From positions 4,243 through 68,242 of the forward strand of contig NZ_OBEN01000007.1 of assembly GCF_900215655.1 (NCBI RefSeq): a DNA stretch of 64,000 bases. Reading direction: 5' to 3'. Shown here in pieces: positions 1 through 64,000 of the stretch. Numbering within the stretch: the stretch's first letter is position 1; each line of letters begins with the position of its first letter. A program made the position numbers and the translations under genes. The notes under the pieces are model-generated. The model worked only from the letters and a program-made list of their open reading frames with translations, was not told the DNA's origin and searched no databases. Origin of the DNA: Hydrogenobacter hydrogenophilus (GTDB lineage: Bacteria; Aquificota; Aquificia; Aquificales; Aquificaceae).

Positions 1-929
1 GTGGCTGCTATCCTAAGGTCCTCTATTCTCCCGTTGGTGCAAGAACCTATAAAGGCTTGATCTATGGTTATGTGAGTTGATTCGCTCACTGGATGGACAT
101 TAGAAGGCAGATAGGGCCATGCAACGAGAGGTTCTATCTTACTTGCATCCCATTCGTAAACTTCTAAATACTGGGCATCTGGATCGCTCTGGTAAATTTT
201 CCAAGGTTTTTTGGCTCTTGCAGATACATACTCTATGGTCTTTTCATCAGGTGCTATTATACCGTTCTTGCCTCCTGCCTCTATAGCCATGTTAGCGATA
301 GTGAGCCTCTGTTCTATAGAAAGATCTCTTATAGCTTCACCTTCAAACTCCATAGCCTTGTAGAGAGCACCGTCAACACCTATCTGCCCTATGGTGTGAA
401 GGATAAGGTCTTTTCCCATCACCCAGGGTTTTAGTTTCCCGTAGAAGATAAACTTCATAGAATGTGGAACTTTTAACCATATCTCTCCTGTAGCTAAGGC
501 GTATGCCAGATCAGTAGAACCTACACCCGTAGCAAAAGCTCCTATACCTCCGTAAGTGCATGTGTGAGAATCAGCACCTATGACCAAGTCTCCGGGTACA
601 ACTATACCTTGCTCAGGTAGTATGGTATGTTCTATACCTTCTCCTTCCGGAAAGAACCACTTTATTTTATGTTTTTTTGCAAATTCTCTTACTATCTTTG
701 CTTGTTCAGCGGACTTTATGTCCTTTGCAGGCACAAAGTGAGAAAGCACCAAAGCTACCTTATCTGGATCAAAAACCCTATCTATACCGTACTTCTCAAG
801 GGTCTTTATAGACAAAGGTGCGGTCACGTCGTTAGCCATAGCAAGGTCTATCTTTGCGGTAATGAGCTCTCCCGGATAGACTTCTTTTTTTCCTGAGTGG
901 TCTGCAAGTATCTTTTCTGTTATGGTCAT
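1..929 (-). CDS. leuC: 3-isopropylmalate dehydratase large subunit (aconitase family), partial. The C-terminal part runs off the window start.
   Basis: Reverse-strand translation from the ATG at 929-927 gives MTITEKILADHSGKKEVYPGELITAKIDLAMANDVT... and later VPGDLVIGADSHT (560-600). These are the LeuC N-terminal and aconitase-family motifs. The frame stays open to position 1. Confidence 0.8.
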   Translation of the reverse strand, partial: MTITEKILADHSGKKEVYPGELITAKIDLAMANDVTAPLSIKTLEKYGIDRVFDPDKVALVLSHFVPAKDIKSAEQAKIVREFAKKHKIKWFFPEGEGIEHTILPEQGIVVPGDLVIGADSHTCTYGGIGAFATGVGSTDLAYALATGEIWLKVPHSMKFIFYGKLKPWVMGKDLILHTIGQIGVDGALYKAMEFEGEAIRDLSIEQRLTIANMAIEAGGKNGIIAPDEKTIEYVSARAKKPWKIYQSDPDAQYLEVYEWDASKIEPLVAWPYLPSNVHPVSESTHITIDQAFIGSCTNGRIEDLRIAA

Positions 930-939
930 ACCCATGCCT

Positions 940-2817
940 TTACCTCCTTACCAAAGGTTCTTCCTGGGTTTTCTTTTCAAGGTTTAGTTCTTCTTTTTTG
1001 CACTCGTTCTTTATCTCAACTCCGTAAAGTTTGAGAACTTCTACAAACTCCTCACAGGATATGGTTTCCTTTTCTAAAAGTTTTTTCACAACAGCTTTTA
1101 GAGGCTCCTTGTAAGTTTCTATTGTTTTTTTTGTTTCCTCATAAGCCCACAAGAGTATGTTTCTTACTTCCTGATCTATCTCCCTTCTTAAGTCCTCGCT
1201 TATGTCTACCGATGTGGTTATGCCTCCTAAGAAAGGATTTACCGTTTTTCTCACTGCTAAGGGTCCCACTCTTTCGCTCATTCCCCACATGGAAACCATC
1301 CTGTAGGCAAGCTCTGTTGCTCTCTGAAGATCATTTTCTGCACCAGTAGTGATGCCTTCCTTCCCGTAAAACACCTCTTCCGCTGCACGCCCACCCATTA
1401 GGGTCAGTATCTTACCCATGAGGTCTTCTTTATCGTACATGTGTTTGTCATCTATGGGAAGCTGTTGAGTCACTCCTAAAGCCATACCTCTTGGTATTAT
1501 GGATACCTTATGAAGAGCGTCTGAGCCAGGCACCATAAGGCTCATGATGGCGTGTCCTGCCTCGTGGTACGCAATTTTCTCTTTCTCTTTTGGAGATATT
1601 ACCATTCCCTTTCTCTCAAGACCCATAGTAACTCTGTCTATGGCTTCTTCTATGTCTTCCATTTCTATGTAATCTTTGCCCTTTCTTGCTGCAAGAAGAG
1701 CTGCCTCGTTGAGCACATTCTCAAGGTCTGCACCTGTAAAGCCCGGTGTGGCTCTGGCTACCAGTTCCAGGTCTACATTAGGTGATAGTTTCTTATCCTT
1801 TGCATGGACTTTGAGTATTTCGTATCTTCCCCTCACATCAGGTCTTGGTATGAATATCTGTCTGTCAAATCTTCCCGGTCTTAGAAGTGCTGGGTCTAAT
1901 ATGTCCGGTCTGTTAGTGGCTGCTATGACTATGATGCCTTCTGATGTATCAAAGCCGTCCATCTCCACAAGAAGCTGATTTAAAGTCTGTTCCCTCTCGT
2001 CGTGTCCGCCACCTAAGTTTACAGCACCCCTTGACCTTCCTACCGCATCTATCTCATCTATAAATATGATGCAAGGAGCGTGTCTTTTAGCAGTATCAAA
2101 GAGATCTCTGACTCTTGCAGCACCTACTCCTACAAACATTTCAACGAAATCAGAACCAGAGACAGATATGAAAGGTACGTGTGCCTCACCCGCTATGGCT
2201 TTGGCAAGAAGTGTTTTGCCTACTCCCGGCTCTCCGTAAAAGAGCACACCTTTTGGTGGTCTACCACCAAGCCTTTGGAACTTTACAGGGTCTTTGAGGT
2301 ACTCAATGATCTCCTTTACCTCCTCTTTGACCTCCTCCATACCTGCCACATGGTTTAGTGTTATCTTGGGTTTTTCATCTATGTAAACTTTTGCCCTACT
2401 TTTACCAAAGCTAAAAGCTCTTGAGTTTGGGTTTCCACCACCGCTTACCTGACGCATCATGTATATCCATATGCCTATGAAGAAAAGAATAGGTAGCCAA
2501 GATACTAAGAAGCTAACAAACCATCCGCTGTGCTCTGGAGCTGGAACTTCAACTTTTACACCTTTGTCTATGAGCTTGCCCACTATATCAGACCCAGGAG
2601 GGATGCCTGTCTCTATCCTCTGTCCGTCAGTGGTAACGCCTATTAGCACATTGTCCTTTACTTTAACTTCTTTGAGCTTACCTTCGTCTGCCAACTGTAG
2701 AACTGTATTTAGAGGAGTTTTAACTACCGTCTCCTTGCTTCCCTCAAAAAGATTAAAAGCAAGTATCATAAATCCTAGTATGAGTATCCATACAAAGAGA
2801 TTTTTTACCCACTGCAT
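940..2817 (-). CDS. ftsH: ATP-dependent zinc metalloprotease FtsH
   Basis: 625 aa. N-terminal TM helices, Walker [22 protein letters not shown] second region of homology, zinc site HEAGHA. Confidence 0.95.
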
Positions 2818-2847
2818 TATTTACCTCCTAATAAGGATTAAACATAA

Positions 2848-3798
2848 TCAACATTCTGTCCTTTGCAAGTATAGGTATGCTCCTTCAGACTTTAAAACTT
2901 TACCCTCACCAAGGTAGATACTTCCCCCTTTGTCTATCAAACACAAAGCCTGTTCTATCTTTCTAAAGTCCTTTATACCCAACCATATGGAAAGTAGTCT
3001 CCTTTGAATGGCTGGATGCAAGGACTTTAATTCTTTTCTGCGCAGAGCCTGTCCTTCTACACATTTTTCTAAAGCCATAAGAGTTTGCTGATGGATAAAT
3101 GCGTTCTCTTCTTTGAGAATGTTTCTTAGCCTTAAAAAGGAAGCTTCAAGATGTGGGTTTATGTGTTTAAGTTCTGGCACTACACGGTGTCTTATTCTGT
3201 TCCTCGCATACCGGATGTCGTAGTTAGTGCTATCCTCTACCCAACTTTCCTTTCTTGATAATACAAATGCCCTTATTTCCTCTTTAGTCACCCAATAGAG
3301 GGGTCTTACCAGATCCTCTAACTTTTCGTCAAATCCTGTGAGTCCCTCAAGACCACTGCCTCGGACAAGCCACAGTATTATGGTTTCTACAAGGTCATTA
3401 AGATGATGAGCGGTAGCTATCAGGTCAAATCCTTCACGATCCTTGATGCTTCTGAGCGCCTTATATCTGAGTTCTCTGGCTAAAGCTTCAAGATTTTCCT
3501 TACTTTCCTGTGCCATCTTTTTGATTTTTAACCTCTCAACAAATATCTCCAAACCTTTTCTTTTGGCAAACTCTACTGCAAACTCTTCGTCTCTGTCAGA
3601 TTCTTCCCTTATACCGTGATTTATGTGCGCCAAGGCAAGTCTTTTTAGCTTAAAAAAGTCTTTTAGTTCTATCAGAGCTAAGGTGAGAGCAACAGAGTCC
3701 ATACCACCAGAAAAAGCTACCAGCAATGATGTATTTTCAGGTAAAAGCCTTTTCTTTCTCTGAAGGGTTATGACTTTTCTGAGGAGTTGCTGAGCCAT
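2848..3798 (-). CDS. tilS: tRNA(Ile)-lysidine synthetase TilS
   Basis: PP-loop motif LVAFSGGMDSVAL. Conserved tilS-ftsH order. Start taken at M8 (ATG 3798-3796), which abuts the upstream stop (TAAtATG). Confidence 0.9.
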   Translation of the reverse strand: MAQQLLRKVITLQRKKRLLPENTSLLVAFSGGMDSVALTLALIELKDFFKLKRLALAHINHGIREESDRDEEFAVEFAKRKGLEIFVERLKIKKMAQESKENLEALARELRYKALRSIKDREGFDLIATAHHLNDLVETIILWLVRGSGLEGLTGFDEKLEDLVRPLYWVTKEEIRAFVLSRKESWVEDSTNYDIRYARNRIRHRVVPELKHINPHLEASFLRLRNILKEENAFIHQQTLMALEKCVEGQALRRKELKSLHPAIQRRLLSIWLGIKDFRKIEQALCLIDKGGSIYLGEGKVLKSEGAYLYLQRTEC

Positions 3799-3799
3799 A

Positions 3800-5023
3800 T
3801 TAACCTTTGATGAGCTCACCCATCTTGAATATGGGCAGGTAAAGAGCTATAAGTATGAGACCCACTATACCACCTATAAACACCATAAGAGCAGGTTCTA
3901 TAAGCTTTATCATGCCTTCAACCGCTCTGTCAAACTCATCTTCGTAGAACCTGGCTATGGTATCAAGCATCTCATCAAGTCTTCCTGTATCTTCGCCTAC
4001 TCTCACCATGGCTATCACAAGCTTAGGAAATATGCCCGTCTCTTCTAAAGAAGCGTGCATGGGTTTTCCTTCTATAACATTCTTCTTTGCTCTATCAACA
4101 GCTTCTTTTATGATCACATTTCCTGTAACCTGACCTGCTATATCAAAGGCTCTATCAAGGGATACACCGCTTGCAAAGAGCGTAGCCATGGTGCGCGCAA
4201 ACTTTGCCATAGAGCTTTTGAGTACAAGTTCTCCCATCTTGGGTACTTTAAGAGAAAAGGCATGAACGGACTTTCTAAAAGCGTAGTTGTTTTTGTAAAG
4301 TAGTCTGAAGACAACGGAAAATAGTATTACAACACCTATTATAAGTAAGAGGTTGTTTCTCAAAGCGTTTGAAGCATTTACCAGCATCTGAGTAGGCAAA
4401 GGAAGCTCTCCACCTAAGCTTTTGTAAAGCTCCGCAAAGGTAGGAACCAAATAGTAGAGTATACCTGTAACTATGATAGTAGCTATAACCACAACGAAGA
4501 TGGGATAAAAAGAGGCACTTTTTATCTTGCTTTTTATCATTGCCATTTTCTCGTAGTAATCTGCAGCTCTTATAAGTGCGGTATCAAGATTACCTGTCTC
4601 TTCACCCACCTTAGCGAGGTTTATTACAAGATCGGGAAAAACCTTTGGAAACCTTCTCATGGCAGCAGAAAGAGACATACCTTCACTTACCATTTTTGCC
4701 ACTTCCTTTCCTGCTGTAGAGAGCTGTTTGTTAGGAAGTTGTTCTGCAAGTATGTTTATAGCATCTATTATGTTAACACCTGCGTTTATCATGGTACCCA
4801 ATTGCCTGCAGAATATGGATATATCCCTGTCTTTTACACCTCCAAACAGGGGAATTTCAAAAGACCACTTTCTTTCCTTCTTTTCTTCTAACTGTTGCAC
4901 TTCAACTATGGCAAAACCTTTCTGTTGAAGTTCAGAAATCAAAAGCTCATGGCTGGGATATGTAACTTCTTGCTCCACAAAGCTCCCATCTTCTGCAAAG
5001 GCTCTGTATCTAAAACGGGGCAT
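3800..5023 (-). CDS. pilC: Type IV pilus assembly platform protein PilC (GspF family)
   Basis: 407 aa polytopic protein with two GspF-type repeats. Adjacent to pilT. Confidence 0.85.
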   Translation of the reverse strand: MPRFRYRAFAEDGSFVEQEVTYPSHELLISELQQKGFAIVEVQQLEEKKERKWSFEIPLFGGVKDRDISIFCRQLGTMINAGVNIIDAINILAEQLPNKQLSTAGKEVAKMVSEGMSLSAAMRRFPKVFPDLVINLAKVGEETGNLDTALIRAADYYEKMAMIKSKIKSASFYPIFVVVIATIIVTGILYYLVPTFAELYKSLGGELPLPTQMLVNASNALRNNLLLIIGVVILFSVVFRLLYKNNYAFRKSVHAFSLKVPKMGELVLKSSMAKFARTMATLFASGVSLDRAFDIAGQVTGNVIIKEAVDRAKKNVIEGKPMHASLEETGIFPKLVIAMVRVGEDTGRLDEMLDTIARFYEDEFDRAVEGMIKLIEPALMVFIGGIVGLILIALYLPIFKMGELIKG

Positions 5024-5024
5024 G

Positions 5025-6116
5025 TTATATGCTCCTGCCTATCATTCTCTCCAGCTCTTTCACATCAGGAGAGTACTTGAAGGCATCGTCAAGGGTGATA
5101 AGTCCCATCCTGTATAGACCTGCCAGAGACTGATTCATAGTTTGCATACCCGTTTCTGCCTGACCGCTTTGCATGATGGCATAAACTTGCTGAAGTTTGT
5201 TTTCTCTTATGAGGTTTCTTATGGCTGTGTTGGGAATCATAAGCTCGTAAGCTAGCACTCTGCCACCCCCCACCTTTGGCAGAAGTCTTTGGGCTATAAC
5301 TCCCTGAAGAACAAAGGACAGCTGTATTCTTACCTGCTCCTGCTGTGAAGGAGGAAACACATCTATGATCCTCGTTATTGTGGATATGGCGGTGTTGGTG
5401 TGAAGAGTTCCAAACACTAAGTGTCCTGTTTCTGCAGCTCTTAGAGCTATTTCTATGGTCTCTAAGTCCCTCATTTCACCAACAAGAATGACATCTGGAT
5501 CCTCTCTGAGAGCTGCTCTAAGAGCACTTGCAAAACTGTCTACATCTTCACCTATCTCTCTCTGATTTACTATACTCTTCTTGTGTTGAAAAACATACTC
5601 AATAGGGTCTTCTATAGTTATTATGTGATGAGGAAAGTTTTCGTTTATGTAATTTATAAGGGATGCCAAGGTTGTGGTTTTTCCTGAACCCGTAGGACCT
5701 GTCACCAGAACTAACCCCATACTCTTATGGCAAAGCTCAAGCACCTTTTCAGTAAGCCCAAGTTCTTTGACACTCATGATCTTGTAAGGAAGCCTTCTGA
5801 AAGCACCAGCTATTGAACCTCTCTGAAGAAATACATTGGTTCTGAACCGCCCCACATCCTTGATTCCAAAGGAAAAATCCACCTGACCTTTCTCCTCCAA
5901 TTCCTTTCTGTGTCTTTCAGACATAACAGAGTAGGCGAGCTTTTGAGTCATTTCTGGCGTCAGCACAGGGTAATCAGAAAGGGGTGTGATCCTTCCATCT
6001 ATCCTCACGGAAGGTTTGGCACCAGGTGTAATGTGAAGGTCGCTGGCACCAAGCTGTACTGTCTTTACCAAAAGGTCAACGAGCTTAACTTCTTGGGACT
6101 GGGCGCTTGGAGTCAT
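5025..6116 (-). CDS. pilT: Twitching-motility / pilus retraction ATPase PilT
   Basis: Walker A GPTGSGKTTT, Asp box VILVGEMRD, PilT signature AIRNLIRENK. 363 aa from the ATG at 6116, which has an upstream GGAGGG. The longer ORF start (6239) adds a non-homologous 41 aa extension. Confidence 0.85.
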   Translation of the reverse strand: MTPSAQSQEVKLVDLLVKTVQLGASDLHITPGAKPSVRIDGRITPLSDYPVLTPEMTQKLAYSVMSERHRKELEEKGQVDFSFGIKDVGRFRTNVFLQRGSIAGAFRRLPYKIMSVKELGLTEKVLELCHKSMGLVLVTGPTGSGKTTTLASLINYINENFPHHIITIEDPIEYVFQHKKSIVNQREIGEDVDSFASALRAALREDPDVILVGEMRDLETIEIALRAAETGHLVFGTLHTNTAISTITRIIDVFPPSQQEQVRIQLSFVLQGVIAQRLLPKVGGGRVLAYELMIPNTAIRNLIRENKLQQVYAIMQSGQAETGMQTMNQSLAGLYRMGLITLDDAFKYSPDVKELERMIGRSI

Positions 6117-6195
6117 TTTTCCCTCCTCATTAAATAGTATATGCAAATTCCTTTGAATGAGAAGTTTTATTATATAAATTAGGAGGCTGAAAGTT

Positions 6196-6654
6196 TTGAA
6201 AAACAAAGTTGTGTCCGTTATTGGGTCTTCACAAGCCACAGAGGAAGAGTACCATGTGGCTTACCTTGTGGGTTTTGAACTTGCAAAGCGTGGCATATTG
6301 GTGGTGTGTGGGGGAAGGGGTGGTGTTATGGAAGCTGTTTGCAAAGGAGTTAAAGAAGGCGGTGGTATGAGCATAGGGATTCTTCCTTCTTACACGGGAG
6401 AAGAAGCCAATCCCTTTGTGGATATAAAGATAAAGACGGGTATGAACTGGAACAGGAATCCTATAGTGGTAGCAAGCGGTGATATGGTCATTGCCATAGG
6501 TGGACACTGGGGCACCCTTTCAGAGATAGCCTATGCCATGATACTTGAAAAGTATGTAGTAGGATATAAGACCCATCCTATAAAGGGAGTAGACCATGTT
6601 GAGAGTGTAGAAGAGATACTCCGAAAGGTTGATGAGTATTTTAGAGGAGCTTAA
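6196..6654 (+). CDS. LOG-family / TIGR00725-like protein (possible nucleotide phosphoribohydrolase)
   Basis: 152 aa. MKNKVVSVIGSS...GILVVCGGRGGVMEAV...GDMVIAIGG Rossmann-like LOG/DprA-type motifs. TTG start preceded by AGGAGG at 6181-6186. Confidence 0.65.
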   Translation: MKNKVVSVIGSSQATEEEYHVAYLVGFELAKRGILVVCGGRGGVMEAVCKGVKEGGGMSIGILPSYTGEEANPFVDIKIKTGMNWNRNPIVVASGDMVIAIGGHWGTLSEIAYAMILEKYVVGYKTHPIKGVDHVESVEEILRKVDEYFRGA

Positions 6655-7327
6655 TAAACTCTTCTATGCCTTCCGAGGCTTTCTTTTTTATCATTATGTC
6701 TGCTATTTCTGATATAGGTGTGTCCTCTGGGTTTATCTCTACCAGCTTGGCTCCCCCCTGTTTTGCCAAAAGGGGAAGCTGTGCTGCAGGATAAACAACT
6801 CCAGATGTGCCAACAACCAAAAGAATGGAACAGGATTTTACGAACTTTATGGCTGTTTCCCATTCTTCTTGGGGTAGGCTCTCACCAAACCATACTACAT
6901 CTGGTCTTAGCAATCCTTTACAATGTTTGCATCTTGGTGGGATCTCCTCTAAGGGCACTCTGTAGTCGTAATACCTTCTACCACAAGCTGTACACAATAC
7001 ACGCCATATATTACCGTGAAGCTCAACTACTTTTTTTGAACCCGCTTTTTGGTGCAGTCCATCCACATTTTGGGTTATGAGAAGAAAATCCTCAAAGAGG
7101 TCTTCTAACTTAGCTATAAGGAGATGTCCTTTGTTGGGCTCCGCTTTGTTAATGATAGCTCTTCTCCAATCGTACCATTCCCAAACCAACTTAGGATCAT
7201 TTTTAAAAGCTTCAGGCGTTGCTAACTCTTCAGGTTTAAAGGTTTTCCAAAGGCCAGAAGAACCTCTAAAGGTGGGAACACCACTTTCTGCGGAAATACC
7301 CGCACCAGTAAGAACAGCCAACTTCAT
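6641..7327 (-). CDS. cobB: NAD-dependent protein deacylase, Sir2 family
   Basis: GAGISAESGVPTFRG, QNVDGLH, CxxC...CxxC zinc ribbon. Confidence 0.9.
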   Translation of the reverse strand: MKLAVLTGAGISAESGVPTFRGSSGLWKTFKPEELATPEAFKNDPKLVWEWYDWRRAIINKAEPNKGHLLIAKLEDLFEDFLLITQNVDGLHQKAGSKKVVELHGNIWRVLCTACGRRYYDYRVPLEEIPPRCKHCKGLLRPDVVWFGESLPQEEWETAIKFVKSCSILLVVGTSGVVYPAAQLPLLAKQGGAKLVEINPEDTPISEIADIMIKKKASEGIEEFIKLL

Positions 7328-7370
7328 AATGGTTTATAATATTACCTAAAGACGGGATATAATCCTTAAC

Positions 7371-8105
7371 ATGATTGAGAAAAAACCCATACTTGAGTTT
7401 CAGGCACCCATTGTGGAGATCATAACAGAAACACCAAGTACCAAAACACTGGTATTTGACATAAGGGGTACAAACTTTGACTTCTATCCAGGGCAGTATG
7501 TAATGTTAGAAGTCCCTTATCCTCCTACCGGAGAACTGCTCAAAAGGGCATACTCCATAGCTAACTCTCCCTTACAAAAAGATCGCCTTGAACTAACCGT
7601 AAAGAAAACTCCTAACGGTAAAGCATCAGTTATACTGACAGAGCATGTTAAGGTGGGCGATACCTTTAAGATAAAGGGTCCTTACGGAAAGTTTGTATGG
7701 CTCCCTGAGATGTCTGACAGAATAGTCCTCATATCCGCAGGAAGCGGTATAGTTCCTCTTATGTGCATACTCAGGTATATAGTTTCCGCAAAACTTTATC
7801 ATGTAAAAGCCACTTTGCTTTATTCCAATACATCTTACGAGGAAATCATATACAGAGAAGAGTTAGAACGCATGAAAAATTATCCTAACATAAAGGTAGT
7901 ACACACTCTCACACGCTCTGTGCCAGAAGGTTGGAAGGGTTATACTGGTAGGATAAACCCTGATATGATCCTCAAAGAAGTTCAGGACATACCCTTAAAC
8001 CTCTATTACTTGTGTGGTCCTCCCAAGTTTGTTGATGATATAACTTCTATGCTCTTAGAGTTGGGTGTTGATAAGGAAAGGATAAAAAAGGAAAAGTACG
8101 ACTGA
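7371..8105 (+). CDS. FNR-family FAD/NAD(P)-binding oxidoreductase
   Basis: 244 aa. RAYSIANSP (RxYS FAD-binding motif), GSGIVPLM NAD(P) motif. No C-terminal Fe-S cysteines. Confidence 0.6.
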   Translation: MIEKKPILEFQAPIVEIITETPSTKTLVFDIRGTNFDFYPGQYVMLEVPYPPTGELLKRAYSIANSPLQKDRLELTVKKTPNGKASVILTEHVKVGDTFKIKGPYGKFVWLPEMSDRIVLISAGSGIVPLMCILRYIVSAKLYHVKATLLYSNTSYEEIIYREELERMKNYPNIKVVHTLTRSVPEGWKGYTGRINPDMILKEVQDIPLNLYYLCGPPKFVDDITSMLLELGVDKERIKKEKYD

Positions 8106-8142
8106 CTTATTGGAACCACATTAGCTTTTGTTATAATGTTTT

Positions 8143-8715
8143 ATGATGAGATATTATCTCATAAGGATAGTGCCGTTAGTTTTAGCTCTGCTTGTTGTGA
8201 TGGGGGGTTTTTGGGGGTTAAAGTGGTGGAAGGACAAAAAGCTTTCAGAACTTTCCTATCAAGAGTACGAGATAAGGCGCGCCATACAATCTGGAGACTA
8301 CAAGCGAGCAGATGAGCTCATAAAAAAGATCCAAGCGGATGACTCTCCTTATAAACCCCTCGTGCTTTCTTACAGGCTTTACTTAGAGAAAGAAGAAGGC
8401 ATTAAAGTAGATGAGGTTCAGATTCTTCAGGACCTGATAAGTTCCCTCAAAGATAAGGATATTGTGCCTTTATACAAAGAGAGACTGGCTTATGCTTACT
8501 ACCTTGTAGGAAACAACCAAAAAGCTCTTGAGCTTCTAAATAACATCGGTAAGGACAGTTTCAATTATTACTCCGCACAGATTCTCAAGGGTATGGTATT
8601 AGAAAAGATGGGAAAAAAGGATCAGGCTAAAGAGGTCTACACACAGGTGGAGAAGTTAGCTAAAGGCACTTACTTTGGAAACCTCGCAGGAGCTCTTCTG
8701 ATGGAGGAAAGATAG
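8143..8715 (+). CDS. Membrane-anchored TPR-repeat protein, hypothetical
   Basis: N-terminal TM helix followed by TPR-like helical repeats. Confidence 0.45.
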   Translation: MMRYYLIRIVPLVLALLVVMGGFWGLKWWKDKKLSELSYQEYEIRRAIQSGDYKRADELIKKIQADDSPYKPLVLSYRLYLEKEEGIKVDEVQILQDLISSLKDKDIVPLYKERLAYAYYLVGNNQKALELLNNIGKDSFNYYSAQILKGMVLEKMGKKDQAKEVYTQVEKLAKGTYFGNLAGALLMEER

Positions 8716-10701
8716 ATGGATCTGCTTATAGAGATAGGCACAGAAGAGCTCCCTGCTAAGGTGATAAATCCCCTTTCGGAATATCTTAAAGAGGCGGTAG
8801 GAGATGTTTTAGGAAGAAAGGACGCAAAAACTTACGCAACTCCCAGAAGGATAGCTCTCTATTACAAAGACTTTGAAAACATTAGCACAACGCACGAAGA
8901 ACTACTTATAGGACCACCACTGAGCGCAGCTTACGACCAAGAGGGAAGACCTACAAAGGCTCTCTTAGGCTTTCTTCAGAGAACCCAAGCTTCCCATGAG
9001 GATGTGATAACTATCCAAAAAGGCACAGCCCAGTATGTTGCGGTAAAGAAAGTCCAAGAGGGTAAAAAGCCCCTTGACCTTCTTGTAGAAAAGTTTGAAG
9101 GTATTCTCCTTTCCGCACCACTACCAAAGAGTATGCGCTGGGACAAGACACATGTGAGGTTTTCAAGACCAGTAAGGTGGATATGTGCCCTTTACGGTGA
9201 GCAGGTAGTTCCTCTGCGTTTCGGTAGTGTTCAGGCAGGAAGGAAAACAAAGGGACACAGGTTTCTATCACAAGGATGGATAGAGTTAAGGTCTGCTTCT
9301 GAATACGAAGAGAAACTCAAAGAGCATTATGTAGTACCTGACTTTAAAGAGAGATGGGGTATGATCTTGAGCTTTCTAAAAGAAGAGAGCTACGCTTTGG
9401 GTGGTGTTGCTGAGTATCCAGAGGGACTTGACCAAGAGGTAGCAAACCTTGTGGAGTTTCCCTTTGCGGTAGTAGGTACTTTTGACGAAAAGTACCTTCA
9501 ACTTCCTCAAAAGGTTATAGTCACAGTACTTGCCCATCACCAGAGGTTTTTTTGCGTGAAAAAACAGGACAAGCTCCTTCCCAACTTTATAGCCATAAGC
9601 GGGAATCTTCCCAAAGATAGCCTTATAGTCAAAGGCTACGAAAAGGTGGTAAAGGCAAGGTTAGAGGACGCCCTCTTTTTCTACAAAGAAGACCAAAAGG
9701 TAAGACTTGAGGACCTTGTGGAAAAACTCTCCCAAGTAGTTTTCCATCCAAAAGCGGGTAGTATGTTAGAAAAGACCCAAAGACTTATAACTCTTTCAGA
9801 AGAAATAGGAAAGGCTTTAAACTTAGACGAAAACACTCTTAAAAAGCTAAGAAGAGCAAGCTACCTTTCAAAAGCGGACCTTCTTACCCACATGGTAAGG
9901 GAGTTTGACGAACTTCAGGGATACATGGGATATGTGTATGCCCTTCTTCAGGGTGAAGACCAAGAGACAGCTCTTGCCATATACGAGCATTACTTTCCCA
10001 AGTCTCCCTCTGACCCTCTGCCATCAGGGACAGTAGGCAAAGTGCTCTCCCTTGCGGACAAAATAGATAACCTTGTGATACTGATAAGAGCAGGTGAGAT
10101 TCCTTCTGGTAGTTCTGATCCCTACGGTCTTAGAAGATACGCTTATGCGGTATTTTCTATAATTGAAGACACCCAGTGGGATCTAAATTTGAGAGAGTTG
10201 ATAGAAAAGACCTACGGTGGTGTAGATAATACATTGGAGGAATTTTTGAGAAACAGGCTTGAGGCTTACCTTGAACCTTACGGGTATGATGTGGCAAGAG
10301 CTGTGCTTGAGGTACATGACCCTTTGAAACCACTTAAAAGTATAAATACCGCCAAAAGGATTGCCAGTTTGAAAGAGGAGCAAAAATTTAAAGATGTAGT
10401 AAGCACATACAGGAGGGTGGTGAAGATCCTTCCTAAGGACTGGGGGGACAACATGGTAGATGAAAGGGCTCTCAAAGAAGAGGAGGAAAAAGACCTTTGG
10501 GAAAAGCTAAAGGGACTGAGGGTAGAAGATGTTCTTGATCTTCAGCCTTTGAAAGAGTACATAGACAACTTCTTTGACAAGGTGCTCGTTATGGATAAAG
10601 ACGAGTGGATAAGAAGGAACAGATTAGCTTTGCTTTTAAATGTAAAACAACTTTTCAATAAATTTGCAGACTTTGAAAAATTGGTGTACGAGGAGGTATA
10701 A
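8716..10701 (+). CDS. glyS: Glycine--tRNA ligase beta subunit
   Basis: 661 aa. MDLLIEIGTEELPAK N-terminus typical of GlyS. Anticodon-binding C-terminal domain. Confidence 0.9.
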   Translation: MDLLIEIGTEELPAKVINPLSEYLKEAVGDVLGRKDAKTYATPRRIALYYKDFENISTTHEELLIGPPLSAAYDQEGRPTKALLGFLQRTQASHEDVITIQKGTAQYVAVKKVQEGKKPLDLLVEKFEGILLSAPLPKSMRWDKTHVRFSRPVRWICALYGEQVVPLRFGSVQAGRKTKGHRFLSQGWIELRSASEYEEKLKEHYVVPDFKERWGMILSFLKEESYALGGVAEYPEGLDQEVANLVEFPFAVVGTFDEKYLQLPQKVIVTVLAHHQRFFCVKKQDKLLPNFIAISGNLPKDSLIVKGYEKVVKARLEDALFFYKEDQKVRLEDLVEKLSQVVFHPKAGSMLEKTQRLITLSEEIGKALNLDENTLKKLRRASYLSKADLLTHMVREFDELQGYMGYVYALLQGEDQETALAIYEHYFPKSPSDPLPSGTVGKVLSLADKIDNLVILIRAGEIPSGSSDPYGLRRYAYAVFSIIEDTQWDLNLRELIEKTYGGVDNTLEEFLRNRLEAYLEPYGYDVARAVLEVHDPLKPLKSINTAKRIASLKEEQKFKDVVSTYRRVVKILPKDWGDNMVDERALKEEEEKDLWEKLKGLRVEDVLDLQPLKEYIDNFFDKVLVMDKDEWIRRNRLALLLNVKQLFNKFADFEKLVYEEV

Positions 10702-10703
10702 AA

Positions 10704-13265
10704 ATGGCTGAACGCTACTTAGTTTGGCTTGACGAGGTGGGTATAGAGGACATACCCTTAGTAGGTGGCAAAAACGCATCCTTGGGCGAGATGATAAAGA
10801 ATTTATCCTCTCTGGGAATAAACATACCTTACGGCTTTGTAGTGACATCAGAAGCTTATTACGAGTTTTTGCGTTATAACAAGCTGGAGGAGGAGATAAA
10901 GAAGATTTTAAAAGGGCTCGATACAAAAAACATAGAGGACTTGGCTAAAAGAGGTCATCAGGTACGAGAGCTTATAAGAGGTGGGGAGTTTCCTTCACAT
11001 ATAGAGGAACTTATAAAGGAATACTACGCTAAGCTTTCAGAAAAATACGGCTCTTTTGCGGTAGATGTGGCAGTACGCTCTTCTGCAACCGCAGAAGACC
11101 TGCCTCACGCCTCCTTTGCGGGTCAGCAAGAGACCTATCTAAATGTAGTAGGTGCGGAAAATGTACTGACTGCCATAAAGAACGGCTTTGCTTCTCTATT
11201 TACAGACAGAGCTATATCTTACAGGGAGTCTTTCGGTTTTGATCACTTCAAAGTAGGCGTGGCTATGGGCGTGCAAAAGATGGTAAGATCAGACATGGGA
11301 GCCTCGGGTGTTATGTTCACCCTTGACACCGAGTCTGGCTTTAAGAATGTAGTGGTGATAAACGCTGCCTACGGACTTGGTGAGCTTATAGTTCAAGGAG
11401 CTATAACACCTGACGAATACATGGTTTTTAAACCCACCCTTCAAGCAGGCTACTCAGCAATAATAGAAAAAAAGCTTGGGCGTAAAGACAGAAAAATGGT
11501 CTACGGTGTAGGTGGGGAGAGAACAAAAATAGTCAATGTACCCATATCAGAACAAAAGCAGTTTGCACTAACAGATGACGAGATCCTAAAACTCGCCAAG
11601 TGGGGAATACTTATAGAAGAACATTACTCGAAGAAAAACGGAAGATGGACACCTATGGACATAGAGTGGGCAAAGGATGGCATTCTAAACGAGCTTTTTG
11701 TAGTTCAGGCAAGACCAGAAACGGTGCATTCAAGGAAGGAAGAGAGGGTACTCAAAGTTTATAAGTTTGTAGAGCCCATAGAAGAAAGGGAGAAGAAAAG
11801 ACTGGTTTACGGCATAGCGGTAGGTGATAAGATAGCGGTAGGTAAGGTAAGGGTAATATACGACCTTAAGGATGCAGGCAAGTTTCAGGAAGGTGAAGTG
11901 TTAGTTACAGACATCACAGACCCAGATTGGGAACCCATAATGAAAAAAGCATCCGCCATAATAACCAACAGAGGAGGCAGAACCGCTCACGCAGCTATAG
12001 TAGCAAGAGAGCTTGGCATACCTGCAGTGGTAGGCACCCACAAAGCTACCGAAATACTAAAAAGCGGTATGGAAGTTACTGTATCCTGCGCAGAAGGTGA
12101 GATAGGATATGTGTATGATGGTCATATACCCTTTGAGGTGGAGGAAATAAACCTTGAACATCTACCAAGACCCAAGACAAAGATAATGATGAATGTAGGA
12201 AACCCAGAGTCAGCTTTTAAGTATTCCTTTATACCCAACGATGGTGTTGGACTTGCCAGAGAAGAGTTCATAATAGCCAACTACATAAAGATACATCCGT
12301 TGGCTCTTATACATTACGAGGAATTAAAAGAACTGTATTTAAAGCTTGAGAAGGAAGGGTTAATTGATGAAAAAGGCTACTGCCTAATGTCCGCTATTCA
12401 GAATAACGCCAGAGGAGAACTTGCGGAAAAGTTAGTCAAAGGTAGAGACAAAAAAGCTATACCACTAAGGAGGATCATAGAAGATATAGAAAACCTTACC
12501 TTTGGATACGAAGACAAAGCTCAGTACTTTGTGAAAAAGCTCTCTTACGGAATTGCTAAGATATCTGCAGCCTTTTATCCCAATCCTGTGATAGTGAGAT
12601 TTTCTGATTTTAAGTCTAACGAGTACAGAGGGCTCATTGGTGGAGAGCTTTTTGAACCCGAGGAAGAGAACCCTATGCTCGGATGGAGGGGTGCATCAAG
12701 GTACTATTCAGACACCTACAAACCCGCCTTTGGGCTTGAGTGCCAAGCCATCCTAAGAGTGCGCAACAAGATGGGGCTTACTAACACTAAAGTTATGGTC
12801 CCTTTCTGCAGAACACCCGAAGAAGGACAGAGGGTACTCAAAGTCATGGAAGAGTTCAAGCTTAGGAAAGGGGACAACGGCTTAGAAGTTTATGTGATGG
12901 CAGAGCTTCCCAGCAATGTACTCCTTGCGGATAAGTTTGCGGAGATCTTTGACGGTTTTTCCATAGGCTCTAACGACCTTACCCAACTCACCTTAGGTTT
13001 AGACAGAGATTCCGCTTTGGTGGCGCATCTGTACGATGAGCGTAATGAAGCAGTAAAGAGACTCATATCACAGCTTATCAAGGTAGCAAAAGAGAAAGGG
13101 AAAAAAGTTGGCATATGTGGACAAGGACCATCTGACTTTCCTGAATTTGCAGTTTTCTTAGTAGAAGAAGGTATAGACAGCATATCCTTAAACCCAGACT
13201 CTGTTTTAAAGACCATGCTTGTGGTAAGTAAAGCGGAAGAGAAGCTCAGGGGGGTGGTAAAATGA
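10704..13265 (+). CDS. ppsA: Phosphoenolpyruvate synthase (pyruvate, water dikinase)
   Basis: 853 aa. ATP-grasp N-terminal domain, mobile phospho-His domain GGRTAHAAIVARELGIPAVVG, PEP-utilising TIM-barrel C-terminal domain. Confidence 0.9.
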   Translation: MAERYLVWLDEVGIEDIPLVGGKNASLGEMIKNLSSLGINIPYGFVVTSEAYYEFLRYNKLEEEIKKILKGLDTKNIEDLAKRGHQVRELIRGGEFPSHIEELIKEYYAKLSEKYGSFAVDVAVRSSATAEDLPHASFAGQQETYLNVVGAENVLTAIKNGFASLFTDRAISYRESFGFDHFKVGVAMGVQKMVRSDMGASGVMFTLDTESGFKNVVVINAAYGLGELIVQGAITPDEYMVFKPTLQAGYSAIIEKKLGRKDRKMVYGVGGERTKIVNVPISEQKQFALTDDEILKLAKWGILIEEHYSKKNGRWTPMDIEWAKDGILNELFVVQARPETVHSRKEERVLKVYKFVEPIEEREKKRLVYGIAVGDKIAVGKVRVIYDLKDAGKFQEGEVLVTDITDPDWEPIMKKASAIITNRGGRTAHAAIVARELGIPAVVGTHKATEILKSGMEVTVSCAEGEIGYVYDGHIPFEVEEINLEHLPRPKTKIMMNVGNPESAFKYSFIPNDGVGLAREEFIIANYIKIHPLALIHYEELKELYLKLEKEGLIDEKGYCLMSAIQNNARGELAEKLVKGRDKKAIPLRRIIEDIENLTFGYEDKAQYFVKKLSYGIAKISAAFYPNPVIVRFSDFKSNEYRGLIGGELFEPEEENPMLGWRGASRYYSDTYKPAFGLECQAILRVRNKMGLTNTKVMVPFCRTPEEGQRVLKVMEEFKLRKGDNGLEVYVMAELPSNVLLADKFAEIFDGFSIGSNDLTQLTLGLDRDSALVAHLYDERNEAVKRLISQLIKVAKEKGKKVGICGQGPSDFPEFAVFLVEEGIDSISLNPDSVLKTMLVVSKAEEKLRGVVK

Positions 13266-14137
13266 AACTAACATTACCAAAGCTAAAACTTCCCACTCTG
13301 AGAAAAACCAAGGTTTCTCTATCTGTGCAAATAACGGATAGAGTGCTCAGAATGTTAGACCTAAATGAGGAGAAAAAGCCAATTTTTGATTTAGAAGTTC
13401 GCTGGGAAGGTAAAAGCGAAAGCGAAAAACTCAGCATATTAAAAACTTATGTGGAAAGATACAACTTAAAAGACAGAGCTGTAATATCCTGCCTACCTGT
13501 TAACGACGGCCTTTTAAAGTTTTACAAATACCCTGCCACCATGAGCCAGAAAGACCTTAAACACGCCATAGATTGGGCTGTTAAAAGAGAGCTTTCTATG
13601 ATAAAAGAGGGTACCCTGCACGACTACTTTGTGCTTGAAAGGGAAAAAGATGCTAAAAATGTTGTCATGCTTTTAGTGCTTGCAAGGGAAGAAGCGGTGA
13701 ACAATCTGAAAAAGCTCATAGAATCCGCCGGTATGAGACTGAAAATACTTGATTACGAAGTTATAACCATAATAAACTATGGACTTTATAACAAAGTAGC
13801 TATTCCTTTCTCCGTACTTTACATAGACTACGGTTATGTTTTGCTGGTAACCTATTCGCCTTTGAATGTAGCTTACTTCGTGACACCTTGGGACTATACG
13901 GAATACCTCAAGACGAAAGACGAACACTACTTGGAAAATTTCTTTGCAGAGGTAAGAAACATCTTAATTATCAATGATCTAACTAATATCTACATAGCAG
14001 GACCCATCCTTTCTGAGGAAGAACTCCTTACGCGCATACTTGAAAACCTACCCATACTTGGTCTTCTTGATATAGAAGGTTTAAAACCTAACTTTTTTAT
14101 TCCGTACACACTTAGTCTAAGAGGTATGGAGGGATGA
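13262..14137 (+). CDS. pilM: Type IV pilus assembly protein PilM-like (short actin-like)
   Basis: 291 aa cytoplasmic protein heading a five-gene cluster that ends in a secretin. ATGA overlap with the ppsA stop. Confidence 0.6.
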   Translation: MKLTLPKLKLPTLRKTKVSLSVQITDRVLRMLDLNEEKKPIFDLEVRWEGKSESEKLSILKTYVERYNLKDRAVISCLPVNDGLLKFYKYPATMSQKDLKHAIDWAVKRELSMIKEGTLHDYFVLEREKDAKNVVMLLVLAREEAVNNLKKLIESAGMRLKILDYEVITIINYGLYNKVAIPFSVLYIDYGYVLLVTYSPLNVAYFVTPWDYTEYLKTKDEHYLENFFAEVRNILIINDLTNIYIAGPILSEEELLTRILENLPILGLLDIEGLKPNFFIPYTLSLRGMEG

Positions 14138-14790
14138 TAAAGATAAACCTTGTAAGAAAGAAGGAGGAGAAAGAATTAAAGCCCACAGCGAGGAGAGTAC
14201 CACAGATAGCTCTTCCCACCCCAAAAGAAAATGCTATTTACTATCTGTCAGTCATCTTATGGCTGAGCTTTGTGTTAGCACTGCTTTATTATCTCAAGCT
14301 TCGCTCAGACATGGAGAATCTTAGAAAACAGCTGGACGAACTTAATGCACAGAAGGTGCAATTGCAAGCAAAGGCAAAGAAGTTCGCTGATGAGAAAAAA
14401 AACATAGAAAAAAACATAGCGGACCTTGAGAACAAAATAAAGGACATAGATAAAAGCAAAGATATAATAGTAGGGCTTAAATCTTACTATTCGCCTTTCA
14501 ACAACACTCTTTTCTTTCATGTTAAATCAGTACCATCAGTTTCTTGGATATCTTCTTATAAAGAGAGCTTGGATATTAACACCTTACTCATAAAGGCAGA
14601 ACTGGAACTTCAATCTCTTGATTACTACGGAATAAGTAATTACACCAAAAGGCTCGCATCATTATCAAAAGCGATAGAAGTATCAAGTATAGAAAGAAAG
14701 ACAAACCAGTACGGATTTGAATACTATAGCGCAAAACTTTCCACAGCAAAGACACTACACGGAGGGAAAGGGAATGCGGAAAATCAATGA
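14134..14790 (+). CDS. pilN: PilN-like bitopic protein
   Basis: Short cytoplasmic N-terminus, one TM helix, periplasmic coiled coil. Position after pilM. Confidence 0.6.
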   Translation: MIKINLVRKKEEKELKPTARRVPQIALPTPKENAIYYLSVILWLSFVLALLYYLKLRSDMENLRKQLDELNAQKVQLQAKAKKFADEKKNIEKNIADLENKIKDIDKSKDIIVGLKSYYSPFNNTLFFHVKSVPSVSWISSYKESLDINTLLIKAELELQSLDYYGISNYTKRLASLSKAIEVSSIERKTNQYGFEYYSAKLSTAKTLHGGKGNAENQ

Positions 14791-15466
14791 ACTTCCCCAG
14801 TGGCAGAGAGTGTTTCTCTTTGTGGTAATGCCCATTATCCTTATCATTTTTCTTTACTTTCTATTTTTCCAACCTACAAAAGACGAAGTAGACAAACTAA
14901 AGGATCAGAAAAAGAACATACAAGCGGAGATAGAAAACTTACAGCGCTCTACAAACCCAAAGCTCCTTGAAAACCTCAAAAAGAAAGAAGAGGAAACAAG
15001 AAGACTTTTAGAAGAGAAGGAGAAAGAGCTTTCCGCCATAGTGGGAACTATACCTACAAAAAAAGATGTAAGCACTATACTCAAAAGCATAGGTCTTTTA
15101 GCAAAGAGGAGTGGACTCACCATAACTAACGTGCAGATACAACCCGGTCAGGAAACTCTTTATGTACTTCAAAGCGTAGGAAATGAAAAATTTGTTAAGG
15201 AACTTCAACCACAGCCACAACAAGCACAACAACAGAAACAACAAGAGAAAAAACAGCAACAGAAACCAGAAGGTGTGAAATACATAAAACAGAACATAAA
15301 GGTGAGCTTTACGGGAACTTACCCAGCTGTTGAAAAATTTATGGAAGGTATGTCAAAGGGTGGTGTTATATCCTACCCTTCAGGTATACAGCTATCTCAG
15401 GCAGAAGCCGGAAAACTACGCGGAGAGCTTGATGTTTTTGTTCTTATAAAGGAGGAGGAAAAATGA
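14774..15466 (+). CDS. pilO: PilO-like bitopic protein with Q-rich linker
   Basis: Start taken at ATG 14774, preceded by GGAGGG. TM helix, coiled coil, QPQPQQAQQQKQQEKKQQQK low-complexity linker, C-terminal globular domain. Confidence 0.55.
   Translation: MRKINELPQWQRVFLFVVMPIILIIFLYFLFFQPTKDEVDKLKDQKKNIQAEIENLQRSTNPKLLENLKKKEEETRRLLEEKEKELSAIVGTIPTKKDVSTILKSIGLLAKRSGLTITNVQIQPGQETLYVLQSVGNEKFVKELQPQPQQAQQQKQQEKKQQQKPEGVKYIKQNIKVSFTGTYPAVEKFMEGMSKGGVISYPSGIQLSQAEAGKLRGELDVFVLIKEEEK
15207..15270 (+). repeat. CAA/CAG-rich low-complexity tract encoding a Gln/Lys linker in PilO
   Basis: ccacagccacaacaagcacaacaacagaaacaacaagagaaaaaacagcaacagaaa. Confidence 0.7.
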
Positions 15467-15681
15467 GGAATCTACTTTTACTGGCGTTGGTAAGCGTATC
15501 CTTTTCGCAGAAAGCCTTTGAAAGCATGGAAGGTGTGGTGGGTTATATAGTTATTGAAAAACACGGAAAAACAGAAAACTATGTAGTTGTTGAGGAGAAA
15601 GACGGAAAGGTAAAAACTATCAGAGTGGAGCAAAGCCCATCGCAGTTTCTAAAAAAGACTGAAGAAGGAGGGAAGAAATGA
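15463..15681 (+). CDS. pilP: PilP-like small periplasmic protein
   Basis: 72 aa with a signal peptide, immediately before the secretin gene. Start overlaps the pilO stop. Confidence 0.4.
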   Translation: MRNLLLLALVSVSFSQKAFESMEGVVGYIVIEKHGKTENYVVVEEKDGKVKTIRVEQSPSQFLKKTEEGGKK

Positions 15682-17444
15682 AAAAGGCACTTATGTCAAT
15701 GCTTCTCTTGCTGAGCTTGTCTTTGGCACAAACCATAAAGGAGATGAAGTTTGAAAATGTAAAACTGGAAACAGTGCTAAAAGCTTTGTCTCAGGTTGCT
15801 GATATGAACGTCATCTTTGACCCTCAAGTATCCCAAGAAGTATCCAAAACCGTTAGCATAGCCATATACAAGCCAGTGCCTGTTGGAGAAGCTATGAACA
15901 TAATACTCAAGGAGTACGGACTTATAGCAGTACCTATAGACAAGAAAGTTTATAGAATAACCAAAGCTGGAGAGATAAGTATAAGCCTTTCTGGACTTGA
16001 TGACAGTCAAATAGAGAAGTTTGTAAAGTTTCTAAAGCCAAGAGTAAGCCCCTCTGCGGAAATAGTCATAGACAAAACCCTCAAGACGGTTTACATAAGA
16101 GATGAAGAACGCAACATAAAGAAGCTTGAGCCCATACTCAAGGACTATGCTAAGATAGTGGAAAAAGTAGCCCCTGCAGAAGAACGCATCACAAGAGTTT
16201 TTTATCTTAAAAACATATCCTTAGACGAAGCGGAAAGACTTTTAAGTGCCTATAAAAAGCCAGATACAGTAATCACTAAAGTGCAGAGTTTTTCAGCTCT
16301 TGTGATAACAGACAGTCCCAAGCAGATGGAAAAGTATCAGGAAGTGCTTAAAAACTTTCTCACCATGACACCTGCGGAAAGAAGACCCATAACCAAGATC
16401 TTCTATCTTAAGTACATAAGCCCGGACGAGTTCATAAAGATGATAGAACCCCTCAGGTCGGAAGCTGGCACCATATTAAGCGGTGGAGCTTTAAAGGTAC
16501 AAGCACCCATACAACAGCCACAAATGGCACAATCTCAACAACAACAAACTCCTCCTTCACCCATACTCAAAGAGTTCAACGCTGTAATGATTACAGACTA
16601 TCCAGAAGTTATAGAGAAGATAAGAGAAAGATTTAAAGATTACATAAGTGATTCACCCGTTCAAGTGAAGATAGAAGCAAGGATAATTGAGATAAGAGAG
16701 GAAGCCTTAAGGGAGCTGGGTATAAATTGGAATGTTTTGCTTTCTCAGGCAAGAGTACCCCAGTTTTGGAGCGGTGGGGCAGGACAAGGAGCCAATATAG
16801 GCACTCCGCCACCTCTTGGTAATATATACGTACCACCAGACACAGGAGTAGGTGTGCGCTCTCCTATATACTACACGCCAGGGCTTTCTCCCACGCCGGG
16901 TGGTATATTCACCTTTGCCTTCCAGAAGGGAATTTTAAATGCCCTAAACCTAAGACTATCCGCTCTTGAACGCATATCCTTGGCAAAAAACATAGCCAAA
17001 CCTACAGTAGTGACCATCAACGCTCAAAAAGCAACCATAAAACAGGGAGTACAGATACCTTATCAAACCACTGTGATTGCAGGAGGTGCTCAAGCTGTCA
17101 ACATACAGTTTAAAGATGTGGTACTTCAGCTTGATGTCACGCCGGTTGTATCACCAGACGGTAGGATACTCTTAGACATAAACCTCAAGAGGGACACACC
17201 AGGACAGCAAACTCCCCAGGGACCTGCTATAAACACCAAAGAAGCCTCCACAAAAGTGGTAGTCAACGATGGAGACACCTTAGTTATAGGAGGCATAATA
17301 GACAATCAAGAATCTAAGACTAACGAAGGGATTCCGGGTCTTGTGAGAGTGCCCATACTCAAGTGGGTCTTTGGACAGGAAAGGTTGCAAAACACCCAGT
17401 CCGAGCTTCTCATATTCCTAACTCCAGTACTTATAAGAGAATGA
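15678..17444 (+). CDS. pilQ: Type IV pilus secretin PilQ
   Basis: 588 aa. Signal peptide, N0/N1-like domains, Q-rich linker, C-terminal secretin domain with the GIPGL...LIFLTPVLI signature. Confidence 0.9.
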   Translation: MKKALMSMLLLLSLSLAQTIKEMKFENVKLETVLKALSQVADMNVIFDPQVSQEVSKTVSIAIYKPVPVGEAMNIILKEYGLIAVPIDKKVYRITKAGEISISLSGLDDSQIEKFVKFLKPRVSPSAEIVIDKTLKTVYIRDEERNIKKLEPILKDYAKIVEKVAPAEERITRVFYLKNISLDEAERLLSAYKKPDTVITKVQSFSALVITDSPKQMEKYQEVLKNFLTMTPAERRPITKIFYLKYISPDEFIKMIEPLRSEAGTILSGGALKVQAPIQQPQMAQSQQQQTPPSPILKEFNAVMITDYPEVIEKIRERFKDYISDSPVQVKIEARIIEIREEALRELGINWNVLLSQARVPQFWSGGAGQGANIGTPPPLGNIYVPPDTGVGVRSPIYYTPGLSPTPGGIFTFAFQKGILNALNLRLSALERISLAKNIAKPTVVTINAQKATIKQGVQIPYQTTVIAGGAQAVNIQFKDVVLQLDVTPVVSPDGRILLDINLKRDTPGQQTPQGPAINTKEASTKVVVNDGDTLVIGGIIDNQESKTNEGIPGLVRVPILKWVFGQERLQNTQSELLIFLTPVLIRE

Positions 17445-18091
17445 GTGATAAGGTAAGGATAAAGATAATCTCTTTAAGAGAGGAGGAAAACATAGAAAAG
17501 CTCGTTGAAGCCTTAGAAAACCTTGGAGTAAGCATATCAGAATTTTTCAGGTCCGTAAGTGCAGGTAAGCCTTTTGTTTTTGAGGCAGAAAGAGAAGCAT
17601 ACAGAAGATGGAAAAATACTCTTGACAAGCTTTGCTACTACCAAGAAGAACCCCATGTAGAAAGCTTATCCCCTTTAGGTTTTACCGCAGTGGCTTTGTT
17701 GGATACTTTTTTCGTTTTTTCACTCTCTGAATGGTTTTCAAAAAGTTTAAACTTGGAAGGTGTAGCATCTGGGTTTTTCGCATCTCAGATGCTTTTGTGG
17801 TCCTTTATCTCCATCTTTAAGCTCTTTATTGCCTTCCTTTTGTACGCAGGGTTTGGACAGAATCTTGAGACAACACCCGTGGGATACCTTTTGAAGATAA
17901 GGGTAAGCAACAAAGATACAAAAGTATTTATTTCCTTTATGCTCATACCCATAGCAGGCATTTTGCTGGTTAGCTCGCCTTTCGGAAGTTTTGCAAAGCT
18001 TTTTGGCTTATTTCTCTTTGCCTTCTTTGTAGGTGGCTGTCTTTCTGGATTACTAACTTCTCATTACCGATTGCGTATAGAAAGAGCATAA
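17441..18091 (+). CDS. Polytopic membrane protein, hypothetical (last gene of the pilMNOPQ operon)
   Basis: ATGA overlap with the pilQ stop. C-terminal half has 4 predicted TM helices. Confidence 0.4.
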   Translation: MSDKVRIKIISLREEENIEKLVEALENLGVSISEFFRSVSAGKPFVFEAEREAYRRWKNTLDKLCYYQEEPHVESLSPLGFTAVALLDTFFVFSLSEWFSKSLNLEGVASGFFASQMLLWSFISIFKLFIAFLLYAGFGQNLETTPVGYLLKIRVSNKDTKVFISFMLIPIAGILLVSSPFGSFAKLFGLFLFAFFVGGCLSGLLTSHYRLRIERA

Positions 18092-19227
18092 AGGGGTAAA
18101 AAGCATAAATTTAGGAAAAATATGTAAAACATGTACCACCAAACACTCCCAAAAGGGAGGATTAAAAATCCTGTGTAATAAACAAAAAGATGCAAATAAG
18201 GCAACCAGAGCATAATACCTAAAGCGGTAAGGAAATAAATGAAGACCAATGTTAAAGTTAAAAAGAACGCTGTAAAAAGATAAAAAGGCAGGTAAGTAAA
18301 AGCTGGAAGGAACTTTTCAGAGAACAGAAACACAAAAAGATATTTACCTACAAAGATTAAAGAAACTTCAAAAAATATAAATGCGGAAAACACCAAAAAC
18401 AGTACTCTTTTTAGAAAATTTATCATTAGCTTTCCCTTCTGTGCGTACATTACGAATTTGGGAAAGAACACAGTCATAAATGTTAGAATAAGCCATACGA
18501 ACACCTTACCTACCAAGGACACTGAGGCATAAAGCCCTGCAACAGAAGGTTCAAAAATGCGTCTTATAAAAAGATCGTCTGCATACACAAAAAAGCCTAC
18601 AGGGGAGGTAAAAAGAGAGGCTTTAATAAGACCCAAAAGGGATACTCTTTTGGGTTTTGTAAAAAACACTCCGTTTACACCAAAAAGCATACTAAGAGCG
18701 GAAAAAGTGCTAACGATGAACGAGAAGAGCACACCAATAATCCCTAAATTTGCTAAGAAGACCACGGTCAGGAGCCTTACGCTCTGTTCAAAAACCACGG
18801 AAAGAGCAAGCAGGCTAAACCTTTCTAATGATTGAAGATAAGCTCTTTCTATGACAAGCATCTGTTGAAGAAACCACACACCGGCTACTGCCCAAAAATA
18901 CTGAGCCTTTGATATCCTTAAAAAATCTTTTATAGGCTCAGCAAATATTATTCCAAGTATAAAAATAAAAAATCCCAGGAATAAACCTAAAAATCTCATA
19001 TAAGAAAGTGCACTTTTCGTTTCTTGCCAATTCCTTAGTAGTTCTTTAACCACGGGAGTAGCGAGTAGGTTTATGAAGTTTCCTACGCTTAGCATCAGGG
19101 CATAAATAACCATAAACTCACCGTATCCATGCACTCCCAAATGCCTACTTACAAAAAAGTGAAAGACATAGCCTACAGCGTTGGCATACAAAAAGGCAAA
19201 GCTTACAAAAGAAAGATTTTTTATCAT
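18064..19227 (-). CDS. Polysaccharide/oligosaccharide flippase (Wzx/MOP-like)
   Basis: About 12 predicted TM helices and roughly 390 aa. Start taken at ATG 19227, which forms an ATGA overlap with the upstream GT4 stop. Confidence 0.5.
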   Translation of the reverse strand: MIKNLSFVSFAFLYANAVGYVFHFFVSRHLGVHGYGEFMVIYALMLSVGNFINLLATPVVKELLRNWQETKSALSYMRFLGLFLGFFIFILGIIFAEPIKDFLRISKAQYFWAVAGVWFLQQMLVIERAYLQSLERFSLLALSVVFEQSVRLLTVVFLANLGIIGVLFSFIVSTFSALSMLFGVNGVFFTKPKRVSLLGLIKASLFTSPVGFFVYADDLFIRRIFEPSVAGLYASVSLVGKVFVWLILTFMTVFFPKFVMYAQKGKLMINFLKRVLFLVFSAFIFFEVSLIFVGKYLFVFLFSEKFLPAFTYLPFYLFTAFFLTLTLVFIYFLTALGIMLWLPYLHLFVYYTGFLILPFGSVWWYMFYIFFLNLCFLPLYALSIRNR

Positions 19228-20282
19228 GCTAAACTCTTTATATACTCCTCGTAGCGCTCGGATATCTTGTCCCAAGTGTGTTCTTTGGCAAACTCTACGC
19301 CTTTTTTGCCCATCTCAAGCACCAGATCATCTCTTTCGTACAAGAACTTTATTTTTTCCGTAAGGTCCTTAGGGTCATCTTTGCGAAAGCTAACACCAAA
19401 CCCTGCCTGCACCACATAAGAGAACACGGGAATGTCGCTAACAATCACAGGTTTTCCGCAGGACGCAGACTCAAGAGCTACTATCCCCTGTCCTTCGTAC
19501 CTTGAAGGCATGACTAAAAATTTTGAACCTTTGATGAAATTAACCTTTTCCTCTCCCGTTAGTCTTCCCAAATACTCCATATTTTTACAACCATCTACCA
19601 TTTTTAAAAACTTCTCTCTGTCTTTTCCATCACCAGCTATCTTAAATTTTATGTGTTTTAACTCCTTTATAGCCTTTGCTAAAAGATCCAAGCCTTTTTG
19701 AGTTATATCAAGCCTGCCAAGGTAAGCAACATAATGTCCCAACTCAAAACCATTCTCAACTTTATCAACACCGCTGGGTATTACCTGAGCTTTGATCTTG
19801 TAAGCTCTGTTTAAAAATTCAGAAAGGGAAATTATGTGTTTGTATCTTTTTGGGTAAAACCTTTCCACTAAGAAAAAGGGTAATCCAAGAAGGAAATACT
19901 TTTTTAAGATGTTTATCCCTTCGTAGTTTTGGAGTTGGAGAACCACAGGCTTTTTATCTTGATACCTGTATGCGAAAATGGGATTCCAAGGTGCAAAGTC
20001 TTCTACTATTAGGTCGTAATCTTTGTAATGTTTGCCCAAAAAACTTTTGGCTCTTAAAGCGTAAGAGAAGGTACTAATAATATAGTTTTTGTCAGAACCT
20101 AAAAACAAAAACTTTATGCTTTCTTTTTCGCCTTCTTGAGCCTTTGGATAATTTCCGCTTACCACTGTTATTTGATAGCCTTTTTTGGCAAGCCTTTTGT
20201 ATATTTCAAAAGCTCTTACCGCTCCACCGCCACCTACCCAAGGGTTATTTATGTGATCGTAGATGAAGTGAATTATCCTCAT
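19224..20282 (-). CDS. Glycosyltransferase family 4 (GT-B)
   Basis: EGQGIVALESASCGKPVIVSD (EX7E region). Start at ATG 20282 directly after the methyltransferase stop. Confidence 0.8.
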   Translation of the reverse strand: MRIIHFIYDHINNPWVGGGGAVRAFEIYKRLAKKGYQITVVSGNYPKAQEGEKESIKFLFLGSDKNYIISTFSYALRAKSFLGKHYKDYDLIVEDFAPWNPIFAYRYQDKKPVVLQLQNYEGINILKKYFLLGLPFFLVERFYPKRYKHIISLSEFLNRAYKIKAQVIPSGVDKVENGFELGHYVAYLGRLDITQKGLDLLAKAIKELKHIKFKIAGDGKDREKFLKMVDGCKNMEYLGRLTGEEKVNFIKGSKFLVMPSRYEGQGIVALESASCGKPVIVSDIPVFSYVVQAGFGVSFRKDDPKDLTEKIKFLYERDDLVLEMGKKGVEFAKEHTWDKISERYEEYIKSLA

Positions 20283-21013
20283 GGTTTTTTCGCTATTATA
20301 TAAACGAATCTTCCAAATATTTCGTAGGGTATAAAGGAAAAATCGTTGGCTTTGGGTGTAAGAAGCTGAAGCAGAGGATAGATGGGTAGAAGAGGCAGGT
20401 ATTCCCACCATCTTAAAACCTTCACTTGATGGACCTCAAAACCGCACATCTTGGCAAGGATCTTTAGACTCTTTTTGGTCCAAGGTCTTATGTGAGTTGG
20501 GTCTGAGTAGAAGTTATAGCTTCCTTGGCAGAAAAGGGAAGTGTAATAGTCAGTAGCACAGTAGAAGTATCCGTTTTTTTTCAGGACCCTGAGGCTTTCC
20601 AAGAAGAGCTTTTGAGGATTTCTTAGGTGTTCCAGCACAAAGGTAGAAATGACCACATCAAAGCTTTCTTCCTCAAAGGGAAGATTCTGCTCCTCTATGT
20701 CGCATGCAGAAAAGCTAACATAATCTGGCAGTAAAGAGTTTTTCTCAAGGTCTACTCCAAAGAGCTCTGCAGAAGGGTTGAGGAACTTCCTTATAAAGTA
20801 TAGTGCCTCTCCCGTTCCACAGCCTACATCAAGGATCTTAGAAGCGGTCTTTATGTTGGGTATACTGCTTAACTTCTTCACGGATATGTTGGTAAGCCTG
20901 TAGTAGAGCTTTTCTGTGATGGCGTACTTTTCAAAAAGCTTCCTAACAAAGGGTCTTAGTCCTATCTCTCTAATGCTTCCAAGATACTCCTGATAACCTT
21001 TATGTTTTTGCAA
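20279..21013 (-). CDS. Class I SAM-dependent methyltransferase
   Basis: Motif I VLDVGCGTGE, motif II/III spacing. Confidence 0.75.
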   Translation of the reverse strand: MQKHKGYQEYLGSIREIGLRPFVRKLFEKYAITEKLYYRLTNISVKKLSSIPNIKTASKILDVGCGTGEALYFIRKFLNPSAELFGVDLEKNSLLPDYVSFSACDIEEQNLPFEEESFDVVISTFVLEHLRNPQKLFLESLRVLKKNGYFYCATDYYTSLFCQGSYNFYSDPTHIRPWTKKSLKILAKMCGFEVHQVKVLRWWEYLPLLPIYPLLQLLTPKANDFSFIPYEIFGRFVYIIAKKP

Positions 21014-21707
21014 GCTTAAGCCTCCACACCATAATTGCCGCTTCTAAGGCTATTTTTTTACTCATCTTTGAAGCACCACTGTTTCTTTCGTAAAATATTA
21101 TGGGTATCTCGCAAACTCTAAAGCCAAGTTTGTAAGTCTTGTAGAACATCTCTATTTGGAAAGCATAACCGTTGGACTTTATAGCCTTTAGGTCTATTTT
21201 CTCTAGTACCTCCCTTTTGTAGCATCTGTATCCACTGGTGATGTCTGTAAACTGTCTTACACCAAGTATAGTAGTTGCATAGAAGTTTGCAAACTTAGAT
21301 ATGAGAAGCCTTTTAAAGTCCCAACCTACTACACTTATAGTCCCTTTTGTGTATCTTGAACCAATCACAAGGTCGCACCCTTCTTCTACCTTTTCTACAA
21401 ACCTTGGTATGTCTGAAGGATCGTGAGAGAGGTCCGCATCCATCTCAAAGAAAAGATCGTAGTCTCTCTCAAGTCCCCACTTGAAGCCCTCCACATACGC
21501 AGTACCAAGTCCAAGCTTTGTATGTCTTTTTAGGAGATTCACTCTCTGGGTCTTCTCCATCCACCTTTGGACTCTCTCCTGTGTGCCATCCTGGGAATTG
21601 TCATCTACCACGAGCACATCTACAAAAGGATGTTGTAAAACCCTCTCAAGTACCTTATCTATGTTGTCCGCTTCGTTATAAGTGGGTAGGACTACCAGCG
21701 CTCTCAT
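21000..21707 (-). CDS. GT2 polyprenyl-phosphate sugar synthase (Dpm1/GtrB/ArnC-like)
   Basis: VVLPTYNEADNI, VVDDNSQDGT, DADLSHDP (the DxD region). Start taken at ATG 21707, which makes an ATGA overlap with the upstream GT4 stop. Confidence 0.8.
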   Translation of the reverse strand: MRALVVLPTYNEADNIDKVLERVLQHPFVDVLVVDDNSQDGTQERVQRWMEKTQRVNLLKRHTKLGLGTAYVEGFKWGLERDYDLFFEMDADLSHDPSDIPRFVEKVEEGCDLVIGSRYTKGTISVVGWDFKRLLISKFANFYATTILGVRQFTDITSGYRCYKREVLEKIDLKAIKSNGYAFQIEMFYKTYKLGFRVCEIPIIFYERNSGASKMSKKIALEAAIMVWRLKLAKT

Positions 21708-22786
21708 AACAGTCCTCTGTCTTTGAGATAGCTTATAAACTCTGCTTTTGTCTTCTCCCAAGAGAAGTTCCTTGCCCACTCCACAGCGTTTGTGGAGAGT
21801 CTCTTGTAGAGCCCCTTATCTTCCCAAAGCAAGAGGGTTTTTTGTGCCATCTCTTGGTAATCCTTTACCAAAAACCCTGTTGTGCCATCTTTTATGCTGT
21901 CTTTTAAGCCTTGGACCCTGTAGCCTATGGCTGGTGTGCCCACTGCATTGGCTTGGATCACCACCTGAGCCCACCCTTCCCTTATGCTTGGAACCAAAAG
22001 CACATGAGACTCCCTTAGAAGTTGGTACTTTTCTTGACTTTCTATGTACCCTGTAAATACCACACCCTCTACATTTCCGTATTTGTTCTGCAGATAGGGT
22101 CTAAGGGGACCATCGCCTATGACATAAATCTTCGCATCCTTTACCCTTTGCTTGACTATCAGGTAAGCTTTTAGAGCGTCTTCTGGATTTTTGGTTTTTT
22201 TGAGCCTTCCTATGTAAGCCAAAGTCAAACTTTTACTTTTTTCTGAAATACTGGGTTCTATATCAAGACCGTTGTGTATGATGGTGATGTCCCTAAAGCC
22301 TATGCTTCTGAGGTCTTCTGCAGTGGATTCAGACACGGTTATAGTGGGCTTTTTTCTGTATAGTCTCAGAAGGAGTTTCTCCAAGAGTCTGAAAGGATAG
22401 CCCAAAGGTCCCAGCTCTGCGGTCCAAAACTCTTCATAAAGCTGGTGTATAAGCAGGATGGAGTTTTTCAAAAAGAAGGTCGTGTATCCCAAGCCATTGA
22501 ACTCATCCACTATGAGCCAGTCCTTAGGCTTTTTAAGAGCGTACAGAAAGCCATAAAGGTGTGTGGTAAGCTCGTTGCCTTTCCTGATAAACCTTATACC
22601 TTCAAGATGCTCTTCTGCGGATAGTCCTTTGGGTCTTGAGGCAAACCACTCCACCTGCGCGCCTACGCTAATTAGCGCCTTTGCCAGCTCCATTGTATAG
22701 ACCTCCGCCCCACCCTTTTCTGGATGCTTTATGCACCTCCTATTGAGAAAAAGCACCTTCATGCCTTGTAGAGGCTCAGCACCCAC
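21704..22786 (-). CDS. Glycosyltransferase family 4 (GT-B)
   Basis: 360 aa. C-terminal GT1 domain with the E...E motif (PSIREGWAQVVIQANAVGTPAIG). Confidence 0.75.
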   Translation of the reverse strand: MGAEPLQGMKVLFLNRRCIKHPEKGGAEVYTMELAKALISVGAQVEWFASRPKGLSAEEHLEGIRFIRKGNELTTHLYGFLYALKKPKDWLIVDEFNGLGYTTFFLKNSILLIHQLYEEFWTAELGPLGYPFRLLEKLLLRLYRKKPTITVSESTAEDLRSIGFRDITIIHNGLDIEPSISEKSKSLTLAYIGRLKKTKNPEDALKAYLIVKQRVKDAKIYVIGDGPLRPYLQNKYGNVEGVVFTGYIESQEKYQLLRESHVLLVPSIREGWAQVVIQANAVGTPAIGYRVQGLKDSIKDGTTGFLVKDYQEMAQKTLLLWEDKGLYKRLSTNAVEWARNFSWEKTKAEFISYLKDRGLL

Positions 22787-23346
22787 AAAGAAAAGAAGAC
22801 CACAAAGGATAACAAACCTACCCTAAAAGATCTATAAATCATAAAAACTACAGACCCTATCCATCCCAAAAGGGACAGCACCACAAGAATGCTCCAAAAG
22901 ACAGAAGGATACGGGTCATAATCCTGCATGGCTTTTAGGTCTTTGTATATCTGCTGATACTTGTCCTCTGGTGGAAGGTTGTTCTGTATGTAGAGCTCCG
23001 TCTTTAGGAGCACTATGTCTTTGTCTAACTTTTGGAGTTTTTCCGAGTATGGAGTGTATATGCCTCTTATTTGGTATATAGCAGACCTTAGCGTCTCATA
23101 GCAAAAAAGCCTGTGCTCCTTTTCCTTGAGCTTGGGACATAGCTTTTCTATTTTCTCCACCGCTTCTTGGTTGTAAGGACTAAAGGGTACATAATTTAGA
23201 AGTGTCCTCTCGTACATGGATATAGCCATAAGGGGATTTCCAGATACCAAAAGAGCATCACCTTCTCTAATAAGTCTTTTCTGGTTTTGAAAAAGCACAA
23301 ACACAGCGCTCATAACCAAGACAAAGATAACCAACAGCCACTTCAT
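22759..23346 (-). CDS. Membrane protein, hypothetical (N-terminal signal-anchor, two C-terminal TM helices)
   Basis: ATGA overlap with the upstream GT-C gene stop. No recognisable motif. Confidence 0.4.
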   Translation of the reverse strand: MKWLLVIFVLVMSAVFVLFQNQKRLIREGDALLVSGNPLMAISMYERTLLNYVPFSPYNQEAVEKIEKLCPKLKEKEHRLFCYETLRSAIYQIRGIYTPYSEKLQKLDKDIVLLKTELYIQNNLPPEDKYQQIYKDLKAMQDYDPYPSVFWSILVVLSLLGWIGSVVFMIYRSFRVGLLSFVVFFSLWVLSLYKA

Positions 23347-25244
23347 CTTAAGCTTCCCCTTGCCTCCGCAGTGTAAGGGTAATAGATAAACCTCTCCAAT
23401 TTGTTATTTTGCATCACCCTGTTATAAAGGTCTATAAGATTCTTGTTCTCTGGTCCTACCTTTATCTCAAACTCCGCACCGGGATGGCTCTTATCTCCCG
23501 GTCTGTTTACGGACACTCTAAAGGTGTTTCCCATATATCTCACGTCATAATTCAAAAGTCCAGTTTGTTTGCTGACTTCCACTCTGGAAATAAGGTAAGC
23601 AAACATAGGCAGAGAGTAGTTGCAAAGAGTTGCAGAAAACCTATCATCAGTCATGTAGTTGGCGCAGTCTAACATGCTAAGGTTTTCAAGTTCCTCGTAG
23701 CGCAATAACCTCTTTGTCCAAACATTCTCAGGAACTTGTAGGTTTTTGGGAATCAAGGCAAAGGAAAACACCCAAAACTCGTTTTTGAAAAACTCAGCCA
23801 AAGGATTGGGAGGTTTTAAAAACACTATACTGTAAAGCCTTCCAGATGAAGCAAACTCTGCAAAATTACCCTTAAAGAAGCTGGAAAATAGGTAACTGTC
23901 TTTGTAAAGCTTTTGGGGATAGCACCCTCTGGGTATGAGGGTGTTGCTATCTGGTGACAGGTAGTCGTTGGAGCAGATATCCTGCCTGTAGCGTGCCAAG
24001 TACTTAAAGTACCAAGAGCCAAAGGTATGGTTATCTCCGTAAGTTAGGTACAGGCTTCCTACTGGAAGGGAAGAGATGATGCTCTTGGAAATAGAATAAG
24101 CCACATAGTTGTCATTAAAGTTCTGGTCTATAAGCCTATCAAAGACACCCACCAAAGCGTATACAGAAAGAGATGCAGGAAGTGCTACTTTCAAAAGCTC
24201 CGTTCTTTTAAGAAGATCCACCACCCAATAGAGCCCAAGACCACAGAAAAGAGCAAATCCAAAGAGTGCAGGTAGGAAGTACTGATGCGCACCTATGTAC
24301 CATCCATCAGACTTTATGAGAGGAAAAGAGAAGGTCATCTTAGCAAGCAGGAGGGAGTAAGCAAGGAAGAAAAGGCTAAGGTAGATGCCTACCCTTCTTG
24401 AGAACCTAAAAGCCCACAAGATACCCAAAAGGAAAAGGGGAAAAGCGTAAATAGGAAAGTTAGTCTTAAAGATAATAAAAAGGTTTTTCAGCGCGTAGTA
24501 GTAGCCCATTGGGTCTGCAAACAGACCCTTTGCCACCTCCGGAGATGACCCCTGCTGGTAGGGTTTTCTAAGAAACACTTCCCAAAAGCTATTTAGGTCA
24601 TAAACTGGATTGGGTACGAACACCCTGTTACCCCTGATGAACATGTGCAGGTTTGCCCAAAAGCCAAGCAAGAAAAAGAAGATGCTAAAGGGTAGGTTTT
24701 TTAGGAATGGTCTAAAATAAAGTATGGAAACATACACAAGGGGTATAACCACAAGAACAGCTGTGTGGTGATTGGCAAGAGAAAGCCCCAACAAGAAGCT
24801 TCCAAGGAAACTAAGCCTTCTGTCATAACCTTCAAGAATGACTTTTAGACCAAAATACAAAAGCAGGGATATTATAAAAAGATTAAGCATGTAGAACTTC
24901 ATAACTACAGACTGTCCCCAGAAGGAGTAAGAGACACCCAAAAGAGCCACAGGGAACAAAGAAACTAAAGCGTTTCCCGTCAAAGTGTGCACAAGTCTAT
25001 AAAGCATATAAAGAGACAGTAAAGAAAACACTACAGATGCTAAAACCATTCTGAAGGGAACGCTTCCTAAGGGTAAAAAGCTAAAAAGCTTTAAAACTTC
25101 CATGTACAGAGGATATCCAGAAGGGTGTGCAAGACCTAAGGTTATAGCTCCTACCGCAAACTCTCCTGCATCCCCCGTATTTATAACCTTGCTGGAAGAG
25201 AAGGTATAAAAAAAGGCAAAAAGAGACAAAAGAAGGAATATCAC
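23343..25244 (-). CDS. GT-C-type polytopic membrane glycosyltransferase (PMT/ArnT/DUF2723-like), candidate pilin O-glycosyltransferase
   Basis: 633 aa. About 11-12 TM helices in the first ~370 aa and a ~260 aa soluble C-terminal domain. GDAGEF acidic motif in the first extracytoplasmic loop. GTG start overlaps the pilA2 stop (GTGA). Confidence 0.65.
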   Translation of the reverse strand: MIFLLLSLFAFFYTFSSSKVINTGDAGEFAVGAITLGLAHPSGYPLYMEVLKLFSFLPLGSVPFRMVLASVVFSLLSLYMLYRLVHTLTGNALVSLFPVALLGVSYSFWGQSVVMKFYMLNLFIISLLLYFGLKVILEGYDRRLSFLGSFLLGLSLANHHTAVLVVIPLVYVSILYFRPFLKNLPFSIFFFLLGFWANLHMFIRGNRVFVPNPVYDLNSFWEVFLRKPYQQGSSPEVAKGLFADPMGYYYALKNLFIIFKTNFPIYAFPLFLLGILWAFRFSRRVGIYLSLFFLAYSLLLAKMTFSFPLIKSDGWYIGAHQYFLPALFGFALFCGLGLYWVVDLLKRTELLKVALPASLSVYALVGVFDRLIDQNFNDNYVAYSISKSIISSLPVGSLYLTYGDNHTFGSWYFKYLARYRQDICSNDYLSPDSNTLIPRGCYPQKLYKDSYLFSSFFKGNFAEFASSGRLYSIVFLKPPNPLAEFFKNEFWVFSFALIPKNLQVPENVWTKRLLRYEELENLSMLDCANYMTDDRFSATLCNYSLPMFAYLISRVEVSKQTGLLNYDVRYMGNTFRVSVNRPGDKSHPGAEFEIKVGPENKNLIDLYNRVMQNNKLERFIYYPYTAEARGSLR

Positions 25245-25636
25245 CTGACGCTACACCTCAGGTTGTTTTCCGAAAACTCGCACACCGCTGTATAGTTGTT
25301 TATTCCTGCAAGCATACCTCTTACAGTACCACTTGCTATACCGTTTGGCGTGCATGTATAGCTTCCATCAAGCAAAACCTCAACATTTCCCATAGCGGTA
25401 TTGACATTGGAGCAATTAGGAAGACCATTGAGGCTGTAAGGTGTAGGAGCTTCTACAAACTTAGAGACGCAATTCGCCATGGCATCTTTGGCACATGCTG
25501 AAGCTATAGAAAGGGCAAAGTTAGCCACCTTAGATTTGTCGCGATACATAAGATAAGAAGGAATAGCCATAGAAGCCAGTATAACCAAAAGAGCTATAAC
25601 TATCAGAAGCTCTACAAGAGTAAAGCCTTTTTTCAT
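25241..25636 (-). CDS. Type IVa pilin (second pilin paralog)
   Basis: MKKG|FTLVELLIVIALLVILASMAIPSY class III signal with Glu at +5. C-terminal disulfide pair (AVCEF...RCSVR). The ORF-track TTG start at 25654 lies inside the upstream stem-loop, so the ATG at 25636 is preferred. Confidence 0.8.
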   Translation of the reverse strand: MKKGFTLVELLIVIALLVILASMAIPSYLMYRDKSKVANFALSIASACAKDAMANCVSKFVEAPTPYSLNGLPNCSNVNTAMGNVEVLLDGSYTCTPNGIASGTVRGMLAGINNYTAVCEFSENNLRCSVR

Positions 25637-25643
25637 GGCAAAA

Positions 25644-25661
25644 GCCCCCCACAAAGGGGGC
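25644..25661 (-). terminator. GC-rich stem-loop (GCCCCC-6 nt loop-GGGGGC) between the two pilin genes, followed on the - strand by TTTTGCCATG. Partial terminator/attenuator.
   Basis: Read directly: 25644 GCCCCCC ACAAA GGGGGC 25661. A T4 tract and the pilA2 ATG follow immediately on the - strand. Confidence 0.55.
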
Positions 25662-25679
25662 TAAGAGCTTCAGCTTAGA

Positions 25680-26120
25680 TTAACCCTGTATGGTGCACTT
25701 GACGCTTTGTTTGTCGTAAGTGCAAACCGCAGTGTAGTCAGTAGCGGTATCAAGTGTAGCAGTCGCACTGCTGTTAGATAAAGTACCGTCGGGATTGCAG
25801 GTACCGGGAGTAACTGACAGCGTTACTTGTCCACCACCAGTTGTTATGGTCGTTGTAGAACAGTTAGCCAGCTGAGTTGTTGGAGGTGCACCGCTTGCGT
25901 TTTCTGTACACCACGCTACCATGTCTAACATACAACCTCTGGCTATGGGTTCTGCGTAGGAGCTTACTTTGGCTTTCCTTTGGTACTTTAGGTACTGCGG
26001 TATTGCCAAGGATGCCAGTATGGCTATGATGGCTATGACGATGAGTAGCTCAATGAGGGTGAAACCCCTTGAGCTGTTCATCCTCGCGGACCTGCTCGTG
26101 GCTTGATAGAGCTGTCTCAT
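25680..26120 (-). CDS. pilA: Type IVa major pilin with Ser/Thr-rich C-terminal region
   Basis: ...RG|[24 protein letters not shown] prepilin signal. C-terminal [19 protein letters not shown]...[14 protein letters not shown] and a disulfide pair (AVCTY...KCTIQG). Start 26120 has an AAGGAGGG SD, giving a 19-aa leader. The alternative ATG at 26081 gives a 6-aa leader. Confidence 0.8.
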
Positions 26121-26200
26121 GGCTAAACCCTCCTTTAAAGGTTATTAAGTTTTAATGTTAACGCAGGTTGCGTATAATGGCAAGGTTCTTCACGAAAACT

Positions 26201-26431
26201 TCACTTATCCTCCTTGTGTGGAACTTCAAAAACCTTATAAAGAAGCTGTCTTATCTCTCTTATGTCTTGTTCCAGTCTGTCTAGTCTCCTGTCCACATCC
26301 TGCCGTAAGTCATCTATACGCTTATTGATATCATCAAAGCGTTTGTTTTGCACATTTGCAATGATCCCCATTAGCACCACATTACCCCCTATTATGCTCG
26401 CTATGATGGTGATAACTTGTATCCATTCCAT
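26201..26431 (-). CDS. Small signal-anchored hendecad-repeat coiled-coil protein, paralog 4 of 4
   Basis: 76 aa. MEWIQ plus a 22-aa hydrophobic helix, NKR(F/I)DD..RIDDLRQDVDRRLDRLEQDI modules, invariant tail REIRQLLYKVFEVPHKEDK. Confidence 0.6.
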   Translation of the reverse strand: MEWIQVITIIASIIGGNVVLMGIIANVQNKRFDDINKRIDDLRQDVDRRLDRLEQDIREIRQLLYKVFEVPHKEDK

Positions 26432-26683
26432 TCACTTTTCCTCCTTGTGTGGCACTTCAAACACCTTATAAAGAAGCTGGCGTATCTCTCTTATGTCTTG
26501 TTCTATCTTATCAAGCCTTCTGTCTATTTCTTGCTCCATCTTGTCCAGTCTTCTATCTATGTCCTGCCTTAGGTCGTCAATCCTTCTGTTTGTGTCATCA
26601 ATCCTTTTGTTAAGTAAGACTACTACTATACTTATAATTCCCACAAAGCTTGCAATGATGGTTATGGTTTGTGTCCAATCCAT
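26432..26683 (-). CDS. Small signal-anchored hendecad-repeat coiled-coil protein, paralog 3 of 4
   Basis: 83 aa. Same architecture with one extra IDRRLDK(M/I)EQ(E/D) module. Confidence 0.6.
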   Translation of the reverse strand: MDWTQTITIIASFVGIISIVVVLLNKRIDDTNRRIDDLRQDIDRRLDKMEQEIDRRLDKIEQDIREIRQLLYKVFEVPHKEEK

Positions 26684-26911
26684 TCACTTATCCTCTTTGT
26701 GAGGTATTTCAAACACCTTGTAAAGTAGCTGTCTTATTTCTCTTAGTTCCTGTCTTATCTCTTTCATGTCTTCCCTTAGGTCATCTATGCGCCTGTTTGT
26801 GTCCTCTATACGCTTATTTGTGTCCTCAATGCGTTTGTTCAAAAGGTTAGCCACTATTCCAATAACAGCTGTTAAGCTGGCTATCACAGTAAGAGCCTGT
26901 ATCCATTCCAT
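26684..26911 (-). CDS. Small signal-anchored hendecad-repeat coiled-coil protein, paralog 2 of 4
   Basis: 75 aa. Same architecture with a variant repeat (RIEDTNKRIEDTNRRIDDLREDMKEIRQELREIRQLL). Confidence 0.6.
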   Translation of the reverse strand: MEWIQALTVIASLTAVIGIVANLLNKRIEDTNKRIEDTNRRIDDLREDMKEIRQELREIRQLLYKVFEIPHKEDK

Positions 26912-27109
26912 TTACTTGTCCTCCTTATGAGGCACTTCAAATATCTTATAAAGAAGCTGTCTTATCTCTCTTATGTCTTGCTCCAATCTATCCAGTCTCC
27001 TGTCCATGTCTTGTCTAAGGTCGTCTATGCGTTTGTTTAACAACTGAGCAACTATTCCAATAACTGCAGTGAGGCTGGCTATTACTGTAAGGGCTTGTAC
27101 CCATTCCAT
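26912..27109 (-). CDS. Small signal-anchored hendecad-repeat coiled-coil protein, paralog 1 of 4 (shortest)
   Basis: 65 aa. First gene of the array. No SD. Preceded by a -35/-10 pair with the -10 ending 8 nt before the ATG. Confidence 0.6.
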   Translation of the reverse strand: MEWVQALTVIASLTAVIGIVAQLLNKRIDDLRQDMDRRLDRLEQDIREIRQLLYKIFEVPHKEDK

Positions 27110-27117
27110 AGCGTTAA

Positions 27118-27146
27118 ATATATCTTAGCTTTAAATCTTTGACAAA
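27118..27146 (-). promoter_or_regulatory. Putative sigma70-type promoter for the paralog array (-35 TTGTCA, 17-nt spacer, -10 TATATT). The -10 ends 8 nt before the ATG, so the mRNA would be leaderless.
   Basis: On the - strand: TTGTCA aagatttaaagctaaga TATATT taacgct ATG. Confidence 0.4.
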
Positions 27147-27168
27147 CGAGAGTGTATAACATATACTT
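27140..27168 (+). promoter_or_regulatory. Putative divergent promoter for rseP (-35 TTGACA, 17-nt spacer, -10 TATACT, 7 nt to ATG). Its -35 overlaps the -35 of the opposite promoter.
   Basis: TTGACA 27140-27145, TATACT 27163-27168, ATG 27176. Confidence 0.4.
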
Positions 27169-27175
27169 ATGACCC

Positions 27176-28471
27176 ATGGAGACACTTTTAGCTTTTTTGA
27201 TACTCATAGGTGTGCTTGTGTGGTTTCATGAGTTTGGACACTTTCTTTTTGCCAAACTTTTCGGTGTAAAGGTAGAGGTTTTTTCTATAGGTTTTGGTCC
27301 AGTGGTTTTAAGTAAGAAGTGGGGAGAGACTGAGTATAGGGTATCTGCCATACCTTTGGGTGGGTTTGTCAAGCTCTACGGCGAAGAAGAAAACTCAGAT
27401 GACCCAAGAGCTTTTTCTTCAAAGAAGAATTATCAAAAGATACTTATAGCCAGTGGAGGACCTCTTTTTAATTTTATATTGGCGGTTCTTTTGTTTGCTC
27501 TCATCTTTTCTGTAGGAAAACCTACACCTTCCTATGTACTTGAAAAACCTCTTGTAGGACATGTGGTGGAAAACAGCCCAGCACAAAAGCTTGGACTAAA
27601 AGAAGGAGATCTTTTATTAGAGATAAACGGTAAGAAGGTAAACACATGGAAGGACTTTGAAAATGTTGTGCTTGAGAGTGTATTGAAAAAGAACTGGAAC
27701 ATAGTGGTACTCAGAAACGGTCAGGTACTGCAACTTTCTGGAAGTGTGGAGCTTTCTAAGGCTCACTCTTTTGGTGTTGAGCCTTACATTAAACCTGTCA
27801 TAGGCAAGGTTCTTCCAAAAAGCCCAGCGGAGCAAGTAGGTATAAAAGAAGGAGATGAAATATTAGAAATAAACGGCAAAAAGGTTAAAAGTTGGTACGA
27901 TGCGGTAGCCCTCATAAGAAGTACAAAGGGGGAGATTATAAAGCTTAAGATCAAAAGGGACGGACAGGTTCTTGAGAAGCATGTGATACCTATGGTTGAT
28001 AAAAGGACGGGCACTCCTCTTTTGGGTGTATCACCGCGCATAGAACTCATAAGCGTAAAAGAGCCATTAGGTGAAGCTGTCTTGGAAGCTTTTAAGAAAA
28101 CACAGGATTTAACAGTCTTGTCCATTAAAGCTCTTTGGGGTTTAATTACCGGTGGTCTTTCCCTAAAAACGCTTGGTGGTCCTATAGCTATTGCTCAGTT
28201 GGCTGGAGAATCTGCCCAGCAGGGGCTCATAGCTTTTCTTGGTATGATGGCTTTTATATCCGTTCAGCTTGCAGTTTTCAATCTCATTCCTCTTCCTGTA
28301 CTTGACGGTGGCTTAATACTCCTCTTTCTTATAGAATCTATTAGGAGAAGACCTCTTTCGCAGAAGTTCAAAGAAAACTGGCAAAAAGTAGGCTTTGCCA
28401 TCATTATAGCTCTTTCAGCTTTTGTTATACTCAACGATATAGTGAGACTTATAACCGGTAGTGGTGTTTAA
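27176..28471 (+). CDS. rseP: Regulated intramembrane proteolysis site-2 protease RseP
   Basis: HEFGHFLFA zinc motif in TM1, two PDZ domains, C-terminal LDGG motif. Confidence 0.9.
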
Positions 28472-29136
28472 AAGGGCCTGCCTGGAACCTTTTCCCAATC
28501 TTTGAGAAACTGCTCCAATCCTTTGTCAGTTAGAGGATGATTGAAGAGCTTTTTCATCACTTCAAAGGGCATGGTGCATATATCAGCACCTATGAGAGCA
28601 GCCTCCACCACATGCATGGGGTGGCGCACACTTGCTACTATGATCTGTGTATCTATGTCGTAGTTATCAAAGATGGTTTTGACTTCTCTTATGAGCTTCA
28701 TACCTTCTCCAGATATATCATCCAGTCTTCCTATGAAGGGGGAGACAAAGGTGGCACCTGCCTTTGCAGCAATGAGAGCTTGAGCGGGTGAGAAGATGAG
28801 AGTCACATTTACAGGTATGCCTTCAGATTCAAGTACTTGAATGGCTTTTACACCTTCTGGAGTCATGGGTATCTTTACCACCACATTATCGCCAAGCTCA
28901 GCAAGCATCCTTCCCTCTTTTATCATACCTTCCGCGTTAAGGGAAACAGTTTCTAAGCTCACAGGACCATCTACGAGTTTAACTATCTCTTTAGCTACTT
29001 CCATAAAGGATCTACCCGTCTTGGCTATAAGCGTGGGATTAGTGGTCACGCCGTCAAGGATACCCCACTCTAACGCTTGCTTTATTTCGTCTACATTTCC
29101 TGTATCCAAAAAGAACTGCATCTTGTCCGCCTCCAT
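28468..29136 (-). CDS. tal: Transaldolase (short, FSA/MipB-type)
   Basis: 222 aa. [14 protein letters not shown] and Schiff-base Lys region VVVKIPMT. Stop codon overlaps the rseP stop within a TTTAAA palindrome. Confidence 0.85.
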
Positions 29137-29141
29137 AATAA

Positions 29142-30467
29142 TTATACCACAGCACCTTTTTTGAGTTCAAGGAATTCTAAAACCCTCTGTGCTACCTGAT
29201 AAGATGCTCTAATACAATCTGCTACGGATACACCGTAAAGGTAATTGCCCGTTAGAAATAGACCTGGTTGTTCCTTTTCTATGGAATTTGCCAAGTCCAA
29301 GTACCTACCGTATCCCAGCGTGTACTGAGGTATTCCCTTCTTCCAGCGCGTTATCCTTATAATTTCAAAATGCTCTATTTTTAGTATTTCCTTTAATTCT
29401 TTTTCTACAATGCTCACCACTGCTTCGTCTGAGTAATCTACTATCTGCGGATCTGTAGCTCCACCTAAGTATAAGGTAAGCAGGTCCTTTCCTTTGGGGC
29501 TTCTACCCGCAAAGAGCTGTGAGGAGAATATCACACCAAGTATTCTTTTGCCTTCCCTTCTTGGCACCAAAAAGCCAAAGCCCTCTGGCAGACTACCCGC
29601 ATTTACGGATATGTGCATCACAAGTACAGGCGCATAGTAAATCTTATCAAATTCTTCTGACACGCTCCAAGAGAGATCTCTGAGGAGGTAGCTTGCGGAT
29701 GTAGAGGGTGTAGCAACTACTACCGCTTTGGCTGAAAACTTACCCTCCTTGGTGTCCAAAAGGAAAAACTCATCTTTCCTTCTTATTCTTAGGACTACAT
29801 TTCCTTTGAGCACTTCAAGTTTTTCTGAAAGTTTGTTTATTAAGGTTTTATTGCCATCTTTAAAAGATATGAGTTTTCCAGAAGGACCTAAGGCTTTTAA
29901 CTTTATGGCACCCCTTATAACGCTTCCGTACCTTTCTTCAAGCTCATACACTTTTCTGACCGCATACTTTACGGAAAGTTCTTCTGGGTCTCCCGCATAA
30001 ACTCCAGACACAAAGGGTGCAACCACATAATCTAAAAACTCTTTTCCAAACCTGCGCCTTACAAACTCCGCTATACTCTCTTCTTTTTTGGGAGATTTGG
30101 GCACAAAGGGTTCTCTCAGGAGCCTGAGTTTTCCACTAAAGGACAGGAAGGGTGATGTGATAAACTCCAAAGGAGAAAGGGGAAGAGCAACGAGCCTGCC
30201 CTTTTTATATATGTACCTTTTTTTGGAAGATGGGTTGGCATATATGGGTTCTAAATGCAGGTCCTTTAAAAAATCTTCCATCTTACTATCTGCAAGAACT
30301 GTCTGAGGTCCCAATTCACACAGATACCCATCTATGTATTCACTCTGTATGTTTCCTCCCAAAACCTCTTCCTTTTCAAAGACCTTTACTTCTACACCAG
30401 CTTTTTTTAGATGATGAGCTACCGAAAGACCAGATATACCGCTTCCTATTATCGCAACTTCCATCAT
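29142..30467 (-). CDS. FAD-dependent amine-oxidase-family enzyme, probably protoporphyrinogen oxidase
   Basis: [21 protein letters not shown]...GGNIQS dinucleotide-binding motif. 441 aa. C-terminal [13 protein letters not shown]. Confidence 0.55.
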
Positions 30468-31267
30468 GATTTGTAAGGAACACCCTTTAAAGGAGAAGAG
30501 GGAACTGCGTATGTTCTCTTTGGCATTCTACCTGCAAGGTAAGAGAGCCTACCTGCTATCACTGCGTACTTCATGGCTACTGCCATCTTTATGGGGTCCT
30601 TTGCTTCTGCAAGAGCAGTGTTGGTAAGAATGGCATCAACGCCAAGCTCCATAACGGGTGGTATGTCAGCGGCGCTTCCTATACCAGCGTCCACTATAAC
30701 GGGGATAGAAACAGACTCTTTGATAAACATAATGTTGTAGGGGTTTTGAAGTCCAAGTCCTGATCCTATGGGTGCTGCCAAGGGCATAACCGCTGCACAG
30801 CCTACATCTTCAAACTTTTTGGCATAAACAGGATCATCAAATATGTAAGGAAGTACCACAAAACCTTCTTTCACCAAAATTTTAGCAGCTTTCAGGGTCT
30901 CTTCCATGTCCGGAAGGAGTGTTTTTTGGTCTCCTATAACCTCAAGCTTTATCCAGTTTATGCCTGTGGCTTCTCTTGCAAGCATGGCGGTTTTAATGGC
31001 CTCTTCTGCAGTATAACAACCAGCAGTGTTGGGAAGTATTAGGTACTTTTTGGGGTCTATATAATCTAACAAGTTTTCCTTATTTGGGTCTGTAATGTTA
31101 ACTCTTCTGACTGCTACCGTTATTATTTCCGCACCGCTCGCTTCAAGGACTTCCTTATTCTGCTGAAAGCTTTTGAACTTTCCAGAGCCTATTATGAGCC
31201 TTGACCTAAATGTCCTTCCTGCTATTTCAAGTGGGTCTTCCTCTAAGAGCTTTTCCACATCAAGCAT
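30464..31267 (-). CDS. thiG: Thiazole synthase ThiG
   Basis: 267 aa TIM-barrel protein with ThiG-like motifs ([22 protein letters not shown]). Confidence 0.9.
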
Positions 31268-31294
31268 ATAAAACCTCCGTGAATAGATTTTATA

Positions 31295-31501
31295 TCAACC
31301 GCCACCTACCAAGTGTATGATCTCAACACTATCGCCTTCTTTTAACCTTACATCCGTGTATTTACTCTTAGGAATTACCTCTCCGTTAACAGAGATGGCA
31401 AGCCCTACCTCTCTAAAGGCTATACCCAAGTAGTTCAGAAGTTCATTCAAGTTAAGCTCTCTCTCTACTTCTCTTGGCTCACCGTTTATGTAAAGAACCA
31501 T
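31295..31501 (-). CDS. thiS: Sulfur carrier protein ThiS
   Basis: 68 aa ubiquitin-like protein ending in GGG. Directly upstream of thiG. Confidence 0.8.
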
Positions 31502-31570
31502 GTGTATAAAATATACATTTTAAAAGCTTCATCATCAAGGGGAGCGTTGTATAATTCTTTCCTACATGCC

Positions 31571-32431
31571 ATGAGAGGGATTTTAGAGGTTTTGCCTTTT
31601 TTGCTGTTTCTTGTGGTAGTGTTTGGTGCTATCTTTGGAGTAGACCTTTTAAAAATCGTAGGGGGTGCTAATATGCCTTTGGTTATTCTCTTGGTTTTAG
31701 TGGTTATCTTTTTATCAGTAAGTGTTAAGATAGTTCCCGAATACCAAAGAGCGGTTATTTTTAGGCTGGGAAGGGTTATAGGAGCAAAGGGTCCAGGGCT
31801 TTTTATACTCATACCCATAATAGACAGAATGGTCAAAATGGACCTCAGAACTGTGACTCTTGATGTGCCCACTCAGGACATAATAACTAAGGACAATGTG
31901 TCTGTCAGCGTGGACGCGGTTGTCTATTTCAGAGTTGTAGATCCGGTAAAGGCTGTGGTGGAAGTAGAAAACTACTACTATGCTACATCGCAGATAGCTC
32001 AAACTACTTTAAGAAGCGTTTGCGGTGCTGTGGAACTTGACGAGCTTCTTGCAGAGAGGGAAAAGCTAAACATACAACTGCAGGAGATAATAGACAGGCA
32101 AACAGACCCATGGGGCGTCAAGGTGGTGGCGGTAGAGCTAAAAAAGATAGACCTTCCTGAGGAACTCAGGCGTGCTATGGCAAGGCAGGCAGAAGCAGAA
32201 AGAGAAAGAAGAGCTAAGATCATAACCGCAGAAGCAGAGTATCAGGCGGCTCAAAAGCTTGCAGACGCTGCCAAGATCTTAGCATCAGAACCCTTAGCTT
32301 TGCAAATTAGATATCTGGAAACAATACAGACAGTTAGTTCAAAGCCGGGCAACACCATCCTAATACCCATTCCCTTGGAGATGATGAAGTTTTTCACAAA
32401 AGATGAGGAAAAGATACAGGGTAAGAGTTAA
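31571..32431 (+). CDS. SPFH/band-7 (stomatin-like) membrane protein
   Basis: Hydrophobic N-terminus followed by [18 protein letters not shown] and an Ala/Glu-rich coiled coil ([17 protein letters not shown]). Start uncertain (31571 or 31673). Confidence 0.75.
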
Positions 32432-33269
32432 TCGCTCAGGAATCATCTTCATAGGCATAACGGTATTTTTTGGTGTTGCAGCGGTAAACACAGCAAACAA
32501 CCTCCTTTACTTAGTTGTGTCTTCTATGCTTTCCTTTATGTTAGTATCTGGCTTGATCTCTCTTTATAACCTGCGTGGCCTCAGTATCAAGCTTATCCCA
32601 CCTGCGGAAGTTTATGCCATGAGGTACGAAAATTTTAGGCTATTAGTAGAAAACAGAAAGAGACTACCCTCCTTCCTCATAAGATTCCCTTCTAAACTAA
32701 AAGATGAAACCCTGCCAATAATCTTCAAAAGAGGAGAAACTAATGTAAGTCTATTTTTTGAAAGGAGAGGTCTTTATCAAAATGTGCAAGTTGTTATAGC
32801 AACAAGCTTTCCTGTGGGACTTTTTGAGAGATACTATGTAGAAGTTGTGCCTATAAACTTAGTGGTTTTTCCTAAGCCAATTCCTACAAAGCTAAGCTTT
32901 TTAGAAAGCTCATCTACCAAGGAGATGGGAGAGAGTTTCCAGAGTCTTACCAGAGGATACGACGAGGTGCATTCCATAAGGGAGTACAGAGGAGAACCTG
33001 TAAAGCTTATACACTGGAAAGCTTCTGCCAAAACAGGCAAGCTTTATGTAAAGGATACCTACTCGCAGGAAAAAAGCCCTATAGTGCTTTCCCTTGATTT
33101 AGTTGATGGTAGCAAAGAAGAAAAAGTCTCTAAACTGGCTTATCTTGTGATAAAGCTGATAAGTGAAGGCTATCCCGTAGGGCTAAAGATAGGTGAGGAC
33201 ATAATACCTCCTGCTACTGGTGAAAGGCACAAAAGGGAGATTCTTACCGCCTTAGCTCTCCTCAAATAG
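32403..33269 (+). CDS. DUF58-family protein
   Basis: Two N-terminal TM helices and the signature [30 protein letters not shown]. Confidence 0.5.
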
Positions 33270-34343
33270 AGCCTTAGGGTAAGAACCAAGGATCTTTATG
33301 ATACGGTTGTTTTTGGAAAGGGACTCCAGCGCCATTTTGACATTCTCATCTTCCATGTGTCCGTCCAAGTCAACAAAGAAGACATAATCCCACGCCTTCT
33401 TTTTAGAAGGTCTTGACTCTATTTTAGTAAGGTTAACTCCGTATATGTAAAAGCTTTCTAAAGTTTTGTAAAGATCACCAGGTTTGTTTCTGACTGCAAG
33501 TATGAGGCTCGTTTTGTCCTTCCCTGTTCGTTTCACACTTCTCTTTCCTATAACGAGAAATCTGGTGAAGTTGTTAGAACTGTCCTGTATGTTTTCTGCA
33601 AGGATGCCCAGATGATAAGTGTAAGATGCCACTTCACTGGCTATGGCTGCAGCATCTTCAAGCTCAAGAACTATCTCACATGCCCTTGCGGTGCTTTCCG
33701 TTTCTATGATCTGAGCATTTGGTAAGTTTTTATCTAACCAAGTCCTACATTGAGCTAAGGCATGCCTGTGAGAGTATATTCTTTTCACATCTTTTAGGTT
33801 TGAGAGGTTAGAGAGGAGGTGTAGCCTTATAGGAATGACTACCTCACCTACTATCTTTAGGTCATACTCTAAAAACATGTCAAGGGTGTAATTGACAACA
33901 CCTTCTATAGTGTTCTCTACAGGCACCACGCCGTAATCTACTCTGTCCAAGTCCACTTCACTGAAAACATCCCTTATGGTACTTACAGGTACATAATGTA
34001 CGGAAAAACCAAAATACTCAAGAGCAGCCTGATGGGTAAAAGTGGCTTTTGGTCCCAAATAGGCAACCCTTAGTGGTTTTTCAACAGATAAACACGCAGA
34101 CATAACTTCCCTGTATACATGAAAAAGAGCCTCTTCGGGAAACTTTCCGCCGTAAAGTTCTCTGTTTAGTTTTAGGAGCCTCTCAAATACCTCTCTTTCC
34201 CTTTCTGGTGCGTGTATATCAAGCCCTGCGTTTTTTTTAAGCTCGCCTATCCTTTGAGCTATACTTATCCTTTCGTTAAGGAGTCTTAGGATCTCCTCAT
34301 CTATACGGTCTATTTCCTTCCGTAAAGCCCATATCTCGTCCAT
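33252..34343 (-). CDS. pheA: Bifunctional chorismate mutase / prephenate dehydratase
   Basis: N-terminal CM helix (RKEIDRIDEEILRLLNER), PDT domain (VAYLGPKATFTHQAA, TRF) and C-terminal ACT domain. Confidence 0.9.
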   Translation of the reverse strand: MDEIWALRKEIDRIDEEILRLLNERISIAQRIGELKKNAGLDIHAPEREREVFERLLKLNRELYGGKFPEEALFHVYREVMSACLSVEKPLRVAYLGPKATFTHQAALEYFGFSVHYVPVSTIRDVFSEVDLDRVDYGVVPVENTIEGVVNYTLDMFLEYDLKIVGEVVIPIRLHLLSNLSNLKDVKRIYSHRHALAQCRTWLDKNLPNAQIIETESTARACEIVLELEDAAAIASEVASYTYHLGILAENIQDSSNNFTRFLVIGKRSVKRTGKDKTSLILAVRNKPGDLYKTLESFYIYGVNLTKIESRPSKKKAWDYVFFVDLDGHMEDENVKMALESLSKNNRIIKILGSYPKALFEES

Positions 34344-34743
34344 GAGAATAGTTTATATAAAAATAGGGATTTTCTTTACTTCTCTGTTTCCAGTATTTGC
34401 GCCTTTTTCTGTAGACTTCTCTTAGATATTCCGGAAGGGTTAAGCTTGGATGTCTGCCCTTTGCTATACTGCGAAGGTGCCACCACCACTTTTCGGGAGG
34501 TTGTGTAGGATCATCCGTTAGAGGTTCATCAGAACTATCAAGAAGGTCTATAAACCTGTGTACATTCTGAAGAAGTTTCCTGTCCGTTTTTCTTACATAC
34601 ACGCTATCATCAAGTCCTTCCTGATGTATCTTTTCTCTGAGCCTTATTATAAGGTCTGGGTATCCTATACCGTAGTTCAAAAGCATTTCCACTTCTGCAA
34701 AATAAACATAATCTGTATCAAGTTTCCTTTTTAACTCTCCCAT
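34297..34743 (-). CDS. Hypothetical protein (148 aa). Its 3' end overlaps the pheA start by 47 nt.
   Basis: ORF only. Charged, Trp-rich, no recognised motif. Confidence 0.3.
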   Translation of the reverse strand: MGELKRKLDTDYVYFAEVEMLLNYGIGYPDLIIRLREKIHQEGLDDSVYVRKTDRKLLQNVHRFIDLLDSSDEPLTDDPTQPPEKWWWHLRSIAKGRHPSLTLPEYLREVYRKRRKYWKQRSKENPYFYINYSHGRDMGFTEGNRPYR

Positions 34744-34758
34744 ATAACTTATTATAAC

Positions 34759-35802
34759 ATGACAAAAATCATTGTGGTAGGAAGCGGAATTATAGGTCTT
34801 AGTAGTGCGCTTTTTTTGTCTCTTTCTGGCTTTAGGGTAAGTCTTATAACCAAAAATCCTGAGGAAGCGGTATCATGGGTGGCAGGAGGCATGTTGGCAC
34901 CTTTTTCAGAGGGGCTCGAAGGTGTGCTATTTGATTTCTCTTACCGTAGTCTAAAGGAGTATCCGTCCTATGTGGAACTCATCAGAGAAGTGTCTGGGCA
35001 AAAGATAGATCTGTGGATGGAAGGTATAAACAGAGTGGTGCTAAAGGGAGAGGAAGATACCCTTAGAAAGGCAAGGAGGTACATTAAAGAGGGTTTTAAG
35101 CTTGAGATATTAACGCCTAAAGCTCAGCTTTCTGATTGTGTGGACTGCGTTATACATTACGCGGAGGAAGGTTGGGTAGATGTACCTATGCTTATGGATG
35201 CTCTTCTGTTTGCGATAAACAGAGAGGGTGTGGAGTTTATAACAGACAGAATACACAAAGTGATTACCAAAGACAGAAGGGTTATCAGGTTAGAAGGCGT
35301 TAAAAACAGATACGAAGCGGACTTTTATGTGTTTTGCACCGGCACATGGACAAGGGAGCTTTTTGACCTTCCCGTCTTTCCTGTCAAAGGTCAGGCTCTT
35401 AAGGTAAAGTATCCTCATGTGGATAGGGTTTACTACTCTTTAATTTCTTACATAATTCCAAGGAGTAAGTATGTTTATATAGGTGCAACCACCGAAAAAC
35501 AAAACACAGACCCTCAGGTATCTCTTGAAGGCATAAAGACGCTATCGGAAAACGCTATACGTATAATGCCTACCATAAGCTCCGCTCAGTTTTTATCCGC
35601 TGTGGTAGGTTTCAGACCAGCCACACCTGATGAACTTCCCATCTTTGATCTTGGAGAGAACTACATGCTACTGACAGGACACTACAGAAACGGCATACTT
35701 CATGCTCCTATGACTGTAAGAGTATTACAGGATTACTTACTTAAAGGTGAGAGGTCTTACTACTTGGACTACTTTTCCCCAGAAAGGTTCAAAAACCCAT
35801 GA
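34759..35802 (+). CDS. FAD-dependent glycine/D-amino-acid oxidase family protein (ThiO-like)
   Basis: IIVVGSGIIGLSSALFL dinucleotide fold. 347 aa. Confidence 0.55.
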   Translation: MTKIIVVGSGIIGLSSALFLSLSGFRVSLITKNPEEAVSWVAGGMLAPFSEGLEGVLFDFSYRSLKEYPSYVELIREVSGQKIDLWMEGINRVVLKGEEDTLRKARRYIKEGFKLEILTPKAQLSDCVDCVIHYAEEGWVDVPMLMDALLFAINREGVEFITDRIHKVITKDRRVIRLEGVKNRYEADFYVFCTGTWTRELFDLPVFPVKGQALKVKYPHVDRVYYSLISYIIPRSKYVYIGATTEKQNTDPQVSLEGIKTLSENAIRIMPTISSAQFLSAVVGFRPATPDELPIFDLGENYMLLTGHYRNGILHAPMTVRVLQDYLLKGERSYYLDYFSPERFKNP

Positions 35803-35867
35803 TTTAAGTTAGCACTTTTTGTAAGGGGAAGTTATAATAAATGATCCACTAACAAAAGGAGGTGTGT

Positions 35868-36287
35868 ATGAAGGTAAAGGTGGTGCAAAAAGAGGACTTT
35901 CACTTTGTGGGTAGTGGTGAATCCGGAAGGGAAGTGCTCATAGATGCTGCTGGGTATGTGGGTGGTAAAGGAAGGGGTGTAAGGCCACCGGAACTTCTCT
36001 TTCATTCCATAGCAGGATGCGTAGGCATACACCTTTACGAGGCTCTTCATAAGGAAGGCAAGCACACACAACACATAGAGATAGAAACAGACGCGGAGAG
36101 AATAACTGAGGGCTATCCAAAAGTTTTTACCAAAATATACCTCTTTGTAAAAGTTAAAGGAGATGTAAGTGAAGAGGACGTTAAAAAGGCTCTGGACAAG
36201 GTGATTTACAACCCTGGTACCTGCTCCATAGCCTACATGATAAACCAAGTGGCACCCATAGAGTATAAGGTGGAACTCATAAGCTGA
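35868..36287 (+). CDS. OsmC/Ohr-family peroxiredoxin-like protein
   Basis: OsmC-fold Cys pair (HSIAGCVG ... PGTCSIAYMI). GGAGGTG SD before the ATG at 35868. Confidence 0.75.
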   Translation: MKVKVVQKEDFHFVGSGESGREVLIDAAGYVGGKGRGVRPPELLFHSIAGCVGIHLYEALHKEGKHTQHIEIETDAERITEGYPKVFTKIYLFVKVKGDVSEEDVKKALDKVIYNPGTCSIAYMINQVAPIEYKVELIS

Positions 36288-36300
36288 GCGGAGGCAGACC

Positions 36301-37719
36301 ATGTTTAAAAAAGTCCTTATAGCCAACAGAGGAGAAATAGCCTGTAGGATAATAAGGGCTTGCAAAGAACTTGGCATACAGACAGTAGCCATATACAACG
36401 AGATAGAAGCTACCGCAAGACATGTAAAGATGGCTGATGAAGCCTACATGATAGGCGTAAACCCCTTAGACACATATCTTAATGCTGAAAGGATAGTGGA
36501 TCTCGCTCTTGAAGTAGGGGCTGATGCCATACATCCCGGTTATGGTTTCCTTGCGGAAAACGAACATTTTGCGCGTCTATGTGAAGAAAAGGGCATAGTG
36601 TTCATAGGTCCCCACTGGAAGGTTATAGAACTTATGGGAGATAAAGCAAGATCAAAGGAGGTTATGAAAAAAGCGGGTGTCCCAACAGTACCTGGCAGTG
36701 ATGGAATATTAAAAGATGTAGAAGAGGCAAAAGCTATAGCAAGAGAGATAGGATACCCAGTGCTTCTTAAGGCTTCCGCAGGTGGTGGAGGAAGAGGTAT
36801 AAGGATATGCAGGAACGAGGAGGAGCTTGTTAGAAATTATGAAAACGCGTACAACGAAGCGGTCAAAGCCTTCGGAAGAGGTGATCTTCTCCTTGAGAAG
36901 TATGTAGAAAACCCAAAGCACATAGAGTTTCAAGTTCTTGGGGACAAGTACGGTAATGTCATACACTTAGGAGAGAGGGACTGTTCCATACAGAGAAGAA
37001 ACCAAAAGCTTGTGGAGATAGCTCCTTCCTTACTTTTGACTCCTGAGCAGAGGGAGTATTACGGAAGCTTGGTGGTAAAAGCGGCAAAGGAGATAGGTTA
37101 TTACAGTGCAGGAACTATGGAGTTCATAGCGGACGAGAAAGGAAACCTTTACTTTATTGAGATGAACACAAGAATACAGGTAGAACATCCTGTGACGGAA
37201 ATGATAACGGGCATAGACATAGTAAAGTGGCAAATAAGGATAGCAGCAGGAGAAAAACTCAGGTACTCTCAAGAAGACATAAAGTTCAACGGTTTTTCCA
37301 TAGAGTGCAGAATAAACGCAGAAGATCCCAAGAAGAACTTTGCACCCAGCATAGGTACCATAGAAAGGTACTATGTGCCGGGAGGCTTTGGTATAAGGGT
37401 GGAGCATGCAGCTTCAAAGGGCTACGAGATCACACCCTATTATGATTCTTTAATAGCCAAACTTATAGTGTGGGCTCCCCTTTGGGAGGTTGCGGTGGAT
37501 AGGATGAGGGCAGCGTTAGAGACTTACGAAATATCCGGTGTAAAAACCACCATACCCCTTTTGATAAACATCATGAAAGAAAAGGACTTTAGAAGCGGAA
37601 AGTTTACTACCAAATACTTGGAGGAGCACCCCGAAGTTTTTGATTACGCAGAGCACAGAGATAAAGAAGATTTTGTAGCCTTTATATCCGCTGCCATAGC
37701 AAGTTATCACGGACTTTGA
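36301..37719 (+). CDS. Biotin carboxylase subunit (pyruvate carboxylase subunit A / 2-oxoglutarate carboxylase small subunit type)
   Basis: 472 aa. ATP-grasp GGGGRGIRIC, EMNTRIQVEHPVTE. Confidence 0.9.
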   Translation: MFKKVLIANRGEIACRIIRACKELGIQTVAIYNEIEATARHVKMADEAYMIGVNPLDTYLNAERIVDLALEVGADAIHPGYGFLAENEHFARLCEEKGIVFIGPHWKVIELMGDKARSKEVMKKAGVPTVPGSDGILKDVEEAKAIAREIGYPVLLKASAGGGGRGIRICRNEEELVRNYENAYNEAVKAFGRGDLLLEKYVENPKHIEFQVLGDKYGNVIHLGERDCSIQRRNQKLVEIAPSLLLTPEQREYYGSLVVKAAKEIGYYSAGTMEFIADEKGNLYFIEMNTRIQVEHPVTEMITGIDIVKWQIRIAAGEKLRYSQEDIKFNGFSIECRINAEDPKKNFAPSIGTIERYYVPGGFGIRVEHAASKGYEITPYYDSLIAKLIVWAPLWEVAVDRMRAALETYEISGVKTTIPLLINIMKEKDFRSGKFTTKYLEEHPEVFDYAEHRDKEDFVAFISAAIASYHGL

Positions 37720-37749
37720 TATAAAAAACTTGGTCTGGAGGTATAAGGT

Positions 37750-39708
37750 ATGCATGTAGTAGAGATTATGGAAGAGATAAGAGAAAAGATGAAAGAGTTT
37801 GAGAAGGGAGGGTTTAGAAAAAAAATACTCATAACTGACCTCACACCAAGAGATGGCCAACAGTGTAAGTTAGCTACAAGGGTTAGAACGGAAGACTTAC
37901 TGCCTCTTTGCGAGGCTATGGATAAAGTGGGGTTTTATGCGGTTGAGGTTTGGGGAGGTGCCACTTACGATGTGTCTCTTAGATACCTCAAAGAAGACCC
38001 TTGGGAAAGGTTAAGGCGTATAAAGGAGGTTATGCCCAACACAAAACTCCAGATGCTATTCAGAGGACAGAACATAGTAGGATACAGGCCCAAATCTGAC
38101 AAGCTCGTTTATAAGTTTGTAGAAAGAGCCATAAAGAACGGCATAACCGTTTTTAGAGTGTTTGATGCCCTAAATGACAACAGAAACATAAAGACCGCTG
38201 TAAAAGCCATAAAAGAGTTTGGTGGTGAAGCTCACGCGGAAATAAGCTACACAAGAAGCCCTATCCACACATACCAAAAGTGGATAGAGTATGCCCTTGA
38301 AATAGCAGAAATGGGTGCGGATTGGCTTTCCTTCAAAGATGCTACAGGTATTATTATGCCCTTTGAGACCTATGCCATCATAAAAGGTATAAAGGAGGCT
38401 ACCGGTGGAAAATTGCCTGTACTACTTCATAACCACGACATGAGCGGGACAGCCATAGTCAATCACATGATGGCTGTGCTTGCAGGGGTTGATATGTTGG
38501 ATACGGTGCTTTCTCCCCTCGCCTTTGGTTCCTCTCATCCAGCTACAGAATCTGTGGTTGCCATGCTTGAAGGCACGCCCTTTGACACAGGTCTGGACAT
38601 GAGAAAGTTAGATGAACTTGCGGAAATAGTCAAGCAGATAAGGAAGAAGTACAAAAAGTACGAAACCGAGTACGCAGGAGTCAACGCAAAAGTGCTCATA
38701 CACAAGATACCCGGTGGCATGATATCCAACATGGTAGCCCAACTCATAGAAGCAAACGCTTTGGACAAGATAGAACAAGCCCTTGCGGAAGTACCTAATG
38801 TAGAAAGGGACTTAGGATACCCACCACTTCTGACACCTTCCTCACAGATAGTAGGCGTTCAGGCTGTTTTGAATGTCATATCCGGTGAGCGCTACAAAGT
38901 TATAACAAAAGAAGTAAGAGACTATGTGGAAGGCAAATACGGAAAGCCACCAGGTCCCATATCCAAGGAGCTTGTAGAGAAGATCCTTGGACCTGGAAAA
39001 GAACCAGATTTCTCCATAAGAGCAGCGGACCTTGCAGACCCTAACGACTGGGATAAAGCATACGAAGAGACAAAGGCGATTCTTGGAAGAGAACCCACAG
39101 ATGAAGAGGTGCTACTGTATGCGCTGTTCCCCATGCAGGCAAAAGACTTTTTCATAGCAAGAGAAAAAGGAGAGCTTCATCCAGAACCTGTTGAGGAGCT
39201 TGCAGAAGCTACAGAAGTCAAACCCGGCACAGTGCCTGGTGCTGCACCCGTTGAATTTGAAATAATCTATCACGGTGAGAAGTTTAAGGTAAAGATAGAA
39301 GGTGTAAGCGCTCATCAGGAACCAGGAAAACCCAGAAAGTACTACATAAAGGTGGATGGAAGACTGGAAGAGGTTCAGTTAACACCCATAGTAGAGGCGG
39401 TACCTTCGGGTGGTCCATCTGCGGTAGCAGTTCAGGCAGAAGAGAAAGGCATACCAAAAGCTACACAACCCGGAGATGCCACCGCTCCCATGCCGGGAAG
39501 GGTAGTTAGAGTTCTCGTACAGGAAGGCGAAAGCGTAAAAGAAGGGCAAACAGTAGCCATAGTGGAAGCTATGAAGATGGAAAACGAGATACACGCTCCC
39601 ATAAGTGGTGTTGTAAAGAAGATCTTCGTAAAACCCGGTGATAATGTAACGCCCGACGATGCCCTTCTGAGAATAGAACCTGTAGAGGAAGAGATCAGCT
39701 ACGGCTAA
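37750..39708 (+). CDS. Carboxyltransferase plus biotinyl-carrier large subunit (pyruvate carboxylase subunit B / CfiA-like)
   Basis: 652 aa. N-terminal HMGL-like TIM barrel, C-terminal biotinyl domain EAMKMENEI. Confidence 0.85.
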   Translation: MHVVEIMEEIREKMKEFEKGGFRKKILITDLTPRDGQQCKLATRVRTEDLLPLCEAMDKVGFYAVEVWGGATYDVSLRYLKEDPWERLRRIKEVMPNTKLQMLFRGQNIVGYRPKSDKLVYKFVERAIKNGITVFRVFDALNDNRNIKTAVKAIKEFGGEAHAEISYTRSPIHTYQKWIEYALEIAEMGADWLSFKDATGIIMPFETYAIIKGIKEATGGKLPVLLHNHDMSGTAIVNHMMAVLAGVDMLDTVLSPLAFGSSHPATESVVAMLEGTPFDTGLDMRKLDELAEIVKQIRKKYKKYETEYAGVNAKVLIHKIPGGMISNMVAQLIEANALDKIEQALAEVPNVERDLGYPPLLTPSSQIVGVQAVLNVISGERYKVITKEVRDYVEGKYGKPPGPISKELVEKILGPGKEPDFSIRAADLADPNDWDKAYEETKAILGREPTDEEVLLYALFPMQAKDFFIAREKGELHPEPVEELAEATEVKPGTVPGAAPVEFEIIYHGEKFKVKIEGVSAHQEPGKPRKYYIKVDGRLEEVQLTPIVEAVPSGGPSAVAVQAEEKGIPKATQPGDATAPMPGRVVRVLVQEGESVKEGQTVAIVEAMKMENEIHAPISGVVKKIFVKPGDNVTPDDALLRIEPVEEEISYG

Positions 39709-40604
39709 GAAACTACTTCTAAAAGCTTAACCTCTCCTGCACCGCAGGGGAGGGTTTTACCTATTTGCGCCTTTGCCCTTAGAATGTATCCCAGTGCTTT
39801 ATCTCCCTTAGAATTGACAGAAGTGATCAAGCCTATATCCTTGTTATCTTCTCTAATTTTGTCACCTTCCTTAACATTCTTTACCTCAAACTTTGCCAGA
39901 GTTCTTGGGGTTCTACCTCTGTAATACACCCTCGCTATAGCTTCCTGTCCCACATAACAGCCTTTTGTAAGGCTTATAGCATAAGAAAGCAGTCCTGCTT
40001 CTAAAGGAGAAAAGCCCTCCCTTAGCTCCTTCCTTATGCGAGGGATTAGCTTTTCTATTCTTATATCTTCAAACTCTTGTGGGGTTATCCTACCTACGCG
40101 GTTGAGTATTTCTTCTAACTTTTCTCTACTCCCGAGTATGTCATATCCTTCTTCTCTCAAGCGCATGTTGTTTTTGGCTACTATCAGTCCATTTAACTCT
40201 CTGACCTGTCCATCCTCAAAAGACATCCCAAAAAATTCTTCTACAAACTTTCCTGCACCTTCACCAAAGATAAAAGCGTGGCTAAGTCTTTCTGTTAAGT
40301 CTTCAAAGTAAACCCTCATGGAAAGCTTGAGCTTATTAAACTCTTCTAATATGTTTTTTACATCTCCTTCTGTGTCCAGTATGTAGTGGTCGCTTAACTT
40401 GTAAACGAAAAAGTCCTCTATAGGCGTCCCGTTCTGTCTTAGCCACAGGTTGTAAGAAAGGCTACTCTCCTTCATACCCTTTATGTCGTTGCTCAAAAGG
40501 TTGTGCAAAAAGGCAGTATGTTCTTCTTGAATACCTTTAGGTAAAATCTTACCTTGCTTTCCATAAACCTTTATTTTACGTCTCTCAAGCAGAATGCCTT
40601 TCAT
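39705..40604 (-). CDS. Folate-binding GcvT/YgfZ-family protein
   Basis: 299 aa. Aminomethyltransferase-fold motifs (KGCYVGQE). Confidence 0.55.
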   Translation of the reverse strand: MKGILLERRKIKVYGKQGKILPKGIQEEHTAFLHNLLSNDIKGMKESSLSYNLWLRQNGTPIEDFFVYKLSDHYILDTEGDVKNILEEFNKLKLSMRVYFEDLTERLSHAFIFGEGAGKFVEEFFGMSFEDGQVRELNGLIVAKNNMRLREEGYDILGSREKLEEILNRVGRITPQEFEDIRIEKLIPRIRKELREGFSPLEAGLLSYAISLTKGCYVGQEAIARVYYRGRTPRTLAKFEVKNVKEGDKIREDNKDIGLITSVNSKGDKALGYILRAKAQIGKTLPCGAGEVKLLEVVS

Positions 40605-40715
40605 GGTTTTATAATCCTAAAGCTTTTTTGATTTTATGTGCTGACTTTTGTCATATTGACTCCTAAGGTTTAAAATATTAAAATTGAAATCAAATATCAA
40701 TAAAAGGAGGTAAGG

Positions 40716-41048
40716 ATGAAACTCGTAGTTCTTGGAGGTCATGATAGGCTAAGGTCAAGAGCGACAAAGTTAGCAAAAAAGTACAACCTGACTGTGAAGT
40801 TCATAAATCAGGAAACACAACAGAACATAGACAGTGCTCTGGCGTGCGCAGACTTTGTAATAATCTTCACTTCCCTTAGTGGACACAACATGGTCAAACT
40901 CGCCAAAAGGTATGCAAAAGACAGGTGCATTTTTTGCAACTCTCACGGAGTTTGTACCTTAGAAAAAAAGATAAAAGAACTGATAAAATTGTATGAATGC
41001 ACAAACCTTGGGAAGGAAGGTTCAGAGAAAAAACCGAAGAATTTGTAG
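40716..41048 (+). CDS. Small hypothetical protein (DUF2325-like)
   Basis: 110 aa with AAGGAGGT SD. Its 3' end overlaps the argH start. Confidence 0.4.
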   Translation: MKLVVLGGHDRLRSRATKLAKKYNLTVKFINQETQQNIDSALACADFVIIFTSLSGHNMVKLAKRYAKDRCIFCNSHGVCTLEKKIKELIKLYECTNLGKEGSEKKPKNL

Positions 41049-42373
41049 AGGAATTTACCCAATCAGTAAGTTTTGACAGAAGACTTGCGGAAGAAGACAT
41101 ACGGCAAAATCTTGCTCATATAAAGACTCTTTTAAAAGCAGGTATACTTACAAAGCAGGAAGCACATCTTCTTGAAAAGCACCTTCTGGACATATTAAAA
41201 GAGGTGCAAGAGGGGAGCTTTCCCTTCAGAAAAGAGTTAGAGGATGTGCATATGAATATAGAAGCAGAGCTTATAAAGAGAGCAGGTGAAATTGGCGGAA
41301 AACTCCACACGGGTAGGTCAAGGAATGACCAGATAGCTACAGACGAAAGACTTTATATAAAGAGGGAAATAAAGGAATGTGTGATCCTGCTTAAAAACCT
41401 CAGAAAAGAACTTGTAAGGCTTGCGGAAAACTCCATAGATATAATAGTACCTGCCTATACACATCTGCAGAGAGCTCAACCTATAAGGCTTTCTCACTAC
41501 TTTTTGGCGTACAGAGAGATGTTTTTAAGCGATGAACTAAGACTAATAAACGCTTACAGGCTTGCTGATGCATCACCTTTGGGTTCTGGTGCCGTTGCGG
41601 GAGTTGACTTTCCCTTTGATAGGTTCTTTACCGCTCAGGAGCTTGGCTTTAGGTCATTGGTGAGAAACTCCATGTATGCCACATCAGACAGAGATTACTT
41701 ACTGGATACTCTCTATGCGTGTGCAGTAATAGGCATGCACCTCTCCAGACTTTCGGAAGACCTTATCTTGTGGTCTACGCAAGAGTTTAGCTTTGTGGAA
41801 CTTCCTGATAGGCTCTGCACTGGTAGTTCCATAATGCCTCAGAAAAAAAACCCAGATGTGTTGGAGCTCATAAGAGGCAAGACGGGAAGACTTTACGGAA
41901 ACCTCATGTCTCTTCTGACCACTCTAAAGGGACTCCCTACCGCCTATAACAGAGACCTGCAGGAGGATAAAGAGCCCCTATTTGATAGTATTGACACTAC
42001 AAAAAAGTGTATAGAAGCTATGAACCTTATCCTTGAAGGCTTAAGCGTAAAAGCGGATAGAACAACACCTCCCTTTGGAGATCCCATGACCGCCACAGAT
42101 ATTGCCAACTACCTTGTGATGAAGGGAATACCCTTTAGGGAAGCTCACCGTATTGTGGGGAATCTAATAGCTTATGCAATATCTCAGGGGAAAAACCTCG
42201 GTGATCTGAGCCTGAGGGAGTTTAAGGAGTTTTCAGAACTTTTTGAAGAAGATGTCTTTGAGCTTCTTGACCCTCGTGTGGTTGTAGATAGAAGAAAAAC
42301 ATACGGAGGCACATCAAAACAAGAAGTTATAAGACAGATACAGATAGCCAAAAGAGAAGAAGGTGTTAGGTAA
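40997..42373 (+). CDS. argH: Argininosuccinate lyase
   Basis: 458 aa. PWEGRF N-terminus, fumarate-lyase signature GSSIMPQKKNPD. Confidence 0.9.
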   Translation: MHKPWEGRFREKTEEFVEEFTQSVSFDRRLAEEDIRQNLAHIKTLLKAGILTKQEAHLLEKHLLDILKEVQEGSFPFRKELEDVHMNIEAELIKRAGEIGGKLHTGRSRNDQIATDERLYIKREIKECVILLKNLRKELVRLAENSIDIIVPAYTHLQRAQPIRLSHYFLAYREMFLSDELRLINAYRLADASPLGSGAVAGVDFPFDRFFTAQELGFRSLVRNSMYATSDRDYLLDTLYACAVIGMHLSRLSEDLILWSTQEFSFVELPDRLCTGSSIMPQKKNPDVLELIRGKTGRLYGNLMSLLTTLKGLPTAYNRDLQEDKEPLFDSIDTTKKCIEAMNLILEGLSVKADRTTPPFGDPMTATDIANYLVMKGIPFREAHRIVGNLIAYAISQGKNLGDLSLREFKEFSELFEEDVFELLDPRVVVDRRKTYGGTSKQEVIRQIQIAKREEGVR

Positions 42374-43421
42374 AACTTTTCAAAGAATCTTCTAATGCTT
42401 CAAGAAAAGCATCGTTTTCTTGTGGAAGCCCAACGCTTACCCTTAAACACCTTTCTAATCTGGGAAGATAAGAGACATTTCTGACAAGAACGCCCCTAAC
42501 TAAAAGCTCCTTATAAAGCCTCTCTGCAGGGAAGTTAGACCTAAAGAGTATGAAGTTGGCATCTGATGGAAAAACCTCTATGCCTTCCATCTGAGAGAGC
42601 TCTCCGAAAAGCCTATCTCTTTCTTTGATAACCGTGTTTATGCTCTCTTCTATAAGTGGGTAGAACTCAGTGAGCATAAGGCGAGCTATCACTTGGGAAG
42701 GATAGGTAATGTTAAAAGGCAGTCTCATCTTGTTTATTTCGTAAGCAATCTCTTCTTTTGCTATAAGAATGCCCACTCTTAACCCAGCCATACCTATTTT
42801 GGAAAGTGTTCTTAGGACCACAGTATCCTCTCTCTTTATAGCGTCTTCTAAAAAGGTTTTCTTTGAGAAGTGAAAGTAAGCCTCATCAATCACCGTGAAA
42901 AGTCCCTCTTGTCTTATACTCTCTATCTTGCTTTGGGTAAAGCACATACCCGTTGGGTTATTAGGATAGGATATAAAAGCAAGTACAGGGGAGTGTGTCT
43001 TGATAGCATTAAGAGATAAGGGCAGATCTATGTCCATGTTTTCATCTAAGGGTACTTCTACCCTCTCTCTTCCAAAAACTTTTGCGGATATCTCGTACAT
43101 GGGAAAAGTAGGAACAGGATAAAACACTCCCCTGTTTGGCTCACCTACTGCTACACTAAGGTAGTAAATGAGTTCATCAGAGCCGTTTCCCAAAACTATG
43201 TTTTCTTCTTTCACCTTTAGGTGCTCGGATAAGACTTCTTTGAGCTCGCTGGCGTTTGGATCTGGATACTTGTTTATGGGAATTTTTGATACCTCTTGGG
43301 CTATTCTGATGCGCACATCTTCAGGTAGATGTAGGGGTAGCTCGTTAGAAGATAACCTGATCTTTGCTTGTGCAGTTTCCGTTTTATAAGGAGATAGTTT
43401 CTTTATTCTATCGCTTATCAC
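42366..43421 (-). CDS. hisC: Histidinol-phosphate aminotransferase
   Basis: 351 aa class-II aminotransferase with a PLP Lys region (TLSKIGMAGLRVG). Confidence 0.8.
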   Translation of the reverse strand: MISDRIKKLSPYKTETAQAKIRLSSNELPLHLPEDVRIRIAQEVSKIPINKYPDPNASELKEVLSEHLKVKEENIVLGNGSDELIYYLSVAVGEPNRGVFYPVPTFPMYEISAKVFGRERVEVPLDENMDIDLPLSLNAIKTHSPVLAFISYPNNPTGMCFTQSKIESIRQEGLFTVIDEAYFHFSKKTFLEDAIKREDTVVLRTLSKIGMAGLRVGILIAKEEIAYEINKMRLPFNITYPSQVIARLMLTEFYPLIEESINTVIKERDRLFGELSQMEGIEVFPSDANFILFRSNFPAERLYKELLVRGVLVRNVSYLPRLERCLRVSVGLPQENDAFLEALEDSLKSFT

Positions 43422-43660
43422 GACTGAGTTTGTTCCTCTTCTTTCTCCTCCTCTTCCTCCATTCTTCCTAAGTATAGCTCAAGCTCAGCAACTGTAGACT
43501 CCATAAGTTTGTCTTCAAGTATACCCTTTATTAACCTATTTAGCTTCCTCTCATCACCCATAGCTATACCGTTAAGTACATAATAAAGCCTTTTAGGAAG
43601 TGAAAGCACTATTCTTTTGTATCTAGGTCCTCCTTTCTTTCTACCTTTTCTTGCCATCAT
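43418..43660 (-). CDS. Small basic protein, possible ribbon-helix-helix DNA-binding
   Basis: 80 aa. Basic N-terminus and an acidic E-rich tail. In an operon with hisC. Confidence 0.3.
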   Translation of the reverse strand: MMARKGRKKGGPRYKRIVLSLPKRLYYVLNGIAMGDERKLNRLIKGILEDKLMESTVAELELYLGRMEEEEEKEEEQTQS

Positions 43661-43696
43661 ACTCCTCCTTTACTGAATTTATAATTCTATTTTAGC

Positions 43697-44455
43697 ATGT
43701 TCTTAAAGGTTTTAGCGCTTCTATTAACAGTTTTTTTCATAGCGGATAACAGAGATTTTGAAAAGCTTATAGAAGAAGCAGATATTATTTACATACCTGA
43801 AGAGCATACTTCTGAAAGCGATCATCACTTTCAACTGAAGGTTATTAAACACATGTATACCAAAGGATACAAACTTGTCATAGGAATGGAAATGTTTCAA
43901 CAGAGCTTTCAGAAATATTTAGATGATTATGTAGATGGAAAGATATCTGAGGAAGAGATGCTTGAAAAAAGTCAGTATAGAAAAAGATGGGGATATGAAC
44001 CCTCCCTTTACTCTTCCATATGGAGGTTTGCCAGAGAGAAGGGTATAAGGCTTTATGCCCTGAATGTACCCTCGGAGCTTCTTGAAGAGGTAAGACTCTA
44101 CGGTGTCCAAAAAGTGGAAAATCCCATCATACCCAAACCCCTTATACAGCAGAAAGAAGAAGAAAAGGAGGATCTTCTCAAAGTGTTAGAGTCCCATCCT
44201 AAGGTGGACGAAAAGTCTTTCCTTGAAGTTCAAAACCTGTGGGACAATGTTATGGCTTACGCTATAGTCAGGATCATAAAAGAAAATCCCAACACAAAGG
44301 TGGTAGTACTTGCAGGCAGGGGACACATAGGAAGAATGGATATGGGCATACCTTACAGGGTAAAAAAATTAGACCCTTCTTTGAAACAGGTCATACTCGC
44401 ACCTAAGAGTTGTTTTCCACTATCACAGGGTAGTGGGACTTCTCAAGGGATGTAA
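43697..44455 (+). CDS. ChaN/Tiki/TraB-superfamily-like secreted protein (tentative)
   Basis: Signal peptide. IYIPEEHTSESDHH and IGMEMFQ motifs resemble the ChaN family. Low certainty without an HMM search. Confidence 0.35.
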   Translation: MFLKVLALLLTVFFIADNRDFEKLIEEADIIYIPEEHTSESDHHFQLKVIKHMYTKGYKLVIGMEMFQQSFQKYLDDYVDGKISEEEMLEKSQYRKRWGYEPSLYSSIWRFAREKGIRLYALNVPSELLEEVRLYGVQKVENPIIPKPLIQQKEEEKEDLLKVLESHPKVDEKSFLEVQNLWDNVMAYAIVRIIKENPNTKVVVLAGRGHIGRMDMGIPYRVKKLDPSLKQVILAPKSCFPLSQGSGTSQGM

Positions 44456-45668
44456 GATGCTCAGGTAAACTCTTGAGTTCTTCCATCAGGGTTTCTCTTA
44501 TCTGGCGTAAGGTAGGAAGGTTCTTTTTTAGTGTACCTTTTTCTACTATTAGTTCCACAAGCCCTCCTTCTGTGTATTTTACTACGCGATCATACTCCAT
44601 CTTTCCACCTGCATAGTGTCTTATAATCTGCCTCTTGTAAGGGAAGGTGGCTTTTCCGGGACTCAGTTTGTATTTAGGCTTTCCTTCGTACTCAACGAGC
44701 TTGTAGGCTATGTCAAGGTAGGGTGCATCGTAAGAAGTTATGAACTTAGTGCCTACGCCAAAGGCATCTATGGGACATCCTGCAGTGAGCCATCTTTGTA
44801 TGTCCCACTCGTCAACACCTCCACTTACCACTATCTTTACATCTTTAAAGCCTTCTTTGTCAAATACTTCTCTGACTTTTTTTGAAAGCTCCTGTATATC
44901 TCCACTATCTAATCTGACTCCCACCACTTTTACACCTTCCTTCATGAGCTTGAGTGCTTTTTTTGCACCCTCAAGAGTGTCGTATGTGTCTATAAGCAGT
45001 ATGGTTCTTTCTGGAAAAGACCTTGCAAAAGCTCTAAAGGCGGATAGCTCTTCTTCAAACACCATCACGAAAGAATGAGCCATAGTACCAAAAACAGGTA
45101 TGCCAAACTTCATACCTGCAAGAAGATTAGAAGTCCCTTCAAAACCTGCTATGTAGCTCGCTCTTGCTGCGTAAAGTCCAGCTTCTGGCATGTGAGCTCT
45201 TCTGAGTCCAAAATCAATAAGAGTTCTACCCTTTGAAACCAGATAACTTCTTACTGCTTTGGAAGCTATCAATGTTTGGAAGTGTATGACATTTATAACT
45301 AAAGTCTCAAGTATCTGGACATCTGGCAGAGGACCTTCCACCTGCACAAGGGGTTCGTTTTGAAAAACTATCCTTCCCTCTGGCACCGCGTAAATATTTC
45401 CGGTGAATTCATACTCTCTTAGGTAATCAAGGAAACTATCCTTGAATATGTTAAGACTTTCTAGGTATTTAAGTTCTTTGTCGCCAAATTTAAACCTTTG
45501 GATGTACTCAAGTAATGTTTCAAGTCCGCAAGAAACCAAAAAGTTTCTGTTGGGAGGGAGGTCTCTCACAAAAAGGCTAAAAACCGCGTTACCAACCTTA
45601 TCGTTTTCCAAATAACTCTGAGCCATAGTAAGCTCGTAAAGGTCTGTGATAAGAGCTGTGAAGAACAT
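44403..45668 (-). CDS. pncB: Nicotinate phosphoribosyltransferase
   Basis: 421 aa. FGTMAHSFV, VRLDSGD, GVGT motifs. Confidence 0.8.
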   Translation of the reverse strand: MFFTALITDLYELTMAQSYLENDKVGNAVFSLFVRDLPPNRNFLVSCGLETLLEYIQRFKFGDKELKYLESLNIFKDSFLDYLREYEFTGNIYAVPEGRIVFQNEPLVQVEGPLPDVQILETLVINVIHFQTLIASKAVRSYLVSKGRTLIDFGLRRAHMPEAGLYAARASYIAGFEGTSNLLAGMKFGIPVFGTMAHSFVMVFEEELSAFRAFARSFPERTILLIDTYDTLEGAKKALKLMKEGVKVVGVRLDSGDIQELSKKVREVFDKEGFKDVKIVVSGGVDEWDIQRWLTAGCPIDAFGVGTKFITSYDAPYLDIAYKLVEYEGKPKYKLSPGKATFPYKRQIIRHYAGGKMEYDRVVKYTEGGLVELIVEKGTLKKNLPTLRQIRETLMEELKSLPEHLTSLEKSHYPVIVENNS

Positions 45669-45921
45669 ATTATTCTATTATATTATGAAGGACTACAGAG
45701 GACCTTTCAGCAAAATGGGAGAAGGACTTGTTGAGAAGTACATAGAAGACCTAAAAAAGGAATTAGAACAAAAGCCTGATGACCCACAACTCAATTTTAA
45801 GTTGGGTGTGGCTTATGTAAGGCTTAAAAGGATAGATGAAGCACGCAATGTATATAAAAAACTCAAAAGTCTTGACCCTCAGCTTGCAAAGGAGCTTCTG
45901 GATATCATCTACGAAGTTTGA
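45646..45921 (+). CDS. Small TPR-like hypothetical protein
   Basis: ORF plus a single TPR-like helix pair. Start uncertain. Confidence 0.3.
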   Translation: MIRAVKNILFYYIMKDYRGPFSKMGEGLVEKYIEDLKKELEQKPDDPQLNFKLGVAYVRLKRIDEARNVYKKLKSLDPQLAKELLDIIYEV

Positions 45922-45937
45922 ATTATAATTAAAAGAT

Positions 45938-46453
45938 ATGAGAAGGATATCTTATCTTTTGGCTCTTTTGCTTCTTGGTGGTTTAATGTTCTTTGCTTTT
46001 ATGCACAAAAAAGAAGATGAGGAAACCTACAGTGTCAAACCTTCTGTACCTCAAAGTCTTCCGGACTTTACCTTCACCGGTCTGGATGGGAAGGTATACC
46101 GTCTTTCGGACTTTAGGGGAAAGGTAGTGCTTCTAAACTTCTGGGCAAGCTGGTGTCCACCCTGTAGGGAAGAGATGCCTATCTTTCAAAAGGTTTATGA
46201 GGATTGCAAAAAGTACGGATTTGTTATCTTAGCGGTAAGCATGGATACTAACAGCACCGCAAGGGACGATTATTTAAAGAAGCTAAAACCCTCCTTTTTG
46301 ATCCTTGAAGGAAATGATAATGTGAAGCTCATAGGTCTTCCCACTTCTTATTTGATAGACAAGGATGGAAAGCTCTACAAGATAAAACTTGGAGTCTATA
46401 GAGAAGTCAAGGAAGATGTAGAAAAACTACTCGGTCCTGATAAGAGGTGCTAA
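45938..46453 (+). CDS. TlpA/ResA-like periplasmic thiol:disulfide oxidoreductase
   Basis: Signal-anchor and WASWCPPC active site. Confidence 0.85.
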   Translation: MRRISYLLALLLLGGLMFFAFMHKKEDEETYSVKPSVPQSLPDFTFTGLDGKVYRLSDFRGKVVLLNFWASWCPPCREEMPIFQKVYEDCKKYGFVILAVSMDTNSTARDDYLKKLKPSFLILEGNDNVKLIGLPTSYLIDKDGKLYKIKLGVYREVKEDVEKLLGPDKRC

Positions 46454-47295
46454 CCATGTTTGAGGTATCTTTCTTTCTGGCCTTTACAGCAGGTGTTCTT
46501 GCCTTCCTTTCGCCTTGCGTGCTTCCTATAATACCTGGATACCTCTCTTACATATCCGGTATGGGTGCACAGGAAGTAAAAGAACAAAAGGAAGGCTTTA
46601 ACTGGCACATACTCTTTGCATCCGTACTCTTTGTGTTAGGATTTTCCTTGGTTTTTACCTTGCTTGGAGCAGGAGCAAGCGCTATAGGTCAGGTGCTGAG
46701 AGACTACCAAGCGCTCATAGCAAAGTTGGGTGGTGCGGTGGTAGTATTCTTTGGTCTTCACTTTGCTGGAGTTTTTCTAAGAGAAAACTTCTTAAAAGAA
46801 GCTTTAGGATTAGGGTCTTTGATAACTGGTCTTTACTTTTTGGGTTTTATCTCTCAGAAGTTATTTTTTGATCTTATAGGTATTCTGCTTGTGTGTATGT
46901 TTCTATACCTCTTTGGACTCCACGAACTTTTATACAGGCAGACGAGGAAAGATACCAAAAGTAGGCTTCCCCTAATTGGTGCCTTTCTTGTAGGTGTGTT
47001 TTTCGCCTTTGGCTGGAGTCCGTGCATAGGTCCCGTACTTGGTTCTATACTTCTGTATGCATCTCAGCAAGAGACGGTAGCTAAAGGTGCCATGCTTCTC
47101 TTTGTATTTTCCATGGGCCTTGGTTTACCTTTTATACTGGCAGGGGCTCTTTTTTCTGCCTTTCTGCGTTTTGTGAAAAAGTTCAGTAGGTTCTTTGGAA
47201 TAGTAGAGCTCATTGGAGGCGTTTTACTTGTAATTCTCGGTGTCCTTCTGACAACAGGAAAACTCAGCGAAATATCAGCACTTCTGGGAGTCTAA
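46447..47295 (+). CDS. ccdA: Cytochrome c-type biogenesis protein CcdA (DsbD beta-domain family)
   Basis: Two conserved Cys in TM helices (LSPCVLPIIPGY ... WSPCIGPVLGSIL). Confidence 0.8.
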   Translation: MLTMFEVSFFLAFTAGVLAFLSPCVLPIIPGYLSYISGMGAQEVKEQKEGFNWHILFASVLFVLGFSLVFTLLGAGASAIGQVLRDYQALIAKLGGAVVVFFGLHFAGVFLRENFLKEALGLGSLITGLYFLGFISQKLFFDLIGILLVCMFLYLFGLHELLYRQTRKDTKSRLPLIGAFLVGVFFAFGWSPCIGPVLGSILLYASQQETVAKGAMLLFVFSMGLGLPFILAGALFSAFLRFVKKFSRFFGIVELIGGVLLVILGVLLTTGKLSEISALLGV

Positions 47296-47298
47296 ACC

Positions 47299-47910
47299 TT
47301 GATAACTGCTCTCATAGACTACGGTATGGGTAATCTCAGAAGTGTTAGCAAAGCATTAGAAAAAGTAGGAATTAAACCTCTGATTACTTCGGACCCTCAT
47401 ATAGTGTCAAAGGCTGAAGCGGTAGTATTACCCGGGGTTGGAGCTTTCAAAGATGCGGTTCAAAACCTAAAGAAAGCTGGACTTTTTTCCGCCGTGATCA
47501 GACATATAGAAAAAGGTAAACCTTACTTAGGTATCTGCCTTGGTTTGCAACTGCTTTTTGAGAGAAGTTATGAATTTGGGACAGAGGAAGGCTTTGGCCT
47601 CTTAGAAGGTGATGTGGTCTTGTTGCCTACTACTGTCAAAGTACCCCACATAGGTTGGAACCAAGTGTGGAAGAAAAAAGACAGCCGTCTTTTCGAAAAC
47701 ATAAAGGATGGAGATTACTTTTATTTCGTACATTCTTACCATGTAGTACCTAAGAAAGGCGAGGTAATAGCTACACTGACTGACTATGGAATAAACTTCG
47801 TTTCTGCTGTAGAGTATGGAAATGTATTTGGAGTTCAGTTTCATCCAGAGAAAAGTCAGAAGTTGGGACTCAAAGTTCTTGAAAACTTCAAAAAGGTAGT
47901 CTATGGCTAA
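47299..47910 (+). CDS. hisH: Imidazole glycerol phosphate synthase glutaminase subunit
   Basis: GICLGLQLL catalytic Cys, HSY, FHPE motifs. Confidence 0.9.
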   Translation: MITALIDYGMGNLRSVSKALEKVGIKPLITSDPHIVSKAEAVVLPGVGAFKDAVQNLKKAGLFSAVIRHIEKGKPYLGICLGLQLLFERSYEFGTEEGFGLLEGDVVLLPTTVKVPHIGWNQVWKKKDSRLFENIKDGDYFYFVHSYHVVPKKGEVIATLTDYGINFVSAVEYGNVFGVQFHPEKSQKLGLKVLENFKKVVYG

Positions 47911-48571
47911 GCTGTGTATAGCTTTGGATACGGATTACGCTAAGGCAAAGGAAATCCTTAAAGCCCTGATAGGCTACCCTGTTATCTTTAAGGTGGGTTA
48001 TAAGCTCTTCATAAGCCATCACAAAGCCATAACTTCCACAGTAAAAGAGATGAATTTTGAGCTTTTTTTGGACCTTAAGCTTCATGATATACCCAATACA
48101 GTTAAAAACGCTGTAGTATCCTCCTTAGACTTATCTGCAGACTATCTTACTATTCACGCTCTGTGTGGAAGAGATGCCCTAAGAATGGCAAACCAAGTTA
48201 AGGGAAATATGAAACTTCTCTCGGTGACCCTCCTGACAAGTCTAGATGAAAACTTTCTCACAGATTTAGGAATTGACATTCCTGTTGCGGAGTTTGTTTA
48301 CAGACTTGCCAAGTTGAGCGTAGAAGAAGGACTCGACGGTGTTGTGTGTTCAGGAAAAGAAGTAAGCTTTTTAAAAAGCAGTATAAAAAAAGAGTTTTTG
48401 GCAGTTGTGCCTGGTGTTAGCTTAGACAGAGGGAAAGCAGACCAAAAGAGGTCTGTTAGTTTAGAAGAAGCCTTGGAAAAAGGAGCGGACATAATAGTAG
48501 TAGGGAGAGACATAGTCCAAGACCAAAACCCCATAAAAAAAGTAGATTACATACTCAAAAAGATGGCTTAA
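47903..48571 (+). CDS. pyrF: Orotidine 5'-phosphate decarboxylase
   Basis: DLKLHDIPNT active-site motif. 222 aa. Confidence 0.8.
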   Translation: MAKLCIALDTDYAKAKEILKALIGYPVIFKVGYKLFISHHKAITSTVKEMNFELFLDLKLHDIPNTVKNAVVSSLDLSADYLTIHALCGRDALRMANQVKGNMKLLSVTLLTSLDENFLTDLGIDIPVAEFVYRLAKLSVEEGLDGVVCSGKEVSFLKSSIKKEFLAVVPGVSLDRGKADQKRSVSLEEALEKGADIIVVGRDIVQDQNPIKKVDYILKKMA

Positions 48572-48581
48572 ATTATGATCC

Positions 48582-49121
48582 GTGGAAGTACCAATACTTG
48601 ATGGTGTGCTTTTTATACTTTCAAGGTTGTTGGAATTTGTAAACATTGGAGTGATCTTCCTTTTTGCGGTGAAAGGTGTTCCTACAAGGTATATATACGC
48701 AGTGCTTCTGTTAACCGTTTTGAGCCTTTTGTCTTTTGTAGTGTCTTTGTTCCTCAAAGGTGATCACGCCTTAAAAGTGTCTTTTTTAATAACGCTCGCA
48801 TCTTTTGTCAGTATGGTATTGATAACACTACACGCTTTAAGAAAAGCAAGTGCCGACATAATTCTGCCAGAAGGTGTAAGGTGTCCCGTCTGTAGTGCTT
48901 TTGTAAAACCGCAGAGAGCCTTTGCCCTTCAAGTGGGAAGCACTTACCTTTTTTTTGATGAGGAAGAGCACTTAAAGAAGTTCTTGAGTGCGCCACAGGA
49001 CTATGCCAAGATAAGAAGGTTGAACATAAAAGAGACACAGATAGGTAAGGCTTATGTATTCAAAGATGGTACCTGGCAACTGTGGGCTGGGCGGGATTCG
49101 AACCCGCGACCCACGGATTAA
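48582..49121 (+). CDS. Membrane protein with C-terminal CxxC region, hypothetical. Its stop lies inside the antisense tRNA-Lys.
   Basis: Four TM helices followed by a soluble tail (RCPVCSAF). Last 13 codons overlap the tRNA on the opposite strand. Confidence 0.35.
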   Translation: MEVPILDGVLFILSRLLEFVNIGVIFLFAVKGVPTRYIYAVLLLTVLSLLSFVVSLFLKGDHALKVSFLITLASFVSMVLITLHALRKASADIILPEGVRCPVCSAFVKPQRAFALQVGSTYLFFDEEEHLKKFLSAPQDYAKIRRLNIKETQIGKAYVFKDGTWQLWAGRDSNPRPTD

Positions 49122-49155
49122 GAGTCCGTTGCTCTGCCAGCTGAGCTACCAGCCC
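49083..49155 (-). tRNA. tRNA-Lys (anticodon CUU)
   Basis: The reverse complement folds as a cloverleaf: acceptor GGGCUGG/CCAGCCC, D-arm AGCUCAGCUGGCAGAGC, anticodon stem ACGGA/UCCGU with loop CUCUUAA, T-arm GCGGGUUCGAAUCCCGC. CCA not encoded. Confidence 0.85.
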
Positions 49156-50095
49156 TATTAAATTTAATTATAGCATGCTCAACAAAATCTAACAAACCCG
49201 GAACATCCACGGAGTAATCAAGATAATAAATGTTTTCATAAGGTGGAAGCTTTACCACATCCTTAAGGGTAGTTATGTAAAGATGTTTTGATGAGATCTC
49301 AAAATTTTTATAATGGTAATGATCTCTAAAGGAAATCTTTTTGAGTATTTTTATCCTCATCTTCTCTAATGTGTTAAAGAACTGCTCGTTATCTCCAATC
49401 CCAGCAAAAGCTATAAACTCAAAATCTTCTACTTTTTTTAGCGGATTTCCCCAAATATCCCTAACCTTCCATTCCCTTCTGTAAAGTTTAAACACAGGTT
49501 TTGGAACTTCTATGTCCCACTCTTTTATGTCTTGGTAAGACAGGATTATAGCATCTGCCCTAACAATAGAAGAAAGAGGCTCTCTTAGCCTACCCCAAGG
49601 TAAAAGATGGTCTTTTAGATCCTTTTCTCTTATAAGAAGGAGGTCTAAATCCCTATGCATCTTTCTGTGCTGAAAACCATCGTCAAGTATGATAAGCTCT
49701 GCACCCAGCTTATTGATGGCATAAGAAGACCCTCTGCATCTGTTCTCATCAACTACTACACTTACGTTCCTGAGGATCTTAGCGAGCATAAAAGCTTCGT
49801 CTCCTGCTTCTTCCCACCTTGCTTTTATGTCTCCTCTGTGAGATACGAGCAGGGTACCTTTACTTTTTCTCTTATAACCTCTAGAAAGAATGCACACATG
49901 GAACTTTTCCGAAAAGTGCTCTGCAATGTATCTGACAAGACTGCTCTTTCCTGTACCGCCTACGCACAGATTACCTACACTAATAACAGGAATACTAAGC
50001 TTGCACACCTTGAATACTTTTCTGTCATAAAGGGAGTTTCTCAACATCACTGCAAAACTATAAGGGTTCAAAAGGTCCAAAAAGTTAAGCCTCAT
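49118..50095 (-). CDS. lpxK: Tetraacyldisaccharide 4'-kinase
   Basis: P-loop VISVGNLCVGGTGKSS. Start taken at M22 (50095). The ORF's stop codon falls in the anticodon loop of the same-strand tRNA-Lys(CUU). Confidence 0.8.
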   Translation of the reverse strand: MRLNFLDLLNPYSFAVMLRNSLYDRKVFKVCKLSIPVISVGNLCVGGTGKSSLVRYIAEHFSEKFHVCILSRGYKRKSKGTLLVSHRGDIKARWEEAGDEAFMLAKILRNVSVVVDENRCRGSSYAINKLGAELIILDDGFQHRKMHRDLDLLLIREKDLKDHLLPWGRLREPLSSIVRADAIILSYQDIKEWDIEVPKPVFKLYRREWKVRDIWGNPLKKVEDFEFIAFAGIGDNEQFFNTLEKMRIKILKKISFRDHYHYKNFEISSKHLYITTLKDVVKLPPYENIYYLDYSVDVPGLLDFVEHAIIKFNRAGSSAGRATDS

Positions 50096-51050
50096 GTTTA
50101 AACTTCTTGGCATCAATGAGCAAAAGTATAGATAGCAAAATACCTCCAAAAATGGCACTCAGATACTGACTTAAAAACCTCCAAAGGAGAGCAAACACTC
50201 CAACCAACAATGGCTCCAGAAACGGGGCAAATACAGAAAGAGCTCCCAGCTCTCCTACACCACTACCACCCGGAGTAGGACTTATAAAAAGAGCGTAAAC
50301 CAATAAAAGCTGATGTAAAAACACGCTCAGTGGGTCAGCTGATGTATTAAAAGCCTTCACAAGAAACACACCTACCAAGAGAAAGCATATATATAGCAAA
50401 ATACTGCTAACTACTGCTCCAAGTATGTATATCTTTTTGTCCCTTAAGAATATCTTCATAGCTACTACATACCTTTTGAATATGTTCTTAACCTTACTTA
50501 TAAACTTTCCGTTGTTAGAATTCTTCTTGAAAAAAACTCTCAAAAATATATAAATTACGGCTGTCAAGAGAAGAACTACCGCAATAAGTTCAAAAAGATC
50601 CTTTGCCTGAGAAGGGTTCTTAAACATTTCGTAAAGAGTAATAGGTAAAGCTAAGATGAAAAAGGACATACCGGTTATTGTCTTCATAGTTACAACACTC
50701 ATAACTTTGTGGAGCCTCCCACCTTTCCTCATTAGAGTGTATATGGATATGAACTCACCACCTACATGTGCTGGTGTGACAGTGGCACCAAAGGTATTTA
50801 TCAAGGATATTACATAACCGTACAAAAAAGAATACCTAAGACCCATGGCTCTTGAAAGCACAAAAAGTCTTATGTTATCAAAAGTATGGTAGAAGAACAT
50901 ACTCAGCATGGCAAACAAAAGATATCTCTTTTCTAAAAGGAAGAATACGCTTATGATGTCTTTTGGAAAGGTTTTTTTAAGTATGTAAAGAGCGGTTGCA
51001 ATTATTATGCATACAGTGATGATAGAGCCGTAAAAGATGGATTTGTACAT
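50085..51050 (-). CDS. UPF0104 / lysylphosphatidylglycerol-synthase-TM-region-like flippase-family membrane protein
   Basis: Polytopic. Conserved SPTPGGSGVGE motif near the C-terminus. Start taken at M19 (51050), 7 nt after the rlmN stop. Alternative start at 51104. Confidence 0.55.
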   Translation of the reverse strand: MYKSIFYGSIITVCIIIATALYILKKTFPKDIISVFFLLEKRYLLFAMLSMFFYHTFDNIRLFVLSRAMGLRYSFLYGYVISLINTFGATVTPAHVGGEFISIYTLMRKGGRLHKVMSVVTMKTITGMSFFILALPITLYEMFKNPSQAKDLFELIAVVLLLTAVIYIFLRVFFKKNSNNGKFISKVKNIFKRYVVAMKIFLRDKKIYILGAVVSSILLYICFLLVGVFLVKAFNTSADPLSVFLHQLLLVYALFISPTPGGSGVGELGALSVFAPFLEPLLVGVFALLWRFLSQYLSAIFGGILLSILLLIDAKKFKHEA

Positions 51051-51057
51051 AGTAGGA

Positions 51058-52092
51058 TTATACCATTTCTCTTTTTCTGAGCTGTCCACAAGCCCCAAAC
51101 ACACTTATACCTTTGCTGAGTCGAACGAAAGTAGATATACCCATGCTCCAAAGTATTTTCTGAAATTCGTAAACTTGTGCCAACTGGGGTCTTTCGTAGG
51201 GAAGGTCTGGGTCTGGATTGTAAGGTATAAGGTTTACCTTAAACTTATTTTTGTGCCTTCCGATGAGCCTTCCAAGAGCAACAGCACATTCCTTTGTATC
51301 ATTTATTCCTTTTATGAGCACGTATTCCAACATGATCCTTCTACCTTTTGGATAAGGATAATCCTTTAGTGTCTGGATGAGTTCCAAAAGACCGTTGGTT
51401 TTTGATATGGGCATAAGGGTTTCTCTGAGTTTTTCGTAAGGAGCGTTTATAGAAACAGCAAGGTTTATATCTCTCAGAATGGGATCCTTTGACATTCTCT
51501 TTATCTGAGCGATGAGACCGCTTGTGGATATGCTGACTCTTCTTTTTGAAAGGTCTATACCCCACGGGCTTACCATGATCTCAACAGCTTTTCTGACATT
51601 TTCATAATTAGCAAGAGGCTCTCCCATTCCCATGAACACCACATTTCTTATTCTTTGTGGCATGACCCTCCTTTGAACCTGCAAGAATTGGTCTATTATT
51701 TCCTCCGTTTTAAGATTTCTCACAAGTCCATCTATTGCGGTAGCACAAAACTTACATCCTACAGCACAGCCTATTTGGGAAGATACGCACAGAGTAAGGT
51801 GATCTCTTTCTCTTATAAGTACTGTCTCTACAGTATGTCCGTCTTTGGTTTTAAAAAGGTATTTGGTAGAATCTTCCGCAGGTATCTCTTTTTGGAACTC
51901 AAGAGCATGTACCAAGAATTTCTCTTTTAAAAATTTTCTTTCTTCTTTTGATATATCGGTCATAAGCTCAAAATCCGTCTGGAACTTTTTGTAGATCCAT
52001 CCCATTATCTGCAGCGCCCTATAGCCAGGCATACCCCATTTGGAAGTCAAAACTCTAAGCTCATCAAGATTATAAGGCGTAATGTACTCCAT
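51058..52092 (-). CDS. rlmN: 23S rRNA/tRNA m2A methyltransferase RlmN (radical SAM)
   Basis: CVSSQIGCAVGCKFCAT radical-SAM cluster motif. C-terminal catalytic Cys (GACGQL). Confidence 0.9.
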   Translation of the reverse strand: MEYITPYNLDELRVLTSKWGMPGYRALQIMGWIYKKFQTDFELMTDISKEERKFLKEKFLVHALEFQKEIPAEDSTKYLFKTKDGHTVETVLIRERDHLTLCVSSQIGCAVGCKFCATAIDGLVRNLKTEEIIDQFLQVQRRVMPQRIRNVVFMGMGEPLANYENVRKAVEIMVSPWGIDLSKRRVSISTSGLIAQIKRMSKDPILRDINLAVSINAPYEKLRETLMPISKTNGLLELIQTLKDYPYPKGRRIMLEYVLIKGINDTKECAVALGRLIGRHKNKFKVNLIPYNPDPDLPYERPQLAQVYEFQKILWSMGISTFVRLSKGISVFGACGQLRKREMV

Positions 52093-52111
52093 AGGAATAA
52101 TTTAATACAAG

Positions 52112-52185
52112 TGAGCCGGGCGGGATTCGAACCCGCGACCCACGGATTAAAAGTCCGTTGCTCTACCAGACTGAGCTACCGGCTC
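52112..52185 (-). tRNA. tRNA-Lys (anticodon UUU)
   Basis: The reverse complement GAGCCGGUAGCUCAGUCUGGUAGAGCAACGGACUUUUAAUCCGUGGGUCGCGGGUUCGAAUCCCGCCCGGCUCA folds as a cloverleaf, with anticodon loop CUUUUAA. Confidence 0.85.
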
Positions 52186-52198
52186 TATACCGCTATAA

Positions 52199-52207
52199 AT
52201 TATACCA
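52199..52207 (-). promoter_or_regulatory. Extended -10 promoter element (TGGTATAAT) 13 nt upstream of the mature tRNA-Lys(UUU) 5' end
   Basis: The - strand reads TGGTATAAT ttatagcggtata GAGCCGG. Confidence 0.5.
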
Positions 52208-52226
52208 AAAAAAAAGCTATAATTAA

Positions 52227-53696
<1,470 letters not shown>

Positions 53697-54881
53697 ATGG
53701 CCCTGCTTTACACAGGCATAGATAGAGAAGGAAATCTAAGGAAAGGTAAGGTAGACATTCAGGACAAAGCAACCGCTTACAAAGTACTTTTAGCTCAAGG
53801 TATAAAACCTATAAGCATAGAAGAAGAAAAAAAGTTCTGGCACAAGGAAATAATAAAGAGAAAACCATCTGAGGATGAGCTATCCTTTACCCTTTTACAA
53901 CTCTCCTTATTGCTTTCTTCCGGGCTTAACCTGAATAAAGCTCTTGAAGTGCTTAGTAAACAGGTGGATAATAAAACCATAATGAGCGCTTTAAACTCCG
54001 TCAGAGAGTCCATAGAGAGGGGTGAAGCCATATACTACGCTTTTAAAAAGACAGAAGTCTTTCCTGATTTTCTTGTAGAAATGCTGAGGATAGCAGAAAG
54101 AGGTGAAAACCTTGAGGAGATATTTCGCATGGCGGGGGAGTTTTTACAGCGCATGTCCCAAGTAAGATCAAAAGTTATATCTTCTCTCACTTATCCCGCT
54201 TTTGTTATAATGCTTAGTTTTATCTCTGTCATTGTAGTTATAAAGTTTGTAGTGCCAAAAATAGCCTCTGTGCTTGTAAGCTTTGGTAAAGACCTACCCT
54301 TAGCCACCAAAATCTTACTCTTTGTTTCCAAAATCGTAAGCTACTTTTTTTACCTTTTGCCCGCCTTATTGGTGGTTTTGCTTTTCTCAAGGGGTGTTGT
54401 AAGTAAGGAAAAGTTAGACATGATCTTTTTGAAGGTTCCCATTTTTGGAAAGGTCTCTTACCTTTTTAACCTTTCAAGATTTGCTGGTAGTTTGCGCATG
54501 AGTCTCCTTTCTGGCATACCTTTAGTGAAGGCTCTTACGCTAAGCAGGGGAAGTATAACTAACCACTATCTTAGAAAGAGATTAGAAGGTATAGAAGAAG
54601 AGCTTTCTAAGGGTATGAGTCTTTCTGAAGTGCTTAGGAAAACAGGTGTTTTCCCAACACTTTTTATCAACTTGATAAGCAGTGGTGAGAAAGGTGGACA
54701 GTTAGATAGGATGCTATTCCTCATTGAAGAGTTTTACGATAGGCAGGCCATGAGAGTAATATCTTTCTGGATAAGGTTTGCAGAGCCCATTTCCATGTTG
54801 ATCATAGGTGTACTAGTTGCTTTTATAGTCCTTAGTGTTATACTCCCCATAACGGAGCTTTCTACGGGTATAAGAAGATAA
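53697..54881 (+). CDS. GspF/PilC-family inner-membrane platform protein (second paralog in the window)
   Basis: 394 aa. Two GspF repeats and three TM segments. No adjacent ATPase. Confidence 0.75.
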   Translation: MALLYTGIDREGNLRKGKVDIQDKATAYKVLLAQGIKPISIEEEKKFWHKEIIKRKPSEDELSFTLLQLSLLLSSGLNLNKALEVLSKQVDNKTIMSALNSVRESIERGEAIYYAFKKTEVFPDFLVEMLRIAERGENLEEIFRMAGEFLQRMSQVRSKVISSLTYPAFVIMLSFISVIVVIKFVVPKIASVLVSFGKDLPLATKILLFVSKIVSYFFYLLPALLVVLLFSRGVVSKEKLDMIFLKVPIFGKVSYLFNLSRFAGSLRMSLLSGIPLVKALTLSRGSITNHYLRKRLEGIEEELSKGMSLSEVLRKTGVFPTLFINLISSGEKGGQLDRMLFLIEEFYDRQAMRVISFWIRFAEPISMLIIGVLVAFIVLSVILPITELSTGIRR

Positions 54882-54883
54882 GT

Positions 54884-55402
54884 ATGTACATATACATAGT
54901 GAGTTTTGAAAATACAGAAAAGCGCCTTCTTTTCGCGGTAGCCAAGAATGTGAAAGAAACTTTTGATCTTGATGTAAGAGTTTCTTGGGTTGCTGGTTCT
55001 TTCAAATACGCCTATGATTCCCAAAGAAAACAGTACATGGCAGAAAAGGTGGTAGAGTACCTTTCTACTCTAAACTATCCAGGGCTTGTGAGAATGTTAG
55101 CCATTCTAAGCTCAGACCTTTATGCAAAAGACCTTGAGTTTGTGTTCGGGTTTGGGGTAAAAAGAGACGCAGTGGTAAGCACTTTCAGGCTTTGGGCTAC
55201 AGAGGAAAGGCTCTTTTTTGAGAGAGTCTTTAAAGTGGTAAACCTGACTCTGGGAAAGACATTCGGACTTGATTATTGCAAAGATCACAAGTGTGTTATG
55301 AATCCGCACTTCTCTTTAACAGACATAGACGCTAAAACTAAAAACTTCTGCGATTACTGTAAAACAAAGTTAAAGACCGCTCTTTCCCAGCTTACCCTCT
55401 GA
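54884..55402 (+). CDS. Archaemetzincin-like zinc-ribbon protein with substituted HExxH (probably non-catalytic)
   Basis: C-terminal CKDHKCVM-x16-CDYC matches the CX4CXM-X17-CXXC archaemetzincin signature. The expected HEXXHXXG is replaced by LTLGKTFG. Confidence 0.4.
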   Translation: MYIYIVSFENTEKRLLFAVAKNVKETFDLDVRVSWVAGSFKYAYDSQRKQYMAEKVVEYLSTLNYPGLVRMLAILSSDLYAKDLEFVFGFGVKRDAVVSTFRLWATEERLFFERVFKVVNLTLGKTFGLDYCKDHKCVMNPHFSLTDIDAKTKNFCDYCKTKLKTALSQLTL

Positions 55403-56605
55403 TTGTAAAGTGTTAAACCATGTGTAAGCCAAAAGGTACCATAAAGCACACATAGCAAAAGCCAACAGAAGGAAGTAGTGTATACCATGTTTAAGAACAA
55501 AACCTCCCCAAAGACCACCCAAGAAAGCTCCAAAAAACTGGTTAGTGTTAAAAAATCCCAAGGATAAACCTCTCAGGTCTCTGTGAGTTAGTTTGGTAAG
55601 CAAAGATGGTACTATAGGTTCAAGTAAGTGAAAACCTATAAAGAAGAAAAAGACGAGCAAAACACTACCTAAAAAGTTTCTCATAAAGTAGTAAGCTAAA
55701 AAACCTAAAAATATAGAAAGTATACCTAATAAGAACACTTCTTTGAACTTACCCTTTTTTTCCGCAGCGATGGTAGAAGGAACCATCACCATCAAGGATA
55801 AGAAAACAGCAGGTAAGTATATCTCCCAATGTTTGGGTTTAGGAAAGTGGTAGTTGTAAACAAGCTCGTAAGGTATAACGGTGAATATGGCTACCAAGAA
55901 GGCGTGTAGTACACCTATGGAGAAGTTCAGCATTATTTGGTTTTTATCAGTTATAAGTAGTGTGAAGTTTTTTAGCGAAGGTTTTATTTCTCTTTCCTGT
56001 GCGTGGACCTTAGGTTCAGGTATGAAAAATGCAAGGTAAAAAACCGCAAGGGTGCTCAGAAAAGCGGTTAAGAAAAACAAGAAAGGAACACCCATGTATC
56101 CTGCAAGCACTGGAGCTAAGGTTATGCTAAGAGCAAAAACCATACCTATGGAAGCACCTATGTGGGCAAAAGCTCTTGTTCTTACTTCCTCTCTTGTAAG
56201 GTCTGCTGCCAGAGCTATCATAGCGGATGATACCGCACCAAAACCTTGAATAAATCTTGCAACTATCATGCTCCATATGTTAGTAGCCAAACCACCCATA
56301 AGGCTTCCCAGTATGTAAGTTAGCATCCCAAAGATTATTATTGGTTTCCTACCGTATTTGTCAGATAAGTATCCAAAAGGTATCTGCAAAAAAGCCTGTG
56401 CAAGGCCGTATATACCTATAGCCAAACCTATAAGTTGAGGAGATGAACCTTCAAGAGTTTTAAGATAAGGTGAAAGCACAGGCAAAAGCAGGAAAAGACC
56501 TAACATTCTAACTGCAACAGCAAATGTTATACCTAAAACACTTTTTATTTCTTCAGGTGTAAAGTCTTTGAGCATACTAAATACCTCCTTTAGTAGAAGG
56601 CACAT
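55370..56605 (-). CDS. MFS transporter
   Basis: About 12 TM helices. MFS signature [11 protein letters not shown] between TM2 and TM3. Confidence 0.8.
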
Positions 56606-57155
56606 CTGTACCTTGTATGCTAACCGCTTCTTTTAGGGTTTTTGCTAAGGATTTAAAGCATGCTTCTGCTACATGATGAAGTATTTTACCGCTTATTACC
56701 CTTATGTGAAGGGTGCTTTTGGAAAAAAGTGCAAAACCTTTGAAGAACTCCCATATGAGCTCAAAGTCAAAGTCAGTTATTTTACCTCTTAGTCCCAAGT
56801 CTTCGTAGAAGAAAAGTGGCCTGCCTGATATGTCTATACTGCTCATAACCAAAGCTTCATCCATAGGTACTATGCTATAACCGAATCTGTTTATACCTTT
56901 CTTGTCTCCCAGAGCCTTATCAAAAGCCATTCCTATCACTATACCTAAGTCTTCTACTGTGTGGTGGTGTGATACATGAACATCACCTTCCGCGTAAACT
57001 TCCATGTCAAAGCCCGAATGCTTGGAGAGGGTCTCCAACATGTGGCTGATAAAACCAACAGGTGTTTTTATGCAGTAAGACCCTGTACCGTCAAGGTTTA
57101 TGTATATTTCAATTTTGGTCTCTTTGGTCTCTCTACTTATCTTAGCTTCTCGCAT
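56577..57155 (-). CDS. hisB: Imidazoleglycerol-phosphate dehydratase
   Basis: 192 aa. HHTVED and DLGIV motifs. Confidence 0.9.
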
Positions 57156-58125
57156 ATCTAAGGTATTCTATCACAAAACGCCTTAGGCTCTCCCCCGGAT
57201 CTGCAAAGTAGACCTTCTCCAAAGCATCAAGGTTATGAAGCTTAACGATTAAAATCCTTAACTCTTCTAAAGAGAACTTTTCCGCGTATACTCTAAAACT
57301 GTGTTTAAGATATGGGCTGGTCAAACCAAGTTCTGCTAAAGCTTTTTCTTTGTCTTGTCCTGAACTTACCAAGGAGAAAAGCTTGAGTGCATAGCTTATC
57401 ATAACCGCCTGTATCTGAAGAGGGTGTGTGCCAGCTCTGAGGAGTGAAGAAAGGGACAGTAAGGCTTTTTCAAAGTCTCTATTAAAAAAGGCATCTACAA
57501 AGTCAAAAACCGTGTATTCTGCACTTGAAACACAGATCCTTTTTACATCCTCAATAGTTATCCTGCCCTCTTTGTAAAGAAGAAGTTTATCCACCTCGTT
57601 TTTTAGCTCCATAAGGTTGTAAGAGGTGATCTCAAGGAGGTAATCAAGGGCTTGGTCTTCTATCTCTCTTCCTTCCTTCTCAAACCTGTTTTTGACTATC
57701 TCTTTGATTTTTTTCTTGTTGGGAACTTTTGCCTCAAGGAAATCGCCTACGCTGAGGAGGGTTTTTAGGGGTTCTTTTTCAAGCTGTTGCTTTGTGAGCT
57801 TCTCAGACACCACTAAAAATATACTGGCATTTTTGAGCCGTTTTGTAAGAGAAATAAAATAACTGGCATCTTTTATGGATTTTAGTAGTTCCTCTGCTTT
57901 TTTGACTATATATACTCTCCTTTTCTTGGTAAACATCTCGCCTTCGGAAAAAACAGAAAAGAAAGACTTTCTGTCCAGCTCGTCACCCCAAAGAATTTTT
58001 ACTTCGTAAAGGTTTGATAGTTTGTCAACAAAGGTTTTTAGGACATACTCATCCTCTACCTGCACTAAGTTTACGGGTTTTATCTCTCTGTTTTCTAAGC
58101 CTTTCTGATATTCGATCAGGTTCAT
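57142..58125 (-). CDS. holA: DNA polymerase III delta subunit
   Basis: 327 aa. AAA+-like N-terminal fold without a P-loop. Position upstream of rho in the same orientation. Confidence 0.65.
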
Positions 58126-59426
58126 CAGGAGTGCATAGCTTTCAGAAAATCTTTATTAGTCTTGAACTTTTTGAGCTTGTCCAGCAGAAATTCCATAGCT
58201 TCTATGGGATCCATGGTGGCAAGGAACTTTCTAAGCACCCAGACTCTCTGAAGTTCCCACTCCTCAAGGAGAAGCTCTTCCTTCCTTGTACCTGACTTTT
58301 CTATGTTTATTGCAGGGAATATTCTTCTCTCCATGAGCCTTCTGTCTAAGTGTATCTCCATATTACCTGTACCCTTAAACTCTTCGTATATAACATCGTC
58401 CATCTTAGAACCTGTTTCTATAAGTGCTGTAGCTATTATGGTAAGAGAACCTCCTTCCTCTATATTTCTTGCTGCGCCAAAGAACTTCTTAGGTCTTTGA
58501 AGAGCGGTTGCCTCTATACCACCTGTTAGGACTCTACCTGTGGGTGGGGTTACCGCATTGGCTGCTCTTCCAAACCTGGTCATAGAGTCAAGGAGTATAA
58601 CCACATCGTGTTTTAATTCTACAAGCCTTTTTGCCTTTTCTACTACAAGCTCTGCTACCTGCATGTGCCTTTCTGGAGGCTCGTCAAAAGTTGATGCTAC
58701 TACTTCTGCTCCATCACCTACTATTCTCCTCATCTCTGTAACTTCTTCTGGGCGTTCGTCGATTAGCAATATGATAAGATGCACCTCTGGGTGATTTTGG
58801 ATGAGTGCTTTTGCTATCTTCTGAAGCAGGACAGTCTTACCTGCTTTTGGCGGAGCTACTATGAGTCCTCTCTGACCTTTTCCTATAGGAGTCAAGAGGC
58901 TTACAACTCTTGTAGAAAGTTCCGTAGGTGATACCTCTAAGTTAAACCTTTCAGTAGGATGATAAGGTGTGAGTTTTTCAAAGAGAGGTCTGTTTTTTAG
59001 GACCTCAGGGTCTGGTGGTAAGCCATTTACTGATTCTATTTTTATGAGGGCTTGATACTTTTCTTTCTCTTGGGGTGGTCTTGCAAAGCCTATAATGGTA
59101 TCGCCTGTTCTAAGTCCGAACTTCTTTATTTGGGAAGGTGATACATAAATGTCGGTAGAGCTTGGCATGTAGTTATTTTCCGCGCTTCTTATAAAACCAT
59201 AGCTTTCAGGAAGTATTTCAAGTACCCCCTTTACAAAGTTTAGTCCTTCTTCCTTTGCTTGAGTAGTGAGTATCTTCTCTATAAGCTCTTCTTTTCTTAA
59301 GCCAGTTACTCTTGACAAGTCAAGCTCTCTTCCTATCTTCTGAAGCTCTCCTAAGGACATTTTCCTAAGCTCTTCGTAAGAGTAAATCTTTTTTTCTTGA
59401 GTAGTTGGTGTCTCTTGTTCCATCAC
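58125..59426 (-). CDS. rho: Transcription termination factor Rho
   Basis: 433 aa. N-terminal RNA-binding/cold-shock domain, Walker [10 protein letters not shown]- and R-loops. Confidence 0.95.
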
Positions 59427-59442
59427 AGATCCTCCTTTTTTT

Positions 59443-60792
59443 TTATTTCCCTATGCAAAATCTTGAAAATATTTCACTAAGCATGTCCTCGGTGGTGATG
59501 GCTCCTACTATCTGGTCAAGATAACTCAGTGCTTCTCTAAGCTCCAAAGCCAATATCTCAGGAGAAAGGTCTTCTACCTTTAACCTCTGCAGGAGAGGTT
59601 CTAAAACACCCAAGGACTTTCTTAGAAGCTCACCATGGCGCACAGATAAGTATACCATCATACCGTCATACCCAAAAACTCCTGCCTTTTCAAGCATAAG
59701 TTTTTTAAGCTCTTGCATGCCTTGTCCTGTCTTTGCGCTTACGCAAACACCGTCTGGAAATATCTTTTTCATAGAAGGGTCTAATCCTAAATCCATCTTA
59801 TTTAGCACTTTTATGTGGTCTTTTTGTTTGATCAAATTATAAACTTCCCAATCTTCTTCTTCAAGAGGGTTTGAAGCATCAACTACAAAAAGCACCAAGT
59901 CTGCAGATTCCAAAGCGGATAGACTTCTTTTTATTCCTATTGCCTCTACTTCGTCCTTAGTTTGTCTTATCCCTGCGGTATCTATAAGGTTTATGGGTAT
60001 TCCTCCTAAATGCATCTGCTCCTGCAAAAAGTCCCTTGTTGTTCCAGGTATGTGCGTCACTATTGCTCTTTCTGTTCCAAGAAGTGCGTTAAACAAAGAA
60101 GATTTACCTACATTTGGCTTTCCCACTATGGCTAAGTTTATACCTCTTCTGATGAACTCTCCAGCTTTGACTGTGGACAGTAAGTTCTTTATGCTTTCTA
60201 TTATAAGTGTAAGAAGCTCAAGCAGTTGTTCTTTTTCAATGGTAGGAATGTCTTGCTCTGCAAACTCTATATCCGCCTCTACATAAGCCAAAAGCTCAAT
60301 AAGTCTTTCCCTTAGGGGATTTATGTGCTTGGAAAGCTCACCCTGTAGTTGTCTTAGAGCTACCTGTCTTGCAAGGTCTGTTTTGGCACTTATAAGGTCT
60401 GCAACCGCTTCTGCCTGTGTTATGTCAAGCTTTCCGTTGAGAAAGGCTCTCTTGGTAAACTCTCCCGGTTCTGCAAGCCTTATACCCTCTTTTAGGAATA
60501 CTTCCAAAGCTCTTTTGAGTACAAGAGGATTTCCGTGTAGATACATCTCTACCATATCCTCACCGGTGTAGGAATGTGGTGCCTTGTAGTATATAAGTAT
60601 TCCTTCATCAAGCAGTTGATCACCATCCATTAGCCTGAAAAAGTGAGCGTAGCGTGGTTTTAATTTACCTTTTAACTGTATGTGTTTTTCCACCTTTTCC
60701 CAAAGACCAGCACCTGACATTCTAAGCATGCCTATGGCACTCTCTCCATAAGGTGTTGCTATAGCAATAATAGGTTCTCTATGCCTAACCAT
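59443..60792 (-). CDS. mnmE: tRNA modification GTPase MnmE
   Basis: G1 [13 protein letters not shown]3 DTAGIR, NKMD, C-terminal CIGK. Confidence 0.9.
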
Positions 60793-60855
60793 GGATTTTT
60801 ACTACCGTGTGTTTATTTAAGATAACACTTTTAGAAAAAATTTCAATTTGGAAAA

Positions 60856-61584
<729 letters not shown>

Positions 61585-61596
61585 TTACAACAGGGT

Positions 61597-62397
61597 ATGG
61601 GCAGGAAAAGATGGATAATCTACCTCTCTCTGATCCTTTTAAATATTTTTCTTTACTTTTCAAACATATCCTCAAGTAAGTACCTCTCTTTCCTTTTTGA
61701 TATCTTGTACAGCATACTTATGCCAGTCATAGAATTAAAAACGCAGTTAGCCAACACGATGAGCAATAGTGTAAATAGATACATATACCTTGTGAATGTA
61801 GAAAAAACTAATCGCGAGCTTTTAAAACAAGTGCAGGAGCTTTATCTTTATAAAAGCCAGTTAAGGATCTGTGAGACATCTCTCAAAAGCCTGTCTGAGC
61901 TTATGGACATTCAAGCACAAAACTACATTAAGGATATAGTATTTGCGGGGGTTGTAGGGTATGACCCATCAGGTATGGATACTTTTGTGCTCATAGATAA
62001 GGGTAAAGATCAGGGAATAGAGGAAGGCTTTGTAGTGTTTTTTAAGGATAGGTTTGTAGGTATAGTGGACAAAGTCTTTGGTAGCTCCTCAAGAGTCAGA
62101 ACAGTTTACTCAAAAGATCTTACTGTCTCCTCAACCACAGAATCTACAGGAAAGAGTTATATATACAAAGGGGGATGGCGATATGGACAGCTTCTTTATG
62201 TAAACCTTGAAGATCCTATAGAAAAAGGTAATTTGGTGCTTTTGAGAGATAACAGAAAGGTTATTCCTGCTTTTATAATAGGAACTGTGCTAAAATCAGA
62301 GCAGAGAAACGATCAGTTTTTTAAAAAAGTGTTGGTTCTACCTTCTGTGGACATAAGAAAGCTTGAGTATGTGGTAGTCATAAAGGCAAGGTTATGA
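61597..62397 (+). CDS. mreC: Rod shape-determining protein MreC
   Basis: Signal-anchor, coiled coil and beta-rich C-terminal domain. Followed by mreD and a PBP2 gene. Confidence 0.7.
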   Translation: MGRKRWIIYLSLILLNIFLYFSNISSSKYLSFLFDILYSILMPVIELKTQLANTMSNSVNRYIYLVNVEKTNRELLKQVQELYLYKSQLRICETSLKSLSELMDIQAQNYIKDIVFAGVVGYDPSGMDTFVLIDKGKDQGIEEGFVVFFKDRFVGIVDKVFGSSSRVRTVYSKDLTVSSTTESTGKSYIYKGGWRYGQLLYVNLEDPIEKGNLVLLRDNRKVIPAFIIGTVLKSEQRNDQFFKKVLVLPSVDIRKLEYVVVIKARL

Positions 62398-62849
62398 AGT
62401 TTTATGTGATCTCCTTTCTTTTGGCTTTCACGCAAGCTTCTGTGATAACTGGATTATTTGTGTCAAATCTTTATGTACCCGACTTGGTTCTTCTTTATCT
62501 CTTTTTACACACAAGCAAACAAGAGAAGGTGGATGTTAAAAAGCCACTCATATCAGGGCTTTACCTTGACCTTATGTACGACACCTTTGGTTGGAACATA
62601 TCTGGAAAAATGCTTGTAAGTCTTTTCCTTGAAATTTTCAAAAGCAGGTGGGAGTTCGCTACACGCCTGTCTTTGATAATCTTTTACGGTTTTGTAGCGC
62701 TTTTGGAGCATCTTTTTAGGTATATCCTGTTTAGGCTCAAGTACTACTATCCTTTTGACTTGCGCACCTTCTTTTTAGGTTTTTCTATTGAACTGTTCCT
62801 TTTATATCTTTTGACCTTATTTATAATCAAAAAGCATGCACAGACGTAG
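62394..62849 (+). CDS. mreD: Rod shape-determining protein MreD
   Basis: 151 aa polytopic protein between mreC and the PBP2 gene. Confidence 0.55.
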   Translation: MKFYVISFLLAFTQASVITGLFVSNLYVPDLVLLYLFLHTSKQEKVDVKKPLISGLYLDLMYDTFGWNISGKMLVSLFLEIFKSRWEFATRLSLIIFYGFVALLEHLFRYILFRLKYYYPFDLRTFFLGFSIELFLLYLLTLFIIKKHAQT

Positions 62850-64000
62850 GTTCATCTTTCTTGCTTTGCTTAGTGCCGTCCTTTATCTGGTGGTCCTTTT
62901 AAGACTTATCTACATGCAGATCTTTAAAGGTTCTTACTTCGCAGAACTTTCTAAGAAAAACTATTTACGGCTAAAGGTACTTTACCCACAGAGAGGGGAC
63001 ATACTTGACAGAAACGGTGAAAAGTTGGCTTACGATATTCCTAAGTATGTACTGTTTCTTGACCCTCAAAAGCTTGAAGATAAGACAGTTCTTAAGGATA
63101 TACTTAAAGAATTAAAGGACATTTTCCAAGTGGATCTGGACGAAAATGCATTGAAACAGAGAGTAAAGGGCTTTGATCCCATACCCGTAAAAAACTTAGA
63201 AACACAAGAGGAAATAGACAAGTTTTACAACAACAGCTACAAACTACCGGGTGTGTTTATAAACATGATTCCACAAAGGTACTACCCCTACGGCGAGATG
63301 GTTTCCCATGTAGTTGGGTACACAAGCTATCCTGATCAAGAAGAGCTAAGAAGATATAAAGACAGAATTTCTACCCAAAGCCTTATAGGTAAGTACGGTA
63401 TAGAAAAGGCGTTAGATGAGTTTATTCTGGGATATACAGGTGGGCAGGAAATTATGATAAACGCTGTAGGGAAACCTATAAAGGTTATAAGGGATATACC
63501 ACCCAAGAAAGGCAATACCGTAGTGCTCACTGTAGACCTTAGGATTCAGAGGATAATTTACGAGGTATTTAGGGATTCTGGACACAAAGCGGGTGGGGTA
63601 ATTCTTCTTCACGCAAAGACGGGTGAAGTTCTCGGTTTGCTAAGTTATCCCTGCTTTGATCCCAATGTAATATCTGACAAGTGGCAGGAATACCTATCAG
63701 ACCCTTACAGACCACTGTTTAACAGGTGTTTATTTGCCAAGTATCCCCCTGCCTCCGTTATAAAGCCTGCTTTAGCACTTGCGCTTCTTAAAAAAGGAAT
63801 ATCCTTAAAAGACGGTGTGGTTTGCCAAGGGAAGTTTGAGCTGGGCAACAGGACTTTTTACTGCTGGAACAGGCACGGTCATGGATGGGAAAATGTAAAA
63901 ACCGCTATAAGAGACTCCTGCGATGTTTTCTTTTACAACTATGGATATTACAAACTTGGACCTAAAGGCATAGAAGAAACCCTTAGAGAGTTTTCTTATG
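62836..64000 (+). CDS. mrdA: Penicillin-binding protein 2 (transpeptidase), N-terminal part. Runs off the window end.
   Basis: Not in the ORF track because it is unterminated. Translation from ATG 62836 gives MHRRRFIFLALLSAVLYLVVLLRLIYMQIFKGSYFAELSKKNYLRLKVLYPQRGDILDRNGEKLA, a PBP2 dimerisation-domain start. Confidence 0.75.
   Translation, partial: MHRRRFIFLALLSAVLYLVVLLRLIYMQIFKGSYFAELSKKNYLRLKVLYPQRGDILDRNGEKLAYDIPKYVLFLDPQKLEDKTVLKDILKELKDIFQVDLDENALKQRVKGFDPIPVKNLETQEEIDKFYNNSYKLPGVFINMIPQRYYPYGEMVSHVVGYTSYPDQEELRRYKDRISTQSLIGKYGIEKALDEFILGYTGGQEIMINAVGKPIKVIRDIPPKKGNTVVLTVDLRIQRIIYEVFRDSGHKAGGVILLHAKTGEVLGLLSYPCFDPNVISDKWQEYLSDPYRPLFNRCLFAKYPPASVIKPALALALLKKGISLKDGVVCQGKFELGNRTFYCWNRHGHGWENVKTAIRDSCDVFFYNYGYYKLGPKGIEETLREFSY

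Follow-up and report, generated by a model that had tools for sequence, protein, structure and literature searches.

A putative pilin glycosylation cassette around a TMEM260-type glycosyltransferase in Hydrogenobacter hydrogenophilus

Results

Organisation of the locus

The minus strand of the window, i.e. the whole 64-kb stretch of Hydrogenobacter hydrogenophilus DNA analysed, harbours a run of nine open reading frames extending from position 26120 to 18064 in the order pilA1, pilA2, GT-C, p195 (195 aa), GT4a, GT2, methyltransferase, GT4b and Wzx-like flippase. All nine are found where a sequence-only reading of this DNA had located them. The junctions, read directly from the sequence, comprise six 4-nt overlaps, namely pilA2/GT-C (GTGA) as well as GT-C/p195, p195/GT4a, GT4a/GT2, methyltransferase/GT4b and GT4b/flippase (all ATGA), and one overlap of 14 nt, where the methyltransferase gene, with a TTG start preceded by a GGAGG Shine-Dalgarno sequence, begins inside the end of the GT2 gene. 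The overlaps listed by the earlier reading are thus present; the p195/GT4a overlap was missing from its list, and the methyltransferase and GT4b genes, described as abutting, actually overlap. The translational coupling which it had assumed for the pilin genes holds for pilA2 but not for pilA1, which ends 43 nt before pilA2.

According to the ORF calls, pilM, pilN, pilO and the secretin gene pilQ (13262..17444, plus strand) converge on the cassette. This block is syntenic in the loci L001-L004, and in the Hydrogenobacter thermophilus locus Pfam matches for secretin and PilO were obtained. The gene at 17441-18091, which had been counted as part of the locus, lies on the opposite strand at the end of the pilMNOQ block, and a link to glycosylation is not demonstrable.

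Two pilin genes and the intervening hairpin

The gene pilA1 (25680..26120, minus strand; PF07963, E=1.1e-9) encodes a 146-aa prepilin, the candidate major type IV pilin, whose mature N-terminus reads FTLIELL and which contains six cysteines. A GGAGG Shine-Dalgarno sequence is located 8 nt ahead of its ATG at 26120, and orthologues are present upstream of GT-C in L001-L008 and L036. The second type IV pilin, pilA2 (25241..25636, minus strand; PF07963, E=3.2e-7), comprises 131 aa from its ATG at 25636 and likewise has orthologues in related loci. These two are the only pilin-motif ORFs of the window, and both are situated upstream of GT-C. Serine and threonine account for 30 of the 127 mature residues of pilA1 (24 %). 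The Ser/Thr richness pointed out earlier is therefore real, but it is not distinctive since pilins adjacent to GT-C range from 11 to 28 %.

The gap between both pilin genes contains an 8-bp GC-rich hairpin followed by a U-run (AGCCCCCU-UUGU-GGGGGGCU, then UUUGCC; 25637..25662, minus strand), which its sequence and fold suggest as a candidate intrinsic terminator or attenuator. A consensus terminator scan did not detect it because the T-run is short, and its fold z-score is not significant. A hairpin with T-run is present at the same position in L001-L005, L020 and L023, with differing stem sequences, and pilA1 is set apart from the remaining operon by this conserved element.

The GT-C enzyme

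The GT-C gene (23343..25244, minus strand) encodes a 633-aa polytopic glycosyltransferase which is TMEM260-like (PF11028, CAZy GT117). In the Pfam search it reaches 73.8 bits against PF11028 (cut-off 24.2), i.e. it falls into a glycosyltransferase family (DUF2723/TMEM260), and it matches the TMEM260 structure (PDB 9rql) over residues 9-426 with E=1.4e-18. The AF2 model (pLDDT 89.9, pTM 0.90) predicts a GT-C fold, its Foldseek neighbours being PglB, ArnT, STT3, Pmt4 and AftA; a periplasmic C-terminal domain is present while a TPR domain is absent. In TMEM260, Asp52, His67 and Tyr267 are donor-binding or catalytic residues and Asp441 is the catalytic, acceptor-activating base (bioRxiv 10.64898/2026.03.17.711096). 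They align with Asp25, His40, Tyr229 and Asp404 of the Hydrogenobacter enzyme, each of which is invariant or at least 90 % conserved among 31 family members. Family match, 9rql, modelled fold with ArnT and Pmt4 among its neighbours, and conserved catalytic residues all agree with the earlier assignment as a PMT/DUF2723-like GT-C enzyme. From its sequence and context we propose it to be a pilin O-glycosyltransferase.

As ArnT ranks among the closest structural matches and glycans are common targets of GT2 plus GT-C systems (PMC11127046), the enzyme might instead modify a lipid such as lipid A, the target of ArnT, or a polysaccharide such as O-antigen, the target of GtrC-type enzymes, with the pilin linkage reflecting co-regulation of surface structures. 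We consider this highly improbable. In sequence, the enzyme belongs to the protein-O-mannosyltransferase family PF11028 and not to ArnT/PMT_2, it retains the acceptor-activating base of TMEM260, and a non-protein acceptor would leave unexplained why a pilin gene overlaps the start codon of the enzyme across phyla.

The partner protein p195

The gene p195 (22759..23346, minus strand) encodes a membrane protein of an unnamed family, consisting of one TM helix, a helical-repeat (TPR-like) domain of ~110 aa with two invariant cysteines, and two C-terminal TM helices. A homologue follows next after GT-C in every locus with downstream DNA, and p195 is the most constant partner of GT-C. The earlier description as an uncharacterised membrane protein undervalued this role. 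Fused TPR domains are present in other bacterial DUF2723 proteins (Pfam annotation), and we found no GT-C/p195 fusion protein. The TPR domain of TMEM260 is sufficient for acceptor binding (bioRxiv 10.64898/2026.03.17.711096). By analogy, p195 may stand in place of this fused domain, and we propose it as a partner or acceptor-recognition subunit of GT-C.

Donor synthesis and glycan-modifying genes

GT2 (21000..21707, minus strand; PF00535) is a soluble 235-aa Dpm1/DPMS-like polyprenyl-phosphate hexosyltransferase. Its best PDB match, Pyrococcus furiosus Dol-P-Man synthase (5mlz, E=2.7e-33; ArnC: 1.8e-9), bears out the Dpm1-like character claimed before, while its best NCBIfam matches, AglJ and PpgS, are both far below the cut-offs. 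Homologues (E 1e-62 to 1e-150) are present in 24 loci; in the close loci L011, L012, L020 and L023 no GT2 is nearby. Its sequence suggests GT2 as the proposed donor synthase for GT-C.

GT4a (21704..22762, minus strand; PF00534/PF13439) is a cytoplasmic GT-B (family 4) glycosyltransferase with homologues (E ~1e-140 to 1e-150) in the same slot of many loci, the slot being occupied by a GT9 enzyme in Thermodesulfovibrio and others. For the class I SAM-dependent methyltransferase (20279..21013, minus strand; PF08241 and related families), strong homologues are confined to L001-L004, L017 and L080. GT4b (19224..20282, minus strand; PF00534), a second family 4 GT-B enzyme, has homologues in L001-L004, L016, L017, L022, L027 and L036. 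Pfam assigns these three as they had been assigned by eye. The last gene (18064..19227, minus strand) encodes a divergent Wzx/MOP-type polytopic membrane protein of 387 aa, a putative lipid-linked glycan flippase. The protein itself has no Pfam match at E<=10, but the majority of the homologous proteins match PF01943 (Polysacc_synt) or bear the name "oligosaccharide flippase", the H. thermophilus orthologue matching PF01943 and PF13440; it is these relatives that speak for the Wzx-like assignment. The 64-kb window contains no GtrA- or ArnE/F-type (SMR-type) small flippase. Within the operon, Pfam gives no Wzy_C match, and Pfam and NCBIfam reveal no initiating phosphoglycosyltransferase, polymerase or ligase.

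Conservation of the cassette across phyla

Of the 34 close loci, 28 have a pilin gene immediately 5' of GT-C (ORF within 700 bp). Upstream DNA is absent in four of the other six and present in two, L010 (truncated GT-C copy) and L029 (full-length GT-C). The density of pilin-motif ORFs is 0.88 per kb up to 700 bp from GT-C and 0.02 per kb at distances above 3 kb, so that they are enriched 45-fold relative to the flanks, and the independently made NCBI gene calls agree with this synteny. The pilin/GT-C arrangement is far above chance expectation. The close loci stem from Aquificota (Aquificaceae), Nitrospirota (Thermodesulfovibrio), Desulfobacterota (Desulfobacterales), Desulfurellales and others, i.e. 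the locus stands beside pilins in related genomes across phyla. GT-C of Thermodesulfovibrio is 52-55 % identical to that of Hydrogenobacter and accompanied by matching pilA1/pilA2. Pilin, GT-C and p195 appear to move as a unit.

These data also bear on the idea that GT-C, comparable to Neisseria PglL or actinobacterial Pmt, modifies many periplasmic or surface proteins, the pilin being just one abundant neighbour substrate. Such breadth would be in line with 38 of 45 distant DUF2723 loci having no pilin nearby and with pilins having been the first route to broad-spectrum bacterial systems (PMC9239064; PMC3643930). In the close subfamily, however, a pilin is directly upstream in nearly all informative loci and apparently accompanies the enzyme from phylum to phylum, and TMEM260 itself is highly acceptor-selective. 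We regard general O-glycosylation as rather unlikely.

The conserved core consists of pilin, GT117 enzyme, p195, one GT-B enzyme (GT4 or GT9) and GT2, whereas the presence of methyltransferase, second GT4 and flippase differs between lineages. The minimal Thermodesulfovibrio cassette stops after GT2 and lacks the latter three, and the earlier terms "complete module" and "methylated oligosaccharide" are hence not established. It is conceivable that GT-C, p195 and GT2 alone add a single hexose to the pilin, while GT4a, methyltransferase, GT4b and the Wzx-like protein form a separate, co-transcribed surface-polysaccharide or LPS pathway. The absence of methyltransferase, GT4b and flippase from the minimal cassette and many other loci is consistent with such a split, as is L029, which comprises GT-C, p195, GT2 and, judged by eye, a GtrA-type-looking small membrane protein and nothing else; moreover, characterised GT117/PMT/ArnT-type enzymes, as far as we know, all transfer monosaccharides from monophosphate carriers. 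On the other hand, a GT-B gene sits between p195 and GT2 even in the minimal cassette, the order pilin-GT-C-p195-GT4a-GT2-GT4b-flippase recurs in another phylum (Desulfobacterales L027), the 4-nt overlaps continue to the flippase, and the operon lacks the phosphoglycosyltransferase, polymerase and ligase which a separate Wzx pathway would need. A split locus thus seems possible, though doubtful.

Discussion

Proposed function

With a probability of roughly 70 %, the locus constitutes a pilin-accessory glycosylation cassette around a bacterial TMEM260-type (GT117) GT-C enzyme. The earlier interpretation, pilin-linked O-glycosylation by GT-C and GT2, is supported. Genomic context points to the pilin as acceptor, adjacency being no proof that it is the only one; from the gene content we also infer sugar identity, p195 role and glycan size in the following mechanism. 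At the cytoplasmic face, GT2 would attach a hexose to polyprenyl phosphate; mannose, with GDP-Man as its source, is the likeliest sugar. Once the lipid-linked sugar has arrived at the periplasmic face, GT-C would move it onto Ser/Thr residues of the pilin(s) whose genes are located directly upstream, in their globular domain exposed to the periplasm, prior to assembly by the neighbouring PilMNOQ machine. As an obligate membrane partner of GT-C, p195 would hold the acceptor in trans via its periplasmic TPR-like domain, like the fused C-terminal TPR domain of human TMEM260. The hairpin 3' of pilA1 may ensure that more major pilin than enzyme is made, as is the case for the pilin-accessory cassettes of Pseudomonas. 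In the least certain sub-step, GT-B enzymes, methyltransferase and Wzx-like protein most likely build a short, possibly methylated lipid-linked glycan prior to flipping.

An oligosaccharide donor would be unusual, which speaks against this proposal, because all characterised relatives known to us (TMEM260, PMT, TMTC and ArnT) transfer single sugars. Wzx proteins normally flip diphosphate-linked glycans, and classical three-component systems of GT2 and GT-C contain no cytoplasmic GT-B enzymes. Also at odds with the proposal are the missing GtrA- or ArnE/F-type flippase in the window, the close loci with no GT2 in the vicinity, the pilin-free loci L010 and L029, and the lack of a GT-C/p195 fusion among the proteins searched.

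The searchable literature holds no paper linking DUF2723, TMEM260 or GT117 to pili, in agreement with the earlier claim that no PMT/DUF2723-like pilin glycosylation enzyme had been described. As the arrangement is kept in several bacterial phyla, it probably represents an undescribed route of coating pili with sugar.

Comparison with known systems

The PglL/PilO/TfpO O-oligosaccharyltransferases are likewise pilin-adjacent and use a lipid-linked donor for periplasmic O-glycosylation of pilins, as putatively in Hydrogenobacter, but are Wzy_C/WaaL-like instead of GT-C and use undecaprenyl-diphosphate oligosaccharides. In euryarchaeal N-glycosylation of Haloferax (AglJ/AglG/AglI/AglE/AglP/AglR/AglB), glycan assembly on a monophosphate carrier starts with a Dpm1-like GT2, continues with additional cytoplasmic glycosyltransferases and includes modification by a SAM methyltransferase. 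Flipping has been linked to a Wzx-like protein, and a GT-C enzyme then attaches the glycan to proteins of the S-layer and of surface filaments, type IV pilin-like proteins among them. In NCBIfam, Hydrogenobacter GT2 matches AglJ best; the linkage in Haloferax, however, is to nitrogen and made by an STT3-type enzyme. Since the NCBIfam matches are all far below the cut-offs, the likeness would be an analogy of pathway logic and not membership. The three-component systems (GtrA/GtrB/GtrC, ArnC/ArnEF/ArnT, actinobacterial Ppm1/Pmt), as presented in PMC11127046, share a Dpm1/GtrB-like GT2 and a GT-C enzyme that works at the outer side of the cytoplasmic membrane. They contain a GtrA- or SMR-type flippase where the Hydrogenobacter window has a Wzx-like protein, and the latter locus additionally features cytoplasmic GT-B enzymes, a methyltransferase, a putative pilin acceptor and the conserved subunit p195.

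Human TMEM260 (CAZy GT117) is the ER protein O-mannosyltransferase of IPT domains (PMC10214176; bioRxiv 10.64898/2026.03.17.711096). Both enzymes belong to PF11028, can be aligned throughout the TM GT-C core and into the first part of the luminal domain despite low overall identity (phmmer 69.5 bits), share all four active-site residues, presumably catalyse the same transfer from polyprenyl-P-hexose to Ser/Thr, and are accompanied by a Dpm1-type donor synthase. In contrast to TMEM260 with its C-terminal TPR domain, bacterial GT-C has a separate TPR-like membrane protein encoded alongside, and putatively acts on a type IV pilin instead of an IPT domain.

The closest analogue is pilA-tfpW-tfpX of Pseudomonas aeruginosa group IV, which also has a hairpin/terminator after the major pilin gene (PMC11841053; bioRxiv 10.1101/2020.04.19.049825). 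The Pseudomonas cassette lacks the GT-B, methyltransferase and Wzx genes, all of which are present in Hydrogenobacter. TfpW transfers arabinofuranose and, to our knowledge, has no relationship to PF11028; its donor, decaprenyl-P-Araf, derives from DprE-type enzymes and not from a Dpm1-like GT2. TfpX combines three TM helices at its N-terminus with a periplasmic domain rich in beta structure; glycosylation does not require it, and most species with TfpW lack it (PMC11841053), whereas p195 is all-helical with 1+2 TM helices and always present. In both cases, the gene after the pilin gene(s) encodes a polytopic GT-C enzyme for periplasmic pilin O-glycosylation from a polyprenyl-phosphate sugar (putative in Hydrogenobacter), a small membrane accessory protein follows, and cassette and pilin are apparently horizontally mobile together.

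Organisation of the operon

ORF calling together with start-codon inspection reveals nine ORFs in succession on the minus strand of the window (26120-18064). The first of them, pilA1 (26120-25680), is preceded by a GGAGG Shine-Dalgarno sequence and encodes a pilin with a long leader; it is followed by a second pilin gene, pilA2 (25636-25241), and both products carry the prepilin N-methylation motif. Further downstream lie the genes of a polytopic GT-C enzyme of 633 amino acids (25244-23343), a 195-amino-acid membrane protein designated p195 (23346-22759), the GT-B family-4 enzyme GT4a (22762-21704), the soluble GT-A enzyme GT2 of 235 amino acids (21707-21000), a class I SAM methyltransferase with a TTG start and a GGAGG (21013-20279), a further GT-B family-4 enzyme, GT4b (20282-19224), and a polytopic Wzx-like protein of 387 amino acids (19227-18064). 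From pilA2 to the Wzx-like gene the junctions read, in order, GTGA, ATGA, ATGA, ATGA, a 14-nt overlap, ATGA and ATGA. The gene run and the overlaps described in the sequence-only reading are accurate and even slightly understated, as the p195/GT4a and methyltransferase/GT4b junctions are 4-nt overlaps too. The coupling of the pilin genes to the operon, which it had likewise claimed, holds for pilA2, whose stop codon overlaps the GT-C gene, but not for pilA1, which is set apart by a 43-nt spacer harbouring an 8-bp GC-rich hairpin followed by UUUGCC (25662-25637).

A GC-rich hairpin with a T-run is found between the first and second pilin genes at seven related loci (L001-L005, L020 and L023; L numbers denote loci of GT-C relatives), the stems differing in sequence while the position is kept. 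A scan of the window for the intrinsic-terminator consensus does not call the hairpin after pilA1 since its T-run is short, and the fold z-score of the 71-nt hairpin region is not significant (-0.14), so that the assignment of this hairpin is based on its positional conservation. As a candidate terminator it parallels the Rho-independent terminator which is located behind the pilin gene of Pseudomonas pilin-accessory cassettes and which is thought to hold accessory expression low (PMC11841053).

Directly upstream of pilA1, four abutting head-to-tail paralogous small genes are located on the minus strand (26201-27109; 65, 75, 83 and 76 amino acids), the next ATG following immediately after each stop codon. 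Their products consist of an N-terminal transmembrane (TM) helix and a coiled coil with the repeated RIDDLRQD-x-DRRLD-x-LEQDIREIRQLLYKVFEVPHKEDK. Three small ORFs (75, 65 and 72 amino acids) occupy the equivalent place in H. thermophilus (L080, 7392-8036). From the other side, pilM, pilN, pilO and pilQ on the plus strand converge on the operon; the pilO-like ORF (14717-15466) and the gene of the secretin PilQ (15678-17444) encode Gln/Lys-rich low-complexity stretches, QPQPQQAQQQKQQEKKQQQKPE and QQPQMAQSQQQQTPPSP. The plus-strand ORF 17441-18091, which starts at the end of pilQ and shares 28 bp at its 3' end with the convergent flippase gene, encodes a conserved protein of 216 amino acids whose N-terminal half is soluble and whose C-terminal part comprises about four TM helices. 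This ORF is syntenic in L001-L004 and L036 and belongs to the plus-strand pilMNOQ unit.

The GT-C enzyme is related to human TMEM260

The GT-C enzyme matches the Pfam family PF11028 ('TMEM260-like protein O-mannosyl-transferase', formerly DUF2723; CAZy GT117) with 73.8 bits (E=2e-20) at a cut-off of 24.2, and its residues 9-426 are aligned by phmmer to residues 36-463 of human TMEM260 (chain 9rql_A, E=1.4e-18). NCBI names its homologues 'glycosyltransferase family 117 protein'. An AlphaFold2 model based on an alignment of 31 family members (pLDDT 89.9, pTM 0.90) was compared with the PDB by means of Foldseek, which returns PglB, ArnT, STT3, Pmt4, AftA and ALG9 with a probability of 1.00. The predicted structure thus has the GT-C fold, which is marked by a polytopic membrane core and an acidic residue in the first extracytoplasmic loop. 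The Pfam score, the match to TMEM260, the fold of the model and the conserved TMEM260 catalytic residues described below bear out the earlier assignment of this protein, made from the sequence alone, as a PMT/DUF2723-like GT-C enzyme.

In TMEM260, D52 and H67 of the sugar-recognition motif and Y267 of the donor-loading loop are essential, and D441 within a luminal Rossmann-like domain is the essential catalytic base, as reported in a cryo-EM preprint (bioRxiv 10.64898/2026.03.17.711096). In the phmmer alignment these four residues correspond to D25, H40, Y229 and D404 of the GT-C enzyme, of which D25, H40 and D404 are invariant among the 31 aligned family sequences while Y229 is conserved in at least 90 %. 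Among the known systems human TMEM260 is the closest homologue, from which the cassette enzyme differs in having no TPR domain: TPR families of Pfam are not matched, and the C-terminal 250 residues, in which the alignment reveals conserved cysteines, are modelled as mixed alpha/beta. According to the Pfam annotation of the homologues, other bacterial DUF2723 members carry fused TPRs. The C-terminal TPR characterises human TMEM260, not the family PF11028.

p195, a candidate partner of the GT-C enzyme

No Pfam or NCBIfam family is matched by p195, whose sequence is 100 % identical to that of a Hydrogenobacter hydrogenophilus protein. Its model (pLDDT 88.4) is entirely helical: a TM helix at the N-terminus is followed by five soluble helices (residues 38-142) and, at the C-terminus, by two more TM helices. 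In the alignment the soluble domain is characterised by an invariant YER-x-LLNY-x-P-x-S-x-YN signature and two invariant cysteines. Longer homologues contain a Lys-rich loop joining the last two TM helices which, by the positive-inside rule, would make the helical domain periplasmic. Searching the full library with a p195 profile yields about 340 cluster representatives, the best 150 of which are all stand-alone proteins of about 200 amino acids, and no fusion to a GT-C enzyme (Rosetta-stone test) is found among these best 150 of 340. Wherever downstream sequence exists, the GT-C gene is immediately followed by a p195 homologue (31 loci by phmmer, and L029 by eye). In TMEM260 the C-terminal TPR domain suffices for acceptor binding (bioRxiv 10.64898/2026.03.17.711096). 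Since the present enzyme subfamily is devoid of a TMEM260-type TPR domain yet always encodes a TPR-like membrane protein next door, we propose p195 to be an obligate partner of the GT-C enzyme. Judged against the description in PMC11841053, p195 does not match the TfpY-like layout: its all-helical model has a single TM helix at the N-terminus and a pair of them at the C-terminus, whereas TfpX/Y/Z and FimB possess three N-terminal TM helices and then a periplasmic domain that contains a beta-sheet.

Conservation of the cassette with pilin genes

Scanning one genome for each species with the GT-C family alignment yielded 79 loci, in whose six-frame ORFs we looked for matches to the window proteins and to the prepilin motif. 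At 28 of the 34 loci with a close GT-C relative (E<1e-40) a prepilin ORF is present within 700 bp of the GT-C gene; almost invariably it lies immediately upstream in the same orientation, and in many cases the two overlap. Of the six exceptions, four begin at a contig edge, L010 contains a truncated GT-C of 423 amino acids, and L029 pairs the GT-C and p195 genes without a pilin. The density of pilin motifs is 0.88 per kb next to the GT-C gene as compared to 0.02 per kb more than 3 kb away, and the only two pilin-motif ORFs of the 64-kb window both lie upstream of the GT-C gene. The enzyme gene is directly downstream of a pilin gene and conserved with it, as in a pilin-accessory arrangement, and the locus expected beside pilins in related genomes is indeed encountered there, in several phyla. 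Among the 45 distant DUF2723 loci, seven are pilin-linked (Gammaproteobacteria MAGs, CPR bacteria), which amounts to an about 3-fold enrichment.

This linkage bears on the nature of the acceptor. That the enzyme modifies a lipid or polysaccharide instead of a protein is highly improbable, as its membership in PF11028, the conserved acceptor-activating Asp and the overlap with pilin genes across phyla all speak against it. A general O-glycosylation system serving many substrates appears unlikely next to the 28 pilin-linked close loci. We retain the pilin as the presumed acceptor.

Several individual loci deviate from the common layout. At L029 (3-3561, a high-GC MAG) the GT-C and p195-like genes are accompanied by a divergently upstream GT2 gene and a gene for a small membrane protein of 151 amino acids, with no adjacent pilin; if the 151-amino-acid protein, identified by eye, is confirmed to be GtrA-like, this locus would represent the classical three-component layout of the same enzyme subfamily. 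The truncated copy of L010 (6904-8175) is without periplasmic domain and without pilin neighbour. In Thermodesulfovibrio sp. N1 (L020, 9911-11810) the GT-C gene is split into two overlapping ORFs, a probable frameshift or pseudogene, which sit among five pilin-like genes with no GT2 gene nearby. In the Nitrospirae MAG L013 (3976-6802) two B12-binding radical SAM genes and another GT2 gene come after pilin-GT-C-p195-GT2, which hints at a different sugar modification, perhaps C-methylation, replacing that of the SAM methyltransferase.

By our own count, 24 loci contain a GT2 homologue (E of 1e-62 to 1e-150) within about 2.5 kb. The slot between p195 and GT2 is occupied either by a GT4a homologue or by GT9, the latter in Thermodesulfovibrio, Methylomirabilis and some Nitrospirota, so that the second sugar of the presumed glycan may differ between lineages. 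This heptosyltransferase-family gene is seen at L006-L009, L014, L021, L024 and L081 (e.g. L007, 12477-13505; L081, 11471-12496). Methyltransferase, GT4b and flippase are all present in Aquificaceae (L001-L004, L080) and some of them in Nitrospirota, while the Desulfobacterales MAG L027 contains GT4b and flippase in the order of the window. Thermodesulfovibrio hydrogeniphilus possesses a five-gene cassette, pilin-GT117-p195-GT9-GT2, without methyltransferase, GT4b and flippase. Altogether, cassettes occur in Aquificota, Nitrospirota, Desulfobacterota, Desulfurellales and Methylomirabilota. The GT-C copies of Thermodesulfovibrio, which are 52-55 % identical to the Hydrogenobacter enzyme, come with matching pilA1/pilA2, and this suggests that the pilin and its enzymes are transferred jointly, as a cassette.

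The pilins as putative acceptors

The Ser/Thr richness which the sequence-only reading took as a sign of an O-glycan acceptor is confirmed for pilA1 but does not set it apart from other pilins, for which reason we give it little weight. The pilins of Aquificaceae and Thermodesulfovibrio (pilA1, 25680-26120; L001-L008, L036) share T-x-G-G-x-V-(T)-L and six conserved cysteines, while the Cys-free pilins of Nitrospirota (L013, L019, L024, L028) contain GG-x3-T in a Gly/Ser-rich loop. The TMEM260 sequon is Px6Px3Px2GGx3T, and the pilin motifs recall its GGx3T core. We considered the pilin GG motifs as a sequon of this type and rejected them as more than a lead, as their spacing differs, the Thr is not invariant and chance matches are expected in low-complexity sequence. 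Glycosylation of Thermus PilA4/PilA5 was also dismissed as a precedent, given that these glycans are HexNAc-based and the enzyme is not named.

Proposed donor synthesis and translocation

GT2 belongs to PF00535, and its best solved relative is the dolichol-monophosphate-mannose synthase (DPMS) of Pyrococcus furiosus (5mlz, E=2.7e-33, residues 1-230), compared to E=1.8e-9 for ArnC and 6e-6 for the GtrB-like sll0501. The earlier description of GT2 as Dpm1-like is confirmed inasmuch as its GT-A domain is homologous to polyprenyl-phosphate glycosyltransferases. All matches to NCBIfam equivalogs remain below cut-off, the best two (AglJ and PpgS) scoring 84 and 71 bits where 325 and 370 would be required, so that they do not fix the sugar.

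For the Wzx-like protein of the window no Pfam match is obtained even at E<=10. Precomputed matches to PF01943 (Polysacc_synt) exist for the majority of its homologues (35-91 % identity), the H. thermophilus orthologue matches PF01943 too, and several homologues are named oligosaccharide flippase; judged by these relatives, the last cassette gene encodes a putative divergent Wzx/MOP protein. A phmmer search of the window for a GtrA-type flippase, with the L029 protein judged by eye to be of this type as query, finds no match. The product of ORF 17441-18091 was considered as an ArnE/F-like flippase and rejected: NCBIfam yields a weak match to EbrB (SMR, E=0.006), Pfam none, and a six-orthologue profile searched against the PDB retrieves nothing relevant (best RodA, E=0.31).

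Proposed mechanism

Taken together, GT2 would synthesise a polyprenyl-phosphate hexose, most likely mannose in view of the affinity of GT2 to DPMS and of the GT-C enzyme to TMEM260. The lipid-linked sugar would then be moved to the periplasmic face, where the GT117 enzyme would transfer it to Ser/Thr in the periplasmic domain of the pilin while the latter is still anchored in the membrane, ahead of PilMNOQ-dependent assembly. The pilin-glycosylation interpretation of the sequence-only reading is supported at the level of computation: the data show the identities of the genes, their overlaps, the conserved catalytic residues, the fold and the synteny, and from these we infer the acceptor, the sugar, the role and topology of p195 and the length of the glycan.

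With less certainty, the lipid-linked sugar may be extended before flipping and, in Aquificaceae, also methylated. For extension argue the GT-B enzyme of the minimal cassette and the full gene order kept in a second phylum; if it occurs, GT2 is the operon's only candidate for the initiating enzyme. This step is uncertain because, to our knowledge, every characterised relative of the GT-C enzyme transfers a single sugar. It is plausible, though less likely, that the locus is split, with a monosaccharide being attached to the pilin and an unrelated Wzx-dependent glycan pathway merely being co-transcribed; the same retained gene order and GT-B enzyme that favour extension have to be weighed against this.

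A more far-reaching version of pilin glycosylation, to which we assign a probability of roughly one in five, regards GT117 and p195 as a two-subunit pilin-specific O-glycosyltransferase in which p195 would provide in trans the TPR clamp for the acceptor, a domain that became fused to TMEM260 later, in animals. The Dpm1-like GT2 and the GT-B enzymes would assemble a short methylated oligosaccharide on polyprenyl monophosphate, the Wzx-like protein would flip it, and the enzyme would transfer it en bloc. Such a transfer would be the ancestral role of the TMEM260 family, and a related strand sequon, Gly-Gly-x(2-3)-Thr, might go with it. In euryarchaeal Dol-P-based N-glycosylation, AglJ, further glycosyltransferases, AglP, AglR and AglB take part. 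The logic of a pathway with an extended sugar would resemble this system and, if the two-subunit en bloc reading is true, the cassette would be its bacterial O-linked counterpart.

Relation to known systems

The recognition of TMEM260 as a protein O-mannosyltransferase dates from as late as 2023. The paper on its discovery mentions only 'distant homologs in bacteria' and is the only full-text match to DUF2723 (PMC10214176). Among the matches listed for GT117/TMEM260 none deals with bacterial pili, a full-text search for TMEM260 with pili finds none either, and pilin, mannosyltransferase, GT-C and type IV glycosylation in combination retrieve other systems only. Within the openly searchable (non-subscription) literature the cassette is undescribed.

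The bacterial homologues of TMEM260 hereby gain a first concrete, testable substrate hypothesis, the type IV pilin, and the cassette, found in several phyla and mostly in thermophiles and anaerobes, supplies a defined donor synthase along with a proposed new obligatory partner protein family. If confirmed, it would make the enzymology of a human disease gene (SHDRA syndrome) accessible in a simple bacterial model, bear on the origin of eukaryotic O-mannosylation pathways and explain the decoration of thermophile pili, with consequences for adhesion, stability and phage evasion.

O-glycosylation of pilins is known for the Wzy_C-like enzymes PglL/PilO/TfpO and for the GT-C arabinosyltransferase TfpW; a Pfam search of the operon gives no Wzy_C match. 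GT-C-mediated pilin glycosylation is not new in principle, and the closest architectural analogue is pilA-tfpW-tfpX of Pseudomonas, from which the present cassette differs, by description, in enzyme family, donor pathway and accessory protein (PMC11841053). What is new are the components of the proposed pilin-accessory glycosylation cassette: a GT-C enzyme of another family (GT117), a donor synthase of the Dpm1 type and a conserved partner protein that is itself new. If confirmed, the cassette would join PglL/TfpO and TfpW as an additional kind of machinery for the glycosylation of pilins.

Follow-up and report, generated by a model that had tools for sequence, protein, structure and literature searches.

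Among described small membrane proteins, the releasin gp25 of phage Mu comprises 99 residues, with about four periplasmic residues, an N-terminal transmembrane domain, a basic junction pair and a helical cytoplasmic domain (PMC9239132). The four proteins studied here, encoded by genes g1–g4 on a 64,000-nucleotide stretch of Hydrogenobacter hydrogenophilus DNA (the window), resemble gp25 (DUF2730, PF10805) in their small size, in a predicted N-out/C-in topology with few periplasmic residues (the N-terminal flank has five in the g1–g4 family), in a basic junction (the pair RR/RK in gp25, NKR in the family) and in a helical cytoplasmic domain. However, gp25 is phage-borne and endolysin-adjacent and lacks both the 7/11-residue modules and the EIRQLLYK cap, whereas g1–g4 are chromosomal, arrayed and located beside pilus genes.

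YhcB (DUF1043) and DUF948-type proteins likewise carry a cytoplasmic coiled coil behind an N-terminal transmembrane (TM) helix, and a few homologues of g1–g4 have been automatically named YhcB or YoxC by JGI. Still, DUF948 scored 17 bits, below its cut-off (37.2 bits), DUF1043 was unreported in the Pfam scan, and the g1–g4 proteins are shorter, with a variation in repeat number and conserved termini that are missing in these groups. The pilus and secretion components PilN, PilO, GspL and GspM are comparable as bitopic inner-membrane proteins with a coiled coil beside the TM helix that are encoded in pilus/secretion loci; they are N-in/C-out proteins of about 180–250 aa with a periplasmic coiled coil and a ferredoxin-like domain. 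In contrast, g1–g4 encode single helices of 65–83 aa whose sole match to this group is NCBIfam GspM NF040576 (E = 0.13–0.14), and at one related locus (L006) true PilN/PilO-like genes are present separately from the family gene.

Rz-type i-spanins, XhlA and small holins are also small and pair a TM helix with a coiled coil, and weak PHROG matches were obtained (phrog_739, E = 6e-4 to 6e-3; phrog_1193, 0.007–0.05; phrog_1296, 2e-4). Rz-type i-spanins are, however, N-in/C-out, opposite to the topology predicted for g1–g4, the ORF list contains no embedded or adjacent lipoprotein ORF as an o-spanin partner, and g1–g4 form a chromosomal array under strong purifying selection with no prophage context. 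XhlA itself (PF10779) was not reported by Pfam at E ≤ 10, and the match to the PHROG 'hemolysin' family phrog_1193 concerns the coiled-coil part; the holin/XhlA-like and S-layer-like roles raised in a preliminary description of the locus drew only weak matches at coiled-coil level. Lpp and tetrabrachion-type coiled coils, finally, share with g1–g4 a short coiled coil, built from one helix, that could fix a distance by its length, as well as the hendecad periodicity found in right-handed or straight bundles, but Lpp is a periplasmic lipoprotein with no sequence relation to the TM-anchored, predicted cytoplasmic g1–g4 products.

Architecture of the array and its protein family

The array occupies the minus strand as four contiguous ORFs in one shared reading frame (Table 1), with junctions of TAAATG or TGAATG and zero intergenic bases; both the ORF list and the sequence bear out the four head-to-tail paralogous genes of 65, 75, 83 and 76 aa originally described. 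A repeat search recovered four DNA copies spaced 231, 252 and 228 nt from start to start. Pairwise identities are 67–77% for nucleotides and 59–79% for proteins, so that the initial estimate of more than 70% nucleotide identity holds for five of the six pairs but not for the lower end of the range. The g3 protein is identical to H. hydrogenophilus P0001, and the g4 subtype is also found in P0041, P0049, P0050, P0055 and others.

Table 1 Features of the array and its flanking regions (window coordinates).
Feature	Position	Strand	Details
g1	27109..26912	-	65 aa; ORF list; family HMM E = 5e-32; MEWVQ stub, TM residues 6–24, NKR junction, ~34-residue coiled coil, EIRQLLYK cap, PHKEDK tail
g2	26911..26684	-	75 aa; g1-like design; two RIEDTNK heptads; stalk of the (E/D)xxEIRQ type
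g3	26683..26432	-	83 aa; g1-like design with two hendecads, DIDRRLDKMEQ and EIDRRLDKIEQ
g4	26431..26201	-	76 aa; TM 4 residues longer and distinct (IIGGNVVLMGIIANVQ); one hendecad; last gene before pilA
33-nt tandem repeat	26492..26567	.	2.3 copies, 79% match; encodes duplicated g3 hendecad; TRF
21-nt tandem repeat	26780..26827	.	2.3 copies; encodes g2 RIEDTNK heptads; TRF
Array promoter-like site	27117..27145	-	TTGTCA-17-TATATT; -10 box ends 7 nt before g1 ATG
rseP promoter	27139..27167	+	back-to-back with the array promoter-like site
Shine-Dalgarno for g2	26919..26926	-	AAGGAGGA; inside g1 tail codons (H-K-E-D-K); from junction sequences
Shine-Dalgarno-like for g3	26691..26698	-	AAAGAGGA; inside g2 tail codons
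Shine-Dalgarno for g4	26439..26446	-	AAGGAGGA; inside g3 tail codons
Candidate operator	26204..26189	-	GTGAA-N6-GTGAA direct repeat; overlaps g4 stop codon; not part of the array
pilA promoter	26183..26155	-	TTGCCA-17-TAACAT; not part of the array
Two type IV pilin genes	25241..26120	-	146 aa, 26120..25680; 137 aa, 25654..25241; Pfam N_methyl E = 1e-9 and 3e-7

All four products share one design, in the order of a 5-residue acidic/Trp N-terminal stub, a TM helix of 19–23 residues, an N-K-R junction, a coiled coil of 7- and 11-residue modules, a near-invariant cap, (D/E)IREIRQLLYK, and a tail. The start MEW(I/V)Q, which had been ascribed to all four, is present in three genes and replaced by MDWTQ in g3, while the C-terminal sequence REIRQLLYK(V/I)FE(V/I)PHKE(D/E)K proved invariant across g1–g4, as stated. 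Each protein is predicted to form a single uninterrupted helix followed by a disordered 7-residue tail; in the AF2 model of g3, residues 3–76 form one helix (mean pLDDT 86.9) and the tail is disordered.

The 11-residue module D(I/M/V)DRRLD(K/R)(M/L/I)EQ is present as a single copy in g1 and g4 and as two copies in g3, and two RIEDTNK heptads stand in its place in g2. The variation in module number behind the TM helix, recognized earlier within the array, extends to relatives: the g2 orthologues carry one (P0056), two (window), three (L039), four (L038) or five (L008) heptads. Judged by these copy numbers, the (RIEDTNK)n tract, alone in the array, behaves like an active in-frame VNTR. Over 171 distinct sequences, the stalk length took only the values 9, 16, 20, 23, 27, 30, 31, 34, 37, 38, 41, 44, 45, 48 and 63, a distribution showing that length is quantised with a step of one core position. 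With both ends conserved and a quantised coiled coil, the design rule of the family is unusually clean, and purifying selection is very strong.

Homologues were found in Hydrogenobacter, Thermocrinis, Aquifex and Ca. Hydrothermia (147 in total), and the family can be written as M[DE]WxQ - TM - N[KR]R[IF]DD - 7/11 modules - [DE][IL]REIRxxL, its members having all five elements in this order within 60–140 aa and no other domain. The Aquificaceae set aligned to a set from other phyla with an hhalign probability of 99.8% (E = 2.8e-30). A library search gave 1,089 matches at E ≤ 1e-3, many of them to modules only. In 89 distant members, Q5 is kept in 90% and D/E2 in 92%; these were chosen for a W-containing N-terminus, which makes W3 a selection criterion and not independent evidence. 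By sequence comparison, g1–g4 thus belong to an undescribed family that extends into other phyla as solitary genes.

The earlier failure to place the proteins in any characterized family was borne out by database searches. Scans of the four proteins against Pfam, NCBIfam, PADLOC and PHROG returned coiled-coil or TM matches only, all below threshold, a Pfam scan of ten distant relatives gave none above the cut-offs, and a PDB profile search retrieved only GCN4 or designed coiled coils (E ≥ 0.03). DUF1640/CCDC90-like proteins (PF07798) were unreported for the window proteins and scored 16–19 bits, against a gathering score of 33.5 bits, for two distant relatives. The PADLOC matches, at coiled-coil level inside long proteins (LmuB, CARF-HEPN; E ≥ 6e-5) and with no system context, do not indicate anti-phage defence. 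As had been concluded from the missing prepilin motif, the proteins are not type IV pilins or pseudopilins: neither an N_methyl (PF07963) match nor a class III signal peptide G|F(T/S)L(I/L)E was found, and MEW or MDW leads straight into the hydrophobic helix. A literature search on Hydrogenobacter type IV pili (T4P), hendecad membrane anchors and the locus tags Hydth_1645-1648 found nothing relevant. Small membrane proteins are under-annotated, and here this applies to a whole multi-phylum family for which no Pfam or NCBIfam model, solved structure or literature was found.

Genomic context and proposed role

The array and the two pilin genes share an orientation, and the first pilin ATG (26120) lies exactly 80 nt past the g4 stop codon, the distance given in the preliminary description; only two of the roughly 65 genes in the window are pilin-like. 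The genomic link to pilus genes recurs elsewhere, as arrays or single family genes were found directly beside T4P genes in five of ten Aquificaceae contexts. In Hydrogenobacter the array is followed by two pilins and then a TMEM260-like glycosyltransferase, in Thermocrinis an array of two to five genes is followed by PilY1 and then minor pilins, and in L006 a pilM-N-O-secretin string is followed after 17 nt by a family gene and then two pilins. In L010/L040 the family genes are divergent from a GspH/FimU-type minor-pilin operon, and in L034 the family gene is convergent with minor pilins. Linkage was judged by such context classes, and a near/far count of pilin-like ORFs was set aside, T4P clusters exceeding its cut-off distance. 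In the other half of the Aquificaceae contexts no T4P gene was found within 6–8 kb; these comprise a Ca. Hydrothermia type, a Pampinifervens type, Aquifex types, MNLTEV singletons and a glycan-biosynthesis/sigma54-regulator context. Outside the Aquificaceae, all seven look-ups (four distinct contexts) showed solitary genes in unrelated neighbourhoods.

Our best guess, held with modest confidence (a probability of roughly 0.4), is that g1–g4 form a four-ORF operon of old paralogues from a family of small bitopic inner-membrane proteins that serve as accessory stalks of the pilus or surface-structure machinery on the cytoplasmic side of the membrane. Given the N-out/C-in topology that we infer below, the stalks would point into the cytoplasm, projecting about 5–8 nm. 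Parallel coiled coils, either homo- or hetero-oligomeric, could form from the four lengths, and the conserved distal cap would dock a cytoplasmic partner. Because arrays lie directly beside T4P genes in half of the Aquificaceae contexts, this partner would most likely come from the machinery for pilus/surface-structure assembly or regulation at the cytoplasmic membrane face. The recurrent siting by T4P gene sets of four kinds (major pilins; PilY1 and minor pilins; pilMNOQ; minor-pilin operons) provides a testable lead to a new accessory factor with which deep-branching thermophiles would assemble or regulate their pili. The five T4P contexts may, on the other hand, be non-independent fragments of one ancestral cluster, and since the family is broader than T4P, its association with pili may be a specialisation of one lineage.

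Quite possibly the proteins instead have a general membrane/envelope housekeeping or stress function and come to lie near pilus genes only through variable, recombination-prone surface-structure islands. The solitary relatives in unrelated contexts of many phyla, one of them between bamA and skp, fit such a function, as do the T4P-free half of the Aquificaceae contexts, the restriction-modification genes that separate the array from pilA in L008, L038 and L039, and the separate promoter at pilA. Adjacency to four kinds of T4P sets in five context classes is nevertheless hard to obtain by chance with pilin-like genes as scarce as in the window, and in L006 the family gene sits just behind the secretin gene within the pilMNOQ-pilin string. 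Should the family be unrelated to pili, its value would be more modest, namely as a well-delimited new family for annotation databases.

The pilA promoter and the GTGAA-N6-GTGAA direct repeat are conserved upstream of pilA in L001, L006, L008 and L038, and both persist where a restriction-modification insert splits the array from pilA. For this reason co-transcription of the array with pilA, earlier thought probable, is doubtful. The locus at the same time exposes the direct repeat as a candidate T4P operator.

Membrane topology and the releasin analogy

Charge distribution was scored in 118 Aquificaceae and 89 distant members. No K/R precedes the TM helix in any of them, 3.7–4.8 K/R are found in the 15 residues after it, and the C-terminal flank carries more K+R (4.5–4.8) than the N-terminal flank (0.0) in 100%. 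Following the positive-inside rule, with zero K/R ahead of the TM helix and 3.7–4.8 behind it, an N-out/C-in topology with a cytoplasmic coiled coil is predicted. The preliminary description had proposed the reverse, in which the signal anchor is N-in and the coiled coil is extracytoplasmic, serving as a spacer in the periplasm or as a strut associated with the pilus or S-layer; we now consider this unlikely. A ruler or spacer could well consist of coiled coils that vary in length. An unrelated group whose proteins combine a signal peptide with a C-terminal TM helix (P0154, P0164, P0182, P0184) carries similar NKRFDD-type modules, which would be periplasmic there, and the Rz-like i-spanins among the weak PHROG matches (E = 6e-4 to 6e-3) are N-in/C-out. 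Against this stands the charge pattern, with four to five K/R directly after the TM helix, and the conserved acidic residue at position 2, which fits N-tail translocation of the pmf/YidC type. Such translocation is known from the Pf3 coat protein. Moreover, signal peptidase and lipobox motifs are absent, and an uncharged N-terminus of five residues does not offer the Sec targeting that a highly charged domain of 40–60 residues would require.

The same predicted topology, together with the architecture, matches that of Mu gp25 (PMC9239132) and suggests a releasin-like membrane-extraction helper, in which N-in signal-anchor proteins exit the bilayer with the help of a tethered cytoplasmic coiled coil. 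Releasins promote the membrane release of SAR endolysins; the substrate here would be the pilins, which have the same topology as these endolysins. We regard this, and equally a lysis-type peptide (holin, XhlA or spanin-like), as very unlikely. Some homologues have weak precomputed PF10805 matches, and the best and recurrent PHROG match of all four proteins is phrog_1009 (no assigned function; E = 2e-7 to 2e-3). Yet gp25 belongs to phrog_736, which the window proteins match at E = 0.02–0.05, and an hmmscan of g1–g4 did not report PF10805 at E ≤ 10. Compared by hhalign with an alignment of Mu gp25, the Aquificaceae set (A3) and the other-phyla set (A4) reached probabilities of 2.2% and 11.9%, and homology to DUF2730/releasin was rejected on this basis; the architectural analogy alone was retained. 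The array also lacks an endolysin or Mu-like prophage context, its neighbours being rseP, pilins and glycosyltransferases, a tblastn search of 50,697 phage records gave no match, and chromosomal conservation under purifying selection speaks against a lysis toxin. That g1–g4 are cellular functional analogues of phage releasins, whose graded-length cytoplasmic coiled coils might help pilins to leave or enter the inner membrane, is a long shot drawn from this analogy. If true, a T4P system would gain a previously unknown accessory component acting in pilus assembly or retraction, and the wider family would serve other signal-anchored substrates in many phyla.

Coding status and expression signals

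Reading frames, start and stop positions and protein motifs are kept in at least 190 distinct homologues, far more than chance would give, and every indel among them preserves both the reading frame and the phase of the coiled coil. The g1 orthologues share 89–92% protein identity at saturated synonymous sites, g2 and its orthologue L008_g2 share 95% (dN/dS 0.034), and g4 and L008_g3 96% (pS 0.685, dN/dS 0.014); over all orthologue pairs, identity is 89–96%, pS 0.56–0.83 and dN/dS 0.014–0.053. These comparisons show g1–g4 to be real protein-coding genes, as had been surmised, under strong purifying selection. A non-coding array with fortuitous ORFs, to which the head-to-tail units of some 230 nt and the 21- and 33-nt repeats inside them might point, can be discarded on the dN/dS values and on frames and motifs conserved despite saturated synonymous sites, the only Rfam matches within the window being two tRNAs. 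Paralogue pairs are likewise saturated (pS 0.60–0.76), with dN/dS of 0.08–0.16. By these measures the four genes are old paralogues, each separately conserved with its own orthologue in other species, and for these reasons they are not recent products of unequal crossover, of which the difference in module copy number had been taken as a signature.

Since the -10 box of the array promoter-like site lies 7 nt from the ATG and no Shine-Dalgarno sequence (SD) is present, g1 is probably leaderless; starts of this type are common in the genome, being seen in 11 of 61 genes. The element ...TTGTCAAAGAT.TAA.CTAAGATATATTTAACGCT-ATG is conserved in L001, L008, L038 and L039, and TATATT recurs 6–8 nt ahead of the ATG in most other lineages. 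The genes g2–g4 each start 0 nt past the preceding stop codon, with the SD supplied by the tail codons of the preceding gene, and both the -10-to-ATG spacing and these SD-in-tail junctions are conserved across loci. The embedded SD of the next cistron (AAGGAGG) would thereby explain part of the invariance of the tail, and the locus provides an example of a protein tail under constraint from the ribosome-binding site of the cistron that follows.

The four-gene array and its paralogues

The array upstream of the pilin genes comprises four minus-strand genes, g1 to g4, in one common reading frame, with the stop codon of each directly abutting the ATG of the next (see table). A repeat search recovered four DNA copies of the mini-gene unit at spacings of 231, 252 and 228 nt, and TRF identified a 33-nt repeat corresponding to the two hendecads of g3 and a 21-nt repeat corresponding to the two RIEDTNK heptads of g2. 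Pairwise identities are 67–77% at the nucleotide and 59–79% at the protein level, and g3 is 100% identical to protein P0001 of Hydrogenobacter hydrogenophilus, in line with the source of the DNA. The preliminary description of the array was accurate overall, save for details such as the strand and the start of g3, which reads MDWTQ. Upstream of the array and divergent from it lies rseP, encoding a site-2 protease, and downstream of the array on the same strand are two type IV pilin genes (N_methyl, E = 1e-9 and 3e-7). Right behind these follow genes for a 633-aa TMEM260-like, O-mannosyltransferase-type membrane protein, a family-less 195-aa protein, a GT4, a GT2, a class I methyltransferase, a second GT4 and a 403-aa protein without a family; this cluster, whose synteny extends to H. 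thermophilus TK-6, probably represents an island for pilin glycosylation.

Window genes were compared by the Nei-Gojobori method with the orthologous genes of Hydrogenobacter sp. RSW1 (locus L008) and H. thermophilus TK-6 (locus L001). Orthologue pairs showed 89–96% protein identity, pS of 0.56–0.83 (near saturation) and dN/dS of 0.014–0.053, and paralogue pairs inside the window gave pS of 0.60–0.76 (saturated) and dN/dS of 0.08–0.16. Each window paralogue has its own orthologue: g4, with its 4-residue-longer transmembrane (TM) segment, is 96% identical to the third RSW1 gene and g2 is 95% identical to the second. The four are real genes and old paralogues, and this individual conservation together with the low dN/dS between orthologues excludes a non-coding DNA repeat. 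Given the saturated synonymous sites and separate orthologues, the approximately 70% DNA identity among the copies is attributable to constraint on the proteins rather than to recent duplication. An exception is the (RIEDTNK)n tract of g2, a genuine in-frame repeat-number variation among closely related strains, with one heptad in orthologue P0056, two in the window, three in L039, four in L038 and five in L008. Whole-gene copy number also varies, from 1 to 4 in genomes to at least 7 on a Thermocrinis-type metagenome contig (L029). On three such contigs, from 5 to at least 7 family genes stand in tandem and overlap by ATGA, far more than the three of the T. jamiesonii genome, so that gene copy number is strongly strain-variable.

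Positions of array genes, regulatory elements and related loci (L numbers denote comparison loci or contigs)
Feature	Sequence	Positions	Strand	Remark
g1	window	27109..26912	minus	65-aa ORF
g2	window	26911..26684	minus	75-aa ORF
g3	window	26683..26432	minus	83-aa ORF
g4	window	26431..26201	minus	76-aa ORF
Sigma70-like site TTGTCA-17-TATATT	window	27145..27117	minus	ends 7 nt before g1 ATG
GTGAA-N6-GTGAA direct repeat and pilA promoter TTGCCA-17-TAACAT	window	26155-26204	minus	repeat upstream of promoter
Probable pilin glycosylation island	window	18064-25244	minus	
Examples of -10 box/no-SD starts	window	27139-27176 (rseP), 7371, 8143, 34743, 45668, 45938, 52230		
GTGAA-N6-GTGAA copies	L001; L006; L008; L038; L010; L040; L033; L030	6225-6240; 7607-7622, 11748-11763; 9494-9509; 8291-8306; 6144-6159; 5721-5736; 7227-7242; 2444-2459		
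DNA methyltransferase insert	L008; L038; L039	8644-9468; 6809-8265; 3232-3618		between array and pilA
Truncated second copy	L006	7376-7507		43 aa
Closest g3 relatives	L063; L064	5553-6252; 6001-6255		
Convergent conserved ORF	L011; L014	8225-8593; 3126-3488		120-122 aa
Multi-gene arrays	L029; L033; L037	1-1528; 5632-7190; 66-1114		Thermocrinis-type contigs
Distant family member	L028 (GCA_020349005.1)	5001-5330		109 aa

Protein anatomy and delimitation of the family

The proteins share a fixed order of elements. The M-(E/D)-W-x-Q stub leads into a TM segment and the junction L-N-K-R-(I/F)-D-D; a charged coiled coil follows, assembled from heptads (RIDDTNK, RIDDLRQ) together with hendecads (DxDRRLDxxEQ, their core positions spaced 4-3-4), and then an almost invariant cap, (D/E)IREIRQLLYK, and a tail, (V/I)PHKE(D/E)K. 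An AlphaFold2 model comprises a single uninterrupted helix (residues 3–76, mean pLDDT 86.9) with the last 7 residues disordered, and two alignments of family proteins (A1 and A3) agree on one continuous helix. Among 171 distinct family sequences, the junction-to-cap distance takes only the values 9, 16, 20, 23, 27, 30/31, 34, 37/38, 41, 44/45, 48 and 63 residues; these 3–4-residue steps imply that length varies only in units holding the hydrophobic stripe in register from membrane to cap. At 0.15 nm per residue, the helix past the junction measures approximately 5.1, 6.6, 7.8 and 6.1 nm in g1 to g4. On the cap, surface positions (R, E, R, Q, Y, K) equal core positions in conservation, whereas stalk surface positions are variable, from which we infer that the cap is a putative binding site. 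In every one of 118 Aquificaceae and 89 distant members, the N-terminal flank of about 5 residues is essentially free of K/R (mean 0.01–0.03) and holds about one acidic residue, and the 15 residues past the TM segment hold 3.7–4.8 K/R. By the positive-inside rule an N-out/C-in orientation is predicted, with a cytoplasmic coiled coil and only about 5 residues facing the periplasm.

In agreement with the preliminary description, g1–g4 fell into no characterized family: nothing passed the curated thresholds of Pfam or NCBIfam, the candidates DUF1640 and XhlA failed, PADLOC gave coiled-coil noise only, and neither the PDB search nor tblastn against phage genomes gave a match. An exhaustive profile search yielded 1,089 matches at E ≤ 1e-3, many with NKRFDD-type modules only. 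A coherent subset from other phyla, with Ca. Scalindua, Deltaproteobacteria and Ca. Poribacteria among its sources along with high-GC sequences and large genomes, shows every element of the design: M-(D/E)-W-x-Q, TM segment, N-N-(R/K)-R-(I/F)-D-D, modules, (D/E)(I/L)REIRxxL and, last, a tail that is short and basic. Profile-profile comparison joined it to the Aquificaceae set with 99.8% probability (E = 2.8e-30), and the distant relatives scanned reached no Pfam cut-off. Small N-terminally anchored coiled-coil membrane proteins are a known kind; the family delimited here is genuine, well-delimited and so far undescribed. A different group (P0154, P0164, P0182, P0184, P0190, P0229) has the same NKRFDD/MNKRFD 7/11 modules together with an N-terminal signal peptide, a C-terminal TM segment with WDRRT behind it, and an end, ...LRSFGLL, that is conserved; its modules would be periplasmic.

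Genomic contexts and possible function

A word-indexed search of proteins returned 147 homologues. Their sources are Hydrogenobacter, Thermocrinis, Aquifex, unclassified Aquificaceae and Ca. Hydrothermia MAGs, and every one is annotated as 'hypothetical'. About 55 loci (genomes, metagenomes, contigs) were sorted into ten context classes, in five of which type IV pilus (T4P) genes lie directly beside family genes. In Hydrogenobacter (class A), divergent rseP is followed by an array of 3–4 genes, two pilins, with or without a preceding restriction-modification (R-M) insert, and a TMEM260-like glycosyltransferase; in Thermocrinis (class B), divergent RNase R precedes an array of 2–5, PilY1 and minor pilins. 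Hydrogenobacter sp. Uz 6-8 (class C) has pilM, a pilN-like gene, pilO and secretin, then after a 17-nt gap a family gene, a truncated copy and two pilins. The family gene is divergent from a GspH/FimU-type minor-pilin operon in a Tibetan Aquificota MAG (class D) and convergent with a minor-pilin operon in L034 (class E). The truncated copy at L006, between secretin gene and pilins behind a full-length family gene, stops after the first modules and is probably a pseudogene left over from an earlier array.

The five classes without a nearby T4P structural gene are the Ca. Hydrothermia type, the Pampinifervens type (carA ... cstA), several Aquifex contexts, the MNLTEV singletons and a class (L063, L064) in which the closest g3 relatives, as array or singleton, lie within sugar-nucleotide and glycan biosynthesis genes. 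Neighbours there encode a WecA-like GT4, a DegT aminotransferase and a 914-aa methyltransferase/cytidylyltransferase/aminotransferase fusion, and the family genes adjoin a sigma54-dependent response regulator of NtrC/PilR type. At two unrelated singleton loci, a conserved convergent ORF overlaps the 3' end of the family gene.

The analysis shows an operon of individually conserved paralogues encoding single-helix proteins with conserved ends and quantised length. We propose that these insert N-out/C-in, that their stalks would form parallel homo- or hetero-oligomeric coiled coils of about 5–8 nm on the cytoplasmic face, and that the distal cap may dock a partner, which in Aquificaceae would probably belong to the machinery assembling or regulating T4P or surface structures. 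We give this whole package a probability of roughly 0.4, its structural side being much more secure than its T4P side. The chief rival, a general membrane protein merely residing in variable surface-structure islands, is possible but somewhat doubtful. Seven look-ups outside Aquificaceae, representing four distinct contexts, found only solitary genes with no T4P neighbours, so the family is not intrinsically a pilus family; a distant member lies downstream of tamB, between bamA (Omp85/POTRA) and skp-lpxD-fabZ/lpxC-lpxA, an outer-membrane biogenesis neighbourhood. T4P linkage is commoner for arrays than for singletons, and five T4P-adjacent classes of ten are very unlikely by chance if 5% of random genes have a T4P neighbour, a generous rate that was assumed, not measured, for classes that may be non-independent (about 2 of 65 window genes are pilin-like). 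Taken together, the gene contexts make the T4P link of the locus suggestive, not universal.

A periplasmic strut, as proposed in the preliminary description from an N-in signal anchor with extracytoplasmic coiled coil, is improbable, being contradicted by the predicted topology. Still less probable is a releasin-like or lysis-type activity. The closest described analogue is the phage Mu releasin gp25 (DUF2730, PF10805). Its 99 aa adopt an N-out/C-in topology and comprise four residues in the periplasm, a TMD at the N-terminus, a basic pair at the junction and a cytoplasmic domain; membrane release of the SAR endolysin, which is N-in/C-out, requires it (PMC9239132). The family shares the N-terminal TMD, the predicted orientation, the short periplasmic end, the junction basic residues and the cytoplasmic domain. 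The one recurrent PHROG match of all four proteins was to phrog_1009, a group of unknown function (E = 2e-7 to 2e-3), with weaker spanin, holin and 'hemolysin' matches besides. In contrast, gp25 belongs to phrog_736, and hhalign of the family alignments against that of gp25 gave probabilities of only 2.2% and 11.9%; the likeness is therefore architectural, not demonstrable homology.

Expression signals and the array–pilA interval

The promoter-like element of g1 is almost identical in L001, L008, L038 and L039, and no Shine-Dalgarno (SD) sequence precedes g1. A TATATT-type box 6–8 nt before the ATG recurs ahead of the first or sole family gene in most other lineages and ahead of each array gene in the Pampinifervens type. 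In 11 of the 61 window genes, rseP included, a strong -10 box, in many cases a perfect TATAAT, ends 5–9 nt before the start codon without an SD, so leaderless mRNAs appear common in this genome, and g1, in common with many genes that open an operon here, probably lacks a leader. Each of g2, g3 and g4 is preceded by AAGGAGGA or AAAGAGGA, located 8 nt before the ATG, within the preceding gene's codons for H-K-E-(D/E)-K, and Thermocrinis junctions have ATGA overlaps. The zero-nt junctions and this embedded SD suggest that the operon is translationally coupled, and the invariant tail is under two constraints, one on the protein and one on the ribosome-binding site. The tail is also kept in singletons and last array genes, so the SD is not the sole reason for its conservation.

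It had further been suggested that the array and pilA belong to one transcription unit. No terminator-like site was seen between g4 and pilA in the window, and read-through is possible, but pilA has its own promoter and a GTGAA-N6-GTGAA repeat, both kept in L001 and L006 and also in L008 and L038 despite intervening R-M genes, which makes obligatory co-transcription unlikely. The repeat has an 11-bp period; the 64-kb window holds a single exact copy, and nine exact copies are spread over 8 of the 62 loci examined. Every checked copy adjoins T4P genes, L030 being a short contig with no T4P gene in view, and in Thermocrinis it lies inverted between array and PilY1 operon. It looks like a candidate operator of a response regulator governing a T4P regulon. 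The DNA methyltransferase inserts of some Hydrogenobacter strains, accompanied in L038 by a 221-aa partner, mark the array–pilA interval as an insertion hot-spot.
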